64,000 nucleotides of DNA from Candidatus Methanomethylophilaceae archaeon (lineage in GTDB: Archaea > Thermoplasmatota > Thermoplasmata > Methanomassiliicoccales > Methanomethylophilaceae). Under the pieces are notes generated by a model, which made no database searches, was not told the origin of the DNA, and saw only the letters and a list, made by a program, of their open reading frames with translations. The position numbers and the translations under genes were made by a program. The first letter of the stretch is position 1, and each line of letters opens with the position of its first letter. Shown piece after piece: positions 1-64,000 of the stretch. The stretch covers positions 416,001 through 480,000 of the forward strand of contig JBMNHS010000001.1 in the NCBI GenBank assembly GCA_050950505.1. Reading direction: 5' to 3'.

Positions 1-1209
1 TCTGTGAAACAGAGTCGCGAAAACTTTCGCATCCGTGATTATGTTGTCCACTTCCACGTACTCGTTGGGAGCGTGAAGAGTCCCTCCTCCGGTTTCCCAA
101 ACATATGCGTCATATCCCGCCCTTCTGAAGAAATTCGCGCATGTGGCGCCTCCCACCCCCACCGGCACGGGTTCCGTGCCGGTGACGTATTTCACCGAAT
201 CCCTCAGCGCCGAATACGTCTCACTGTTCACGGAAGATTCCTTTCCGGAGATATGTCTCTGAACTTCTTTGACGGAAACGATGGTTCCGAACTTCTTTTC
301 AATCTCGGAAGAAACGTTCTTGGCGACGGTTACGACGTCATCCATGTCATATTCGGGAATGAGACGTATATCGATGGAAAATTCGTAGTATCCGGGCACG
401 GTGTTGACGTTTTCGACATGATTCACACTCTTGGTCGGAGCGAAGGTGGACTTCGGCGGCAGGAACTTGGGATCTTCGGCTGAAAACAATCTCTCAAACT
501 CTTTCTCCAGTTCCACCATGAGATGGGATCCCGCCCTGAACGCGTTCACCCCTTTGTCGGGGGTGGACCCGTGGGTGGATTTGCCGACAATCTCAAAATT
601 CAGCCAAATGAGATTCTTCTCGGCAATTTCTATGTATTTTCCTTCCGGACTTCCCCAATCGGGAACAATGAAAACGTCATCTTCGGAAAAGTATCCGTTT
701 TTGATCAAATAGTCAATGCCGAGTTTGCTTGTGTTCTCCTCATCGGCCACCATGGCGAGTCCGATGGATTTTCCGGTGAGAGAATCTTTATCGATGAATC
801 TGGAAGCGAACATGGATGAGATTATCGCCTGTCCGTTGTCTTCCGTGCCCCTTCCGTATATTCTTCCGTCCTGCACCCTCGGCTCGAAAGGATGGGAATC
901 CCAATCGTTCAGGTTGCCGGCGGGAACGGTGTCCATATGGGACACTATCCAAACCGTTCCTTTCTCTTTGCCTTCTTTCCTTGCCAATATGTTGGATCTT
1001 GTAACGGAAGGATCGGTATCGTCGGGAAGATCTATTCTTTCGACGGAATCAAAACCGGACAGTCTCTGCATAAGGTGATCGGCGCGTCTGCTTTCCCCCA
1101 AACCCCCGAATATCGGGGACAGTGCGGGAATTTTGATCATGTCGCACATTTCGGTTATGATGTCGTCACGAGACTCTTCGATCTTTCTGAGAACGGCATC
1201 CGGGTTCAT
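1..1209 (-). CDS. M20 family metallopeptidase (ArgE/DapE-like); 3' end runs off the window
   Basis: Not in the ORF track because it has no stop in the window. Manual minus-strand translation from ATG 1209 gives MNPDAVLRKIEESRDDIITEMCDMIKIPALSP..., with metal motifs SHMDTVP, GRGTEDNG and ADEENTS. Confidence 0.85.
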   Translation of the reverse strand, partial: MNPDAVLRKIEESRDDIITEMCDMIKIPALSPIFGGLGESRRADHLMQRLSGFDSVERIDLPDDTDPSVTRSNILARKEGKEKGTVWIVSHMDTVPAGNLNDWDSHPFEPRVQDGRIYGRGTEDNGQAIISSMFASRFIDKDSLTGKSIGLAMVADEENTSKLGIDYLIKNGYFSEDDVFIVPDWGSPEGKYIEIAEKNLIWLNFEIVGKSTHGSTPDKGVNAFRAGSHLMVELEKEFERLFSAEDPKFLPPKSTFAPTKSVNHVENVNTVPGYYEFSIDIRLIPEYDMDDVVTVAKNVSSEIEKKFGTIVSVKEVQRHISGKESSVNSETYSALRDSVKYVTGTEPVPVGVGGATCANFFRRAGYDAYVWETGGGTLHAPNEYVEVDNIITDAKVFATLFHR

Positions 1210-1816
1210 GATGTGCAATCGGGGAGAATGTTGATATTACTTTCTTAATTGTGGAGTGCAATCGATGTTTTCAGAAAATATGTTGATGACAAAAATATTG
1301 CTTATGTTATCATAGTAATAATCATAACTCAGCAGTTTTTACTATAAATTGTATAAATGGCAAACCCTTCTGTTATTCATATGGGCAATAACGTGTAATA
1401 ACCGGTGATAGTCCCATATCGGCATTATCACCGTGCGTCATCCATCTACTTTATTGTCTTGCAAACCTTTTAGTTTATTTTTGGCGGATTTTGCACTCGT
1501 ATTTCAATTTCGTATCCATCCCCAAATATTCCGCAATATTTTTGGGATTGTGACCAATATACACAACAATACACCATCAGAAACATATTTTGCATTAAGA
1601 TACGGGTCGTAAAATCTAAACGGGTAACCTTTTGGTGCCGCCAATTTGATTGCGTTTTTAACAGGTAGTAAATTTTTGTCAATCTGTCAATAACTTCTGA
1701 ATTTATTCCGTCTGCCATCCCATCATCTGAGATAAATTACTTCAATATCAGTCCGGGTTTTGAATATTGGTTCTTTTAAAAAACATTTATTCAAAACAAT
1801 CACGGGGATGTGCTCC

Positions 1817-1858
1817 AATCAAAAGGGGGCATAGCCCCCTTTTGATTAAGAAAAAAAA
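1817..1858 (-). terminator. Hairpin plus T-tract downstream of thiolase
   Basis: AATCAAAAGGGGGC-ATA-GCCCCCTTTTGATT is a perfect 14-bp stem, with an adjacent A8 run (T8 on the minus strand). Confidence 0.7.
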
Positions 1859-1880
1859 GGTTTGAAATAATGATTGAAAC

Positions 1881-3059
1881 TCACTCACGGCGCACGATCA
1901 TCGTGACAGCGTTCCCGCCGCCGAGACAGAGCGTTCCGAGACCCACTTCTTTGTTCCTGTCTTCCAGGGCGTGGAGAAGAGTGGTCATGACTCTGGCACC
2001 GGAACATCCGATTGGGTGTCCGATCGCGATTGCACCGCCGTTCACGTTGAATTTCTCATCGGGAACGTTGAGTTCCTTCTGCACTGCGCAGGACGCGGTC
2101 GCAAAAGCCTCGTTGTGCTCGAAGAGATCGATGTCGTCGATGGTCATTCCGGCTTTGTCCAACACACTTCTGGTTGTGTGGATCGGAGCCTCCATGATCA
2201 GTTCGGGAAGCACTCCGGTTTCTCCGTAAGCGATGATGGATGCTATGGGTTTGTGACCGTTCTCTTCCGCCCATTTCCTTGATGTTACGATCAACGCCGA
2301 CGCACCGTCACTTAACTGTGAAGAGTTTCCGGCAGTGACAATACCGTCTTTTTTGAAGGCAGGTTTCAGACCCGCAAGGGATTCCATGGTGGTATCCGGC
2401 CTGACTCCTTCGTCTTCGCTGACAACGGTGTCTCCCTTTCTCGATTTGACCGTGACGGGAACGATTTCCTTGTCGAATTTCCCGTTTTTCTGAGCTTCGG
2501 CGGCTTTCAGATTGCTGTTGTATGCCATACTGTCGGCGTCTTCACGGGTCACGTTGAAACGTTCGGCAACGATTTCTCCGGTGACTCCCATGTGCTGATT
2601 GTTGAAAATATCCCAGAGACCGTCATGAACCATTGCGTCCACGGCGGTTTTGTCTCCCATTCTGTGACCCCATCTGGCGTCCATGAGATAGTAAGGAACG
2701 GCACTCATGTTTTCCATTCCGCCGACAGCCAGGACTTCATACTGTTCGGCTTTGATCGCGTCCGCCGCAAGCATGGCGGATTTCAGTCCGGATCCGCACA
2801 CCGCGTTGACGGTGAAGGAACCGATTTCCACCGGAAGACCCGCGGCGACGGCGGACTGCCTTGCCGGATTCTGTCCCAGACCCGCGCTCAGAACGTTGCC
2901 CATGATACATTCCTGAACGTCTTCGGGAGCCAGACCTGCTCTGGAAACCGCTTCTTTGATTACTATTCCGCCCAAATCCGTGGCTCTTACGCTTGCCAAA
3001 GATTTTCCGTATTTGCCCACAGGGGTCCTTACCGCGCTTAGAATTACTGCCTCTTGCAT
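1881..3059 (-). CDS. Acetyl-CoA C-acetyltransferase (bacterial-type thiolase)
   Basis: Motifs VCGSG, NEAFA, GHPIG and CLGGG; the start is trimmed to MQEAVILSAVRTP. Confidence 0.95.
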   Translation of the reverse strand: MQEAVILSAVRTPVGKYGKSLASVRATDLGGIVIKEAVSRAGLAPEDVQECIMGNVLSAGLGQNPARQSAVAAGLPVEIGSFTVNAVCGSGLKSAMLAADAIKAEQYEVLAVGGMENMSAVPYYLMDARWGHRMGDKTAVDAMVHDGLWDIFNNQHMGVTGEIVAERFNVTREDADSMAYNSNLKAAEAQKNGKFDKEIVPVTVKSRKGDTVVSEDEGVRPDTTMESLAGLKPAFKKDGIVTAGNSSQLSDGASALIVTSRKWAEENGHKPIASIIAYGETGVLPELIMEAPIHTTRSVLDKAGMTIDDIDLFEHNEAFATASCAVQKELNVPDEKFNVNGGAIAIGHPIGCSGARVMTTLLHALEDRNKEVGLGTLCLGGGNAVTMIVRRE

Positions 3060-3120
3060 AATGATGGCCTCATTGAATTTGATGCTAGTGTTTATTTTCG
3101 ATATATAACATTGTCGGCAT

Positions 3121-4437
3121 TCATATACGGCTATTGACGAAAGACAACGGCTGTTCCTCATTCATTCTTTTGAGAGGTTTTGAGAGATGTCTTCTGGCCG
3201 ACGGCGGGGGTTCGTACCATCCCGGCAGGATCCATCTTATGTTTTCTTTGTAAATCGCTTCGGAAGATGTTGTTTTGCAATCCCTGCATCTGTATCCTTT
3301 ATTCTTGCCGACGGATTCCATTCTCCTGCCGCACACTTCACAAAGGGGATTTGAAATTTTTTCAAGTTCTTTTGTTAATGAGACAACATTCAACTTTTCC
3401 ACATTCAATGTACGTGGAGTTTCCCTCAGTTCCCCGATGACTTCCACACGGTCCCCCGGCGAAAGCCAGGTTATTGCGTTTCTGAATGTTTTGGCCGGTT
3501 CGTACACCGTGCAGTCGACGTTTCCGAAAGACGTTTCAACAACAAAAATAAGATGTCCTCCGGAAATTTTTTCGATTTTCACCACTTTTCCTTCAATTTG
3601 ATAAGAACTCAAAGGAATCAAAGAATCGAATTTTCTTAAAACATGGTCGTCAGAACCCTGATTGGTTTGAAAAATAACATGTCGGTCCACGGTTTCGGTT
3701 TTGACCAAATCCGCCGCTTTGAAAAGATCTGCGTAACTGTCTCCCCTTATTCCGTACAGAACGGGACAGGGGGTTCCGGGAAAAATACAGGGTTTTTGTG
3801 TTTCTTCCTCCCAGTTGTTGAAAGTTGATGTTACTTTTTTGTTCATCTCTTTAACGGAATATCTGTCGAATTCTCTTTCGGTACCCCAATTCTCTTTTTT
3901 CCTGTAAGCTATGTATTCGTATGTTCTGTCCCGGGGCCGGCAGGCCATGGCGCAGGCCGCACCGATCAATCCCCTTCCGTTTCCGAATTCATGATATTCC
4001 GCACCGATTTCATTCAAAATATCAAGAACTTCCTGTTTTTCCACGATTTGTCTCACACCTTTCCAATAAAGGAAAGGGGATGGTTTTTTTCTTGAAACAA
4101 TAACACCGGTATCGGATTCGGGACATCTGTTATTTTTGATTATGGGAAGCAATTCTTCCATCAGTTCCGATTCATCCATAAAAATTTTTTTTGATTTGAG
4201 ATAAGAATAAATTTTTTTACCGTTGATTTCCCCTATTTCTTTTTTGACACCGTAACCTTTTCCGAATTTCATAAAAAGTGAACCGTTTCCTCTGGTTTTC
4301 CACGGCACGGCAGGATTGAGACGGATCAGTCTGGGATAACCTATCAGATCGAGATTGATTTTATCTATCACTTCGGTCGCAAGATAAGTCGTGCACAGAC
4401 CTTTGTTGGAATCCGTATCGTCAAAAGAAACATACAC
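3121..4437 (-). CDS. tiaS: tRNA(Ile2) 2-agmatinylcytidine synthetase
   Basis: DDTDS..CTTY, RLNPAVPWKTRGNG, OB fold, Zn ribbon and C-terminal ARRHLSKP. Confidence 0.95.
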   Translation of the reverse strand: MYVSFDDTDSNKGLCTTYLATEVIDKINLDLIGYPRLIRLNPAVPWKTRGNGSLFMKFGKGYGVKKEIGEINGKKIYSYLKSKKIFMDESELMEELLPIIKNNRCPESDTGVIVSRKKPSPFLYWKGVRQIVEKQEVLDILNEIGAEYHEFGNGRGLIGAACAMACRPRDRTYEYIAYRKKENWGTEREFDRYSVKEMNKKVTSTFNNWEEETQKPCIFPGTPCPVLYGIRGDSYADLFKAADLVKTETVDRHVIFQTNQGSDDHVLRKFDSLIPLSSYQIEGKVVKIEKISGGHLIFVVETSFGNVDCTVYEPAKTFRNAITWLSPGDRVEVIGELRETPRTLNVEKLNVVSLTKELEKISNPLCEVCGRRMESVGKNKGYRCRDCKTTSSEAIYKENIRWILPGWYEPPPSARRHLSKPLKRMNEEQPLSFVNSRI

Positions 4438-4454
4438 GGCAGGATGCAGTGCGT

Positions 4455-4766
4455 TTATCCATTAAAGGGATATTCCAAAATAATCATTTTTTCAACAAAA
4501 ATAATCGTTCCGTCCTCGGAAAGATTTCCTCTCACGGAATAAGATTTCAGATCTTCCGGACATTCTTTGAAAAAACATTTTTCATATGTTCCGTCAGAAG
4601 TTTCAATAAAGAACGTGAAACCGTTTTTTGTCTCTTTGACATCGAATACAATGCCTTTGATATCATCGTCATGAATTTCATCTTTTTCCGATGTCCAGAA
4701 TAAAATAAAAATAAGAATGACAGAAACGGATATTATGAAATATTTATCTTTAAAAATTGACATCAA
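4455..4766 (-). CDS. Small membrane-anchored hypothetical protein (possible OB fold)
   Basis: N-terminal hydrophobic helix followed by a beta-rich domain; co-oriented and 17 bp from tiaS. Confidence 0.6.
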   Translation of the reverse strand: MMSIFKDKYFIISVSVILIFILFWTSEKDEIHDDDIKGIVFDVKETKNGFTFFIETSDGTYEKCFFKECPEDLKSYSVRGNLSEDGTIIFVEKMIILEYPFNG

Positions 4767-5091
4767 TCGTAATACTTATTGAGTTTAAATCAAAGAAGAG
4801 GCTACAGTTAATCTAAACCCCCCCACCCCTTCATTTCCACTGGAGAATTATTCTGATGTTCCGTTGTGGATCAACTCAATAATCCGATTATGTAGAGAAC
4901 GCCGACAAAGGCTATAATTCCTAAAACACACGCACCTATGATATACACTGCTTTTTTCATAATATGCAATTCCTTTAAGGATATGAAGAATATTTAATTA
5001 TAAAACAATTCATCAAAGTACAGCAATATACATCTCGTTGTTTTCAGTTGAAAACTATTATATGTATGAAACATCTTCATGAGAAATTGCG
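4767..5091. other. Replication origin oriC (AT-rich putative unwinding region upstream of cdc6)
   Basis: An ORB, an AT-rich intergenic tract and a mini-ORB-like palindrome TTTTCAGTTGAAAA at 5041-5054, all adjacent to orc1/cdc6. Confidence 0.75.
4818..4846 (-). promoter_or_regulatory. Origin recognition box (ORB) with G-string
   Basis: The minus strand reads TCTCCAGTGGAAATGAAGGGGTGGGGGGG, matching the archaeal ORB consensus TCCAGTGGAAA + G-string. Confidence 0.9.
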
Positions 5092-6336
5092 GTGTTTCCT
5101 TTGAATGACAGAGAATCGATTTTCAAGAAATATATGGACAAAAGAGTTCCGTTGATCAAGAATAAGAAAATTCTTCAATCATCATACATACCGGAACAGT
5201 TACCGCACAGAGAAGAACAGATTAATGACATTGTTGAAATTGTCGCTCCGTCTTTAGTCAAAGACAAACCTTCGAATATTCTGATAATAGGAAAAACGGG
5301 AACCGGAAAAACCGCAGTTGTGAAATACATCGGAAAAGAATTGAAAAAAGCCGATGAAGACGAAGAGAACTGTTGTTTTGTTTACATAAATTGTGAGGTT
5401 GTCGATACTCCTTACGGTATTCTTTACAACATTGCAAATCAGATTATAAAGGATGAAACGAAAAGCATTCCTTTCACCGGTTGGAGTCTTGACAGAGTTT
5501 TCGGCGAATTGACAAAATATATCGAAGAAGAAAAAAAGATTTACATCGTAGTGTTGGATGAGATAGACCGTTCATTCCAGAAAAACGGAGATGATATTTT
5601 CTACTTCCTGACTACAATCAATGAAGTTTTGGAAAAATCAAAAGTTTCCATAATAGGTATAAGCAACAATCCGAAATTCACTGATTTTTTAGATCCGAAA
5701 ATCAAGAGCAGATTGGGAGAAGAGAAAATTATATTTCCTCCTTACAACACCATTCAGTTGGAAGATATTCTGAGAGACAGATCTTTGGAAGCGTTTACCG
5801 AAGGAACATTGTCTGAAGGAGTCATATCTTACTGCGCCGCATTATCGGCACAGGATATGGGAGACGCGAGAAGAGCTTTGGATCTTCTCAGAATCGCGGC
5901 CGACATAGCCGAAAGAAACAATGATAAAATTGTCACCGAAGCTCATGTCAAATACGCAAAAAATAAAATTGAACTCGATGCGGTTTCTGAAGTTGTAAGA
6001 ACTCTTACTCCTCAATCAAAAATAGTTCTGATGAGTATTGTCATAAATACTGAAAATGAAAATCCTGTTATGAATACCGGTGATGTTTTTACAACTTACA
6101 AACACATTTCGGAAATAATGGAAACTTCGGTGTTGACTCAGAGAAGAGTTGCGGGATTGATTTCCGAACTGGATATGTTGGGTATAATTCACGCGCGGGT
6201 GAAATCTTTCGGCCGTGCCGGAAGAACGAGAGAGATTGAACTCAACACTAAAGATGTAATCGATTTATTGAAATCCGATACTCTTTTCAAGAAACTCAAC
6301 AACTACAAAAATATTAAACAAACGACTTTGATGTGA
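5092..6336 (+). CDS. cdc6: ORC1-type DNA replication initiator Cdc6/Orc1
   Basis: Walker A GKTGTGKT, Walker B VLDEID, GDARRALDLL and winged-helix SFGRAGRT. Confidence 0.97.
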   Translation: MFPLNDRESIFKKYMDKRVPLIKNKKILQSSYIPEQLPHREEQINDIVEIVAPSLVKDKPSNILIIGKTGTGKTAVVKYIGKELKKADEDEENCCFVYINCEVVDTPYGILYNIANQIIKDETKSIPFTGWSLDRVFGELTKYIEEEKKIYIVVLDEIDRSFQKNGDDIFYFLTTINEVLEKSKVSIIGISNNPKFTDFLDPKIKSRLGEEKIIFPPYNTIQLEDILRDRSLEAFTEGTLSEGVISYCAALSAQDMGDARRALDLLRIAADIAERNNDKIVTEAHVKYAKNKIELDAVSEVVRTLTPQSKIVLMSIVINTENENPVMNTGDVFTTYKHISEIMETSVLTQRRVAGLISELDMLGIIHARVKSFGRAGRTREIELNTKDVIDLLKSDTLFKKLNNYKNIKQTTLM

Positions 6337-6479
6337 AAATAATCTCCAGTGGAAATGAAGGGGTGAGATGTAATCGATTTATTGAAATCCGATACTCTTT
6401 TCAAGAAACTCAACAACTACAAAAATATTAAACAAACGACTTTGATGTGAAAATAATCTCCAGTGGAAATGAAGGGGTG
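6252..6479 (+). repeat. Exact 114-bp tandem duplication (3' end of cdc6 plus ORB)
   Basis: 6252-6365 is identical to 6366-6479. Confidence 0.95.
6343..6365 (+). promoter_or_regulatory. ORB downstream of cdc6 (copy 1)
   Basis: TCTCCAGTGGAAATGAAGGGGTG. Confidence 0.85.
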
Positions 6480-6484
6480 GGGGG
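6457..6484 (+). promoter_or_regulatory. ORB downstream of cdc6 (copy 2, full G-string)
   Basis: TCTCCAGTGGAAATGAAGGGGTGGGGGG, inverted relative to the ORB at 4818-4846. Confidence 0.9.
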
Positions 6485-6489
6485 TTATT

Positions 6490-7287
6490 TCATTTTCTTT
6501 TAACATAATGCAACGTAGAGAGTGCAAACGAAGAAAATATTGACACAATCAATGTGAAAGTAAAAACACCCAGATTCAATATACTGTTCGGTGCGAACTT
6601 TTTGACGGATTCTCCGTTTCCGTTTATGATCATTTTCACGGAACCCAACCAAGGAATTTCAAACACCGGAACAGAATCCACATTCCTGTATTCGACCAGT
6701 TTGTTATTATGTTGATTGTTCTGATCGACAACATCGCTGCCGTCACCCATGGTGATGTACCCTTCCGTTCCTATTTTCATTTCTTTCAGAATCTTCTCAA
6801 TGGGAATCAGTATTTTTTTGTCACTGTTCTCTTTTTCAATGTGAAAATCCATCATGATTTTTTCTTTGTCGTCACCTTCATTGAGATAAACCGAAGGATA
6901 ATTTTTCAAATCCGGAATTCTCGCAAATTTTTTTTCTTCATCCAAATCGATTTCAATTTTCATCAAAACCCTATGAATGATTTTTTCATTGCCGGAGGTG
7001 TTGTAAATTATTACACTGCCGTAATCTCCGAAGGTTTTGAAACCCGTGAAATAACCTTCGAGATACGTACGGATTTCTACCCGGTTTTTGTTTCTCACCA
7101 AAACCATGTCCCCGGTGTCCAGGGAACCTATCTGTGATTTTTTCTGATCTTTTTGCATACTTTGGGAAACAATCACCGAAAAAGGAGGATCGTGCCCGGA
7201 ATATGCCATCAATCCTATAAATCCCGCAACAAAGAAAGAAGCGACCAAAAACATCGAAATGATGGTCATTTTGTTTTCTCTCTTCAT
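6490..7287 (-). CDS. S26 family signal peptidase I (Sec11-like)
   Basis: N-terminal TM, catalytic SQSM, GDMV, IIHR, TMGD and a C-terminal IPWLG plus TM. Confidence 0.85.
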   Translation of the reverse strand: MKRENKMTIISMFLVASFFVAGFIGLMAYSGHDPPFSVIVSQSMQKDQKKSQIGSLDTGDMVLVRNKNRVEIRTYLEGYFTGFKTFGDYGSVIIYNTSGNEKIIHRVLMKIEIDLDEEKKFARIPDLKNYPSVYLNEGDDKEKIMMDFHIEKENSDKKILIPIEKILKEMKIGTEGYITMGDGSDVVDQNNQHNNKLVEYRNVDSVPVFEIPWLGSVKMIINGNGESVKKFAPNSILNLGVFTFTLIVSIFSSFALSTLHYVKRK

Positions 7288-7389
7288 CGGATGTGTGTAT
7301 TGGCACTGTCGATATTTATGTGTTGATTAAATAATCATTTTTTTAACTTTTCAATACATATATATTGTTAAGATTGACTTCTGATTTTT

Positions 7390-7836
7390 ATGGACAGACC
7401 TTCTGCCGATGAATATTTTATGAATATGGCACAACTTGTCGCAACCAGATCTACCTGTGTAAGGCGGCAGGTGGGTGCGGTCATCGTCAAAGATAAGCGT
7501 GTTCTTTCTACCGGTTACAACGGGGCCCCGAAAGGTTCCAAACACTGTGATGAACTCGGTTGCATCAGAGTGAAACTGAATGTTCCTTCAGGAACCCGTC
7601 ATGAACTGTGCAGAGGCGTGCACGCCGAACAGAATGCGGTCATTCAGGCGGCTTATTTCGGAGTGAGCGTAAAAGATTCAACGATTTACACAACCACGTA
7701 TCCCTGTTCCATGTGTGCCAAACTTCTGATTAACGCGGGTATCAGGGAAATTGTGTATTATGAAGGGTATCCGGACGATTTGTCCAAAGATCTTTTACTC
7801 GAATCGGATATAATTGTCCGTAAATTTCCTGAATAA
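7390..7836 (+). CDS. dCMP deaminase (cytidine/deoxycytidylate deaminase family)
   Basis: [19 protein letters not shown] and PCSMC zinc motifs. Confidence 0.92.
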
Positions 7837-7921
7837 GTTTATTTGTGGTATATTTAAAAAGGGACAATTACCATTAAGTATACTCTTGTTTATAACACAA
7901 AAAAAGGTCGGGGAGTTTAAT

Positions 7922-8254
7922 TTGAGCCGAACTGAGATACTTACACAAATCAAAGCTGCGGAAAAAGCCGCCGACGATAAAGTCGAGGCAGCGCAGATCA
8001 AGAGCAGAGAGGACATTTCCAATGCTCGAAGAGAGGCTGTGAATAGGATTCAGGAGGAGGAGGCCAACAAACGCGCTTCCGTTGACGCCGCCATCGCAGC
8101 CAAGAAAAAGGAGTTGGCCGTCAAACGTGAAAGTTTCCTTGAAAAAGGACGGGACGAAGCCGGCAGACTCGAGGAATCGTCTTCTGAGAAAAAGAAAGAG
8201 GTCAGGAAATTCCTGAACGAAGAATTTGAGAGGCCGATAGATGTTACTTCCTGA
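7922..8254 (+). CDS. atpH: A1Ao ATP synthase subunit H
   Basis: Charged coiled coil, first gene of the operon, TTG start after GGGAG. Confidence 0.85.
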   Translation: MSRTEILTQIKAAEKAADDKVEAAQIKSREDISNARREAVNRIQEEEANKRASVDAAIAAKKKELAVKRESFLEKGRDEAGRLEESSSEKKKEVRKFLNEEFERPIDVTS

Positions 8255-10328
8255 ATCGATGAGCAGGGTTGTCATCGCCGGTACAAAAACCAACATTGAC
8301 AGGGCCACGGAGGTACTGTACGATGTGGAGGCGATACACCTCATCGATCACACTGTTGAAGCAGACGAAGGTTATTCTATTGGGTCTCCCCGTGAATATT
8401 CATCAAAGGCATCCGAAAGATTGCTGAAGGTAAGATCTCTGATCAAGGAATTGGGAATCACGAAGAAAACACCCCATTCCGTAATTTCGGAGGAAGAAAC
8501 CAAATCCCTCTTGGATTCCGGCGAAGTGGAATCCGTGGAAAAAACGGTAGTGACCGCAATCGACAAACGGAACGACCTCAAACAGAAAATCGATGAAACA
8601 AACTCCTTGAAAAACGAACTTGAACTTTTACAACTTCTTCCGATTGATTTGGAACTTTACAATAATTATCAAACTATCACTTCTTTTGTCGGGACCGTGA
8701 AAACAAATCCCGCCGAAGCTTTGAAAGATCTGGAAACTGAAATTTTCTTCGCGGAAATCAAAAAATCGGATCCATTGGTCGCTGTGTTCGTGAGGAACGA
8801 AGACAGGGATGCGGCATCCCTCATTCTGTCCGAATTGAACTTCAAAGAAATCGTGGTGGATTCCAACGCCGCGGGCAAACCCGGCGATGTTTTTGCCGAA
8901 ACCGAAGCGGAACTGTTGAAATTACAGTCCGAACTGGAGGCCGCCGAAGAAGAAATCGGGGAACTGAGAGAAAAATTCGTTTCTTTCCTTTACGCGGCCG
9001 AAGAAGATCTGTCCATCACGGTGGAAAAGGGAGAAATACCCCTGAGAATCGCCAACAGTGAATATTCTTTCATTGTCGACGCTTGGATACCCACCAGAAA
9101 CGTGGACACCGTAAGCGAAAGACTTCAGCAGGAAACCGACGGCAAACTGCACGTCGAATTTTTGGAGACCCGGGGACGCACCCAAGCGGAATCCGATGCT
9201 GTGGAAGAACGCTTCCGCGAACCCCCGTCAAAACTGGACAACGGCCCTTACACGGCCGAATTCGAATACGCATTGAAATTGGTCAACGTTCCGAAATACA
9301 GAGAAGTGGATCCTTCCCTCCTCATCGGAATATTCTTGCCGATGTTCTTCGGGTTCATGGTGGGCGATGTCGGATACGCCATCCCCTTCATAATTCTCGG
9401 AGGATACGGACTTAACGCCAAGAGCAAAGAGTGGCGCGCAATAGGCCGCGTTCTGTTCTTCGGCGGAATCTGGGCATTCCTCTTCGGACTTTTGTTCTAC
9501 GGTGAATGTCTGGGTATGCATTTCGCGGGACATCATTCCGACACGAGCATAACTTGGGAACACCTTCTCGGATTCGAGGCGGGCGCCCTTGATGTGTTCA
9601 AGTCGGTAATGTACAACGCCGTCCATGACGGCGTGGAACACGTGGGTGTGGGCAAGCTTGTGGAAATTCCCATGCTTTTGAAACTCTCCGTGTACATCGG
9701 TGTGGTGCACCTGTTCATAGGATACTGCTGTAAATTCTACAACCTGTACGTAGCGCACGGGTTCAAGAAGGCGTTCCTCGATCAGGGCGGATGGCTGTTT
9801 GCTTTCGTGGGCATGGTAATGCTCTGTTACGCATTGGCATTCTCGCTGTTCAGCGACGATCTCGGCACCACGTTGATGGAAGAGTACAAAATCCCGTTGA
9901 TGGTAGGTGTGGCCCTCCTGGTCTTTGGATTGATATTCACGGTCAGGAAAGAAGGTGTGATGAGTATTATGGAGCTTCCGGGAATCGTGGGCAACATTTT
10001 GTCATACACACGTCTCGCGGCCATAGGAATGTCAAAAGCCGGAATGGCAATGGCGTTCAACTATATCTCATTCACAATGATCTTTATGGGACTCGGCGGC
10101 GGAATCCTCGGCGGTATAGTAGGATTCCTGGTCTTCCTGGTCTTCCATCTCCTGATATTCTTCTTGGCGATACTTTCGGCGGGACTGCACTCCCTCAGGT
10201 TGCAGTTCGTCGAACTTATGTCCAAGTTCTTTGTCGGAGGCGGAGAGGAGTTCGCTCCCCTCAAGGTCGTTCGCGAAAAAACCTTTTACTCAAACGCGGT
10301 TAATAATCAACCTGAAACAGAGGTATGA
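8241..10328 (+). CDS. atpI: A1Ao ATP synthase subunit I (a)
   Basis: PKYREVDP, FGFMVGDVGY, SYTRLAA and LRLQFVE motifs. Confidence 0.96.
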   Translation: MLLPESMSRVVIAGTKTNIDRATEVLYDVEAIHLIDHTVEADEGYSIGSPREYSSKASERLLKVRSLIKELGITKKTPHSVISEEETKSLLDSGEVESVEKTVVTAIDKRNDLKQKIDETNSLKNELELLQLLPIDLELYNNYQTITSFVGTVKTNPAEALKDLETEIFFAEIKKSDPLVAVFVRNEDRDAASLILSELNFKEIVVDSNAAGKPGDVFAETEAELLKLQSELEAAEEEIGELREKFVSFLYAAEEDLSITVEKGEIPLRIANSEYSFIVDAWIPTRNVDTVSERLQQETDGKLHVEFLETRGRTQAESDAVEERFREPPSKLDNGPYTAEFEYALKLVNVPKYREVDPSLLIGIFLPMFFGFMVGDVGYAIPFIILGGYGLNAKSKEWRAIGRVLFFGGIWAFLFGLLFYGECLGMHFAGHHSDTSITWEHLLGFEAGALDVFKSVMYNAVHDGVEHVGVGKLVEIPMLLKLSVYIGVVHLFIGYCCKFYNLYVAHGFKKAFLDQGGWLFAFVGMVMLCYALAFSLFSDDLGTTLMEEYKIPLMVGVALLVFGLIFTVRKEGVMSIMELPGIVGNILSYTRLAAIGMSKAGMAMAFNYISFTMIFMGLGGGILGGIVGFLVFLVFHLLIFFLAILSAGLHSLRLQFVELMSKFFVGGGEEFAPLKVVREKTFYSNAVNNQPETEV

Positions 10329-10330
10329 AA

Positions 10331-10558
10331 ATGGCAGAAGTAACCATAGGTAATGGATTGGTAGCAATCGGAGCAGGAATAGCAGTAGGACTTACCGGAC
10401 TCGGATCCGGTATAGCCGAAAGAGACATCGGTGCCGCAGCAGTCGGCGCAATCACGGAAGACGCAAGCCTTTTCGGAATGGGAATGGTTTACATGGTTCT
10501 TCCTGAGACTATCGTCATCTTCGGATTGGTCATAGCTATTGTTGCCATAATGTTGTAA
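10331..10558 (+). CDS. atpK: A1Ao ATP synthase subunit K (c), single hairpin
   Basis: Two TM helices with GIAERDIG and LPETIVIFG. Confidence 0.95.
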   Translation: MAEVTIGNGLVAIGAGIAVGLTGLGSGIAERDIGAAAVGAITEDASLFGMGMVYMVLPETIVIFGLVIAIVAIML

Positions 10559-10575
10559 AGCCAGAGGCTCATCTC

Positions 10576-11133
10576 ATGGCATTGGAAAACGTCACGAAGG
10601 ATATTCAGGCCGTCGCTGACGCAAAGGTCAAATCCGTACAGGATGAGACCAAGGCGGAAATCGACAGGATTTTCGCCGATGCGGAGGCCACAATATCCGA
10701 CATGAAAGATAGAGAGGATAAGAAGCTCGAGAGCGAACTTGAGCGTCTCGACCGTCAGGTCACTTCCAGCGCGGAGCTGGAAAGCAAGAACCTGATATTG
10801 GCGAAAAAGAAGGAAATCCTTGCCCGTATGTTCGACGAAGTTCTTACGGAGCTTGAGAATTCCGACAGAAAAGCCAAATCGAAACGTTACAAATCGCTGA
10901 TCGAAGAAGCCGGTAAACTTATTCCTGACGCCGTTGCGGTGATCTCGGACAAAGACGACTTCTCTGCGGAGGAGCTCGGAGTCGGAGCCGTCGAAAAGGA
11001 CAGCAGGATTGTTGCCGGACTTATCCTTAGGAGCAAGGATGGAAGCACCGAGGTCGATCTTCAGTACAAAACACTGCTGAACGACATCTGGGACAGCAAT
11101 CTGAAGGCTCTTTCGGATATATTGTTCGGGTGA
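10576..11133 (+). CDS. atpE: A1Ao ATP synthase subunit E
   Basis: MALENV start, coiled coil, operon position. Confidence 0.9.
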   Translation: MALENVTKDIQAVADAKVKSVQDETKAEIDRIFADAEATISDMKDREDKKLESELERLDRQVTSSAELESKNLILAKKKEILARMFDEVLTELENSDRKAKSKRYKSLIEEAGKLIPDAVAVISDKDDFSAEELGVGAVEKDSRIVAGLILRSKDGSTEVDLQYKTLLNDIWDSNLKALSDILFG

Positions 11134-12197
11134 ACACGATGTTCGGGAGAAAAAGGAAAAAGCGCGGGAATTATCCTTACACGGTAACAAGGGTCAAAGC
11201 AAAAAAGTCCCTTCTCATAAAAGAGGAGGAGTACAACAAGCTGCTTATGATGTCCCTTCCCGAGATTTCCAGATATATGAGCGAGAGCGGATATCAGAAA
11301 GAGATGTCCGAACTCGCCAGCAGAATGGAAGGCATCGATCTTGTCGAGTACGCCGCCTATCTGAACATGTCCAGGGTTTTCAAGGAAATTCTGGACGCGT
11401 CCGACGGCGACCTCCGCACGATGATCTCCGCATATCTGGACAAGTGGAACGTGTGGAATGTGAAAGTCATCCTCCGCGGAAAATCATTCGGATTGGATGA
11501 CAAAAGCATCCGTGAGGATCTCGTCCCCGCGGGAAGCCTGAAGGAGGCGCAGCTGGAGAAGCTTTTGGCGTTGCCGATGATTGAGGAAATACTGACCGAA
11601 TACGGCAGAATGGACTCAATTGCCATACCTGAGGACATTGTGACCTCATACAGCGACACCGGAAGTCTGTCCAGGATTGAGGACTTCCTTGACAAATTCA
11701 GATATTCAAGGCTTCTCGAATCCATAATCCCGGACTCTAAACCGACAGCGGCGCTGCTGGATTATGTAAGACACGACATTGATGTCGTGAATTTCTCCAC
11801 AATCATGAAGCTTAAGGCGGAAGGAATACACGGAGAACAGGTCATGCAGTACATCATCCCCAACGGAAAGCAGCTGGACAGGAAGAAATCGCTTAATTTG
11901 GCCAACATCGACTCCATGACCGCGGTGGCCGGAGAAATAGCACAGTTGGATTTCTATGAGAACATCAAGGATATCTTGGAATCTCCGGATGTCTCCGTCC
12001 GCGCCATCGAAAGCGCGCTGAAAAAATATGAAATGGGACTCGCGAAAGAATTCTCGCACATGAACCCCTTATCGGTAGCCCCCGTGGTGGACTTCATGAT
12101 AAACAAGGAAACGGAAGTTTTCAACATACTCGCGATAGCGAGGGGACGTCAGAGCGGGATTCCCCCTGAAACAATCAAAGAACTGCTGGTGATCTGA
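11130..12197 (+). CDS. atpC: A1Ao ATP synthase subunit C
   Basis: NYPYTVTRVKAKKSLL and KETEVFNI motifs; operon position. Confidence 0.93.
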   Translation: MNTMFGRKRKKRGNYPYTVTRVKAKKSLLIKEEEYNKLLMMSLPEISRYMSESGYQKEMSELASRMEGIDLVEYAAYLNMSRVFKEILDASDGDLRTMISAYLDKWNVWNVKVILRGKSFGLDDKSIREDLVPAGSLKEAQLEKLLALPMIEEILTEYGRMDSIAIPEDIVTSYSDTGSLSRIEDFLDKFRYSRLLESIIPDSKPTAALLDYVRHDIDVVNFSTIMKLKAEGIHGEQVMQYIIPNGKQLDRKKSLNLANIDSMTAVAGEIAQLDFYENIKDILESPDVSVRAIESALKKYEMGLAKEFSHMNPLSVAPVVDFMINKETEVFNILAIARGRQSGIPPETIKELLVI

Positions 12198-12505
12198 TGG
12201 AAATAGCTGTTATCGGAAACGAGGAGTTCGTGCTTGGGTTCCGCCTTGCGGGACTGAGGAAGGTCTTTATCGCGGGTGAATCCGACTATGAAGACAAAAT
12301 GCTGGAAGCAATGAGCGATTCTGAAATAGGTATTTTGGCCGTCGACGCCAAAGACCTTTCATACCTGTCCCGTAACGTCAGGACAAGGGTATTGGATTCG
12401 ATTCAACCGGTCATTGTGCCGGTCGGAGGCGATGAAAGCGACCTCCGTGAAAGAGTAAAAAGAGTAATTGGCGTTGATTTATACAAAACAGAGGATGAAG
12501 AATGA
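12197..12505 (+). CDS. atpF: A1Ao ATP synthase subunit F
   Basis: IAVIG..GFRLAG and KRVIGVDL. Confidence 0.93.
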
Positions 12506-14238
12506 CCGCTGAACAAGGTGTAATTTACAGGGTTGCCGGACCGGTCGTGACCGCCATCGGGATCTCGCCCAGGATGTACGACGTCGTGCATGTTGGTAAC
12601 GAGCAGCTGATGGGAGAGGTCATCAAGATCGTAGGCGACAAGACAATCATCCAGGTCTACGAAGAGACCTCCGGAGTCAAACCCGGAGAGCCGGTGACAA
12701 ACACCGGGGAGCCTCTTGTCGTTGAGCTGGGACCCGGACTTCTGACTTCCGTTTACGACGGAATCCAGAGACCTTTGCCGGTTCTCAGGGACATGATGGG
12801 GGACTTCATCTTCCGAGGTGCAACCGCGCCCGGACTGGACAGGGAAGCTGATTGGGTATTCGTGCCCGTGGCAAAAGCAGGGGATGAAATCTCCGCCGGC
12901 CAGACTTTGGGTACGGTTCAGGAAGGACCGATGGAACACAGGATTATGGTCCCTCCGACAATCGAAAAAGGAAAAATAGAGAAAATAGCAGCCGAAGGAA
13001 CTTACAAGGTTGACGACGTCATCGCAGTCATCGACGGCGAAGAAATCACAATGGTCCAGAAGTGGCCGGTGCGTAACGCCCGCCCGGTGGCCGAAAAGCT
13101 GTTCCCCGACGTGCCTCTTATCACGGGTCTGAGAGTTCTGGACACGATGTTCCCCGTCGCCAAGGGCGGCGCGGCGGCCATTCCCGGAGCTTTCGGTACC
13201 GGAAAGACCGTCACTCAGCAGTCTCTCGCAAAGTTCTCCGATGCGGACATCGTCGTCTACATCGGATGCGGAGAGCGCGGAAACGAAATGACCGAAGTTC
13301 TGACCGAGTTCCCCGAGCTTACCGATCCGAGGACCGGAGAATCTCTCATGAAGAGAACCGTCCTCATCGCGAACACTTCAAACATGCCCGTTGCGGCGAG
13401 AGAAGCGTCTGTCTACACAGGCATGACCATCGCCGAATACTTCAGGGACATGGGTTACGACGTTGCTCTTATGGCGGACTCCACCTCCAGGTGGGCCGAG
13501 GCCATGAGGGAAATTTCATCCAGGCTTGAAGAAATGCCCGGAGAAGAGGGATATCCCGCATACCTTGCCGGACGTCTCTCCGAATTCTACGAGCGTGCCT
13601 GCCGCGCCAGGAACTTCAACGATACCGAAGGATCCGTCACGGTCATCGGTGCGGTTTCCCCCGCCGGAGGAGACCTGTCCGAACCCGTTACGCAGAACAC
13701 CCTGCGCATTGTGCGTGTGTTCTGGGCGCTGGACACCAGCCTGAGGGAGAGAAGACACTTCCCCACAATCAACTGGCTCACTTCGTACACCATGTACGGA
13801 AACGATTTGGGAGGATGGTTCTCCGACAATGTTCACGACGATTTCATCGACAACAGGGTCTGGGCCATGCAGATTCTCCAGAGAGAATCCGAACTTCAGG
13901 AAATCGTTCAGATGGTGGGTTCCGACTCTCTGCCCGAAGAGCAGAAGATGACTCTCGAAATCGCCAGAATGATCCGTGAAATCTTCCTTCAGCAGAACGC
14001 ATATCACGACGTTGACTGCTTCTGTCCTCTGGAGAGACAGTACGTCATGCTCAGTCTGATCAGAAAATACTCCGAACTGGCCGAGAAAGCGATTACCGCA
14101 GGCGTTGCCGTGGACAGAATCGCATACCTGCCCGTCAGGACCAGATTCAACCAGTCGAAGTACGAAGCCAACATCGACGAGGAACTCAAAGCCGTGTCTT
14201 CCGACATGGATGTTCAGTTCAAGGAACTGGGGGTGTGA
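12502..14238 (+). CDS. atpA: A1Ao ATP synthase subunit A
   Basis: P-loop [25 protein letters not shown]; no intein. Confidence 0.98.
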
Positions 14239-14242
14239 TAAT

Positions 14243-15622
14243 ATGGCAAAAGTAACCAAAGAGTACAAAACGATCTCCCAGATTGCGGGACCTTTGATTT
14301 TCGTAAAGAACACGGAACCCGTGGGCTACGAAGAGATGGTTTCCGTCAGACTTGCCGACGGAAGCTTCAGAAGAGGACAGGTCCTCGATTCTTCCGAAGA
14401 TACAGTTGTCGTTCAGCTGTTCGAGGGAACCACCGGTGTGGATCTTTCCGCCTCCGTCCGTTTCCTCGGCGATTCAATGAAGATGCCCGTTTCCAAAGAC
14501 ATGCTCGGAAGAGTTCTGTCCGGTGCGGGTGAGCCCATCGACGGCGGTGCCCCGATAATTCCCGAAAAGGAACTTGACATCGAAGGTGCGGCCATCAACC
14601 CCTGGGCAAGAGACAACCCTTCGGACTTCATCGAAACCGGAATTTCAACCATCGACGGCATGAACACCCTCGTCAGGGGACAGAAACTCCCCATATTCTC
14701 CGCCGCGGGTCTGCCCCACAACGACATCGCCCTGCAGATTGCAAGACAGGCGAAAGTCACCGGAGAGGACGAAGAGTTCGCCGTGGTGTTCATCGCAATG
14801 GGTATCACCAACGAAGAAAGACAGACTTTCATGCACGAGTTCGAAAGAACCGGCGCACTTGAAAGAGCCGTGGTTTTCCTCAACCTTGCGGACGACCCCG
14901 CCGTCGAACGTATCGTCACTCCACGTCTGGGTCTTACCACCGCGGAATATTTGGCATTCGAGCTTGACATGCAGGTCCTGGTCATCATGACCGACATGAC
15001 CAACTACTGTGAGGCTCTCCGTCAGGTTTCCGCCGCAAGGGAAGAAGTGCCCGGAAGACGCGGATACCCCGGTTACATGTACACCAACCTCGCCATGCTC
15101 TATGAGCGTGCGGGAAGAATCAAGGGAAAGAAAGGTTCAATCACACAGATTCCGATTCTTTCGATGCCCGGTGACGATATAACTCACCCGATTCCGGATC
15201 TTTCCGGATACATCACGGAAGGTCAGATTGTTCTTTCGAGGGAACTCCACCGCAACGGTATTTACCCCCCGGTTAACGTTTCCTCTTCACTGAGCCGTCT
15301 CATGAACGCAGGTATCGGCGGAGACAAGACCAGGAACGATCACAAAGCAGTCTCGGATCAGCTTTACGCCGCATACGCGGAAGGTAAAGATTTGAGGGGA
15401 CTTGTGGCCATCGTGGGTAAGGACTCGCTGTCCGAAAAGGACAGAAAGTACCTGGACTTTGCGGACCTCTTCGAGGACCGTGTGGTGCGTCAGGGACATG
15501 AAGAGGATCGCTCCATCGTGGAAACTCTCAACATCTCATGGGAAATCCTCGCCGAACTGGACGAAGACCAGCTCACGAGAATCGACCGTAAGTACATCGA
15601 GACCTACCTTCCCAAGAAGTGA
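14243..15622 (+). CDS. atpB: A1Ao ATP synthase subunit B
   Basis: [19 protein letters not shown] and THPIPDL; ATG at 14243. Confidence 0.98.
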
Positions 15623-15627
15623 TTCAG

Positions 15628-16269
15628 ATGTCCGTCCACGAGATAACCCCGAACCGCTCGACCCTCTTGGAACTCAAGAGGAAGATCAAGATGACCGAAG
15701 GAGGTCACAACGTCCTGAAAATGAAGAGGGACGGTCTGATCATCGAGTTCTTCAACACTCTGGAGAAGGCCCGCGAAATGCGTGCCGGGGTGTCGTCGGA
15801 TTATGAGGTGGCCATCAGCAAAGTGGCCATCGCGAGGGCGGTTGAGGGCGACATTTCCGTGAAGAGCGCGGCATACGCGCTCAAAGCGGATCACAACGTC
15901 ACCGTGGGAAGCACAAACATCATGGGAATGAGAGTTCCGAAGGTGGAAGCCTCGGGCTCCATGCACACCGATTTAACCAAGAAAGGTTACGGTGTGATTT
16001 CCACTTCCGCTTACATTGAGGAAGCGTCGATGGCTTTCGAAAAGCTGCTGGACACCCTCATCAGGGCCGCCGAAGTGGAAACCACCATGAAAAAGCTTCT
16101 CGATGAGATTGAGAAAACCAAGAGAAGGGTAAACGCCCTCGAATTCAAGATTATCCCCGACCTCAAGGAAGCCGAGAGGTTCGTAAGGTTCAGTCTTGAA
16201 GAGATGGAGAGGGAAAACGTAACCCGCCTCAAGCATCAGAAAAAGAAGAGCGAGGCCGCGGAGGAGTAA
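15628..16269 (+). CDS. atpD: A1Ao ATP synthase subunit D
   Basis: LKMKRDGL and EIEKTKRRVNALE. Confidence 0.96.
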   Translation: MSVHEITPNRSTLLELKRKIKMTEGGHNVLKMKRDGLIIEFFNTLEKAREMRAGVSSDYEVAISKVAIARAVEGDISVKSAAYALKADHNVTVGSTNIMGMRVPKVEASGSMHTDLTKKGYGVISTSAYIEEASMAFEKLLDTLIRAAEVETTMKKLLDEIEKTKRRVNALEFKIIPDLKEAERFVRFSLEEMERENVTRLKHQKKKSEAAEE

Positions 16270-16418
16270 TGACTCTCGAGGACCGCTGGGAGGATATAAA
16301 ACAGGACCCTAAGAGATTGGGGCGCCTGTTTAAAATCGTCTGGATAGCGGCTTACTCGATGCTGATCCTCGGCGTAATCGTGATACTTTACTATCTGATG
16401 GTGACTCATCTGTTCTAA
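16269..16418 (+). CDS. 49-aa single-TM protein coupled to atpD
   Basis: TAATG stop/start overlap and GAGGAG SD; translation MTLEDRWEDIKQDPKRLGRLFKIVWIAAYSMLILGVIVILYYLMVTHLF; followed by T-rich terminator. Confidence 0.75.
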   Translation: MTLEDRWEDIKQDPKRLGRLFKIVWIAAYSMLILGVIVILYYLMVTHLF

Positions 16419-16518
16419 ACCCTTTACAAAACCAACTTTTTATTCCATTTTTCTCTTTGACGGATGGCGGATTCCCATTACCGATCGAAAAATTTCAAAA
16501 ACTCGGCCTTCATTGCTT

Positions 16519-16866
16519 TTACGCAGAAGCTTTCTTCTTGTGTTTCGTTGACATCTCCAATCCTATTATTCCGAATATTATCAGAAACACGAAGAACATT
16601 CTTTCCAACGTGACCGGTTCGGAAAACAGGAATATTCCCACGGCAACCGTCCCCACGGCCCCCATTCCCACCCATACGGAATAGGCGACCCCCGTGGGTA
16701 TGTTTGCTCCCATGCCTCTTTCCAAAAACCACACGCTTATGAACATTATACCGAAGGTCGGCACCGTCCAGTACCATATGGTGAAACATTCGGACAGGTA
16801 CATTGTGGTTGCCCACAATGTTTCGAACATGCCGCCGATCACAATCATGATCCAAGCCTTCTTGAT
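16519..16866 (-). CDS. SMR family (Gdx/SugE-like) efflux subunit
   Basis: Four TMs, conserved helix-1 Glu, AYSVWVGMG; start either ATC 16866 or ATG 16848. Confidence 0.88.
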   Translation of the reverse strand: MKKAWIMIVIGGMFETLWATTMYLSECFTIWYWTVPTFGIMFISVWFLERGMGANIPTGVAYSVWVGMGAVGTVAVGIFLFSEPVTLERMFFVFLIIFGIIGLEMSTKHKKKASA

Positions 16867-16875
16867 GTTCTCCGT

Positions 16876-17205
16876 TTATATCCCCCCGAAGAACTGCAGC
16901 CCAACGGCACCGGCGATTATGACGAACACGAACAGGATTTGCACCCGTTCGATGGCTTCGTCGTATACCAGATATCCCGCTATCAGCGCTCCTATCGCCC
17001 CTATTCCGGTCCACACGGCGTAAGCCGTTCCCAAGGGGATGCCGGACATGGACAATCCCAAAAAATACGGGCTGAGCATCATGAAGAACACGGTGGTCAG
17101 CGTCCAACCTTTGTGTTTGAAAGAATTTGTCTTCTTGAGAGTTATAACCCAGATGGGTTCGAGCACACCCCCCAGAATAAGCCAGAACCAGGCAAGAGTA
17201 TCCAT
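16876..17205 (-). CDS. SMR family (Gdx/SugE-like) efflux subunit
   Basis: AWFWLILGGVLE and GTAYAVWTGIG; paired SMR genes suggest a heterodimer. Confidence 0.92.
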   Translation of the reverse strand: MDTLAWFWLILGGVLEPIWVITLKKTNSFKHKGWTLTTVFFMMLSPYFLGLSMSGIPLGTAYAVWTGIGAIGALIAGYLVYDEAIERVQILFVFVIIAGAVGLQFFGGI

Positions 17206-17209
17206 TAAA

Positions 17210-18643
17210 TCAATCCATGAAGCTTTTCATGATGACATCGCCGGTTCCCAGATGCACTATGGGCATTATCGCGGGGTCGGGATGGAAGTTGTGCATTTTC
17301 TGATATTCCGTCTGACTCTGCCAGGCGGAAGCGTTTATGATTTTCACACCGTTGTATTCCGAGCATCCCGCGCCGTGGATGTGTCCCGTGACGTATATGT
17401 CCGGAACTTCCTCTATCGCAAGGTAATCCTTTCTTTCGGGAGCCAAAGCGTTCCTTTGGCCGTATATCGGCGCCATGTGGCGGCGTTTGAGCATCTCCTT
17501 CATGATTCCCAGGGGTTCCTCATAACTCAAACCCTGAACGTTGGAGACCCAGTCATCTATTCCTTTGCCGTGGTAAGTGAGAATCGAACGTCCTTCCACT
17601 TTGAGGGACACGGGATTTCCGGCCAGGATGATGTTCGAATCGAAGGTTTTCGTGAACATGTCTCCCAAGGCCGGTTGCGGTTCCGCCAAACGTACGGCGT
17701 CGTGGTTTCCCGGTTGTATTATGATTTTGAGATGGTCCGGCAGTCCCTTCAGGTGATCCGCCAAAGATTCGTACTGCTTGTAAATGTTCTCGATTTCCAG
17801 TTCTTTTTCCTGTCCCGGGAAGATTCCGATGCCGTCGACCACGTCTCCGGGCAAAACCAGGTAATCCAAATCCGCGTTGTACGCATTGGTCCTCATCCAA
17901 TCAATCATTTTCTGCCAACGGTCTTCCAGGAAGGTGATGCTTCCCACGTGAACGTCGGAAAGGAAAGCAATCGAAGCCACGGAATCCGAAGGTTCCCATT
18001 TGTTGGTTCTGGGAACGTCGGGGAAGAACACCTCTTCGGCAATCAGCAAATCCTTTCTGCCGTTCGGTCTGCCCACAATTCCGATGACTTCGTCGGTGAC
18101 GTAGGATTCGTTCACCAAAGGCGAATCTTTGGAAATGAATACTTTGCAGTTGCCGTCCGCATCTTCGACGCTGAGAATCTTGTGCCCGTTTTTGGTCGTG
18201 TTCACTTCGTAAATCATTCCTATGATTCTCACGTCACGGTCCAGTTTCATCGCCCTCTCAATCGGAATTCCCACGCCGAAATCGCTTCTTCTCGCGATTA
18301 CTCTGCTGAGGATGTCGAACCGGCTTTTGAAATAATTCGCAAAGTCCGTTATCTCCCCTTCGCAGGTGGAATTTCCGGTGATGTCCGTTCCTTCGACGAT
18401 TTCGATATCGGTATGGCGTTTGTTTTTGCGGGATTCCGTCACCGTCGATTTGAAAATCGGAGCGTCTCCCTGCAGACAGTCTTCCAAATCCTTCCTGGCA
18501 ATGAACATTTTGTCCGAAGCCAGGGCGGAAAGTGTGGTGTTGGTGAAGGAAATCGGATCCGAACTCGTAAGGATGTACTCAAGAGCGTCGGGACTGAGCA
18601 ATACCCCCAGTCTTGTGGCGATGTCGAGTACGTCGGATCTCAT
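17210..18643 (-). CDS. polB: DNA polymerase D small (proofreading) subunit DP1
   Basis: OB fold plus phosphoesterase motifs SDVHVGS, GDVVDG, PGNHD, YHG and GHIH. Confidence 0.95.
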   Translation of the reverse strand: MRSDVLDIATRLGVLLSPDALEYILTSSDPISFTNTTLSALASDKMFIARKDLEDCLQGDAPIFKSTVTESRKNKRHTDIEIVEGTDITGNSTCEGEITDFANYFKSRFDILSRVIARRSDFGVGIPIERAMKLDRDVRIIGMIYEVNTTKNGHKILSVEDADGNCKVFISKDSPLVNESYVTDEVIGIVGRPNGRKDLLIAEEVFFPDVPRTNKWEPSDSVASIAFLSDVHVGSITFLEDRWQKMIDWMRTNAYNADLDYLVLPGDVVDGIGIFPGQEKELEIENIYKQYESLADHLKGLPDHLKIIIQPGNHDAVRLAEPQPALGDMFTKTFDSNIILAGNPVSLKVEGRSILTYHGKGIDDWVSNVQGLSYEEPLGIMKEMLKRRHMAPIYGQRNALAPERKDYLAIEEVPDIYVTGHIHGAGCSEYNGVKIINASAWQSQTEYQKMHNFHPDPAIMPIVHLGTGDVIMKSFMD

Positions 18644-18720
18644 ACCTTCACCATATTCGCCCTGCTATACAAATAATTTGATTCAATGAGGGTTATATAC
18701 GCAGAACAGTTTTCGATATT

Positions 18721-19110
18721 ATGGTCAATGTAAGAATATCCTGCCCCGTCAATCCCAGTGAATCCGATGAGCTGGTACTTGAAGCGGTTCTCAGGATATT
18801 CCCGGACGCGTCCCTGTCCCGTACCGATGAAGGGTACGAGGGGGTTGCCGACGACATCGGGAATCTTTCTTTGCTGATAAGGCAACAAAGGATTCTGGAT
18901 GCCGCCCGGTCCGTCGTGTTCGGAGGTATGTGCGGAGACACGACCGAATTCACCCTCAACAAACAGGCCGCCTCCGTCGGCAAAGTATCTTTCTGTCCGG
19001 AAGATACGGTTCTCGGAGCAATCAAAGTGTGCCTGAACTGTGAGGATTTGGAAGATTTCATCGATATTATGCTTCCCCGCACCGTTGACGGTCAGGAGGT
19101 CATACCGTGA
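18721..19110 (+). CDS. UPF0201 (DUF54) putative RNA-binding protein
   Basis: QRILDAAR and LNKQAASVGKVSF. Confidence 0.85.
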   Translation: MVNVRISCPVNPSESDELVLEAVLRIFPDASLSRTDEGYEGVADDIGNLSLLIRQQRILDAARSVVFGGMCGDTTEFTLNKQAASVGKVSFCPEDTVLGAIKVCLNCEDLEDFIDIMLPRTVDGQEVIP

Positions 19111-19865
19111 TCGGAGTTTCATGCACAGGATTCAGCGCCCGCCCCTTGGAAGAAATATTGGAAGAAGTTTCTCATGAGTTTACCCATTGGGAGATTGTTT
19201 CCGAAGCGGAACACAGCATAGGACACATCTGGGAGAGGCTGAAGAACGCCATGGGATGTTACGACCTGACTTATTCCTTGCACACTCCGATAAGCGATGC
19301 GAACATCGCCTCTCTGTCCGACAGAATGAGGGAATCTTCCGTTTTGGAAATGATCGCCAATGTGGAATTGGCTTCGGCACTCGGCATCGGAACAATCACG
19401 GTGCATCCGGGTTTGGAATCCATGAGCGTACCCGGAATGAAAGAGAAATCCATGGAAAACGCCAAACGTTCTTTGAGAATTCTGGATCGGACGGCAACGG
19501 AATACGGAGTCACCCTCGCCATAGAAAACATGCCGAGATTTCCGCCGATGTTGGGCAAAACCGCGGAAGAGCTGAAAGAACTCATTGACGGTACCGGCCT
19601 GAGTATATGTTTCGATGTGGGTCACGCCCATACAAACAATCAGATCGAAGAAATGATTTCCACGTTCAAGGACAGAATGGCGAACATTCACGTTCATGAC
19701 AACAACGGGGAATCCGACGAACATCTTACCGTCGGCGACGGTACCGTGGATTTCCCCGGCACAATGAGATCTCTTGAGGGATACGAAGGAAAATACGTCA
19801 TAGAATCCAAATCTCTCGCGTCCGCCGTCGAGTCCAAGAGAAGATTGTCCATACTTTTGGAATGA
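19107..19865 (+). CDS. Sugar-phosphate isomerase/epimerase (AP endonuclease 2-type TIM barrel)
   Basis: TVHPG, IENMP, FDVGHA, HVHDNNG..DEHL. Confidence 0.88.
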   Translation: MIGVSCTGFSARPLEEILEEVSHEFTHWEIVSEAEHSIGHIWERLKNAMGCYDLTYSLHTPISDANIASLSDRMRESSVLEMIANVELASALGIGTITVHPGLESMSVPGMKEKSMENAKRSLRILDRTATEYGVTLAIENMPRFPPMLGKTAEELKELIDGTGLSICFDVGHAHTNNQIEEMISTFKDRMANIHVHDNNGESDEHLTVGDGTVDFPGTMRSLEGYEGKYVIESKSLASAVESKRRLSILLE

Positions 19866-19936
19866 AACCATTCAATCTCGGAACGGAATCGATCTTACAG
19901 CCAATCCAAAGATTTTTCCAATAAACCGGGTGTTTT

Positions 19937-21037
19937 TCACTCCAAACCCTTGGGATAAGGAGGGCGGTTCTTGAAATCCTTGAGGAATCCCCACATTTTG
20001 ACCGCCAGCACAACGGTTGCCAGAACTCCGACGGCCAGTATCGCAAGTGTGCCGATGCCGAGAACAGCCTCGCTTCCGCCCAGCCAGGTGTAGGCTGAAA
20101 CGTAGTCGTTCACGAAATGCAACAGTATCGCCGCGTACAATCCGTATTCCACGAAAAGATAACCTGCCGCCAAACCGAATATGAAAGCGGGTATGACCTT
20201 TGCCATGCCCCATCCCGCTTCATGTCCGTAACCGAATACCAAAGCGGCGATTACGATAAGTCCCATGGACAGTTTGTCGACACCGAAACCTCCCAAAGGA
20301 TATTTCCAGAAATCCGTTTTTCCTTTTGCCAAGGCCATCAGAAGCAAGGGTACGCCTATTATCAGAACTCTGGTGATCAATTCTTCCCAGACGCTTGCAT
20401 CGGCCAGAACGAACATCAGTGCCAGTTGGTCCATATCCATGTCCGGAACGGTGAAATCCACTCCGAAGAAAAGTATGGCTGCATAAAGAACGACAATCTG
20501 AAGGAACATGGTGGCGGGCCACAAGAGTCCGATCCAATATATGCCGGTCTTTTCGATTTTTAAAGATTCTTCATTCTTTTGTTTGCGGTTTTTGAAGTAA
20601 AGGTATGTTTCATGGACGAGTTTGATGAAACACAACGTCAGAACGGCCACCAGAAACAGCCAGTACAGCTGCAGCAACGTCTCCGATATGACCGTAAAAG
20701 TGTACGGATACGGAATCAGTATCAGTATTCCGTACATTTTGTCCGAAAGAAACAGGAAAATGTCCGAGGCGTGGACATACAGAGCAACGGCGTCCACAAT
20801 CAAAAACAAGGATGTGAGGATTGCGGCAATAATTCCGAAAATACGGGTAAACGAGAAACTTTTGATCTGCGGCGGTGCGGTGACATGAAACGGTCTGCCG
20901 CAGCTTCCGCAATGTCCGGCATTCCCGTATCGGTAAGAGTTGCATGAAAAACAATCCAGCAATTTGCCGCATTTTCCGCAGTACATGTAACCCGCATTGC
21001 GGTATTCTTCACAATGTGGACAATCCGCTCGGTTCAT
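19937..21037 (-). CDS. CPBP (CAAX/Abi) intramembrane metalloprotease with N-terminal double zinc ribbon
   Basis: CxxC repeats, WEELITR, FGYGH and HFVND; ATGA overlap with the upstream gene. Confidence 0.88.
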   Translation of the reverse strand: MNRADCPHCEEYRNAGYMYCGKCGKLLDCFSCNSYRYGNAGHCGSCGRPFHVTAPPQIKSFSFTRIFGIIAAILTSLFLIVDAVALYVHASDIFLFLSDKMYGILILIPYPYTFTVISETLLQLYWLFLVAVLTLCFIKLVHETYLYFKNRKQKNEESLKIEKTGIYWIGLLWPATMFLQIVVLYAAILFFGVDFTVPDMDMDQLALMFVLADASVWEELITRVLIIGVPLLLMALAKGKTDFWKYPLGGFGVDKLSMGLIVIAALVFGYGHEAGWGMAKVIPAFIFGLAAGYLFVEYGLYAAILLHFVNDYVSAYTWLGGSEAVLGIGTLAILAVGVLATVVLAVKMWGFLKDFKNRPPYPKGLE

Positions 21038-21639
21038 GAAATCATTCCGAGAATATTTCTGACCCGTTCGCAATCGATTACCGCAAGTATTTTTTCTTCC
21101 CTTTCCGAAAGTTCCGTCAGACGCAGGGAGATGTATCTTTCCCTTATGTTGATCATTTCCCGGAATCCTTTCTTGCGGTTCACAAAATCATCCCATTCTT
21201 CCGAGAATTTTTCGGGAGAACTCATGTCGAATTTCTTCTTCATTCCTTTTTTGGCCATTCTGTGTTCGTTGACCCATTCCAAAGAACTCACGGTTTCGCA
21301 GTATATCTCCGTGTATTGCCGGTCCGGCATGTCCAAGGGAATCAATTCCTTGGAATCTTTGTCGCAAAGGTCCACAATCGCACACCATGCGGGCGCGGGT
21401 ACGGTGACTTCCCCGAAACTGGAAAGTCTGTGGGCGAACACGAGATCCATTTCGCTCGGTTCGTAATCGTCAACGATGGATTCTCTGTGACGCACCCCTT
21501 CTATTTCTTCGGGACTCAGGGAAACGGCGTATCTGTCGTAATTTCCGTAAATTCCGTTGATGCGGTCGGCGTATGAAGAAAGTCCTCTGACAACGGGAAG
21601 AATGTCCAGTTCGGCCTTTCCCAGCGTGAGGGAAATCAT
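21034..21639 (-). CDS. Conserved hypothetical protein
   Basis: Overlaps both neighbours by 4 bp; protein-like composition. Confidence 0.75.
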   Translation of the reverse strand: MISLTLGKAELDILPVVRGLSSYADRINGIYGNYDRYAVSLSPEEIEGVRHRESIVDDYEPSEMDLVFAHRLSSFGEVTVPAPAWCAIVDLCDKDSKELIPLDMPDRQYTEIYCETVSSLEWVNEHRMAKKGMKKKFDMSSPEKFSEEWDDFVNRKKGFREMINIRERYISLRLTELSEREEKILAVIDCERVRNILGMIS

Positions 21640-22583
21640 TTTCTGCTGCTCCTGGAAAGCACCAACTCCGTAAGCTCTTCGCTTTCGTCTATTCTTTTCA
21701 GTTCATCCACGGATATGACCGCGGTGGTTTTGATGGAATCCCGGTTCTTTGCCTGTTTGACGATGACCACCGAAGGTTTGCCGGCGAGATGGGACACTTC
21801 CGAGGTAATCGCCGCTCTTTGAACGAGTTTCTCTTCGTCTTCCCCCGTGCCGGTGAGGATTAGGACTTCCTTTACCCTCGACAGGGCATCGAAAGGACTC
21901 TTCATTACGGGCGTTATGCTGAATCCGATATCAATAAGTCTGTTGAGCACGACGGAATCCGTTCTTTCCTTTCCGCTCACTTCGTATTTTTCAGAGGTGG
22001 ATTCCGGGGTGTACTCGAAAGGATTCAAAGGTACGATGATCTGTGTGTTGAGAAATTCCTCTATCCTCAGAGCCGCGTCTATCATGGCCCCCATTCCGGT
22101 TTCGTACATCTGGATGGTTCTTCTCGAAACACCTGCAATCTGCGCAAGGGATCCTAGGCTGATATGATTGGTTTCCCGGGCCTTCCTGAGGAGGTCACTG
22201 TCGAGTTTCACGTACATCCCGCCGGGTGCGGCGAATATCAGCGGAGGGACTTCCTCTATGGTGTGATCCGCCAGAGTTTCGTTGGAAATTATGGGTATGT
22301 TGAATCTTGAATACACTATTCCGGGTTCCAAAGCTCCGGAACTGGAACGTTCCCCTATGAGAATGGGACTTGCGGACAAAGCATCGGCAAGAACCTTCAT
22401 TTCTTCCGCATTGTCTTTCGAAAAAGCGTCCACGTTGCTGAGGATTTTGATGATGAGCAGACTGTCGTCCCTGCGGGCGACGATGTCGAAGCAGATACTT
22501 CGCAGATTGAGACTTGATGACACATCGTAACCTGCCTTGGTGAGAGTGGCACGTGTGGTTTCAATAAGCTCGGCTCTGCTCAT
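21636..22583 (-). CDS. Archaeal cro/C1-type HTH transcriptional regulator
   Basis: FDIVARR..KILSNVD, APGGMYV and HTH GVSRRTIQMYE. Confidence 0.9.
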   Translation of the reverse strand: MSRAELIETTRATLTKAGYDVSSSLNLRSICFDIVARRDDSLLIIKILSNVDAFSKDNAEEMKVLADALSASPILIGERSSSGALEPGIVYSRFNIPIISNETLADHTIEEVPPLIFAAPGGMYVKLDSDLLRKARETNHISLGSLAQIAGVSRRTIQMYETGMGAMIDAALRIEEFLNTQIIVPLNPFEYTPESTSEKYEVSGKERTDSVVLNRLIDIGFSITPVMKSPFDALSRVKEVLILTGTGEDEEKLVQRAAITSEVSHLAGKPSVVIVKQAKNRDSIKTTAVISVDELKRIDESEELTELVLSRSSRK

Positions 22584-22713
22584 GGTATTAAAGTGGTTGT
22601 TCTTCTATAAAATACAGTCTTTATTTCTTGTTGTCTGCCGAAACAGGGGGTTGACCGGCCGTATGGCCGGTCTTGGAGGTCGGAGGTAACGGACCTCGTT
22701 TCAGGCAATCTCC

Positions 22714-23208
22714 TTATTCGATTTCGATGCGTCTGGCGGATTTTTCCTTGTCCAGGGACTTGAAGCATATCTCCAAAATCCCGTTGTTGTACTCGGCTTC
22801 AGCGCCGTCGGTATCGATTTCGCAGGGCAATGCCACAATTTTTTTGTATTTTTTCTCGGGGGTATCCACCGAGATGGAAACGGAGTCTGCGGTGGCATCG
22901 ATCACGATGTCTTCCTTCTTCGCTCCCGGAAGTTCGGCGACCACTCTCACCAATCCGTCTTCGACGGTTGTGTCGGTGAAGGGTTCCCTTGCGGTTTCCC
23001 CCACGGGGAGACCCACGGTTGCCGAAGGGTTTCCGAATTCTTTCACGTGGGCCACTCCGTCGGGACCCCGGTACAATGTGTACCCGTAAGTCTTGACGTC
23101 GGGACCGCTGGTTCTCATGAAATTGTCGAACATTTCATCCATTCTGCGGTTGAAATCTTCGAATTCCCTGAACAGTCTGTTCCATGTGTCCTTTGTCATT
23201 TTCATCAC
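22714..23208 (-). CDS. hsp20: Archaeal small heat shock protein Hsp20
   Basis: GPDG..EFGN, REPFTD, AELPG and YNNGILE. Confidence 0.93.
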
Positions 23209-25382
23209 TCCTTGTTTTTATCGCCGTATTCTTTCAGTTTCTTTGAAACGGCCGGACCGAATTTCTCGGTCGCCTTTTCAAAATCTTCCATTGTGACTTT
23301 GCACGCATCCAGTTCTTCCTGTGTCGGATCGCCTTCGGCGACAAGGCGTCTGACGGAAGTCATCACCGCTTCGTTGGTGATGGCGGATATGTCCGCACCG
23401 GTGCATCCTTCGGTCATTTCGGCGAGTTTCTTCAAATCCACGTTTTCATCAAGAGGCTTGCCTCTGGTGTGTATCTTGAAGATTTCCTCCCTGGACTCTT
23501 TGTCCGGAGGTCCCACCATCATGCTCTTGTCGAACCTTCCGGGTCTGAGCAGCGCGGGGTCGATCATGTCCGGACGGTTGGTGGCGGCTATTATCACCAC
23601 GTCATTCAGCACCTCGAGACCGTCCATCTCCGTAAGAAGCTGGGACACCACCCTTTCGGTGACGTTGCTGTCACAGCTTCCGCTTCCCCTGTTGGGGGCA
23701 ATGGAGTCTATCTCGTCCATGAAAATCACACAGGGGGCGGCCTGTCTGGCTTTCCTGAAGGTTTCCCTTACGGCTTTCTCCGATTCACCCACCCACTTGT
23801 TGAGGAACTCCGGTCCTTTCACGGATATGAAGTTCGCTTCGGATTCCGTCGCGACGGCTTTCGCGAGGAGGGTCTTACCGGTTCCCGGAGGGCCGTACAG
23901 CAGGATTCCCTTCGGAGGTTTGGCCCCCATGTGCTCAAAGACTTTGGAATACTTCAGAGGCCATTCCACGGCTTCTTTCAGTTCGTCTTTCACGGATTGC
24001 AGGGCTCCGATGTCATCCCACTTTATGTTGGGCCTTTCAATCAGCACTTCCCTCATGGTCGAGGGCTGCATGTCCTTGAATCCTTCGCGGAAATCGTCCA
24101 TCGTGATTGTGATGGTGTTCAGCACGGACAGGGGGACTTCATCGCTGTCGGTGTCTATGTCGGGAAGGACTCTTCTGAGCGCCGCCATGGCGGCTTCCTT
24201 GGTAAGGGCGGACAGATCCGCGCCCGAGTACCCATGAGTTTTGTCGGCTATGGTTTCCAGTTTTACGGATTCGTCGATGGGCATTCCGCGGGTATGGATT
24301 TCGAGAATGTCGAAACGTCCGTTTCTGTCGGGAATGCCTATTTCGATTTCTCTGTCGAATCTTCCCGGCCTTCTTAGGGCCTCGTCTATGGAGTTGGGTC
24401 TGTTGGTAGCGCCGATCACAACGACTTTGCCTCTGGACTTTATGCCGTCCATCAACGCCAGCAACTGAGCCACGACCCTTCTTTCCGTTTCTCCGGTGAC
24501 TTCGTCCCTCTTGGGGGCGATGGAGTCAATTTCGTCGATGAAGATGATGCTCGGAGCATTTTCTTCGGCTTCCGTGAAGATGTCTCTGAGTTTTTCCTCG
24601 GATTCTCCGTAGTACTTGCTCATGATCTCCGGTCCGCCGACGTATATGAAATTGCTGCTGGTTTCTCCGGCCACGGCTTTGGCCAGCATGGTTTTTCCGG
24701 TACCGGGAGGTCCGTGCAGCAACACACCCATGGGAGCTTCGATGCCGAGCCTGTCGAAGAGTTCGGGGTGTTTCAGCGGAAGTTCCACCATTTCCCTGAT
24801 TTTGCTGACGGCATCGTCAAGTCCCCCGATGTCGTCGTAGGACACCTGGGGGATTTCGCCTGCGGCCACATCCGCGGGCTTGTCACTGATGTTCACATTC
24901 GTGGATGATGTCAATATGACGGCTTCGCTGGAAGGTGCGTATGACGTGACGATGAACTCCATTTTGTTGCCCATCACGTTCAGTGACACAGCGTCTCCCT
25001 TCGAGAATGCGCGTCCTTCGAAGATCTGTTTGAAATATTCGTCCCCGCCCTGCAGCCTCAGCTGATCGGTGGGAGCAAAAGTGATTTTGGTCGCCGGTTT
25101 GGCGTTGACTTTGTGTACTGCCACCCTTTCGTCAATGGATGTGCCTGCATTCCATCTGGTGTTGCCGTCAACTCTGATAACGCCTCTGTTGGCATCCTCG
25201 GGACCTCCTCTGAGGACCTTTGCGACGGTGTTCTTCTCGCCGGTGATTTTCACGATGTCCCCGACTTTGATGTCCATCACGTCCATCAGTTCGGGGTCCA
25301 GGCGGACGATTCCTCTGCCCGCCTCTCCTGATTTCAATTCGGCGACCTTTATCGCTTTGTCGCCTATGTTTTTCGATGTCAT
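23205..25382 (-). CDS. cdc48: CDC48/VAT family AAA ATPase
   Basis: N domain plus two AAA modules (GPPGTGKT twice, RPGRFD twice). Confidence 0.97.
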
Positions 25383-25669
25383 CTGTTTTCACCTCTCTGT
25401 GTTCGATATTCAACTGTTTGGGATGTCATGTTCGTAAAAACGGATATGAGATTCTGCAGCAGTTTTCTGCTCGAACTTCTACGATATATTAGTTTGTACT
25501 TCTATATAAATGTTTGTTTTCTTTATAAAGAGTTTTTATCCTCCCGCATTCGGTCAACCCATCAAAAAATCGCTGTCTCGCAATTGAAAGTGCGGACGGT
25601 ACTGCCGATAAACATCACAAAGCGGCAGAGATTATCCGTGATAAAACATGCTTAAATACGGTCCTCGCG

Positions 25670-26308
25670 TTGTTCAAGGATATGTGTCCGAATACGGACC
25701 GGAACGGTTTCGGTTCCGAAGTTACGGTTTCGGAAGACGCAGGGATACGGGGAAATCCGAACATAAACGAAGGATTGTCTCCGATTGTCAACGGCCCAAC
25801 ATCAAAAAACAAAGCGACGGTTCAATTTACCTTGGTTGAAAGCGTTTCCTGTTCCATTTTATCGGACGAAGAGGATTCAGGCATCGTATACACCATAGGC
25901 TACGAAGGTCTGACCGTGGAAGAACTCATTGAAAAATTGAAATGTCACAGGATCCGGCAACTGATTGACGTAAGGGAAAGATCCGCAAGCCGGAAAAAAG
26001 GTTTTTCAAAAATTCCCCTGAGACAACGTTTGGAAGAAGAAGGGATAGCATACGTTCACATGAGAACGCTGGGCGCACCCCCGGAAATAAGGCACGAATA
26101 CAAAAAAGGCGGATCCGAAAAAATTTTTTTCGAAATATATGAGAAACATCTGAACGAAAAAGTTTCCGGAGAAATAACCGCAATGGAAAAACACGTTTCT
26201 GAGAGAACATCGGTTCTGATGTGCTTTGAACGTTCGTATCTCCGCTGTCACAGAAAAATACTGGCAGACAAACTAAAAGATATGAGATACAGAGTAAAAC
26301 ATCTTTGA
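25670..26308 (+). CDS. DUF488 family protein (start uncertain)
   Basis: YTIGYEG, LIDVR, SRKKGFSK and LMCFE..CHR. Confidence 0.85.
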   Translation: MFKDMCPNTDRNGFGSEVTVSEDAGIRGNPNINEGLSPIVNGPTSKNKATVQFTLVESVSCSILSDEEDSGIVYTIGYEGLTVEELIEKLKCHRIRQLIDVRERSASRKKGFSKIPLRQRLEEEGIAYVHMRTLGAPPEIRHEYKKGGSEKIFFEIYEKHLNEKVSGEITAMEKHVSERTSVLMCFERSYLRCHRKILADKLKDMRYRVKHL

Positions 26309-26495
26309 AAGCGATTGAATTCGACAACAGGGGAGTATCCGGTGACGGAGTCTGTTTTCGATATCTGTTATGGATACACTATGTTTTTTTTAATTTAGTT
26401 AAAGAAACTGTAACCCTTCAACACTGAATTTATAATGTATATTATTATACATCAATGTACCTAAATATATATACAATGAATATAATGATACTATT

Positions 26496-27815
26496 ATGTC
26501 GTTACCCAAAGACATCCGCACATGTCTCGGTGTCGAGGAGATTCCGAGAAAATGGTACAACTTGGCGGCAGACCTTCCCAAACCGGTATCGCCTCCTTTG
26601 AATCCCAAAACGAAGGAGCCCGTCAATCCGGAAGATCTGGCTTCTCTGTTCTGCAAAGACATAATCAAACAGGAGATGTCGACCGAACGGTATATCGACA
26701 TTCCGGAAGAGGTCAGAGACAGTCTTGTCCATCTCCTCCGTCCTTCGGTGCTGCAAAGAGCATACAGGTTGGAAAAGCATCTCAAAACACCCGCGAAGAT
26801 TTACTTCAAAAGAGAGGACATGAGTCCGTTGGGCAGTCACAAAGGAAACACTGCCGTGGCTCAGGCTTATTACAACGCGGAGGCGGGAGTTCACACTCTA
26901 ACCACGGAAACCGGTGCGGGACAGTGGGGAACGGCGTTGGCGGCTTCCTGCAACATGTTCGGCATCAAAGCCACGGTGTTCATGGTCCGCGGAAGTTACG
27001 ATCACAAGCCTTCTAGAAAAACAATCACCGAACTTTACGGAGGCACGATTTATCCTTCACCCTCGGTCCACACCGAATACGGAAGGGAATATCTGAAAAA
27101 ACATCCGGATTCCGTCGGTTCTCTGGGAATAGCGATTTCCGAAGCCTGTGAACTGGCTTACCAAGATCCCGGAACCTGTTACGCCTTGGGGAGCGTGCTG
27201 AACCACGTCATGCTGCATCAGACCGTCATAGGTCAGGAAACCATGGAACAGATGAAAAAAGCGGAGATCGAACCCGACGTGATGATAGGATGCGTCGGAG
27301 GTGGTTCGAACTTCGCAGGTTTCACCTTCCCGATGATTGCCGAGAAGATAAAAGGAAAAACGGAATGCGAATTCCTTGCCGTCGAGTCGAAAGCCGCCCC
27401 CAGCATAACCCAGGGAGAATACAGATACGATCTGGGAGACACGGGAGGATTCACGCCTTTGCTGATGATGCATACCGTGGGTCACGATTACATCCCGCCG
27501 TCGGTTCACGCCGGAGGTCTGAGATATCACGGAATGTCTCCTCTGGTGTCCGCGGCCGCCGAACAGGGATTGGTCAAAGCCGTAGCCTACGATCAGTTGG
27601 AAACCTTCGAAGCCGGAGACATGTTCGCCAGCGTCGAAGGGATAATTCCGGCTCCCGAATCCAACCATGCCATAAAAGCCGCGATAGACGAAGCTCTGAA
27701 TTGCCGCAGGACCGGAGAAGAGAAGACTATAGTGTTCTGTCTTTCCGGACACGGATTCCTGGATTTGAACGGTTATTCCGAATACCTCAGCGGAAGCATG
27801 GTTCCCTCGGTCTGA
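26496..27815 (+). CDS. trpB2: TrpB2-type tryptophan synthase beta / PLP enzyme
   Basis: GSHKGNTA, TETGAGQWG, GGGSNF and HAGGLRYHG; no adjacent trpA. Confidence 0.95.
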   Translation: MSLPKDIRTCLGVEEIPRKWYNLAADLPKPVSPPLNPKTKEPVNPEDLASLFCKDIIKQEMSTERYIDIPEEVRDSLVHLLRPSVLQRAYRLEKHLKTPAKIYFKREDMSPLGSHKGNTAVAQAYYNAEAGVHTLTTETGAGQWGTALAASCNMFGIKATVFMVRGSYDHKPSRKTITELYGGTIYPSPSVHTEYGREYLKKHPDSVGSLGIAISEACELAYQDPGTCYALGSVLNHVMLHQTVIGQETMEQMKKAEIEPDVMIGCVGGGSNFAGFTFPMIAEKIKGKTECEFLAVESKAAPSITQGEYRYDLGDTGGFTPLLMMHTVGHDYIPPSVHAGGLRYHGMSPLVSAAAEQGLVKAVAYDQLETFEAGDMFASVEGIIPAPESNHAIKAAIDEALNCRRTGEEKTIVFCLSGHGFLDLNGYSEYLSGSMVPSV

Positions 27816-27884
27816 TTGAACGTCCAAACCTCTTTCCCTCTTTTTTCAGATATCAATAAATAGAAACTCAAAGTACAAAGGTAC

Positions 27885-28928
27885 ATGCCCGGCGAACTTA
27901 AGGGAGACACCGTCACGGTGACGGATCAGAAAGAAGCAAGCCAGCTGTACAGCCGGGGCAATTACGGTTATCCCATGAAAGGGGGAGGTTCGGAACTGGA
28001 TCTTTCCGAGGCTCTTTATCTGGTCGAAAGCGACCGTCTTCAGGTCGTCCGGAACGGTAAAAATATTTCCTTTGACGAACTTTTCAGGGAAGCATCGAAA
28101 ATCACTGACGCCTTTGACGTGAAGTATCAGGTTTACAGGGACATGAGATCCCGGGGGTTCGTCGTGAAAACCCGAACCGATGCTTTCGACATGGCGGTTT
28201 ATCCCAGAGGCAAAACCGTCAGCAACTCCCGTCCACAGTTTATGGTTCACGCCGTGTCGGAGAGAATGGAATTGGATATCGGAGGTTTCTCTTCCGAGAT
28301 TCTGAAAATAAAAGATCAGGGTTACGAAATCCTTTACGGAGTGGGGGACGAGGAAGGGGACGTGACGTATTACAGAATGTCCGTCAGACATCCTGAAGGT
28401 TCCGTGTTTTTCGACAAACCCGAAAAAGCCGCCGAGGGCGTGCTGATCGGCGACAGAGTTTTCGTGTCCGAGGAAGAAGACAAAAAGATTCTGAAAAACG
28501 CCGGATATTTCGGCAAAGACGCAGGGGAAATGTACCAACTGTCCCTGATAGAGAGCAGATATCTTCTCGAAAAAGGGCTGTTGGATGTTTTTGACAAACA
28601 CGGAAACAGACTTTCCGCGGAAAGCATGTGGCCTTCCGGCGAAGACGAGGATTTATCCCTTAGGACTTCGGCGTACTTCGATTTGAGATCCAGAGGTCTC
28701 GTGGTGAGAACCGGATTCAAATACGGGACCCATTTCAGAGTTTACGAAGGATCTCCCGACGATTCCCACGCCAAATATCTGGTACATGCGGTATCCGCTT
28801 CCGACGTTGCTACCTGGCCGGAGATTTCACGGACGGTGAGGCTGTCCGGGGGAGTCAAGAAAAGCATTCTGTTCTGCAGAATAGGCGACAGAACGGAATA
28901 TTATGAGTTTAAGTGGTTTAGACCCTGA
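27885..28928 (+). CDS. endA: tRNA-splicing endonuclease (two-repeat, alpha2 type)
   Basis: Duplicated domain; second unit has GFKYGTHFRVY, His and KK catalytic residues. Confidence 0.93.
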   Translation: MPGELKGDTVTVTDQKEASQLYSRGNYGYPMKGGGSELDLSEALYLVESDRLQVVRNGKNISFDELFREASKITDAFDVKYQVYRDMRSRGFVVKTRTDAFDMAVYPRGKTVSNSRPQFMVHAVSERMELDIGGFSSEILKIKDQGYEILYGVGDEEGDVTYYRMSVRHPEGSVFFDKPEKAAEGVLIGDRVFVSEEEDKKILKNAGYFGKDAGEMYQLSLIESRYLLEKGLLDVFDKHGNRLSAESMWPSGEDEDLSLRTSAYFDLRSRGLVVRTGFKYGTHFRVYEGSPDDSHAKYLVHAVSASDVATWPEISRTVRLSGGVKKSILFCRIGDRTEYYEFKWFRP

Positions 28929-28937
28929 ACCTTCGGT

Positions 28938-29870
28938 TCAGAGCTGGATGTCGATTCCGAGTTTGTCGGTGAGTTCCTTGTACCTGTTTCTGATGGTAAC
29001 TTCGGTGACTCCCGCGACTTCGGCCACTTCACGCTGGGTCCTGCGTTCGTTGCACAGAATCGATGAAATGTATATCGCCGCGGCGGCAACGCCGGTGGGT
29101 CCTCTTCCGGACGTGAGTTCCTTCTCGGAAGCGTCCTTTAGAATTTCCGCGGCTTTGGTCTGAACTTCACCGCTGAGCTTAAGTTCGGAGCAGAATCTCT
29201 GCACGTAATCCTGAGGTTTGGTGGGCATAAGTTTCAGTTTGAGCTCACGGGTCATGAACCTGTATGTTCTTCCGATTTCTTTACGTCCAACGTGACTTGC
29301 GCTCGCGACTTCGTCCAAAGTTCTGGGAACCCCACATTTTCTGCAGGCGGCGTACAGCGAAGCCGCCACAACGCCTTCGATGGAACGTCCTCTGATCAGG
29401 TTCTTGTTCACGGCCTTTCTGTAAATCATGGCCGCGGTTTCCCTTACGTTTCTGGGAAGTCCCATGGCGGAAGCCATTCTGTCCAATTCGGACAACGCGA
29501 AGGCAAGGTTGCGTTCGGTGGCGTTGGACACACGGATTCTTCTTTGCCATTTCCTCAGTCTGTAAAGTTGGGCGCGGTTTCTGGTGGGGATGCTTTTACC
29601 GTAGCTGTCTTTGTTTTTCCAGGAAATTTCGGTCGAGAGACCTTTGTCGTGTATGGTGTAGGTCATCGGAGCACCGGTGCGTGCTCTCTTTTCTCCCTGT
29701 TCGACATCGAAGGCTCTCCATTCGGGGCCCTGGTCGATGAATTGGTCATCCAATATCAGGCCGCAGTCCTCACACATGAGTTCTCCGCGTTCATAGTCGC
29801 GGACGAGGTGACGGCTGCCGCATTCAGTGCACACTTCAATTTCTTCGGTGCCTTCTCTTGTTTTTGACAT
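28938..29870 (-). CDS. tfb: Transcription initiation factor IIB
   Basis: Zn ribbon, GPEWRAF and two cyclin repeats. Confidence 0.98.
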
Positions 29871-30099
29871 CTTTGTTCGCCTCTTGGATGTATAGTTTTT
29901 CTCCGATTGCGATGGCGCGTGAACCGTCAGTTTTCACGGAAACATAGGGTTCGTCCACCGGACCGAATATACGGACTATTGTGCCGATCTTGCGTTTACC
30001 TGCGTCAAGTACATGATCCCCCATCCTCGGAGACTCGGAAGCAATGATTACTGCTTTACCATCAGAAGTCAATTCTGACACGGTTCCCAAAAAATTCAT
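29836..30099 (-). CDS. gar1: H/ACA RNP component Gar1/Naf1
   Basis: [12 protein letters not shown] and the conserved gar1-tfb linkage. Confidence 0.88.
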
Positions 30100-30400
30100 G
30101 TATCATCGTCTCGGTAAGGTAGTCAGCCACTAATAGGATACAATTAAACATAACTTATATTTAAAAGATTGGGTTTATTTATTATCTATGTGCTGTGTAT
30201 CCGCTTATTTTTGAAACTTACATCATTAAATAAATATCGTCTGTTTTCAAGTGGCGGGATGCAGTGTTTGGGTCATTGACATGTATTCGAAACATGTGTA
30301 AATTATATACGAATACGTGAAAACTTTAATAAGGACAATGTCTATCGGAGCCTAATTGGATGCGCTACACTGGCGAATCCCAAAAAAATGGAGGTAAAAC

Positions 30401-30709
30401 ATGAATTGGGACATAATGTCATTCCTGACCATCGTTGTATTCGTATTTGCATTGGTATTGATGATCGCGGGAATATTCTCTGCCTACTTCGGCAGCGGTA
30501 AGAGCAGAACCTATGGTTTGATTATGCTGGTGACCGGTCTCGTTGTTTTCGCAATATGGGCATATCTCGTAGGGTGGAGCAACATTGAGATTTTCACGGA
30601 TGTTCACGTTGTTGACGTAATCGTTGATGCGGTCATCAATTTCCTGGCAATACTGATCGGTGCCTTGGTTGCAATAGGCATATTCCTTGTTGCAGTTCTC
30701 AAGAGCTGA
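30401..30709 (+). CDS. Small three-TM hypothetical membrane protein
   Basis: GGAGGT SD, AYFGSGKSR motif, terminator downstream. Confidence 0.8.
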   Translation: MNWDIMSFLTIVVFVFALVLMIAGIFSAYFGSGKSRTYGLIMLVTGLVVFAIWAYLVGWSNIEIFTDVHVVDVIVDAVINFLAILIGALVAIGIFLVAVLKS

Positions 30710-30742
30710 ACGTCAGGAACGGACAGTTGTTCCAAATCCCTT

Positions 30743-30763
30743 ACCCACCTTCGGTGGGTTTTT
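30743..30763 (+). terminator. Hairpin-U tract terminator
   Basis: ACCCAC-CTTCG-GTGGGT followed by TTTT. Confidence 0.7.
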
Positions 30764-30790
30764 ATCCTTTTATCAAATATTGCGGTCTAT

Positions 30791-31264
30791 ATGCCCAGAG
30801 TATCCATAATCCTCGGCAGCAAAAGCGACCTGCCGGTGGCGGAGAAAGCCACCGCGGTTCTGAAAGATCTTTCGATATCTTACGGAATCACCGTTGCATC
30901 CGCCCACAGGACTCCCGAACGAGTCAAAGATCTTGTTGAAAATTCAGATGCGGACGTGTTCATCGCCATCGCGGGACTGTCCGCGGCATTGCCCGGAGTC
31001 GTTGCTTCTTTCACGGTCAAGCCGGTGATCGGAGTTCCCGTCAGCGGCAAGCTGAATATCGATTCACTCTTATCCGTGGTGCAGATGCCCGGGGGCATAC
31101 CCGTGGCCGCCGTGGGATTGGACCGGGGCGACAACGCCGCCATTCTGGCCGCGGAGATCCTGGCTGTGACCGACGACTCGTTGAAAACCGCTTTGATCGA
31201 ACACAGGGAAAAACAGGCGAAAAACGTTCTGAAGGACTCCGAGGAGGTTTTGTTCAATGTTTGA
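30791..31264 (+). CDS. purE: N5-CAIR mutase / AIR carboxylase
   Basis: [20 protein letters not shown] and QMPGG. Confidence 0.95.
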
Positions 31265-32204
31265 TCCCGTCAAATTCATTGACGAATCCATCGAATCAAT
31301 CAAAAAACAGACCAATGGAAAAGCGATTATCGCATGTTCCGGCGGAGTGGACAGCTCCGTCGCCGCCGTGTTGGCCGGAAAGGCATTGGGTGACAATCTT
31401 CTCGCGGTGTTCGTAGACACGGGACTGATGAGGAAGAACGAACCGGAAGAAGTGGAGGCGATGTTCAGAGACTCGGGCATAGAACTCAGAACCGTCGATG
31501 CTTCCGAAGAATATTTTCAAGCTCTGAAAGGCGTTACAGATCCCGAAAAGAAAAGAAAAACAATCGGCGAGAAATTCATCCGTATTTTTGAAAGGGAAGC
31601 CAAGGACTTCGGAGCGAAATATCTGGTGCAGGGAACCATCGCCCCCGATTGGATAGAATCCGGAGCCGACGGAAACGTCAAGATAAAATCACATCACAAT
31701 GTCGGCGGACTCCCCGAAGACATGGACATGGTTCTCGTTGAACCTCTCAGGAATCTGTACAAAGACGAAGTCAGACAGGTCGCAAGGGAATTGGGAATCC
31801 AATCTTCGGAAAGACAACCCTTCCCCGGGCCGGGATTGGCGGTACGCTGTCTGGCGGACATAACCCCGGAAAACATACGCATCGTGCGGGAAGCCTGCCA
31901 TATTGTGGAAGACGAAGTGATGAAAGCCTCCGAGGGAGAAAACATGGTTCTTCCGTGGCAGTATTTTGCCGTATTGTTGCCTTCCCGTTCCGTGGGGGTA
32001 AGCAAATCGGGAAGATCTTACGGAATGACCGTCGTTATCCGTGCGGTGGAATCCACCGACGGAATGACGGCTTTGCATTCAGACGTTCCGTTACAGGTTC
32101 TGAACGGAATATCAAAAAGAATTACCGACACGTTGGGGGACGATGTCAGCCGTGTTGTTTACGATCTGACGGACAAACCGCCGGCGACGGTGGAATGGGA
32201 ATAA
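31257..32204 (+). CDS. guaAB: GMP synthase subunit B (ATP pyrophosphatase)
   Basis: [28 protein letters not shown] and KPPATVEWE. Confidence 0.9.
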
Positions 32205-32240
32205 TCGTATTTCCAATCCGGATGAAACAGAGATGCCGTC

Positions 32241-32267
32241 GGCAACGTTCCGGCTGAACGTTGCCGT
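32241..32267. terminator. Hairpin between convergent genes
   Basis: CGGCAACGTTC-CGGCT-GAACGTTGCCG, an 11-bp stem. Confidence 0.6.
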
Positions 32268-32324
32268 ACATCCTGCGTTTTAAAGAAAAATCACAGTCCC
32301 GTCAAAAATCGGGACGGTATAATT

Positions 32325-32588
32325 TCATCTTACGCTTGCGGCAAGACTCTCGAGTTCGCTGGTAGCTTTCCAAATCAAGGTTCTTGCGTGTAGGGGCGTG
32401 TTGTTGTCGTTTGCCAAATCGTCCAAAATGGTCATGGCGCCGGTGGCACGCACGTCCAAGGCTTCTGATGTATCCATAAGCCTGGTTTTGGCCTCAGTGG
32501 CTCCGCGTCTTATGTTCTTGGGAATGGAATCGTCATTCGCCAAGAAATCAAGTACGTCTGTTATGTTTTTAATATCAGCATTTGACAT
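32325..32588 (-). CDS. UPF0147 family protein
   Basis: DDSIPKNIRR, LDDLANDNNTPLHART; AGGTGA SD. Confidence 0.9.
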   Translation of the reverse strand: MSNADIKNITDVLDFLANDDSIPKNIRRGATEAKTRLMDTSEALDVRATGAMTILDDLANDNNTPLHARTLIWKATSELESLAASVR

Positions 32589-32605
32589 AGATATCACCTG
32601 AGAGA

Positions 32606-32770
32606 TCAATAGGTCTCGAATTCTTCCTGAAGGTCGATAACAATCTGCTCAAGGACTTCTTCGAAATGAGGGCCTTTGTATTCCCTGGTTCCTCCGAAAT
32701 CACTCTGGATTCTGGCTATGAATTCACTGTTCTCCTTTATGAATTCCACGTTGCACAAAACTTCTTCCAT
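32606..32770 (-). CDS. 54-aa acidic hypothetical protein
   Basis: Missed by the ORF track; GAGGTGA SD; MEEVLCNVEFIKENSEFIARIQSDFGGTREYKGPHFEEVLEQIVIDLQEEFETY. Confidence 0.75.
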   Translation of the reverse strand: MEEVLCNVEFIKENSEFIARIQSDFGGTREYKGPHFEEVLEQIVIDLQEEFETY

Positions 32771-32982
32771 GGATGGTCACCTCTGGATAAATCTCGAATT
32801 GATATCCACTATATAGCGATGTCGGACAATTCACTTTGCCGTTACTCCGGATACGGTCGCGAAGTATACCGAAATGTTTAAAATACTAACCTATCTTTAA
32901 GGCATATCTAAGTCGTTATCGTTCAGCGATAGCGAGCAAGATATGCTGCGCCTGCTATTTTGGCGAAGGAAGGTTTAATCAC

Positions 32983-33195
32983 ATGACCGAGAGAGAATAT
33001 CCGGAAGAAGAAACCCAAGAGAAAAAATCCGGGCTCGGATTCAACAGATATTCGAGAATAATGAAAATGGCACGGACTCCCACCAGAGACGAGTACAAGA
33101 AGACTTTGGGCATCACAGCCTTGGGTATAATTCTTTTAGGCGCCATAGGATTTGCCATAATGTGGTTGATGACATACCTTCCGGCATATTTCTGA
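32983..33195 (+). CDS. secE: Protein translocase SecE/Sec61-gamma
   Basis: KMARTPTRDEY plus TM helix; upstream of spt5. Confidence 0.93.
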   Translation: MTEREYPEEETQEKKSGLGFNRYSRIMKMARTPTRDEYKKTLGITALGIILLGAIGFAIMWLMTYLPAYF

Positions 33196-33215
33196 GCTAA
33201 AGGAGCGAACAATAC

Positions 33216-34043
33216 ATGTCAGATCAGTACTCAGGTCCGTGCATTTCAGGCACGAACGACGTCAAGGAAGCCAAGGCAGGAGAGATAGTAAGTTGGAAGT
33301 TTACCGTTACCGGTGACGCAACAGCGGCAAAACTGTCTTTTTCCGAAGAAACCGGCCCGGAAGTCGAAACGGCACCGTACTGGGCGTTAACCGTGACAGA
33401 ATCCACGGGAAACGAGATATGGAACAGTTACGGATCCAAAGCCGGTGTCACCATAGACATTCCCGGAAAGAAGGACAAAGAACTGACGCTCAGCGCAGAA
33501 TGTCCCAAAGGTGCCAGATACGGGGATTTTGTCAAAGTCACCGTTGATGTGAACTGCGAAGGAATGGAAGATTCCATCCTGTTCGAGGCTTCCGCCAAAC
33601 AGTCCATCATGATTCTCAAAACTCAGATGGATCAGGAACGTTCCGTCGCCGACGCACTGGCGGCGAAAGCGAACATCGACGAGAAAGACATTTATGCGGT
33701 TTTGGCCCCGGGAGGACTCAGGGGATATGTGTTCGTCGAAGGCATGAACACCGACCGTCTCCGCGAGAAAACCCGTGACATACGCAAAGCGTACTCATTC
33801 ATTCCCGGCGAGACTTCGATGGATGAAATCGATCACTATCTCACACCGGTTTCCGCAGTCGTCGGAATATCCGAAGGGGACATAATCGAACTGGTCGAAG
33901 GACCCTTCAAGGGCGAAAAGGCCAGAGTGCAGCATATTGACGAAAGCAAAGAAGAAATCACAGTCGAACTCATAGAAGCCATGGTCCCGATACCGGTCAC
34001 GGTCAAGGGCGACAGCGTCAGAGTGTTGGATAAGGAGAGATGA
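33216..34043 (+). CDS. spt5: Transcription elongation factor Spt5 with N-terminal extension
   Basis: NGN domain (LRGYVFVE) and KOW (GPFKGEKA). Confidence 0.93.
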   Translation: MSDQYSGPCISGTNDVKEAKAGEIVSWKFTVTGDATAAKLSFSEETGPEVETAPYWALTVTESTGNEIWNSYGSKAGVTIDIPGKKDKELTLSAECPKGARYGDFVKVTVDVNCEGMEDSILFEASAKQSIMILKTQMDQERSVADALAAKANIDEKDIYAVLAPGGLRGYVFVEGMNTDRLREKTRDIRKAYSFIPGETSMDEIDHYLTPVSAVVGISEGDIIELVEGPFKGEKARVQHIDESKEEITVELIEAMVPIPVTVKGDSVRVLDKER

Positions 34044-34516
34044 AAGTGGTAGATATTGTTGAGGCATTGGTGGACGGGGGCAGAGCTTCCGCAGGACCGC
34101 CTCTCGGCCCCGCCCTGGGACCGAAAGGGGTCAACATCGGCCAGGTTATCGAAAAAATCAATGAAAGAACAAAAGCTTTTGACGGAATGAAAGTCCCTGT
34201 CAAAGTCATGATAAACGATGATAAGTCGTTTGAAATCAAAGTCGGTACACCCCCCGTTTCGGCTCTTATAAAATCCGAACTGGGAATCGACCTCGGCGCG
34301 GGAAACCCCAAAGCCGAAAAAGTCGGAGACCTCACTCTGGATCAGGCAAAGAAGATTGCGGACATGAAGCAGGACGATCTTCTGGGTGCGGATCTGAAAT
34401 CCCGTGTTTTGGAAATTGCGGGAAGCTGTGTCTCCATCGGCGTCAAGATTGACGGAAAGGCCCCCAAGATATTCCAAAAGGATGTCAGGGACGGTCTTTA
34501 CGACGATCGGTTCTAA
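34040..34516 (+). CDS. rpl11: 50S ribosomal protein L11
   Basis: GPPLGPALGP and GMKVPV. Confidence 0.97.
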   Translation: MKVVDIVEALVDGGRASAGPPLGPALGPKGVNIGQVIEKINERTKAFDGMKVPVKVMINDDKSFEIKVGTPPVSALIKSELGIDLGAGNPKAEKVGDLTLDQAKKIADMKQDDLLGADLKSRVLEIAGSCVSIGVKIDGKAPKIFQKDVRDGLYDDRF

Positions 34517-34523
34517 ACCCAAA

Positions 34524-34546
34524 ACGGGGACTTGATCCCCGTCTTT
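34524..34546 (+). terminator. Terminator hairpin after rpl11
   Basis: ACGGGGA-CTTGA-TCCCCGT followed by CTTT. Confidence 0.65.
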
Positions 34547-34572
34547 AAATTTTCATACGGGAGAGGGCAGCG

Positions 34573-36054
34573 GTGCTTGTACACAAGTATATGATGAAGG
34601 CGATTTCAAATATCGTCGCCGCCGTATCTTCTTTTGTGGCCCTCATGGTCATGACCCGGTACGTCAGTTATGAGTACGGGGTGATGATGTGGGGGTTCGC
34701 CTTCGTCGCGCTGTTCAATATTGTTACGGGATTGGGATTCGATACGGCCCACATAAAATTTATTGCCGAAGGTCGGAACCAAAACGATTGCTTTTCCACT
34801 TACACCATAATCAGATTATTACTGACTCTGCTTATGGTTATTTTTTCAATAGCCGCGGTGATTATAGGATTGCATAATGAAAGTATGGATGCCGAAGCCG
34901 CAAAAGTGGTCGCGGTGTTCATAACATCATATACGGTTTTGAATATCAGAACTATAATCACCACAACTTTCGATGCCCGATTGGAAAGCGGAAAAAGCTC
35001 AATAATAATCGTAGCAGAATCGATTGTGAGGTCTGTCTTGCTCATAATTTTGGCGTTGAAACAGGTTTCTGCGGACGTATTGAGTACATCATATCTCATC
35101 AGCACTGTTGTAACTATAATTCCTACATTGCTTTTTACCAAGAATGTCGGGTTGAAATTCACACGTCCAACGCTGTTCAAGGAATACGCAATCTTCGCCG
35201 CGCCTCTGATTCTATCATCTTTGGTGCTGGGTTCGGTTGACTCCTTGGACAAAGTGATAATAGGATTCAGCGGAACTCCGTTGGAAGTAAGTTATTATGC
35301 GGCGGCTATGGGCGCCGTGGTTGCCATGGTTTCGTTGGGCGTTTCGATGAACAACGTCATATTGCCGCAATTGTCCAGTCCTGAAATGATAAGTTCAAGA
35401 TCCAAAACAGAAAAGTTGGTATGGGCGTCTCAAAAATATTTGATGATGTTTTTGCTTCCCGTGACTGCGGTGTTGATTGTATACGGTGAAGAAATCGCTT
35501 CGGTACTGTTCGGTTCCGACTTTTCAAAAGCAGGAATAATATTGTCGATTTTATCCGTCATGATGACGTTGAAGATATTGTCCGGAGTTTTGTCTCAGGT
35601 ACTTTATGCCTCCAATAACGGAAGACTTTACACTCGGGCGTCAGTGGCATACGGGATTTCCGTTATTGTAATGTTTTTGTTGTTTATTCCCGCGTCGTCC
35701 CCCTTTCCGTGGACGGAGGGAATCGGTGCGGCGATAGCCGCAACATTGGGAAGTATATTTTACACAATTGTGTTGACATATTATGTAAAACGTTCCACGG
35801 GAGTTCGGGTGTACTCTGAGTTATGGAAACATTTACTGGCCACCGCAATCACAATTGCCGTTCTGGTGTTTGCATCCTGTTATTTCGGAGGTGTCGGGAT
35901 ACTGTGGGTCATCATCGTGTCTCTTCTGGGACTTGGCGTACATCTGGCGGTTCTGTATGCAACCGGAGAATTCAGAAAATCGGATGTGGTATTTTTCCTC
36001 AATGCGATAAATCCCAAACAGATTTACGAAAGCCTTGAAGACGAACTCCAATAA
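34573..36054 (+). CDS. Oligosaccharide flippase (Wzx/MOP family)
   Basis: About 14 hydrophobic segments, DKVIIG..YY and LPQLS motifs. Confidence 0.85.
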   Translation: MLVHKYMMKAISNIVAAVSSFVALMVMTRYVSYEYGVMMWGFAFVALFNIVTGLGFDTAHIKFIAEGRNQNDCFSTYTIIRLLLTLLMVIFSIAAVIIGLHNESMDAEAAKVVAVFITSYTVLNIRTIITTTFDARLESGKSSIIIVAESIVRSVLLIILALKQVSADVLSTSYLISTVVTIIPTLLFTKNVGLKFTRPTLFKEYAIFAAPLILSSLVLGSVDSLDKVIIGFSGTPLEVSYYAAAMGAVVAMVSLGVSMNNVILPQLSSPEMISSRSKTEKLVWASQKYLMMFLLPVTAVLIVYGEEIASVLFGSDFSKAGIILSILSVMMTLKILSGVLSQVLYASNNGRLYTRASVAYGISVIVMFLLFIPASSPFPWTEGIGAAIAATLGSIFYTIVLTYYVKRSTGVRVYSELWKHLLATAITIAVLVFASCYFGGVGILWVIIVSLLGLGVHLAVLYATGEFRKSDVVFFLNAINPKQIYESLEDELQ

Positions 36055-36096
36055 ATCAAGAAACCTTAAATAGGGGTCTTTGTTTAGTCGATGTTG

Positions 36097-36136
36097 CTTG
36101 TAGGAGGGTTTAATACCCGTTCGGACTACAAGGAGG
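36097..36136 (+). promoter_or_regulatory. Putative L1-binding autoregulatory leader hairpin overlapping the SD
   Basis: CTTGTAG-GA-GGGT-TTAAT-ACCC-GTTCGGA-CTACAAG is an asymmetric-loop stem like known L1 mRNA sites; TATA-like CTTAAATA at 36065. Confidence 0.7.
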
Positions 36137-36143
36137 AATTATA

Positions 36144-36782
36144 TTGGCAAAAGAACCAACCGTACAAGCTGTGCAGAAGGCACTCGAGGGTGCAAAGAAG
36201 CGCAATTTTGTCGAGACGGTTGAGTTGGCCATCAATCTTAAGGACATTGATCTTTCAATTCCCAAGAACCGTATTCAGGAAGATATCGTTCTTCCCTCCG
36301 GTCGCGGAAAAGATGTCAGAGTCTGTGTGATTGGTGGCGGCGAACTAGCCTTGAAAGCCAAAGACGTTGCCGATCTCGTGATTGCTTCCGAAGAAATAGG
36401 AACAATCGCGGACGACAAGAAGCAGGCTAAGAGGATTGTGAACGACATCGATTATTTTATTGCCGAAGCCCCCCTCATGGCGGAAATCGGTAAGAGACTC
36501 GGTACCGTTCTCGGTCCTCGCGGAAAGATGCCCAAACCCATTGCTCCGGGTACAGATCCGGAACCCATGATTGAGCAGCTTCGCAAGTCTGTGACTGTCA
36601 GGACGAGAGACAAAAAGACCTTCCATGCACCTGTTGGAACCGTTGAAATGTCGGCTGAAGACATCGCTGAAAACATCGATGTCATTCTCGGACGTGTTGA
36701 GAGCCACCTTGAAAAAGGAAAGCACAACATCGCGTCCGCCTACGTTAAGACATCCATGGGGCCCGCGGAGAAGGTGATGTGA
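36144..36782 (+). CDS. rpl1: 50S ribosomal protein L1
   Basis: KRNFVETVEL, LGPRGKMP and KTSMGP. Confidence 0.97.
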   Translation: MAKEPTVQAVQKALEGAKKRNFVETVELAINLKDIDLSIPKNRIQEDIVLPSGRGKDVRVCVIGGGELALKAKDVADLVIASEEIGTIADDKKQAKRIVNDIDYFIAEAPLMAEIGKRLGTVLGPRGKMPKPIAPGTDPEPMIEQLRKSVTVRTRDKKTFHAPVGTVEMSAEDIAENIDVILGRVESHLEKGKHNIASAYVKTSMGPAEKVM

Positions 36783-36792
36783 GGGATCGAGA

Positions 36793-37797
36793 ATGGCACA
36801 CGTCGCAACATGGAAGAAGGAACTGGTGAAGGATCTTGTAGATCAGATGCTTGAGAATCCCGTCATCGCAGTGGTCGATGTCGAAGGAATCGGAGGGCAA
36901 CAGATCCAGGGTATGAGGGCCAAGCTCAGAGGCGAGGCGTACCTTAAGATGGCGAAAAACAAGCTTATGCTGTTGGCCATCGAAGAGGCGGCCAAACAGA
37001 AGCCCGGGCTTGAAGGTCTCAAAGACGCGGTTTACGGACAGTGTGCTGTTGTGGCAACTGACAAAGACCCGTTCAAGCTGTTCAAACAGCTCAATGCGAC
37101 CATGACCGCCGCACCCGCGAAAGCGGGCCAGGAGGCACCTCACGACATAGTGGTTCCCAAGGGACCCACGCCGTTCGGACCCGGTCCGATCATCGGAGAA
37201 CTTCAAAAGATAGGTCTTCCCGCAGCCATCGAGTCCGGGAAGATAGTGGTCAAAAAGGATACGACGTTGGTCAAGGAAGGCGAAGCCATTTCCAGACCCG
37301 TCGCAGCAATGCTTCCCAAGCTCGGAATATTGCCCATGGTCGTAGGTATGGACTTAAGAGCCGCCTACGAAGACGGTGTGGTTTACGACAAGGGCACATT
37401 GGATATTCCGGCGGATCACTACAGCAATATGTTCGCTTCGGCAATCTATAACGCACGTGCACTGGCTATCGATATCGCCTGGCCTACGGACCAGACAATC
37501 GTCGCATTGATCACAAAGGCGTACAGAGAGGCAATGGCGCTCTCTATAGAAGCCGCAATCCCAACCAAAGACAGCATCGGAGCGCTCTTGGCAAGGGCGG
37601 AAGCACAAATGCTTTCCATAGCCTCTGCCGCAGGGTACCAGGATGAACGCATATCTTCAAAGATGGCGTCTGTGTCCGTACCCGTCGCAACGGAGCCGGA
37701 AAACACCGATGAGAAAAGGGACGAGAACGACGAAGAGATCAGCGAACAGGATGCCGAGGAAGATACGGCAGCCGCAATGTTCAGCTTATTCGGCTAA
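36793..37797 (+). CDS. rpl10: 50S ribosomal protein L10 (P0)
   Basis: [17 protein letters not shown] and acidic tail ending LFG. Confidence 0.97.
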
Positions 37798-37814
37798 ATA
37801 AGGAGATGAAGAAT

Positions 37815-38120
37815 ATGGAGTATATCTACAGCGCAATGATGCTCTACTCTGCAGAGAAGGAAATCACCGAGGAATCGTTGAATGCAATTCTCACCGCCGC
37901 AGGTGTGGAGCCCGATGCAGCCAAGATCAAAGCTCTGACCGCTTCTCTTGACGGGGTCGACATAGCAGAGGCAATCGCAAACGCCTCTGTCGCAGCAGCC
38001 GCACCCGCGGCCGCAGCAGCCCCCGCAGCCTCCGCAGCTACCGAACAGGTAGTTGAAGAGGAAGAAGAAGAGGTCAGCGAAGAAGAGGCCGCAGCAGGTC
38101 TCAGTGCCCTTTTCGGATGA
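37815..38120 (+). CDS. rpl12: 50S ribosomal protein L12 (P1)
   Basis: MEYIYSA, Ala hinge and [13 protein letters not shown]. Confidence 0.97.
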
Positions 38121-38196
38121 ACGGGTGCTGAATGCCGCATAATTAAACCTTTTACAACCAATTTCTTTATTTTATAGAAATGCATTACCGTGTGTC

Positions 38197-38556
38197 ATGG
38201 AACCTACGGAAAAAATCGCCGTGAGACTCACTCCCGAAATTGTGGTAGCTCTGAAAGTTCTGGTGGACCGGGGAGAGGTCGAATCCATGTCCGATGCCGT
38301 GCGCCAAGCCATGGAGGAATTCATTTTTTCAAGATTCACTCCCGAAGAACTTTCAATGATGGTTCCAGAAATATACGTCGAGTACAGCGATTCCGAGAAT
38401 CATGATGAAAGCAGCGTTGAAGCGATGAACCGAGCGATTCATGACGCGGTCACGGGATTCGTGCGTGCGAAAATGGAATCCAAGGATGAAGAACCTCAGG
38501 AAGAAGGCAAAACAAAATCCAAATCCGAACCGATGTCTGAATCCGAGGAAGACTGA
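38197..38556 (+). CDS. Ribbon-helix-helix (CopG/CdrS-like) protein
   Basis: KIAVRL..LVDRGEVESMSDAVRQA pattern. Confidence 0.75.
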   Translation: MEPTEKIAVRLTPEIVVALKVLVDRGEVESMSDAVRQAMEEFIFSRFTPEELSMMVPEIYVEYSDSENHDESSVEAMNRAIHDAVTGFVRAKMESKDEEPQEEGKTKSKSEPMSESEED

Positions 38557-39264
38557 TCAATCCTCTTTCGAATCATTCAACAGTTTTGCGGCTCTGCCGA
38601 TTACTCCCATGATTGTATGATATTCACATTTCGTGGGTATCGAACGTCCCATCATTTTTCTGAACATCACGGAAGTTCTGTGTTTTCTGTCGTTGTTGTA
38701 TTCCACGGCATCCAACAAATCGTCGAAAGCCTCGAAAAGACGTTCTTTCTCATGATTGTCAGCAGGTTCGGGATGCGTCAGGTGAACCGTGCCGGAAAGT
38801 TCGTACATTATGATGGTGGCGGCATGTGAAAGATTGATGATCGGATGTTCATCGGAAGTCGGAACGTTGACGAAGGCATCGCATCGGTCCAATTCGTCCT
38901 GATACAATCCTATGTCTTCCCGTCCGAAAATAATCGCCACGTTTTCGTCATAGTCCTTTATGTCTTCTGCCAGTTTGCTCGGACACAACGGAATGCGCGC
39001 AAAGTTGGTATCTCCTTTGGTGATTGCCCCGCTCGTGCCGACGGTAAGAAAACAGCCCTCAAGGGCATCATCGAGATTATCGAAGATTTTGGCATTTTCA
39101 AGTATGTGGAATCCGTGTTTGGCTCTTCTGTACGCATCATCCCCCAATTCGCAGGGATTTACCAAATACAGGTTTTCAAAATTGAAATTCGACATGGATC
39201 TGGCGACGGCTCCGACATTGCCTTCGAATTTGGGTCCGACCAACACTATCCTTATTTCGGGCAT
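38557..39264 (-). CDS. trmJ: TrmJ/LasT family SPOUT RNA methyltransferase
   Basis: GNVGAVARSM, FGREDIGL and INLSHA. Confidence 0.9.
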   Translation of the reverse strand: MPEIRIVLVGPKFEGNVGAVARSMSNFNFENLYLVNPCELGDDAYRRAKHGFHILENAKIFDNLDDALEGCFLTVGTSGAITKGDTNFARIPLCPSKLAEDIKDYDENVAIIFGREDIGLYQDELDRCDAFVNVPTSDEHPIINLSHAATIIMYELSGTVHLTHPEPADNHEKERLFEAFDDLLDAVEYNNDRKHRTSVMFRKMMGRSIPTKCEYHTIMGVIGRAAKLLNDSKED

Positions 39265-39337
39265 TCGTCTCTCCGTAGTTAGGGATTGTACTTAAACAAT
39301 AGTCCTTAAATCGGTGGTTGCACTTGCTGATTTCACA

Positions 39338-40084
39338 ATGACTGTACCCAGAGACCATCCCAGATACGAATCCCTCATGAGAAGGGAAAGGCTGAAAGAG
39401 ATGGTTGAAAGAGGAATCGTCGATCCCACGGGACTGATTTCCCATGGCAGAGGCGAAGCTTTTGATTATTTGATGAACGAGATGTCCGTCGGACCTGCCC
39501 TCAGGGCGGAGGAGGCCGCGGCCGCTTTTCTGCTGAATGCAAAAAATCCCGTGATTTGCGTAAACGGTAATGCAGCGGCATTGTGCCCGAAGGAAATAAC
39601 CGCGTTGGCAAAGGAAACGAACGCAAAGATAGAAGTCAACATATTCCACAGAACCGAAGAAAGAATGAATACCATCATCCGTTTCATGGAAGACGAAGGG
39701 GCGGAGAATGTTCTGGGACGGAATCCGGACGCGAAAATTCCCGGTCTGTCTTCGGACCGTGCCTTATGCACCGAAGAAGGTATTTTTGAAAGCGATGTAA
39801 TACTGGTTCCGATTGAAGACGGGGACCGTGCCGAAGCTTTGGTCAATATGGGGAAAGTCGTGATATCCATCGATCTGAATCCGATTTCCAGAACATCTAA
39901 AACCGCAATGGTATCCATATCCGATGACATAAGCCGTGCATTGGAGAACATCCGACGGTTCGCCGGTGACATGAAGGACGATTCGGAACGCATCGCTATA
40001 ATATTGGATGAATATGACAACTCACGGACAAGGCGGGAAACGATAGAAGTCATCTGCACCGCATTGAAGAATGAATTTCACTGA
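39338..40084 (+). CDS. pps: Phosphopantothenate synthetase (archaeal)
   Basis: HPRYESL, HGRGEAFDY, VNGN, EDGDR and DLNP. Confidence 0.93.
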   Translation: MTVPRDHPRYESLMRRERLKEMVERGIVDPTGLISHGRGEAFDYLMNEMSVGPALRAEEAAAAFLLNAKNPVICVNGNAAALCPKEITALAKETNAKIEVNIFHRTEERMNTIIRFMEDEGAENVLGRNPDAKIPGLSSDRALCTEEGIFESDVILVPIEDGDRAEALVNMGKVVISIDLNPISRTSKTAMVSISDDISRALENIRRFAGDMKDDSERIAIILDEYDNSRTRRETIEVICTALKNEFH

Positions 40085-40090
40085 AGAGGT

Positions 40091-41335
40091 ATGAGAATGG
40101 ACGAATTGGAAAAAGGAATACTGAGATTGCACTGGGCGGCAGAACATATGCCGGTCATGCAGGCATTGAGAAAACGTTTCATTGACGAGAAACCCCTGAA
40201 GGGTCTTAAAGTGGGAATGGCTTTGCACACTGAAGCCAAAACAGGCATACTGGCTATTGCTTTGGCGGAAGCCGGGGCCGAGATAAGATTGGCAAGCTGC
40301 AACCCCCTGTCCACTGACAACTCGGTGGCGAGGGCACTGAAGGAAGAGTATGGACTGAACGTGTACGCAAAAAAGGGAGAGACGCCCGAGGAATACTGCA
40401 CGAACCTGAACAGTGTTCTCAACATGGGACCCGACTACGTCATCGATGACGGTGCGGATCTGATTGCGATGCTGCACACCACAAGGAAGGACGTTCTCAA
40501 AAACATCAAAGGCGCCAACGAAGAAACCACCACGGGAGTGTTGAGGGTCACCGCGATGGAAGAAGAGGGAAAACTCATGTTCCCGGTCATGGCGGTCAAC
40601 GACGCGAAGATGAAGTATCTCTTTGACAACAGATACGGAACCGGACAGTCCACTTTTGAGGGATGGATGGTTGCCACGAATCTGATTATTGCGGGCAAGA
40701 ACCTGGTGGTCGGAGGTTACGGATGGTGCGGAAAGGGAGTGGCGATGAGGGCCAAAGGAATGGGCGCAATCGTCACCGTGACCGAAGTGGACCCAATCAA
40801 AGCCATCGAAGCCGTCATGGACGGGTTCCGGGTAACGAAGATGTCCGAAGCCGTAAAAACCGCGGATATCGTTCTTACCGTGACCGGATGCAACGACGTT
40901 CTTTCAGAGGAAGATTTCAAGAATATGAAAGACGGCTGCATCATGGGCAACGTGGGACATTTCGACAATGAAATCAATATCGAAGATCTGAGGGAAATGG
41001 CGGCATCCAGTCGCAGAGTGAGGGAACACATCACCGAGTACACCATGAAAGACGGACGTCGTCTCAATGTGATATCCGACGGCCGTCTGATGAATCTTGC
41101 GGCGGGACAGGGTCACCCTGCCGAAATCATGGATATGAGTTTTGCCGTTCAGGCACTGAGCATTGAATATCTTGTGAAACACCGCGACGGGATGGAAAAC
41201 AAAGTTTACTCCGTTCCCGGCGAAATAGACAGGATGATTGCGGAAACCAAGCTGAAAGTCATGGGAATAGAGACCGACGCGCTGACCGACAAACAGAAGA
41301 AGTATCTGGGCGGATGGGAGGCCGGAACTCAATGA
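40091..41335 (+). CDS. ahcY: Adenosylhomocysteinase
   Basis: SCNPLST, DDGAD, EETTTG, FDNRYGTGQS and GHPAEIMD. Confidence 0.97.
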   Translation: MRMDELEKGILRLHWAAEHMPVMQALRKRFIDEKPLKGLKVGMALHTEAKTGILAIALAEAGAEIRLASCNPLSTDNSVARALKEEYGLNVYAKKGETPEEYCTNLNSVLNMGPDYVIDDGADLIAMLHTTRKDVLKNIKGANEETTTGVLRVTAMEEEGKLMFPVMAVNDAKMKYLFDNRYGTGQSTFEGWMVATNLIIAGKNLVVGGYGWCGKGVAMRAKGMGAIVTVTEVDPIKAIEAVMDGFRVTKMSEAVKTADIVLTVTGCNDVLSEEDFKNMKDGCIMGNVGHFDNEINIEDLREMAASSRRVREHITEYTMKDGRRLNVISDGRLMNLAAGQGHPAEIMDMSFAVQALSIEYLVKHRDGMENKVYSVPGEIDRMIAETKLKVMGIETDALTDKQKKYLGGWEAGTQ

Positions 41336-42249
41336 AGCCTTTCCTCTCCGTTTACGGTCACGTCACCGTTGACAGCATCGTGACGGTAGAGGAGTTTCCC
41401 AGACTCAACACGACTGTTGACATAACCTCGAAGAAAACCTTCCTTGGGGGCACCGGTGCAAACATAGCCATAAACGCCGCCAAACTGGGAGTGCCCACCG
41501 CGCTCTGCGCCCTGGTGGGCAAAGATCTTCCCTCGGAACTCTACGATACGATAAAAGATTCCGGAGTGATAATGGACGAATTCATTTTTGTCGAAGGCTG
41601 GGACACGTCCACCGCAATAGTCGTCAATGATTCCAAACTTGATCAGAAAGTCCTGTTCTTCCAAGGTCCTCAGGGATATGCCACGGAAATAGGAATAGAG
41701 ATGACCGGAATGGCTTCTCAGTCGGATTACGTCCATTTCTGTACCGGCGAACCGAAATACTATGTTTCGTTGATGGTGAAAATCAAAAGCCCCGGCAGGA
41801 AAATCGCCATAGATCCGGCTCAGGAAGTTTACCGTCTGTGGAACAACGGGAATCTTTCCGAAGCCATGAATCATTCCGATTATGTTTTCGCCAACAGGTA
41901 TGAAGCGGAATCCATTGTGAAACATCTCAATCTGAATTCTTACGGCGACATGGGAAAAGAACTTGCGGTCTGTACCAAAGGAAATGAAGGAAGCGTTGCA
42001 TACATCAACGGCAAAGAGGTGCAAATACCACCGATTATCGGCAACAAAGCCGTGGATGCCACCGGAGCGGGGGATTCCTACCGCGCAGGGTTTTACGCGG
42101 GGCTGTACAGAGGGATGAGCCAGGAAGAATCTCTGATCATCGCTTCGTCCGTTGCATCCTTCACCGTTGAAAAAAGCGGAGCTCTGTCCAACATACCCAC
42201 ATGGGAACAGGCATACGAAAGAGCCAAAGAACATCTTCCGAAGGCCTGA
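41332..42249 (+). CDS. PfkB family carbohydrate/nucleoside kinase
   Basis: GGTGANIA and DATGAGD. Confidence 0.92.
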   Translation: MKPFLSVYGHVTVDSIVTVEEFPRLNTTVDITSKKTFLGGTGANIAINAAKLGVPTALCALVGKDLPSELYDTIKDSGVIMDEFIFVEGWDTSTAIVVNDSKLDQKVLFFQGPQGYATEIGIEMTGMASQSDYVHFCTGEPKYYVSLMVKIKSPGRKIAIDPAQEVYRLWNNGNLSEAMNHSDYVFANRYEAESIVKHLNLNSYGDMGKELAVCTKGNEGSVAYINGKEVQIPPIIGNKAVDATGAGDSYRAGFYAGLYRGMSQEESLIIASSVASFTVEKSGALSNIPTWEQAYERAKEHLPKA

Positions 42250-42250
42250 C

Positions 42251-42778
42251 ATGTTGACGGCAGTGACGGGAACGCCGGGAACCGGGAAAACCGAACTTGG
42301 AAAAAAACTCTCCGAATCGGGAAGAAACGTAATTTTTCTTAACGATTTCATAAAAGAAAACAATCTGCTCGATGAGTACGACGAAGTGGCGGATTCTTAC
42401 GACGTCGACACGGACGAATTGAATCTGGCACTGAAAGAATATCAAAACGACGATGTTTTGTATTACGTCGAGGGACATCTGTCCCATTTCGTGAAATCTT
42501 CGAAGATAATCGTTATGAGATGCAATCCCGAAGTTCTTGCGGGGCGTCTTAAAAAAAGGAATTATTCCGAAGAAAAAATCAGAGAAAACGTTCAGGCGGA
42601 GATTCTTGACGTAATACTCTGTGAATCCGTATCTTCCGACATATCCGTTTATGAACTAGACAGCACATCACAACCCGTCGGCGAGCTGGTTGAATCCGTC
42701 ATAAAGATTGAAAACAATCAGGGGGATTACAGACCCGGAAAAGTCGATTGGACAGGGAGTATGGAAGAATGGTTCTAG
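42251..42778 (+). CDS. Adenylate kinase, AK6/Fap7-like
   Basis: GTPGTGKT, EGHLSH and KIRENVQAE. Confidence 0.9.
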   Translation: MLTAVTGTPGTGKTELGKKLSESGRNVIFLNDFIKENNLLDEYDEVADSYDVDTDELNLALKEYQNDDVLYYVEGHLSHFVKSSKIIVMRCNPEVLAGRLKKRNYSEEKIRENVQAEILDVILCESVSSDISVYELDSTSQPVGELVESVIKIENNQGDYRPGKVDWTGSMEEWF

Positions 42779-43416
42779 ACGCACAGAGAGATAAAGCGGA
42801 TTTCGCACTGACGCCGGTTGCCCGGAAACTGATCAACGTCAATCCGAATTATATTTCCTGGCTGGCTCTCATACTGGCTCTCGTGGCCGGTATCGTGATG
42901 TACCGCAGTTTCTCTTTGGTGTGGCTGCTGATTCCCGGTGCGGCGCTCGTTTTGATTTCCGGATATTTCGACGCTTTGGACGGCAAAGTGGCCAAACTTG
43001 CGGGAAAGGCTTCCAGACGGGGAGACTATCTCGATCATGTTTTCGATAGATACGCGGATGTTCTGATGATCGGCGGTGTGGCGGTAAGCGGTTGGTGCAA
43101 TCCTTATCTGGGCATGGTGGCCCTTGTGGGTGTGCTGCTGACGTCATACATGGGAACTCAGGCACAGGCAGTGGGTGCACCCCGTTTGTACGCAGGACTT
43201 CTCGGAAGGGCCGACCGTGTGGTGCTTATGACGCTGTTTCCGATAATTCAGTACATCATGACCACGTTCACCGAATACGGACTGCTGACAGTCGGCAGCA
43301 TAACATTGTCCTGGATGGAACTGATGATTCTTTATTTTGCAATCATGGGCAACACAACGGCAATCCAGAGAGCCGTTGTCACTTGGAACGCGATGACAAA
43401 GGAAGATACGGACTGA
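42769..43416 (+). CDS. CDP-alcohol phosphatidyltransferase
   Basis: DALDGKVAK..GDYLDHVFDRYAD signature. Confidence 0.93.
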   Translation: MVLDAQRDKADFALTPVARKLINVNPNYISWLALILALVAGIVMYRSFSLVWLLIPGAALVLISGYFDALDGKVAKLAGKASRRGDYLDHVFDRYADVLMIGGVAVSGWCNPYLGMVALVGVLLTSYMGTQAQAVGAPRLYAGLLGRADRVVLMTLFPIIQYIMTTFTEYGLLTVGSITLSWMELMILYFAIMGNTTAIQRAVVTWNAMTKEDTD

Positions 43417-44457
43417 TTATTCCTTTTCCGCATCCTTTTTCCACCCGGTTCCGGACTTTATTCTGTAATAAACGAGAGGGTGGTTCATCTTCTCACTTTT
43501 GCACAGGTTGTCTTCATTGTAGCATATGCCGTGACTTTTCATGGTGGAACATTCCGGCGGGGTATAACCGTCGGAACCCGTCAGTTCTCCGGTTATGTGT
43601 TTTATCTGATAGGCGGATTTCGATTCGTCGAAGTCGGGCGATTCGGAAAACAAAGTAAGTATCTGCAAGGAATCCATGCCCAGAGCATGAAGGAACGAAA
43701 CCAACGCGAATCTTGCGCTGTGAGACAGATTGATGCCGTTGTGTGCCTGTGCCAGTATCGCTTTCATACAGGGAGGCATGTGTTCCAGTTCGATGGGACC
43801 TCCTCCCGTCGGACCGTATTTGCTTTTGCTTTCGTTCAAAGCGTTCGTCACGATTTCCACGTCCTGCCTCAGGTACGGCAGTATTGATTCAGGTATCTGA
43901 AGGGGCAACTCCGATTCAATCCGATCCTGCAGCGCATTCTGCAGAACACGGTCGAATCTTTCCGGAGCCAGCATGACGTAGCCATTCTCAATTTCCGTGT
44001 TGATTAATTTCCAATCTTTGCTTTTGATTCTGGTGGAGAATTTCAGATAATCGGAAAAGTGCATCCTTAGACTGTCGTTCTTCGTCACGGCTTTCACTTC
44101 AAGTTCTTTGGCCACACGGGCTACGTTTCCCGTATCGTCACCAATCAGCAATTTATTCATACGGACGGATTCGGCCAACGAGTATCTCCTGTAGAGATAA
44201 CGGTCGTTCACGCAGGACACAAGCATTCTGGCGTAAGGATAGGACATGATTTCCATCAAACGGTCGAAATCCGTCATAAGAGAGTGATAGGATACTTCGC
44301 CGTGCTCCACGGTGTCCATCACTCTTTCCAAACCTCTTATTCTCGCGGATGAATAAGATTCAGAGGATATCAACGATTCAATATCCGCTCCGTTCTTTTC
44401 CGCAATAATCGAAGATTCTTTCAGAAACGGATATTTGGCGGCTAATGCTATGTCCAC
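43417..44457 (-). CDS. priL: DNA primase large subunit
   Basis: AKYPFL, PPCM, LSHSARF, YTPPECSTM and HPLVYY. Confidence 0.93.
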   Translation of the reverse strand: MDIALAAKYPFLKESSIIAEKNGADIESLISSESYSSARIRGLERVMDTVEHGEVSYHSLMTDFDRLMEIMSYPYARMLVSCVNDRYLYRRYSLAESVRMNKLLIGDDTGNVARVAKELEVKAVTKNDSLRMHFSDYLKFSTRIKSKDWKLINTEIENGYVMLAPERFDRVLQNALQDRIESELPLQIPESILPYLRQDVEIVTNALNESKSKYGPTGGGPIELEHMPPCMKAILAQAHNGINLSHSARFALVSFLHALGMDSLQILTLFSESPDFDESKSAYQIKHITGELTGSDGYTPPECSTMKSHGICYNEDNLCKSEKMNHPLVYYRIKSGTGWKKDAEKE

Positions 44458-44693
44458 CTTTGCAAATGGTACGGGAACGATATACAATTTTCTGATTTTT
44501 ACGTTTGACGCAAATCGATTTTATTTACTGTCATTGACGTATATGACGTACCGGAATCGATATGCATCACGTCAATCGTACTTCGAAAAACCTCTTTGCA
44601 GGTTATTTATAAATAGCATTAACCAACTATCAAGGATATATTTCGCATAAAAACTACGAATTTCGCAGTTTATGCACAAATCGAGGAGAAAAC

Positions 44694-46049
44694 ATGGCAG
44701 ACAAAGAAATGACTGTTGAGGAAATGCTTGCCAAGGCAAAGAAGCCCGGTGAAGACGCTAAGATTTTACACAAGTTCTACGGAGGCAAAACGGAAATCGT
44801 ACCCAAGGCCTGTATCAGGTCTTTTGACGATTTCTCGATTTGGTATTCCCCCGGGGTGGCCGAACCCTGCAAGCAAATTGCGGAAAACCCTGAAATGGTG
44901 TACGATCTGACCTGCAAATGGAACACCGTGGCAGTGGTATCCGACGGAACCAGAGTACTGGGTCTCGGAGACATCGGGCCGGAGGCGGCCATGCCGGTCA
45001 TGGAAGGAAAAGGAATGCTGTTCAAGTACCTCGGAGGCGTGGACAGCGTGCCAATCTGTTTGGATACCAAGGATCCGGACAAAATCATTGAAACCGTAAG
45101 GTTGATTGCACCCTCCTTCGGAGGTATCAATCTTGAAGATATTTCGAATCCGAAATGTTTTGACATTCTAGATGAACTGAGGGCAGACTGTAAAGTCCCG
45201 GTATGGCACGACGATCAGCAGGGTACCGCCACAGTAGAGGTTGCAGGCGCCATCAACGCATTGAAACTCGTGGGAAAGAAGTTGGAAACAGCCAATTTCA
45301 CCATAATCGGTGCCGGTGCGGCATCAATAGCGATTTCAAGGTTATTGCTGAACGTTGGGGTCAATCCCAAGAATATGTGCGTCTGCGATTCCAAGGGAAT
45401 TCTGAACATGGAAAGGGACGATCTCGGAGGACAGTTCAAACAGAAGTATGAATTGGCCCAGAAGACCGACGGTGCCGGAAAGAAGGGCGGAATGAAGGAA
45501 GCCATAAAGGATTCCGATATCATCATCGCGGCTTCGAAACCCGGACCCGGTACAATCGATCCTGCCTATTTGGATTCCATGGCGGACAATCCGATTTTGT
45601 TCGCAACCGCAAATCCCATACCGGAAATCTGGCCCTGGGAGGCCAAGGAGCACGGTGTGAAGATTTTCGCGACCGGACGTTCGGACTTCCCTAACCAGGT
45701 AAACAACTCCATGGGATTCCCCGCGATCTTCCGCGGTGTGCTTGATGTAAGGGCGACCACCATCACCGACACCATGTGTCTGGCCGCCGCCGAGGAATTG
45801 GCCAAGTGCGCCGAAGAGAAGGGAATACATGAGGAATACATCATACCCACAATGGCCGAAAGCGAAGTTTTCCCCAGAGTCGCAGTCGCAGTCGCGATGC
45901 AGGCTCAGAAGGAAGGCGTGGCAAGGCTCAAGATGAGTGCGGAGGAGTTGAGGGAAAAAGCGGAGTTTATGATAAACCGCTCCAGAAACGTGACCGCGGC
46001 CATGATGAGGGACGGATTCATCAAGGATCCTTCGGAAGTTCTTCGTTAA
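44694..46049 (+). CDS. NAD(P)-dependent malic enzyme
   Basis: VLGLGDIG, MEGK, NLEDI, HDDQQGT and TGRSDFPNQVNN. Confidence 0.96.
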   Translation: MADKEMTVEEMLAKAKKPGEDAKILHKFYGGKTEIVPKACIRSFDDFSIWYSPGVAEPCKQIAENPEMVYDLTCKWNTVAVVSDGTRVLGLGDIGPEAAMPVMEGKGMLFKYLGGVDSVPICLDTKDPDKIIETVRLIAPSFGGINLEDISNPKCFDILDELRADCKVPVWHDDQQGTATVEVAGAINALKLVGKKLETANFTIIGAGAASIAISRLLLNVGVNPKNMCVCDSKGILNMERDDLGGQFKQKYELAQKTDGAGKKGGMKEAIKDSDIIIAASKPGPGTIDPAYLDSMADNPILFATANPIPEIWPWEAKEHGVKIFATGRSDFPNQVNNSMGFPAIFRGVLDVRATTITDTMCLAAAEELAKCAEEKGIHEEYIIPTMAESEVFPRVAVAVAMQAQKEGVARLKMSAEELREKAEFMINRSRNVTAAMMRDGFIKDPSEVLR

Positions 46050-46056
46050 AACCATT

Positions 46057-46088
46057 AAGAGGTCCGAGAGGACCTCTTTTCATTTTAT
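46057..46088 (+). terminator. Hairpin-U tract terminator
   Basis: AAGAGGTCC-GAGA-GGACCTCTT followed by a T-rich tail. Confidence 0.8.
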
Positions 46089-46176
46089 TCTAACAATTCA
46101 CTTATGTAATATTCTCACCAATAAAGACGGAACTGCTAAACAATTATACATATCCTTGAACTAAACAGGTTCAGAA

Positions 46177-47049
46177 ATGAAAGGAATCATACTCGCCGCG
46201 GGCAAAGGAACCCGGCTGCATCCGGCTTCGTTGCCGATATCAAAGATACTTCTTCCGGTTTACGACAAGCCGATGATATATTACCCGCTGTCAAATCTGA
46301 TAATGGGGGGCATACGGGAAATATTGGTAATCACGAACGAGGAAGACGATAATAAATTCAGGAAACTGCTCGGTGACGGTTCCCAGTTCGGCATCAAAAT
46401 CGATTACATGATTCAATACGTCCAACGCGGCATTTCCGATGCGTTTCTGATAGCGGAAGATTGGATTGACGGGGATGACGTGGTTCTTATTCTCGGCGAT
46501 AACATATTCTACGGCCGGGGGTTGGAAGAAACCATTGCTTCTGCATTGAAGAAGAACACCGGCGCCGTAGTGTTCGGATATGCCGTGGACGATCCGGAAA
46601 GATTCGGTGTCGTCGAGTTCGATGAAAGCAGGAAAGTTTTATCCTTGGAAGAAAAGCCGAAAGAGCCAAAGTCGAATTTTGCGGTGGTCGGTCTGTACTT
46701 TTACGATGGAAACGTGTGCGAGTATGCCAAGAAGTTAAACCTCTCGGACCGCGGAGAGTTGGAGATTACGGATTTGAATAAAATCTATATGAACGAAGGC
46801 AGACTCAGAGTCGAGGTCTTTGACGAGAACATCGGATGGATGGATGCCGGCACTTTCGATTCCTTGTTGGATGCCGGCAATTCTATAAGAGAAGTCAGGA
46901 AAGACACAGGCGTCAACGTGGGATGTCCCGAAGAGTCCGCTCTGAAAAAAGGATTTGTCACCAAAAAGAATGTGTTGGAATGGATTGGTAAATTCAAGAA
47001 CAACGACTACAGAGAGTATGTCGAAGAAATCTGCGAAAGATACGGTTGA
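46177..47049 (+). CDS. rfbA: Glucose-1-phosphate thymidylyltransferase
   Basis: GIILAAGKGTRL, YDKPMIYYPL, LGDNIFYG, EEKP and RGELEITD. Confidence 0.93.
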   Translation: MKGIILAAGKGTRLHPASLPISKILLPVYDKPMIYYPLSNLIMGGIREILVITNEEDDNKFRKLLGDGSQFGIKIDYMIQYVQRGISDAFLIAEDWIDGDDVVLILGDNIFYGRGLEETIASALKKNTGAVVFGYAVDDPERFGVVEFDESRKVLSLEEKPKEPKSNFAVVGLYFYDGNVCEYAKKLNLSDRGELEITDLNKIYMNEGRLRVEVFDENIGWMDAGTFDSLLDAGNSIREVRKDTGVNVGCPEESALKKGFVTKKNVLEWIGKFKNNDYREYVEEICERYG

Positions 47050-47361
47050 TTGTTTGTTTCTGCGGTGTCGATTGCTCAAACAGAGCCGCATACCGTCCGT
47101 TTCATGAAAGTATCGGATTTTATTTCCAAATTTATTCAAGGCATCGTTTCTGACGTTATAATCTGTACGCAAATTCTGTAAAACAACGTTTCCAAATCAT
47201 ACCGAATAACCATTCGGATTTTTATCTTATGCCTCATTTTAAGAGATAATTACCGTTGAATCGATAACTACAATTATACTAACTTTCGGATATAGTTATA
47301 CTAACTGTATACCATAAATTTATAATAGTTTATAAATAAAAAATAAAAATATTTATCATGT

Positions 47362-49533
47362 ATGCGAGGCAAACTCCCCGCGATATCCGCAGCATTCATA
47401 ATTGTGGCAATCCTGATTTTCTTAGGCTCGGTTTCTGATCCGTGCTTTAACAGGAACATACAGGATTCTGAAAAAACATCTCAATTTTTTCCTTTTTCGG
47501 GTGATGAGGCCGATCAGGCAGAGAATTTTATTTATGAACTGAAAAACAATAAAATCAAAATCATCGGATACACAGGGTCATCCGACAATGTAACGATACC
47601 CGGTATGATTGAAAGCAGTCCCGTAACGGAAATCGGTGACAATGCGTTTTCGAACAATAAAAAAATAAAATCGTTATCTGTACCCGATTCAGTGATTCGC
47701 ATCGGTATTTCTGCTTTTGAAAACTGTCAGAAACTTGAGAATGTTGTTTTGGGAAACGGGGTCAAACTTATCGATTACAGTGCGTTCAAGAGTTGTTCTT
47801 CTCTTAGCGTCTTACAATTCAAGGGGGATGCGCCAAGTGTGGGAAACATGTGGATTTCGGGCGCCGCGGACAGTTTGACGATATATTACGTAGAAGGAAA
47901 AAAGAAATTCGATACTTCGGACTGGAAAGTACTGAATCTTGAACCTTTGAATGTTCCGGACCCTCCGATACACCCTTCTGTTATTTCCGGGGAATCGTCA
48001 ATGGATTTTTCATGGCAGATGTCGGACACAGTTGAACCGGAGATTATTCTGGGATTTGAGATTTTGTATAAAAAATCAGGAAACGAAGAATGGACAACAT
48101 TGTTCGTTAAAAACGGATTCGAAGTGAAAATCGGGAATCTGAGCAACGGAACCGAATATGAAGTCTGTGTTTCCGCGGTCAATATCGCAGGTTCGGGAAA
48201 TCCGAGCGACATCGTGACGGCAACACCCTTTACGATTCCTGAAGCACCCGTTCTTAAAGTTGTTGAAGAGGACGACAGGACAGTTTTAATCTGGAACATC
48301 CCGAATAATATGGGTTCGGCAATCACGGAATATGCCGTTTATCGGGACAATGCCAGAATTGCATCTATTGGTCCTGCCGACACAGAATACAGGATTGAGG
48401 GTCTGGAAAAAGGGATTGTTTACAACTTTTCAATAACGGCTTCCAATTGTGCAGGAGAGAGTTCCGGAAGCAATATTGTTGAGGTAATGTTGAAAGAAAC
48501 ATATACGGCCTCTTTCGTCGTGGACGATGTTGTCGTTGAATCTGCAACATTGAAAGAAGGAAAAGAAATCCTTCAGCCCACAGATCCGCAAAAGAACGGT
48601 CATATGTTTGCAGGGTGGAATCCGGATGTTCCGGAATTCATGCCTGCGCATGACGTAATTATGAAAGCAATCTGGCACATGATAACGGATGTTCCGAATC
48701 CTGTTCTTGATTTGTATTACAACGGAGAATATCAAACCGGATTTCCCGTTGATGAAGGATACGGGGTATCAGGTGATTATCCCATGAAAGATGCCGGCAA
48801 TCATATGGTGAACCTTACGTTGAAAGAAGGATTTGTGTGGAGCGACGGGACGTATGAAATCAAGGAACTGGTATGGAAAATTAACCCGAAAATAGTATAC
48901 GTTTATCCGGAAAAGGATCAGCAAAAACGTTACTTTGACGAGGATCCGGATTTGAAGTACAGGCTTTCTGAAAATCTGTCCGTCTCGGGGAAGCTCGACA
49001 GAGTTTCCGGCGAAAATCTTGATAGTTATGGAATAAACATCGGATCTTTGAACTCTGAAAACAGCAACTACCGTCTTGAAATGGGTGAAGAAACAGTGTA
49101 TTTCACGATAATTGCGGCATATCCCGGAACGCCTGTTGGGTTGGAAGTGATTTTTGACGATGAATGTACAAGATTGCGATGGTGTGCACCCGATTTCGAT
49201 GGCGGTTGTGATATGTTACACTATGAGGTTTGGATGAAATCGAATGACGGTAGTTGGAAGCTGTATGAGACAATCGAAAATCAAGAATTCTGTGATATTT
49301 CATCAGAGTCGGATACAGCGTACGGATTAATGGTAAAGGCCGTGAATTCTGCGGGAGCATCTGAATTCTCGGAGATTGTTTCAATTGAAGTGAGCGATGC
49401 CGTGAGATACGAAGGGGACAGAGCAAACACTGAAATTGAAAGCTGTGAAAAAGATAACATGGTTTTCATAACATCGTTTATTTTGATCACAGTACTGGGT
49501 CTTGTATTGATACTTCTGAACAGATCCCGATGA
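47362..49533 (+). CDS. Cell-surface adhesin-like protein (BspA-type LRR, FN3 repeats, InlB B-type repeat, MBG-like domain, C-terminal TM)
   Basis: Signal/TM N-terminus, IGxxAFxxC repeats, FN3 motifs (YEVCVSAVN), PQKNGHMFAGW and a C-terminal hydrophobic anchor. Confidence 0.85.
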   Translation: MRGKLPAISAAFIIVAILIFLGSVSDPCFNRNIQDSEKTSQFFPFSGDEADQAENFIYELKNNKIKIIGYTGSSDNVTIPGMIESSPVTEIGDNAFSNNKKIKSLSVPDSVIRIGISAFENCQKLENVVLGNGVKLIDYSAFKSCSSLSVLQFKGDAPSVGNMWISGAADSLTIYYVEGKKKFDTSDWKVLNLEPLNVPDPPIHPSVISGESSMDFSWQMSDTVEPEIILGFEILYKKSGNEEWTTLFVKNGFEVKIGNLSNGTEYEVCVSAVNIAGSGNPSDIVTATPFTIPEAPVLKVVEEDDRTVLIWNIPNNMGSAITEYAVYRDNARIASIGPADTEYRIEGLEKGIVYNFSITASNCAGESSGSNIVEVMLKETYTASFVVDDVVVESATLKEGKEILQPTDPQKNGHMFAGWNPDVPEFMPAHDVIMKAIWHMITDVPNPVLDLYYNGEYQTGFPVDEGYGVSGDYPMKDAGNHMVNLTLKEGFVWSDGTYEIKELVWKINPKIVYVYPEKDQQKRYFDEDPDLKYRLSENLSVSGKLDRVSGENLDSYGINIGSLNSENSNYRLEMGEETVYFTIIAAYPGTPVGLEVIFDDECTRLRWCAPDFDGGCDMLHYEVWMKSNDGSWKLYETIENQEFCDISSESDTAYGLMVKAVNSAGASEFSEIVSIEVSDAVRYEGDRANTEIESCEKDNMVFITSFILITVLGLVLILLNRSR

Positions 49534-49655
49534 GCCGGCAATCGTCTGATTACCTGATGACATCGCATTCATCAGACCCATTCAGTATATTTTACGTTAT
49601 TATGTGCTGTCAATCAGCCTGTCGATTCAGTATCACAGTGTAGCATATGACAATG

Positions 49656-50756
49656 TTAAATTGACAATTCTGCCTTTACACAATCCAGGCAGGCTCTGAT
49701 AACTTTATCCATGTCGTAATACTTGTAACTGCCAAGTCTTCCGCCGAATATGACATCCTTTTCTTTCTTAGCCAGGATTTCATATTCCTTGTAAAGTTTT
49801 TCATTTCTGTCATCGTTGATGGGGTAATACGCCTCCATTCCCGGTTTCCAGGTTGCCGGATACTCCTCGGTCACGACGGTTTTGGGCTGTGTTCCGAATT
49901 CAAAATGTTTGTGTTCAATGATTCGCGTATACGGAACTTCCGATCCCGTATAATTCACAACAGCAACACCTTGGTAATTATCCGTGTCCTCAATCCTTGA
50001 TTCAAACCTAAGAGATCTGTATTCCAGATGTCCCAGACTGAAGTTGAAGTATTCGTCTATCATCCCCGTGAATACCAATCTATCTGCGATTTTCTTGAAG
50101 TCTCTGTATTTTTCAAAAAAGTCACAATTCAACTCCACGTCAATACCTTCAAGCATTTTTCCAATCATTGAAGTGTATCCTCCGATGGGTATTCCCTGGT
50201 GGGGATCGTTAAAATAATTGTTATCGAACGTGAATCTCAGCGGGAGTCTTCTTATTATCGATGCCGGAAGATCTTTGCAACTTCTGCCCCATTGTTTTTC
50301 AGTGTATCCCTTTACCAACTTTTCAAAGATGTCTGTGCCCACCATCGATATAGCCTGTTCTTCCAGATTTGCCGGATCATGGTTCAAAACAGGAATCTGG
50401 GACTGTATTTTTTCCTTTGCTTCTTTCGGTGTTTTCACATTCCATATTTTACTGAACGTGTTCATGTTGAACGGCATGTTGTACAGTTCATCCCCGATTC
50501 TGGCTATGGGCGAGTTAACGTAATTGTTGAATTCGGCAAATCCGTTTACGTACTTCCATACTTCTTCGTCCGCGGTATGAAATATGTGGGCGCCGTACTT
50601 GTGTACATCAATCCCTTCAATTTTTTCGCAGTAAACGTTTCCTCCGACGTGGTCGCGTTTATCGATGACAAGGCATTTTTTCCCATGTTTTTTTGCTATG
50701 TTGGCAAAGACGGAACCATACAGTCCCGCACCCACTATCAGATAATCGTATTTCAT
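49656..50756 (-). CDS. glf: UDP-galactopyranose mutase
   Basis: GAGLYG, HKYGAHIFHT, YTEKQWG, YYPIND and GRLGSYKYYDMD. Confidence 0.97.
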   Translation of the reverse strand: MKYDYLIVGAGLYGSVFANIAKKHGKKCLVIDKRDHVGGNVYCEKIEGIDVHKYGAHIFHTADEEVWKYVNGFAEFNNYVNSPIARIGDELYNMPFNMNTFSKIWNVKTPKEAKEKIQSQIPVLNHDPANLEEQAISMVGTDIFEKLVKGYTEKQWGRSCKDLPASIIRRLPLRFTFDNNYFNDPHQGIPIGGYTSMIGKMLEGIDVELNCDFFEKYRDFKKIADRLVFTGMIDEYFNFSLGHLEYRSLRFESRIEDTDNYQGVAVVNYTGSEVPYTRIIEHKHFEFGTQPKTVVTEEYPATWKPGMEAYYPINDDRNEKLYKEYEILAKKEKDVIFGGRLGSYKYYDMDKVIRACLDCVKAELSI

Positions 50757-51736
50757 CTTCCCACCTTACTGTGCCAGTTCCATGCGGTTTTTATTATGTT
50801 TTCGATCGAAGAATGTACGGGATTCCAGTTGAGAACCTCTTTGGCTTTGCTGTTGTCCGCAACAAGGATATCCGGGTCCCCTTCTCTTCGGTTTTCCAAA
50901 ATCACGTTCAATTTTTTATCTGTTATATTCTGAACGGAATCCACCAGTTCAAGAACGGATACGCCTTTCCCTGTGCCGAGATTGAAACAATCGCTTCTCT
51001 CTTCTCTGAAAAGATATTCAATGGCTTTTATGTGGGCATCGGCTAAATCTGTGACGTGAATATAATCTCTGATACAGGATCCGTCATGTGTGTCATAATC
51101 GGTTCCGAACACATAGAACCGGTCCCGTAAACCGAGAGCGTTTTGAAGAAGAATCGGAATAACATGAGTTTCCGGGTCGTGCATTTCTCCGATATCTCCG
51201 TCGGCATCCGCACCGGCTGCGTTGAAATAACGAAGACTGACATATTTCAGTCCGTATGCGTTGTCGTAATCACTCAGCATTCTTTCAAAAATAAGTTTCG
51301 TCCATCCGTAGGGGTTGACCGGCCATTGTTTTTCACTTTCGGTTATGGGTACCGTCTGAGGGATTCCGTATGTTGCGCAGGATGATGAAAATACTATTTT
51401 TTTAATTCCTGTTTCAACCATGGCATCAAGCAATACTTTGCTTTTGACGACATTGTTTTCGTAATATTTTTGGGGATCCGAAACGGATTCACCAACGCAT
51501 GCCAAAGCAGCAAAATTGACAACGGCATCAATATTATTTTCTTTGAAAATTTTGGCCATAAGAGAAAAATCCCCAATGTCTCCTATGACATATTTTGCAC
51601 CGTCTATTCGAGGGATGTTTTCTTTCGGCACATTATCCAGTACGATAACATCGTAATTTTCAATCAGCTCTTTAACCGTATGAGATCCGATGTATCCCGC
51701 ACCACCCAAAACCAATATTCTTTTCCTGACAGACAG
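50753..51736 (-). CDS. galE: UDP-glucose 4-epimerase
   Basis: GGAGYIGSH, YGWTK, LRYFNAAGA and RDYIHV; probable CTG start at 51736. Confidence 0.95.
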   Translation of the reverse strand: MSVRKRILVLGGAGYIGSHTVKELIENYDVIVLDNVPKENIPRIDGAKYVIGDIGDFSLMAKIFKENNIDAVVNFAALACVGESVSDPQKYYENNVVKSKVLLDAMVETGIKKIVFSSSCATYGIPQTVPITESEKQWPVNPYGWTKLIFERMLSDYDNAYGLKYVSLRYFNAAGADADGDIGEMHDPETHVIPILLQNALGLRDRFYVFGTDYDTHDGSCIRDYIHVTDLADAHIKAIEYLFREERSDCFNLGTGKGVSVLELVDSVQNITDKKLNVILENRREGDPDILVADNSKAKEVLNWNPVHSSIENIIKTAWNWHSKVGR

Positions 51737-51924
51737 AATTTCACCTTACCGTTAATCTTCGATAATAACATGCAAGGTTACATAAACATATCTTGGTTCT
51801 TACAGACGTTATATAGTATGCTTTGATTATTGGAAAGTACAAGTGAAACGGCACATCTTAAAACACAACGGGTTATAAACGTTGAAGATAAATGCATGTT
51901 TATCTGGTATGGGAAAATTGATTT

Positions 51925-52719
51925 ATGAAAATTGGAAAGGCCATTAAAGGGAAATTGAAAGCACTCTACAATTTCAGACACATGTATTATTCTCTGGTTC
52001 AGCGGAGTTTGTATGGGAAATACAAAAATTCCGTATTGGGATTCTTATGGAATTTTTTGACACCGACAATAACAATTCTACTGTTCTATATCGTTTTCAG
52101 TAATTTTATGGGAGGTTCAATCGATCACTTTTGGGCATATCTTTGCGTAGGTATGTTTCCTTTTCAGTTCATGAATGATAATCTGATCGGAGGTGCATCG
52201 AACATTACGTCAAACGGAGAAATGGTCAAGAAAATGTATTTTCCGAGAGAAATACTGCCTTTGTCTCAAGTCACGTACACGTTCATAGTGTTCCTCATAG
52301 CGTACGGCATAATCGCAATTTTGATGTACGCCTCAGGCGCTCTATCATTTAACGGTATATGGGCGTTCCCAATCGTTTTAGTGACGATGTTTATCTTTAC
52401 CTTTGGAACCATACTGTTCACATCCTCAATCTCTGTGTACTCCCGGGACTTTCAGTATCTTATAACAGCATTATCCAAATTACTGTTTTGGATAACTCCC
52501 ATATTCTATACGATAGAGTCTGTGTCGGGATTATTGTACAGACTGCTCTGGTTTAATCCATTGACTTATTACGTTGAAGGATTCCACAGTGTGATGTACC
52601 ACGGAACGATACCCGGAAACGGAATAATGTTGGGATGTATTGTTCTGGCGATTGCATCGCTCACGGTAGGTTTGTGGACTTTCAACAAATTGAAAGACGG
52701 ATTTGCGGAGAGAATCTGA
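51925..52719 (+). CDS. ABC-2 polysaccharide/teichoic acid exporter permease (Wzm/TagG-like)
   Basis: KYKNSVLGFLW, KKMYFPRE, RDFQY, TPIFY and NPLTY. Confidence 0.92.
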   Translation: MKIGKAIKGKLKALYNFRHMYYSLVQRSLYGKYKNSVLGFLWNFLTPTITILLFYIVFSNFMGGSIDHFWAYLCVGMFPFQFMNDNLIGGASNITSNGEMVKKMYFPREILPLSQVTYTFIVFLIAYGIIAILMYASGALSFNGIWAFPIVLVTMFIFTFGTILFTSSISVYSRDFQYLITALSKLLFWITPIFYTIESVSGLLYRLLWFNPLTYYVEGFHSVMYHGTIPGNGIMLGCIVLAIASLTVGLWTFNKLKDGFAERI

Positions 52720-52720
52720 A

Positions 52721-55351
52721 ATGTCCGAATATGCAGTACGTGTAAGAAATGTAAACAAATCCTTTACCACAAGAGCCGAAGATAACGATGGCGGGTTTCT
52801 TAAAAAAAGGAAAAAGATTACGAGACATGTAATCAAAAACATCAGTTTCGATATTAAAAAAGGTGAAGTTTTCGGTATAATAGGAAGAAACGGTTCAGGT
52901 AAAAGCACTACGTTGAATATGATTTCCAGGATAATGAAGCCCGATTCCGGTACCATAGAAATCAATGGAAAGGTTGCCAGTATTTTGGAACTGGGTATGG
53001 GGTTTCATAACGATTTGAGCGGAAGGGAAAATATCTACATCAAAGGAACCATGTACGGTTTCGCAAAAAATCAACTTGACGAACGGATTGAAGATATAAT
53101 CGATTATGCGGACATAGGAGAATATATCAATCTTCCCATGAGGGTATATTCTTCGGGAATGCGCAGTCGTCTGGCATTTGCAATTATGATTAACGTCGAT
53201 GCGGATATTGTGATTTTGGACGAAGTGCTTGCAACCGGAGATCTGGCGTTCAGAAAAAAATCCAGTACACATTTCATGAACATGAAAAATAAAGGTAAGA
53301 CCATAATTTTGGTCGCACACTCAATGTCAACGATGAGGGAGATGTGCGATAGGGTCGCCTGGTTGGAGAAAGGAGTCATCAGGGAAGTCGGTATTCCGAA
53401 TGTGGTTTGCGGTCATTATGAAACGGAATTGGCTGAATCTCTGGAGATAATAACGGATTTGGCGGAAGCCGGTGTTCCATATTCTCAGAACGTGTTAGGT
53501 TGCATGTACCGTGACGGAAACAAAGTCGAGAAAAATCTGGATCTGGCAATCTACTGGTTCAGAGAAGCGATAAAAAGAAGTAACGATCCTGCAAAAATAA
53601 ATTTGGCTGATTTGATCGTATCCGGAGAAGTATCTGATGATAGGGAAGATGCGTTGGATTTGTATATGAGCGCGGCCCAGAGAGGAAACAGAGACGCACG
53701 TACAAAACTATCGAGACTTCTGACTCAGAAAACGCAAGACATCAATAAAGAATTGATAGAGGGCTACAAAGAACTTTTACCCTCTGGCAATCCCCAGATT
53801 TATTACGAGTATGCTGAACTTTTAATGAAATCTGCTTGGAACAATGAAGATAGAAAAGAGGCTTTGAGGTGGTTTAAGAAAGCTTCGGAGTACGGCAACA
53901 TGCATGCTATGTACCAAGTTGCCATAATGTATCGTGATGGCACAGGACCCGAACAGAGCGATTCAAACTATCTGTCCTGGTTAAAAAAGGCGGCAGAACA
54001 TGGGCATGCGAATTCGCAATTCACTTTGGGTAATATGTACCGTGACGGAATCAAAGTGGAACATGACAATACTGAGGCGTTCTATTGGTTCAAGATGGCC
54101 GCTGACAACAATCACATTGATGCGATATTTCAAATCGCCATAATGTACCGTGAAGGAATTGGAGTGGAAAAAAATCTGGATGATTCAGATTACTGGCTCA
54201 AATTATATTCACAACACGGACTGTATCGTCAAATCAATACCCTTGCGGATTCGTTTTCGAATTGTAAAAATGAAGTGTATGACCCGGAGATGGGCATAAA
54301 ATGGTACAGGGTAAACGCGGAACACGGATACGCGGATTCGAATTATAGACTTGGGATGCTGTTGATTAATGGAAAAGATGAAGGCAGCAAATCTGATGCA
54401 ATATCTTCTTTTGTTTTTGCCGCGGAACGAAACCATTTGCTGTCTATTGCCCAATTGTTTAATCTCCATGCATTGGGTGAAGTTGATAACGTATGCAGAG
54501 ATGACTTGTTACGAAAATTAGAGGTGTTGGTTACTGGGGGAAACGTGTGGGCTGCAAACGATATAGGTATTATTTACGCAGGCGGCAAGACTGTCCAACC
54601 GGATATAGATAAAGCAATACATTATATCAAAATAATCGGTGAAGCGGGTAACGCCAACGCATTGCACAGATTAGGAATGATATACAGAGATGGCGTGTTG
54701 ATTAAACAAGATTTCGACGAAGCCGTTAAATGGTTTGAAAGAGGAGCACTCCTAGGTAACATCCATTCTGCAATGTCTTTAGTTGAACTTTATGCAATAG
54801 GCAATACAGAAGAAAATGTTTGCAAAAGAGCCATTGGGCATATCGAAAATATGTGTAAATCAGGGGATGTATTCGCCATGAAGACTTTAGGCAGATACTA
54901 TCTTGATGGCATTGCTGTAAAACAAAATTATCAAAAAGCGTTATATTGGTATGAAGTGGCTTCTAAACTAGGCGACCCTGGTGCCATATATGATTTAGGG
55001 ATGATTTATAAACACGGAAAAGGCGTGGATATGGATTTAAAGCGTGCATTAGAATTATTCATTTCATCTTCTGACCGTGGACACATCGCGTCTATAATCG
55101 CTATAATGGATATGTATAATCAGGATTCAATTGATAAAGAGTATTTTGATGTTGCATTGAGCCGCTTGGAAACATTGGCCACTGGAGGGAATATTACCGC
55201 GATGCGAAATATAGGGGACATATATTACGATGGCAGATACGGGATAAACGATTCAATGAAGGCTAAAGGGTGGTTCGAAAAAGCATCTTTATTGGGAGAT
55301 GCGCATTCTCGCAGAAAATTAGAGAATATAGAATCATTAAATAAGCCATAA
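52721..55351 (+). CDS. Wzt/TagH-like ABC ATPase fused to a long C-terminal Sel1-repeat array
   Basis: GRNGSGKST, YSSGM and ILDEV, followed by about 630 aa of LGxMYRDG..A..WF..AA repeats. Confidence 0.92.
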   Translation: MSEYAVRVRNVNKSFTTRAEDNDGGFLKKRKKITRHVIKNISFDIKKGEVFGIIGRNGSGKSTTLNMISRIMKPDSGTIEINGKVASILELGMGFHNDLSGRENIYIKGTMYGFAKNQLDERIEDIIDYADIGEYINLPMRVYSSGMRSRLAFAIMINVDADIVILDEVLATGDLAFRKKSSTHFMNMKNKGKTIILVAHSMSTMREMCDRVAWLEKGVIREVGIPNVVCGHYETELAESLEIITDLAEAGVPYSQNVLGCMYRDGNKVEKNLDLAIYWFREAIKRSNDPAKINLADLIVSGEVSDDREDALDLYMSAAQRGNRDARTKLSRLLTQKTQDINKELIEGYKELLPSGNPQIYYEYAELLMKSAWNNEDRKEALRWFKKASEYGNMHAMYQVAIMYRDGTGPEQSDSNYLSWLKKAAEHGHANSQFTLGNMYRDGIKVEHDNTEAFYWFKMAADNNHIDAIFQIAIMYREGIGVEKNLDDSDYWLKLYSQHGLYRQINTLADSFSNCKNEVYDPEMGIKWYRVNAEHGYADSNYRLGMLLINGKDEGSKSDAISSFVFAAERNHLLSIAQLFNLHALGEVDNVCRDDLLRKLEVLVTGGNVWAANDIGIIYAGGKTVQPDIDKAIHYIKIIGEAGNANALHRLGMIYRDGVLIKQDFDEAVKWFERGALLGNIHSAMSLVELYAIGNTEENVCKRAIGHIENMCKSGDVFAMKTLGRYYLDGIAVKQNYQKALYWYEVASKLGDPGAIYDLGMIYKHGKGVDMDLKRALELFISSSDRGHIASIIAIMDMYNQDSIDKEYFDVALSRLETLATGGNITAMRNIGDIYYDGRYGINDSMKAKGWFEKASLLGDAHSRRKLENIESLNKP

Positions 55352-55540
55352 TCAAAATGGACATGGGTTTGCAGGGGACAGAAACAAAAACCAAAATAAA
55401 CTACAGTATACATCAAATGATACACGCAAGAAATATTATACAGACTCACGCAATACTTTTAAGAAATATGTGGTGCAACCAAACGTCATCATCAAGGATA
55501 CAGGGTGATTACCATATGTTCGAAATATTTGGAGATTGTA

Positions 55541-56665
55541 ATGAAAGTCCCTGAACTGATGGAAATAATCGGAGAAGATCATTTCTATACCGGAGTTCCC
55601 GATTCGTTATTGAATAATTTTTGCAGATATGTGATGGATAAATACGGTATCGGTGAAAATCACGTTATTGGGGTAAACGAAGGAGCGTGTACCTCCCTTG
55701 CTGCGGGCAGATATCTGTCGACGGGAAAGATTCCTGTAATATATATGCAAAACAGCGGAATAGGCAATACAATCAATCCTACAGTTTCTCTTATTTCTAA
55801 AGAGGTTTACGGTATACCCTGTATCTACCTTGTCGGTTGGCGTGGTGAACCCGGAAATCACGATGAGCCTCAACACATGCTTCAGGGTAAAATCACACCG
55901 GCTTTGCTGGAGTCTTCAGGGTTGGAGACATTATACCTGACCAAAGATACAAAATATGACGATTTCAAGAGAGATTATGAAAAAATTTCGACATGTTTGA
56001 AAGACGGAAAATCTCTGGCCATAATAGTTTCCAAAGGAGCTTTGGAGTACGAGGGAAATTACAAACAATCAAATAATAACAAAATCACACGCGAAGATGC
56101 AATAAACACCCTACTGGACTGTTCCGGTAAAGGGCTCTTTATATCTACAACCGGAAAAACATCCAGAGAACTGTTCGAATTACGAAAAAAAAGAGGGGAG
56201 CCTCACGATTTTGATTTTCTTACTGTTGGATCCATGGGTTACAGTTCTTCGATTGCATTGGGTATAGCTACGGGAACAGACTGTGATGTCTGGTGTCTTG
56301 ACGGGGACGGTTCTATGTTGATGCATATGGGGGCTATGAGTATGATAGGATCGATGAAACCTCCTAATTATTTCCATGTTCTCTTCAATAATGAATCTCA
56401 CGAATCGGTTGGAGGATATCCGACACCAATAACATCAATCAATATGTGTAAGGTTGCGGAATCTTGCGGATATGCGTCAAACCATTCGGTATCAACGACT
56501 GAAGAGTTGAAATCTGTTCTAGTCGAGATCAAAAAATATCCCGGTCCTCATTTTGTTGAAGTGAAAGTGACAATCGGATCCAGAAATGATTTGGGCAGAC
56601 CAACAATTACCCCTATTGAAAACAAACAAATTTTTATGAACAAAATTAGAGGATTCAAACAATGA
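55541..56665 (+). CDS. aepY: Phosphonopyruvate decarboxylase
   Basis: GVPDSLL, NEG, YMQNSGIGN, GWRGEPG.HDEPQH, VGSMG, DGDGS (ThDP) and DLGRP. Confidence 0.95.
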   Translation: MKVPELMEIIGEDHFYTGVPDSLLNNFCRYVMDKYGIGENHVIGVNEGACTSLAAGRYLSTGKIPVIYMQNSGIGNTINPTVSLISKEVYGIPCIYLVGWRGEPGNHDEPQHMLQGKITPALLESSGLETLYLTKDTKYDDFKRDYEKISTCLKDGKSLAIIVSKGALEYEGNYKQSNNNKITREDAINTLLDCSGKGLFISTTGKTSRELFELRKKRGEPHDFDFLTVGSMGYSSSIALGIATGTDCDVWCLDGDGSMLMHMGAMSMIGSMKPPNYFHVLFNNESHESVGGYPTPITSINMCKVAESCGYASNHSVSTTEELKSVLVEIKKYPGPHFVEVKVTIGSRNDLGRPTITPIENKQIFMNKIRGFKQ

Positions 56666-58665
56666 AAGCACTAATCCTAAACTCCGGAAAAGGCACACGC
56701 ATGGGTAATTTAACAAAAGACGGTCCAAAATGTCTTGTTAAATTGTATGACAATACAACCATATTGGAGCGACAACTGTCTATTTTGGAAAAATACGGAA
56801 TATCCGATATAATTTTAACAACCGGACAATATGACAAGGAAATCCGTGAAGTTTGTTCGAACTACCCAAGTTTAAAATTTACATTCGTATTTAACGAACT
56901 TTACGATACCACAAACTACATATATTCAATTTATAAATCGAAGGATTGCCTGGATGACGATATATTGTTGTTACACGGGGATTTGATTTTTGAAGAATAT
57001 GTTATTTTAAGATTATTAAATTCAGAAAACAGTTGTGTGGCGGTAAACAGCCACCAGACAAATCCTAACAAAGATTTCAAAGCCGATGTATGTGACGGTC
57101 GCGTTTCAAAAATCAGTGTCGAGCCAAGATATGGAAGCGTATCTTCACAACCTGCATACAAATTGAATAAAACCGATATGGGTACATGGTTGGATAAAAT
57201 ATCGGAGTATTGCGAATCGGGAAACACGAGCTCCTACGCTGAAGAGGCATTGAACGATGTTTTAGACTCTATCGAAATGATGCCCATCAATTTGGAAAAT
57301 ATCGTTTGCATGGAGATTGATAACTTGGAAGATTTGTCCATGGCCAACGGCATGTTGATGAAACTTCCAGGGCGAAAAGTCTATCTTTCAATATCTTCGG
57401 ATGTAATCCATGACGGTCACATCAATATTATTCAATATGCGGCTTCGTTGGGAGAGCTGACTGTGGGGATAATGTCTGATGAGGCCATAGCCACTTACAA
57501 ACATTATCCCATTCTTCCATTCGAGAAAAAAAGGAAAATCATCTCCAATATCAAAGGTGTATCTCGAACCATAATGCAGGAGAAACTGAGTTATGAAGAA
57601 GTTATAACAAAATTAAAGCCCGATATCGTTGTGCACGGTGACGAATGGAGACACGGCGTATTGAGTCCCATAAGAATTGAAGTGATTGAGCTGTTGGATA
57701 AGTACGGCGGCCTTCTTATAGAACCCCCATACACCAAAGGTCAGGAGCACGGTATTCTTGAAAATAAAATCAAAGAAGAACTTTCGATACCTGAAAACAG
57801 ACGTGCCAGTCTCAAAAAATTGCTAAAATTGAAAAAATGCATCAGGGTAATGGAAGCGCATAACGGACTCACCGGACTCATCGTCGAGAAAACAAAGGTT
57901 GCACATAACGGAGAGATCAGACAGTTCGATGCAATGTGGATTTCATCACTGTGTGATTCTACCGCCAAAGGGAAACCCGACATAGAATTAGTGGATATGA
58001 CTTCGAGGATGGATACGATAAATGAGATATTGGAAGTAACAACCAAACCGATAATTTTAGACGGAGATACCGGCGGCATATTGGAACATTTCTTGTTCAA
58101 TGTGAAAACTCTTGAAAGAAGCGGAGTTTCCGCAATAATAATAGAGGATAAAATCGGATTAAAGAAAAACTCATTGTTTGGAACGGAAGTACCTCAGATG
58201 CAAGACGATCCGGATAATTTTGCAATGAAAATATCCGCGGGTAAAAAAGCTCAACTTTCAAAAGATTTTATGATTATTGCACGGATAGAGAGCTTAATCT
58301 TGGAAAAAGGGATGGATGACGCTCTTATGAGAGCTAAAAAATATGTCACTGCCGGCGCAGATGGAATAATGATACACAGTAAGAAGAAAGACCCTGCTGA
58401 AATATTCGAATTCATTGAGAGATTTAGAGGCCTCGATTCCATAACTCCTTTGGTTGTTGTTCCCACATCGTATAATCATGTCAAAGAGGATGAATTCAAA
58501 GAGAGGGGAGCGAACATCGTAATATATGCCAATCACCTCATAAGAGCAGCGTTTCCTGCCATGCAGAGTGTTGCGGAATCTATACTAAAAAATCAACGTT
58601 CTCTGGAAGTCGATGAAGATTGTTTGTCCATAAAAGAAATAATAACTCTGATTCCCGATGAGTGA
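56662..58665 (+). CDS. aepX: Phosphoenolpyruvate mutase fused to N-terminal LicC/PntC-like nucleotidyltransferase and HxGH cytidylyltransferase
   Basis: ILNSGKGTRM..PKCL; HDGH..HGDEW; EAHNGL, WISSL and the PepM-diagnostic EDKIGLKKNS. Confidence 0.96.
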   Translation: MKALILNSGKGTRMGNLTKDGPKCLVKLYDNTTILERQLSILEKYGISDIILTTGQYDKEIREVCSNYPSLKFTFVFNELYDTTNYIYSIYKSKDCLDDDILLLHGDLIFEEYVILRLLNSENSCVAVNSHQTNPNKDFKADVCDGRVSKISVEPRYGSVSSQPAYKLNKTDMGTWLDKISEYCESGNTSSYAEEALNDVLDSIEMMPINLENIVCMEIDNLEDLSMANGMLMKLPGRKVYLSISSDVIHDGHINIIQYAASLGELTVGIMSDEAIATYKHYPILPFEKKRKIISNIKGVSRTIMQEKLSYEEVITKLKPDIVVHGDEWRHGVLSPIRIEVIELLDKYGGLLIEPPYTKGQEHGILENKIKEELSIPENRRASLKKLLKLKKCIRVMEAHNGLTGLIVEKTKVAHNGEIRQFDAMWISSLCDSTAKGKPDIELVDMTSRMDTINEILEVTTKPIILDGDTGGILEHFLFNVKTLERSGVSAIIIEDKIGLKKNSLFGTEVPQMQDDPDNFAMKISAGKKAQLSKDFMIIARIESLILEKGMDDALMRAKKYVTAGADGIMIHSKKKDPAEIFEFIERFRGLDSITPLVVVPTSYNHVKEDEFKERGANIVIYANHLIRAAFPAMQSVAESILKNQRSLEVDEDCLSIKEIITLIPDE

Positions 58666-59729
58666 GTTCTGTGCAAAAAATCATCGAAACTTCCAATTAT
58701 TTTTCTGCGTTGAAAGACGAATTGTCCGGATGCAAGGCACCCCTGTTTGTATACACGGAATCGTTTAAAAAAAGGGATCAATTCAAGAAAATACAGAATA
58801 TATCTCATGAATCATTTTCTGATTTCTCGTACAATCCCGATTACGAGAGCATAGTCAATGGAGCTGAGGTGTTTAAAAAAAATAATTGTGACGGCCTGGT
58901 CTCCATAGGAGGGGGAAGCTCCATCGATGTTGCCAAAGGCATCAAACACATATTAAACAAAAAAGATCTGATGCATATTTCTATCCCTACGACTTCCGGA
59001 ACAGGCAGTGAATCGACACAGTTCGCTGTCGTTTACAAAAACGGCATAAAAACTTCTCTTGATTCTAAAGAATTATTGCCCGATATAGCAATTTTAGACG
59101 GTTCGTTAACTCGTACTTTGCCCGATTTTCAGAAACGTTGTACATTGTTGGATGCTTTATGTCAATGCATCGAATCCCATTGGTCTCTCGCTTCCACGTC
59201 TGAAAGTAGAATGTACAGCAGCATGGGACTAAAGTTTATTTTATCCAATTATAAACAATACTTAGAGAACAATCTCGACGTTTATCAAGATATAATGCTC
59301 GGATCCAATTTCAGCGGAAGAGCAATAAATATCACACGGACAACAGTTTCTCATGCTCTGAGTTACGTTATCACCAAAGATTACGGAGTGCCTCATGGAT
59401 GTGCTGTCGCATTGACAATTATTCCTTTTTGGACGTATTTATCATCCAATATAAGCAATACTACACATGCCGGTGGCGAATCCTTTATGATGGAACGCTT
59501 AACGGAATTAAGCAATGCATTCGGAGGGGAAACAATATCTGAAGGTATAGATTTTGCAGATAACACAATATCAGAAATTCTCCCTGTAACAGGCGTGCAA
59601 GATCTTGATATCGAAAATGTTCTGTCTCACGTTGACATCAATCGCTTAAAAAATTATCCAATGCATTTAGAAATAAACGATATAAAGAAAATATCGCTCG
59701 ACTTAATATCGCCCAGGAATCAAAAATGA
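58662..59729 (+). CDS. Phosphonoacetaldehyde reductase (iron-containing alcohol dehydrogenase)
   Basis: GGGSSIDVAK, IPTTSGTGSE, SHALSY..PHG; GTGA overlap with pepM. Confidence 0.88.
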   Translation: MSSVQKIIETSNYFSALKDELSGCKAPLFVYTESFKKRDQFKKIQNISHESFSDFSYNPDYESIVNGAEVFKKNNCDGLVSIGGGSSIDVAKGIKHILNKKDLMHISIPTTSGTGSESTQFAVVYKNGIKTSLDSKELLPDIAILDGSLTRTLPDFQKRCTLLDALCQCIESHWSLASTSESRMYSSMGLKFILSNYKQYLENNLDVYQDIMLGSNFSGRAINITRTTVSHALSYVITKDYGVPHGCAVALTIIPFWTYLSSNISNTTHAGGESFMMERLTELSNAFGGETISEGIDFADNTISEILPVTGVQDLDIENVLSHVDINRLKNYPMHLEINDIKKISLDLISPRNQK

Positions 59730-59744
59730 TATCCAGTAAATTCA

Positions 59745-61985
59745 AGTTCGACACTTACGAGTGAGCATAAGTGTCAAAGTTGGGATTGTTCTAACGCCGA
59801 AGGCGCTCAGATAGACTGCATTAGACGGTTTCTGATGTTTTACGTCTCTTCGACACCCTCGGCATAAAACCGAATAACGTGGATTCAAAAGTGGCGTGCA
59901 AAGACAGGCGGAAGTGAAGGCTTCCGCTGATTGCTGACCCTGTTCTTCCGCGTTCTTCGGCCGAGGCCGTGTGTTTTTTTGGACACGGATTATGTTTCCC
60001 GATACCGAGCGGTATCGTGTGTACCCGTATTCCCGCAATCCTTTCATCGTTTTTTTGTACACGGCGGTCCCATACGGAGATGCAGAAGGGCCGTTCCCGA
60101 TTTCCGCACACAGAAGGAACGCAAAATGAGGATAGACGAGGAAGTCCGTGTTTACGAAGGCGTCAGGGCCAACTCTGCCGTGGTCATGGCCTTCATGGAA
60201 GGCACCGGCCTGAGGAGACTAATCGACGAAAGATGCCGTTCGGACGGTATATGCAGGACGCTGAGCGTCGGCATGGCCGTTAAGGCGATGATAGGTGCGA
60301 TGTACAGAGGCTCCGGAAGGACTCCGTTGTATCTTATGGACAAGATATTCAGTCTCTGCCCGACGGACAAGCTGTTCGGAAACGGTATGAAACCTTCGTC
60401 TTTGAGCGACACATCGTTGGGAAGATGCCTTGACGTTCTGTCGAAAACGGATATGGAAAAGCTTCTTTGGGATTGTTCTGAGATGTTGTGCGAACGTTAC
60501 GGTCTGGATTCCCATCTGTTGTCGATGGATGCCACCAACTATGCGTTGTACGGTATGGGTATCGAAGACGTCACGGTTCCCGCCTCTGGCGGGAACTCAA
60601 AAACAAACCGTAACGATTTGATGCAGAAAAACATTCATGCCGTGACAAACGGCAACGGCGTGCTGAGAACGTCAAAACCGTACGGCGGGAACGTAGCGGA
60701 CATGACAATGAATAACGATATGATTGAGTTCCTTGTAAACAGGGTAGATCCGGAGAAAGTTGTGATATCCGCGGACTGTAAACTTGCCAACAATGTGACA
60801 ATCGACCGTCTCCTAGGACTGGGATGAGGGTTCGTCACCAAAGCACCGTCCAACTTCAACGGTCTTGTGAAGGATTCTGTTCTGTCTTCGGCGATTACCG
60901 GGGTGATGGATGCCTCTTCGAGGCATCCGGGAAGATACCTGTACGATACCGAATCGGAATACGGGAACGGGAAACTGAGGTTCGTGGCATACAGACTGCC
61001 CGGAAGCATAGAGGAATCTTCGGAATATCTCAGGAACGGAGGATTCGAGGCGGCAACGAAACGCATATCCAAATTCAAGAGTAAAAAGTTCTTCTGCGAA
61101 GACGATGCACGCAAAGCCTTCGGTGAGATGATGGACGGGTACTGCGGAGCCTACCGTACGGATGTGACATTCTCGGAAAATTCGAGGTTGATGAAGAAGG
61201 ATCCGGACGGTCCTCATTGGCGGGGACGCACCGGTACGGTTTCGATCGTTGAGGACAGAATCGCCGAAGCCGCAGAGAGGTTTTCGATACGGGTGCCGGT
61301 GACTAACCTTCCGTTTGCCGTTACGGACGGAGACAATCTTCGCAATGGTGCGACGGCCGACAAAGTAGTGGACGTGTATTTGGGACAGTATCACAGCGAG
61401 AAGAATTTTCGCATCATGAAGTCCGGTATGGGTGTGAACAACGTGTATTTACATCTTCACAGGAGACGAGACGCTATGGTTATCGTGGTATCGCTCGCAA
61501 CCATGCTGAGCAATGTTATGGACTCGGTGCTTCGGAAGATGACCGCAAACAAAGTCATTGACGATTTGGACAACGGAATCGTGGAATACGACCGCGACGG
61601 GGATGCGACGAGGTTCAGCGGACCTCCCGGTCTGAGATAAAACATCTTCGGTATTCTCAACGTATTAGGCGTGGAGAACAGGTTCCTTCTGGATTTCTGA
61701 ACGGGCCCGTGCGCAGCACGGCACAGCCTTGGCTATTGCGGGTATCACGTAATGTCAGCCACTTTGGAATTCACGGGATATTTCATCATTTTCCCGCCAA
61801 ACAGAAACCGCCGATGACCGCAAACTTAAAGGATTCGAAACCAATGAAGAACACGGCTTTTTGGCCGGTTTTTGTTTAGCGACTAATCATAGCCGAAAAG
61901 CCACTTTATTATTTCGCCAGTGATTCGGCCGTCTCAGGAAAATTACAACGGGTCAACACTTACACTCGTCCGTAAGTGTCAAACT
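59745..61985 (+). mobile_element. Decayed IS1634-like insertion sequence with terminal inverted repeats
   Basis: Left end AGTTCGACACTTACG versus reverse complement of right end AGTTTGACACTTACG; transposase remnant inside. Confidence 0.75.
60126..61700 (+). pseudogene. IS1634-family DDE transposase pseudogene
   Basis: LGRCLD, MDATN, GNVAD, ADCK, QYHSEKNFRIMK; one reading frame broken by TGA 60825-60827 and TAA 61638-61640. Confidence 0.8.
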
Positions 61986-61991
61986 CCCGTT

Positions 61992-64000
61992 TTAATGTCT
62001 AGAACGTTTATTTTTACCATCTGCCGGTTCAAAATCTTTATAATACTTGTCAATTATGGCTTTTAATTTTATTATCTTCTCATTTGTCAGATTATTATGC
62101 CTGTGTGTAAATGCATCATTAGGTATGGTGTTATAATTCCCATAAAGTCCCCTGAGCATCAAATCAGAATTTTTAGGAATCTTAATAGGTATATTTTCAA
62201 ACATTGCATCTTTCAAAGGTAATATGTCTGTTAGGGATAATGCACTTTTTGATGTTTCACCAATAGTCAAATTATCGATGCCCCACGTCGCCGATGTAGT
62301 TTTATCAATCTCTTTGGAATTGTAACTAATTCTATATTCTGAAATTATTTTTTCTAATTCCTTAATCTGATTGTCGTTTAATAAGGCTCCGGGCTCCAGT
62401 TCATTTTGAATTCTAAATTTGGTAGCCGCATTGCAGAGTTTTTTTCTATCCCGCCTATATATCTTTTCCAAAGAATCGGTTGTTGCTTTATATGCATCGA
62501 ATATGAATATGTCTATTCTAAAAATATATCCGTATCCTTTAAAACTCATGTTGTATATGTGATGCGGGCCATCATATATTCTGTACTCTTCTCTCAAATT
62601 CATGTTTGGGTAAAGTTTTTCAACAATGTCCTTAAGTTGATGTATTTCATGTCTGAACATCCCCACGTCTAAATCGTCATCCCATGGAATAAATCCCTGA
62701 TGTCGGACAGCACCCAATAAGGTCCCTGCAAAGGACCAGTATGTCAATCCGTGATCTTTGCATATTTTATCAAATTCCCTCATTAGTATTACCGAACAAA
62801 TTTGCAACAGACGTAGTTCGCCACTCGTAATAGGCATACGGTGAAAAAATTCGTTTTTTCCCTGATTTTCTAATTTGCTAAAATCTCGTTTAGATAAGTA
62901 TTTATTAAGTTTTGAATAGGATGTATTTGGATTCAATATGTCATTATCACTTAAAACTGATAAATCAATCGCCCACTCCATCCATGATAGTGCGATACTA
63001 TAATTTTGTTCTATAGATGCGTTACCGTTATAGTATATCGACGCGACTTTAGACATTGCATTTAATATTTTTCGTTGATTTAAAGAATCAAGATATGTGA
63101 CAACATCTAAAAAATTTGTACATGGTGGTATTTTAGGATATTCACCATTCAAATTTCCAATGCCCCAAAGGATATCAAACAGTTCTCTTGGAGCCCATTT
63201 CACACCGCCATCCACAGCCTTTCTCATCCACTCCGCCGCAACGTAAAGATTTTTTTCCACGCCTTTGCCGTGGTAGTATGCCCTTCCTAAGCGACCCATG
63301 GAAGCAAAATCTCCTTTTTTTGCGGATTCGGAAACGATGGAAATCATATCTTCATAGGATTCGGGGGATCCAATGCCCCAAAGGATATCAAACAGTTCTC
63401 TTGGAGCCCATTTCACACCGCCATCCACAGCCTTTCTCATCCACTCCGCCGCAACGTAAAGATTTTTTTCCACGCCTTTGCCGTGGTAGTATGCCCTTCC
63501 TAATCGACCCATGGAAGCAAAATCTCCTTTTTTTGCGGATTCGGAAACGATGGAAATCATATCTTCATAGGATTCGGGGGATCCAATATCCCAAAGGATA
63601 TCAAACAGTTCGCTTGGAGCCCATTTCACACCGCCATCCACAGCCTTTCTCATCCACTCCGCCGCAACGTAAAGATTTTTTTCCACGCCTTTGCCGTGGT
63701 AGTATGCCCTTCCTAATCGACCCATGGAAGCAAAATCTCCTTTTTTTGCGGATTCGGAAACGATGGAAATCATATCTTCATAGGATTCGGGGGATCCAAT
63801 ATCCCAAAGGATATCAAACAGTTCGCTTGGAGCCCATTTCACACCGCCATCCACAGCCTTTCTCATCCACTCCGCCGCAACGTAAAGATTTTTTTCCACG
63901 CCTTTGCCGTGGTAGTACATACGACCTATGTTATTCGCTACCGCGGGGTATTGATTGACAACTTCTACACATCTATCGAATGCAAACTTCCAGTTCTCGG
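61992..64000 (-). CDS. LicD family phosphotransferase with N-terminal Sel1 repeats (5' end outside the window)
   Basis: FAGTLLGAVRHQGFIPWDDDLDVGM and LYGNY..IP; the frame stays open from ATG 63920 to the window end. Confidence 0.92.
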   Translation of the reverse strand, partial: ENWKFAFDRCVEVVNQYPAVANNIGRMYYHGKGVEKNLYVAAEWMRKAVDGGVKWAPSELFDILWDIGSPESYEDMISIVSESAKKGDFASMGRLGRAYYHGKGVEKNLYVAAEWMRKAVDGGVKWAPSELFDILWDIGSPESYEDMISIVSESAKKGDFASMGRLGRAYYHGKGVEKNLYVAAEWMRKAVDGGVKWAPRELFDILWGIGSPESYEDMISIVSESAKKGDFASMGRLGRAYYHGKGVEKNLYVAAEWMRKAVDGGVKWAPRELFDILWGIGNLNGEYPKIPPCTNFLDVVTYLDSLNQRKILNAMSKVASIYYNGNASIEQNYSIALSWMEWAIDLSVLSDNDILNPNTSYSKLNKYLSKRDFSKLENQGKNEFFHRMPITSGELRLLQICSVILMREFDKICKDHGLTYWSFAGTLLGAVRHQGFIPWDDDLDVGMFRHEIHQLKDIVEKLYPNMNLREEYRIYDGPHHIYNMSFKGYGYIFRIDIFIFDAYKATTDSLEKIYRRDRKKLCNAATKFRIQNELEPGALLNDNQIKELEKIISEYRISYNSKEIDKTTSATWGIDNLTIGETSKSALSLTDILPLKDAMFENIPIKIPKNSDLMLRGLYGNYNTIPNDAFTHRHNNLTNEKIIKLKAIIDKYYKDFEPADGKNKRSRH
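63156..63917 (-). repeat. Near-identical 213-bp (71-aa) tandem repeat, about 3.6 copies, encoding paired Sel1-like motifs
   Basis: GCAAAATCTCC recurs at 63304, 63517 and 63730. Confidence 0.95.

Follow-up and report, generated by a model that had tools for sequence, protein, structure and literature searches.

In this Methanomassiliicoccales archaeon, the gene at 52721..55351 encodes the ATPase subunit of a predicted exporter for a lipid-linked glycan, of the Wzm/Wzt (ABC-transporter-dependent) type, and the long Sel1 solenoid that follows its nucleotide-binding domain (NBD) occupies the position held by the Wzt_C carbohydrate-binding module in the sampled sister families. The exporter was identified from the family of the NBD, from the adjacent and coupled permease gene, and from the glycan-cluster context. 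Our preferred reading, to which we give a probability of about 40%, is that the Sel1 tail serves as a cytoplasmic docking platform that couples tailoring and capping enzymes to export. The relevant features of the window, that is, the whole stretch of 64,000 nucleotides that was analysed, are as follows.

49656..51715, minus strand: UDP-galactopyranose mutase and NAD-dependent sugar epimerase/dehydratase (GLF, E 1.2e-82; Epimerase, E 1.1e-54)
51925..52719, plus strand: Wzm-type ABC-2 permease of 264 aa, partner of the ATPase (Pfam ABC2_membrane, E 2.7e-14)
52721..53437, plus strand: Wzt/TagH-type nucleotide-binding domain, aa 1-239 (ABC_tran, NCBIfam, Foldseek)
53438..54259, plus strand: proximal Sel1 tail, hairpins 1-8, aa 240-513 (model helices; conserved family-wide)
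54260..55351, plus strand: distal Sel1 tail, hairpins 9-18, aa 514-876 and stop (sequence and repeat number vary between lineages)
55505..56665, plus strand: phosphonopyruvate decarboxylase (NCBIfam TIGR03297, 428.9 bits against a cut-off of 312.5)
56662..58665, plus strand: two nucleotidyltransferase domains fused to PEP mutase (NTP_transf_3, CTP_transf_like, PEP_mutase; TIGR02320, 416 bits against a cut-off of 319.55)
58662..59729, plus strand: Fe-dependent alcohol dehydrogenase, possibly a phosphonoacetaldehyde reductase (Fe-ADH, E 3.2e-31)
61992..64000, minus strand, continuing beyond the window: LicD-family transferase with an N-terminal Sel1 tag (LicD, E 8.1e-32; Sel1, E 6.2e-28)
63156..63917, minus strand: 213-bp tandem repeat, 3.6 copies, 99% identity (Tandem Repeats Finder)

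The open reading frame of the ATPase gene extends from 52703 to 55351 on the plus strand, with a probable start at ATG 52721 preceded by GGAG, and specifies a product of 876 aa; the coordinates given by an earlier sequence-only reading, 52721..55351, match this analysis exactly. A single nucleotide lies between this ATG and the stop codon (TGA) of the ABC-2 permease gene upstream, and the two adjacent genes are translationally coupled. The same reading had described an ATPase of about 240 aa that runs on without a stop into about 630 aa of Sel1 repeats, which was confirmed by the Pfam search and the AlphaFold2 model.

It is extremely improbable that the fusion is an artefact of assembly or gene calling, with two separate genes, one for an ATPase and one for a Sel1 protein, wrongly joined. 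Nothing positive speaks for this; in the relative G122 the gene looked split in the genome search. Against it, 117 of the 120 best homologues listed, drawn from many assemblies, carry the fused form with both PF00005 and PF08238 present, and contigs from three independent DNA runs bridge the junction near 53440, where a check of read coverage had been proposed, with no indel and no joint. One bridging metagenome contig of 12,352 nt covers 52000-54358 with 0 gaps. The 34 substitutions listed among strain variants of the gene comprise 21 synonymous and 13 non-synonymous changes and 0 stops, and neither a stop nor a frameshift separates the ATPase from the Sel1 region in the bridging contigs or the strain variants. 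Four short contigs from an RNA-library run (X20) also lie on the gene, one of them across the junction; such libraries may contain DNA. A natural split form in G122 was considered and rejected, as a run of N inside the gene explains it. Flags of "1 TGA inside" for G046, G061 and G085 were also rejected, the 874-aa ORFs being intact.

Several comparisons place the NBD. Pfam ABC_tran was matched at aa 39-169 (E 3e-22), and the best NCBIfam matches of aa 4-238 were TagH, galactan Wzt and TagH, with TagH PRK13545 at the top (E 4.1e-61). Because the scores lie below every TagH and Wzt equivalog cut-off of NCBIfam (207.3 against 538, 177.8 against 400, and 171.2 against 320 bits), the ATPase is, as far as its sequence places it, a member of the broad Wzm/Wzt-TagGH-KpsMT class and of no named equivalog. 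The sole NCBIfam match of the permease is a galactan Wzm/RfbD permease, below the cut-off of that family. A Foldseek search with the NBD found A. aeolicus Wzt (6m96) with TMt 0.88 and 39% identity, and further matches were TagH 7dd0, TarH 6jbh, M. abscessus Wzt and KpsT. The motifs read in the sequence are intact: a Walker A motif GRNGSGKST at residues 55-63, a YSSGM signature at 143-147, the Walker B motif ILDE at 165-168 and the H-loop His 200. Across 69 homologues there is no variation at G55, N57, G58, G60, K61, S62, T63, Y143, S144, G146, M147, D167 and E168.

The Pfam Sel1 family (PF08238), whose repeats are alpha/alpha hairpins of about 36 aa, was matched in the ATPase protein with E 8.6e-59 and 194.3 bits, against a gathering cut-off of 30.7. 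In the AlphaFold2 model of the 876-aa protein (pLDDT 88.6, pTM 0.76) the NBD extends to aa 239 and is followed by 36 helices, forming 18 hairpins, over residues 241-873, with no strand past aa 224. The top PDB matches of the tail in Foldseek are SLR structures (6ok3, 4bwr, SEL1L 8ket, 8sxq and 6deh). Wzt_C (PF14524) was absent from the ATPase protein in a Pfam search at E 0.01 or better, and the same search found it in all four Wzt proteins (414-425 aa) sampled from sister families of the same order. A crude scan found no membrane segment in the tail, where the 19-residue Kyte-Doolittle mean never rises above 1.6; the most hydrophobic 19-residue stretch belongs to the NBD core, with a mean of 1.62 at aa 151-153. 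The Sel1 tail must be cytoplasmic because it is without a membrane segment. The suggestion that a carbohydrate-binding module is here replaced by a cytoplasmic scaffold thus holds as regards the position of the tail and the side of the membrane on which it lies.

Of 151 genomes sampled across the order, 63 belong to the window's own family, and 24 of these have the fused form; in the other families matches end at the NBD. Among the species genomes sampled, the Wzt-Sel1 architecture is confined to this one family of the methane-producing Methanomassiliicoccales. The sources of homologues include the cultured relatives Methanomethylophilus alvi and strain ISO4-H5. A search of genome contigs with the single ATPase protein as query gave no relative, and the conserved words sit in the NBD. 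The literature search found no paper on a Wzt-Sel1 fusion and, for Methanomassiliicoccales together with phosphonate, only unrelated papers. The reservation that the architecture might be common and already characterised is correct in its first part, within one archaeal family, and no characterising work was found for the second. The premise that Wzt proteins are either bare or carry a carbohydrate-binding module proved too narrow, since TagH-type extensions exist.

In an alignment of the 69 homologues, hairpins 1-8 are gap-free and the majority-residue fraction over aa 240-500 is 0.56, against 0.68 in the NBD; over aa 501-876 this fraction is 0.34-0.41, with gaps of about 20%. The conservation of the proximal hairpins and the purifying selection in the strain variants indicate that the tail is under constraint and argue against a passenger. 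A second exporter ATPase, encoded 16 kb away in a cluster with GlfT2-like, GT2 and GT4 genes and without phosphonate genes, is a paralogue with 61% identity over 873 aa and zero gaps. The identity is 83% in the NBD, 64% over aa 240-500 and 45% over aa 501-876. The paralogues diverge most strongly in the distal tail, as would be expected of a specificity determinant.

The lack of indels between the paralogues would also suit a quite different and unlikely explanation, in which the tail acts mainly as a stiff spacer or ruler that sets the membrane-to-terminator distance and so the chain length, or as a self-association element that clusters exporters, with no specific docking of the tagged enzymes. 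The same can be said of the same-genus orthologues, all of 874-876 aa, of the uneven lengths of the homologues (658-997 aa, with many at 721-754 and 866-880), and of the continuous solenoid that was predicted with confidence (pTM 0.76). The pathway has a precedent in the coiled-coil ruler of WbdD, a protein treated in PMC3482155. The tip of such a ruler must still hold something, however, which brings docking back in, and tail length varies between genera.

Downstream of the exporter genes, the alcohol dehydrogenase scored 111.9 bits with the phosphonate-type family TIGR03405, well under its cut-off of 423.7, so that its possible role as phosphonoacetaldehyde reductase is suggested by the gene context. 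The full LicD ORF (G000:C1:477992-480103) encodes 703 aa; the ORF called within the window has 642 aa, with a start internal to the full one, and its aa 1-260 hold the tag. Its Sel1 tag contains three Sel1 matches of equal score spaced 213 nt apart, and the 213-bp tandem repeat encodes the 71-aa two-hairpin super-repeat of this tag. A distinct Sel1 super-repeat tag of about 70 aa is fused to LicD, GT8, GT2, pyruvyltransferase, methyltransferase and DUF6270 proteins, and the tag on glycan enzymes is a new observation here. The LicD tag is the best match of the Sel1 modules on other glycan enzymes. The enzyme-borne modules are mutual best matches, with 30-50% identity and 80-240 bits, and match the Wzt tails mostly with 23-31% identity and 40-76 bits, apart from one 102-aa match at 35%. 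The best 120 longer tag-bearing proteins include 9 with LicD, 20 with DUF6270, 7 with GT2, 2 with GT8 and 1 with DUF1919.

A second Sel1-bearing ORF was found within flanks of 10 kb or less in 12 of 28 exporter loci (10 of 24 genomes), a count that comes from related, not independent, genomes and whose first four loci were chosen after the co-location had been seen, a selection partly corrected by the later extension to all exporter loci of the 151-genome sample. In 8 loci (7 genomes) the second ORF is joined to a recognised domain, these domains being LicD, GT8, PS_pyruv_trans, methyltransferase with DUF6270, DUF6270 (twice), and DUF1919 with GT8. Some neighbouring Sel1 ORFs consist of Sel1 only or have a catalytic part that matches no recognised domain. 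No second Sel1 gene was present in the flanks of 16 of the 28 loci, five of them on contigs that are short or end close to the locus, nor within 17-20 kb in the same-genus genomes G046 and G085, which encode the 874-aa orthologue. The tag occurs without the tail in G138, where a bare 251-aa Wzt and a methyltransferase-Sel1 protein share one cluster. Searches with the ATPase query found no Wzt-Sel1 protein in G007, G034 and G144, which have large Sel1 proteins, or in G165, which has a tag-like stand-alone Sel1 protein. DUF6270 is the commonest tagged domain. PDB sequence searches with a DUF6270 protein gave matches to its Sel1 part only, a word-index search gave 2 relatives, and two fold searches with the AlphaFold2 model of the 505-aa protein (pLDDT 84.9) gave lists taken up by SLR/TPR structures that aligned with aa 178-505.

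On the docking-platform reading, the tail would lie on the cytoplasmic face of the exporter and keep soluble tailoring and capping enzymes beside the transport channel. At the window locus, the docked enzyme would be the Sel1-tagged LicD protein, adding the phosphonate that the neighbouring genes make; at other loci its place would be taken by tagged GT8, GT2, pyruvyltransferase, methyltransferase and DUF6270 proteins. Protein-protein contact, in place of a module that reads completed chain ends, would couple chain finishing to export. Docking or coupling could use the conserved proximal hairpins as a shared surface, and lineage or glycan specificity could come from the variable distal ones. 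Taken together, the tail and its tagged neighbours hint at a way of tying chain finishing to export. Recruitment of biosynthetic enzymes had been proposed in the sequence-only reading, and the support for it is circumstantial: tailoring enzymes near exporters often carry Sel1 modules. The further proposal that the tail proofreads phosphonylation found no support, as the architecture is also found in clusters without phosphonate genes, among them that of the paralogue and the Kdo-type, nonulosonate, pyruvyl and methyl loci. Structure prediction of a complex of the tail (aa 240-876) with the LicD tag had a score of 0.00, with no call returned and controls absent, and weighs neither for nor against binding.

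Since Sel1/TPR solenoids can bind polysaccharide too, the tail may itself be the glycan reader, which we regard as doubtful but worth weighing seriously. It would then be a non-beta-sandwich analogue of the Wzt carbohydrate-binding module, with a groove that binds the chain or chain end and distal hairpins that give cap specificity, and the enzyme tags would be polymer-binding modules. Consistent with this, the tail has the same position as Wzt_C in the sister families, AlgK-type SLR/TPR polysaccharide-secretion proteins are among the structural matches, and the loci encode typical terminal residues, with Kdo-type (L011, L015), NeuB/CMP-sugar (L009), pyruvyl, methyl and phosphonate genes. The distal tail is, moreover, most divergent between paralogues that serve different clusters, and serotype-specific carbohydrate-binding modules are likewise the most divergent part of their proteins. 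Sel1 repeats are nevertheless best known as protein-protein modules, also to judge from PDB titles. The enzyme tags are alike across loci with different predicted caps, for which a common protein partner is the better fit, and hairpins 1-8, the most conserved part of the tail, are invariant with cluster.

The tail might also have a role unrelated to the cargo, such as ATPase regulation or localisation, or be a by-product of the Sel1 expansion of the family; this we consider improbable. Sel1 proteins are numerous in the clade, with up to 28-29 per genome and a mean of 9.3 in the host-associated clade, and have been read as host-interaction or adhesion factors or as "eukaryote-like" factors of Methanomassiliicoccales (PMC4153887 and PMC7883539). 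The source genome has 9 Sel1 ORFs, 7 of them non-Wzt, and Sel1 is joined to many unrelated domains, kinases and TIR among them, in the same database list that gave the tag-bearing proteins. For the ATPase protein adhesion is excluded, however, since its tail continues from a cytoplasmic ATPase domain with no membrane segment in between, and a crude scan of all 9 Sel1 ORFs of this genome found no N-terminal hydrophobic stretch that resembles a signal. The organism's DNA was present in metagenome runs from digester, bioreactor, landfill, wastewater and manure, which also speaks against this explanation, and the strong conservation and purifying selection speak against a passenger. The host-adhesion reading of Methanomassiliicoccales Sel1 proteins in PMC4153887 and PMC7883539 is hereby corrected in that at least the exporter-fused Sel1 proteins belong, within the cytoplasm, to envelope-glycan synthesis, as those fused to enzymes also appear to do. 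Among the 7 non-Wzt Sel1 ORFs of the source genome, the LicD protein is the only one fused to an enzyme, and its gene is located between the two exporter genes.

A central question of the ABC-transporter-dependent pathway is how only finished chains leave the cytoplasm, and in the solution known so far Wzt recognises the chain cap through a sugar-binding module. At the position of this cap reader one archaeal family carries a domain of a protein-interaction type, and many putative finishing enzymes bear a related module. If tail and tag dock, export control would be achieved in a second way, based on proteins, and glycoengineering would gain a natural plug-in system. Going beyond the docking platform as such, and as a conjecture that we think unlikely to hold in full, Methanomethylophilaceae may have swapped cap-reading for a modular docking code, with hairpins 1-8 as the receptor and the tag of about 70 aa as an exchangeable counterpart. 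The exporter would in that case be the site at which the entire finishing line comes together; the distance of capping from the membrane, and hence the chain length, would depend on how long the solenoid is, and tag copy number, which can change quickly as the 3.6 nearly identical copies of the 213-bp repeat suggest, would tune the degree of capping.

Of the known systems, the WzmWzt O-antigen transporters (A. aeolicus 6m96, 7k2t and 8dku; E. coli O9a) are close in the NBD, which is 39-41% identical to those of A. aeolicus with TMt up to 0.88. With the transporters that bear a carbohydrate-binding module, the exporter shares an adjacent ABC-2 permease, a glycan cluster and a C-terminal accessory domain directly after the NBD, whereas the accessory domain is a beta-sandwich of about 150 aa in those proteins and an all-helical solenoid of about 630 aa here, in an archaeal host. 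Recognition of the modified chain end by the Wzt CBD is described in PMC9445017. TagH/TarH (B. subtilis 7dd0; S. aureus TarGH 9cfl, 6jbh) provide the best NCBIfam match and close structural matches. B. subtilis TagH has a long C-terminal extension as well; in TagH of this type, the C-terminal domain is extracytoplasmic and follows a membrane segment, whereas the archaeal tail is without such a segment in a crude scan and is cytoplasmic. Bacterial ABC_tran proteins with TPR_14/TPR_19 (about 354 aa, a Rhodothermota cluster in the ESM Atlas, feature score 0.92, compared by description only) likewise append a short tail of helical repeats to a TagH/Wzt-like NBD, and differ in the much shorter tail, the other repeat families and the bacterial host. 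In WbdD of E. coli O9a (see PMC3482155), a rigid helical element together with a capping kinase/methyltransferase sets the chain end and length, and tagged methyltransferases occur in the archaeal loci as well, but the helical element is a coiled coil on the terminator in WbdD and a repeat solenoid on the transporter in the archaeal system. AlgK-AlgX (7ula) and SEL1L-HRD1 (8ket, 9og0) are structural matches to tail or tag in which a Sel1-like solenoid recruits a modifying enzyme or substrate receptors to a translocation machine of a membrane, and they thus provide a precedent for SLR scaffolds on such machines. These are separate periplasmic or luminal proteins and not a cytoplasmic extension of an ABC ATPase, and what is shared, judging by PDB titles and by their known functions, is the working principle only. 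For the proposed assembly of receptor and tag on the exporter, the model would be the cohesin-dockerin pairs of cellulosomes.

The exporter ATPase is encoded by an uninterrupted plus-strand ORF (52703–55351) whose likely start is ATG 52721, with a GGAG 5' of it and the TGA of the upstream gene 1 base before, giving a product of 876 aa. These limits match exactly those of the sequence-only reading, 52721–55351, and the fusion of ATPase and Sel1 repeats that it noted in one ORF was confirmed by the open frame, the Pfam domains and an AlphaFold2 model.

51925–52719, upstream of the exporter ATPase: ABC-2 permease gene (Pfam)
52721–55351, plus strand: exporter ATPase; ABC_tran at aa 39–169 (Pfam, E 3e-22), Sel1 repeats in the C-terminal part (Pfam, E 8.6e-59)

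The model, based on an alignment of 69 homologues (pLDDT 88.6, pTM 0.76), features the nucleotide-binding domain (NBD) through aa 239 followed by 36 helices, or 18 hairpins, over aa 241–873, with no β-strand beyond aa 224. By Foldseek, the NBD matched A. aeolicus Wzt with 39–41% identity and TMt up to 0.88, as well as TagH, TarH, M. abscessus Wzt and KpsT, and the tail matched SEL1L and solved Sel1-like repeat proteins. TagH and Wzt ATPases rank first in NCBIfam for aa 4–238, every score lying below the equivalog cut-off, and the protein belongs to the broad Wzt/TagH/KpsT class by its NBD motifs and closest relatives, its partner permease and its genomic context. It falls outside the cap-reading Wzt_C class because Wzt_C was tested for and is absent, and the lack of a membrane segment sets it apart from B. 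subtilis-type TagH. Since a hydropathy scan found no membrane-like segment in the tail, the solenoid is placed in the cytoplasm, attached to the ATPase. The protein is a Wzm/Wzt-type exporter subunit in which a cytoplasmic solenoid replaces the carbohydrate-binding module (CBM).

A search of public runs recovered the stretch in 20 rows, drawn from 15 studies of bioreactor, digester, landfill, wastewater and manure material, and contigs from three DNA runs of three studies were aligned to 52000–56000. No indels or joints were found in them over this interval; one 12,352-nt contig covers 52000–54358 gap-free and two 890-nt contigs cover 53383–54272. Independent contigs thus cross the junction, where the sequence-only reading had allowed for a stop or frameshift, without an indel, and none of the 34 substitutions listed within the gene (21 synonymous, 13 non-synonymous) creates a stop. 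ABC_tran and Sel1 occur together in 117 of the 120 best database homologues. The probability that the fusion is an artefact is negligible.

A search of 151 species genomes of the order Methanomassiliicoccales found matches reaching the tail only in the window's own family, Methanomethylophilaceae (24 of 63 genomes); those in the other families end at the NBD, in frames about 195–611 aa long. All four Wzt proteins examined from three sister families carry Wzt_C. Sampling 401 genomes across the phylum at a threshold of E 1e-60 gave matches in 20 of 47 own-family genomes versus 0 of 353 elsewhere. ABC_tran+Sel1 proteins form two ESM Atlas clusters (173 and 64 members), 89–100% archaeal where taxa are known. 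On account of this distribution the architecture is a family-wide trait and no singleton. The named homologues are Methanomassiliicoccales (Methanarcanum hacksteinii, strain ISO4-H5), with one cluster named as Ca. Methanomassiliicoccus intestinalis. The sequence-only reading would have been refuted by an architecture both common and already characterised; this one is common in one archaeal family and annotated just generically, but no description of it was found in the literature, subscription journals lying outside coverage. The Sel1 tail occupies the position where relatives carry the CBM, whose role in cap recognition is taken from PMC9445017, and it is possible, if unlikely, that the tail itself reads the glycan.

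Several variants were seen. One Wzt-Sel1 homologue (L023, G141:C55:1665–3134) holds a single in-frame TAG, which could reflect readthrough, Methanomassiliicoccales being known to encode pyrrolysine, or a real truncation. Some family members (L031–L036) have 100–230 aa in frame ahead of the NBD, which may partly be an effect of ORF calling, and database homologues P0079 and P0096 have DUF1919 or MORN repeats N-terminally. A bacterial ESM Atlas cluster (Rhodothermota, about 354 aa) joins a TagH/Wzt-like ABC domain to TPR_14/TPR_19 repeats and may be a short counterpart of the helical-repeat tail.

In the alignment of 69 homologues, aa 240–500 of the tail are gap-free (hairpins 1–8 span aa 240–513) and nearly match the NBD in conservation, with a majority-residue fraction of 0.56 versus 0.68, and the rest of the tail is far more variable (0.34–0.41, about 20% gaps). 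A second exporter pair is encoded in the window's own genome (1.33 Mb in 2 contigs), 16 kb downstream of the first, in locus L001.

L001:8263–9057: permease of the second pair
L001:9058–11685 (G000:C1:487058–489685): second Wzt-Sel1 ATPase, 875 aa

The two paralogues are 61% identical across 873 aa with zero gaps, with 83% identity in the NBD, 64% over aa 240–500 and 45% over aa 501–876. The conservation profile and these regional identities describe a tail whose stalk is constant and whose end varies. The tail has no DNA-level tandem repeat and is therefore an old, diverged array, and the solenoid is under purifying selection. Overall protein length ranges from 658 to 997 aa among the 69 homologues and is nearly equal in the two paralogues. 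A main role of the tail as a ruler or in clustering is rather improbable.

The neighborhood of the first exporter contains the following features.

47362–49533, plus strand: 723-aa protein with BspA-type LRR, fibronectin-III, Listeria-Bacteroides repeat and MBG domains
55505–59729, downstream of the exporter ATPase: three phosphonate genes, namely phosphonopyruvate decarboxylase and PEP mutase with two fused nucleotidyltransferase domains (both above NCBIfam cut-offs) and, third, Fe-alcohol dehydrogenase
59931–61640: DUF4277 protein and an ORF without family
Past 61640, opposite strand: LicD-family transferase with Sel1 repeats in its N-terminal half; the full ORF (703 aa) extends beyond the window
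63156–63917, minus strand: 213-bp tandem repeat, 3.6 copies, 99% identity, inside the LicD-Sel1 gene

Because an Fe-alcohol dehydrogenase is present and an aminotransferase absent among the three phosphonate genes, the head group may, judging from gene content, be 2-hydroxyethylphosphonate rather than 2-aminoethylphosphonate. The cluster of the second pair (GlfT2-like enzyme, GT2, GT4, epimerase) is separate and has no phosphonate genes. The sequence-only reading had the solenoid replacing the CBM and perhaps proofreading phosphonylation; the replacement holds, but the proofreading is unsupported, since exporters of this type also serve clusters whose predicted decorations differ widely. Overall, that interpretation is supported in part. 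The stretch 59931–61640 (GC 0.51 versus about 0.40 around it; DUF4277 is a transposase-associated family) resembles an insertion that separates LicD from the phosphonate genes. GC is 0.39–0.43 in the glycan region (46001–60000, 62001–64000) versus about 0.48–0.54 in the rest of the window, as expected of a variable surface-glycan island; two more low-GC bins (0.36–0.39) lie at 4001–8000. The product of 47362–49533 is an adhesin-like surface protein beside the glycan cluster, and the large subunit of archaeal/eukaryotic primase is also encoded in the window.

All fused exporter loci from the order search except two contig-edge fragments were compiled (28 loci, 24 genomes, flanks of 10 kb or less). 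A second Sel1-bearing ORF was found in 12 of 28 loci and 10 of 24 genomes, counts that span related, non-independent genomes and whose first four loci were picked after the co-location had been noticed. In 8 loci of 7 genomes this ORF also encodes a recognised domain: LicD in the window's genome, a single gene common to both paralogue loci, and elsewhere GT8, polysaccharide pyruvyltransferase, methyltransferase + DUF6270, DUF6270 (twice) and DUF1919 + GT8. Outside this count, a search with the enzyme-borne Sel1 tag found a DUF6270-Sel1 gene directly adjoining the exporter in G151. Of the seven Sel1 ORFs in the window's genome besides the two exporters, the LicD protein, located between both, is alone enzyme-fused. 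The enzyme-borne modules, or Sel1 tags, match each other best (30–50% identity, 80–240 bits), versus mostly 23–31% identity and 40–76 bits with exporter tails (one 102-aa match at 35%), and share a super-repeat of ~70 aa, a canonical Sel1 hairpin plus a variant hairpin. The 213-bp repeat of LicD-Sel1 is this unit; its 99% identity and near-identical 71-aa two-hairpin units point to recent amplification, and its copy number could be strain-variable or collapsed in assemblies. The tag is matched at E 1e-20 or better by 288 longer database proteins, the best 120 of which include LicD (9), DUF6270 (20), GT2 (7, one also with a glycerophosphotransferase domain), GT8 (2) and DUF1919 (1), those named being Methanomethylophilaceae. 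The lead of greatest interest is this co-occurring family of tags on glycan enzymes. Some relatives' exporter loci encode Kdo-type (KdsA-, KdsD-, KdsB-like) or nonulosonate genes (NeuB, CMP-sugar synthetase, GT29/GT52-like), at L011:11083–14106, L015:7736–8530 and L009:3630–5737 and 10047–11042; such sugars are typical chain-end residues.

We tentatively propose, at a probability of about 0.4, that the tail is a docking platform: it would hold tailoring or capping enzymes, many bearing the common Sel1 tag, at the exporter, and chain finishing would be coupled to export through protein contact. Against such coupling, the flank of 16 of 28 exporter loci lacks a second Sel1 gene; five of these loci sit on short contigs or close to a contig end, and the remainder include two same-genus genomes with 874-aa orthologues. 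G138 has a methyltransferase-Sel1 protein together with a bare 251-aa Wzt, and the exporter query used found no tailed exporter in G007, G034 and G144, which encode large Sel1 proteins, or in G165, which has a tag-like stand-alone one. Several Sel1-bearing neighbours have no identifiable catalytic domain. A role of the tail unrelated to cargo is quite improbable.

Sel1 proteins of Methanomassiliicoccales are counted in passages of PMC4153887 and PMC7883539 and read there as gut adaptation or adhesion-type 'eukaryote-like' proteins, with no mention of an ABC fusion in those passages. This reading sits badly with the absence of a signal-peptide-like N-terminal hydrophobic stretch from all nine Sel1 ORFs of the window's genome (crude scan) and with the organism's DNA occurring in digester, bioreactor, landfill, wastewater and manure runs.

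Among known systems, the exporter ATPase resembles CBM-bearing Wzt in its accessory-domain logic. In working mode, the tail may be likened to SLR scaffolds such as AlgK-AlgX and SEL1L-HRD1, which recruit modifying enzymes or receptors to translocation machinery, and by analogy the protein would work most like the two combined.
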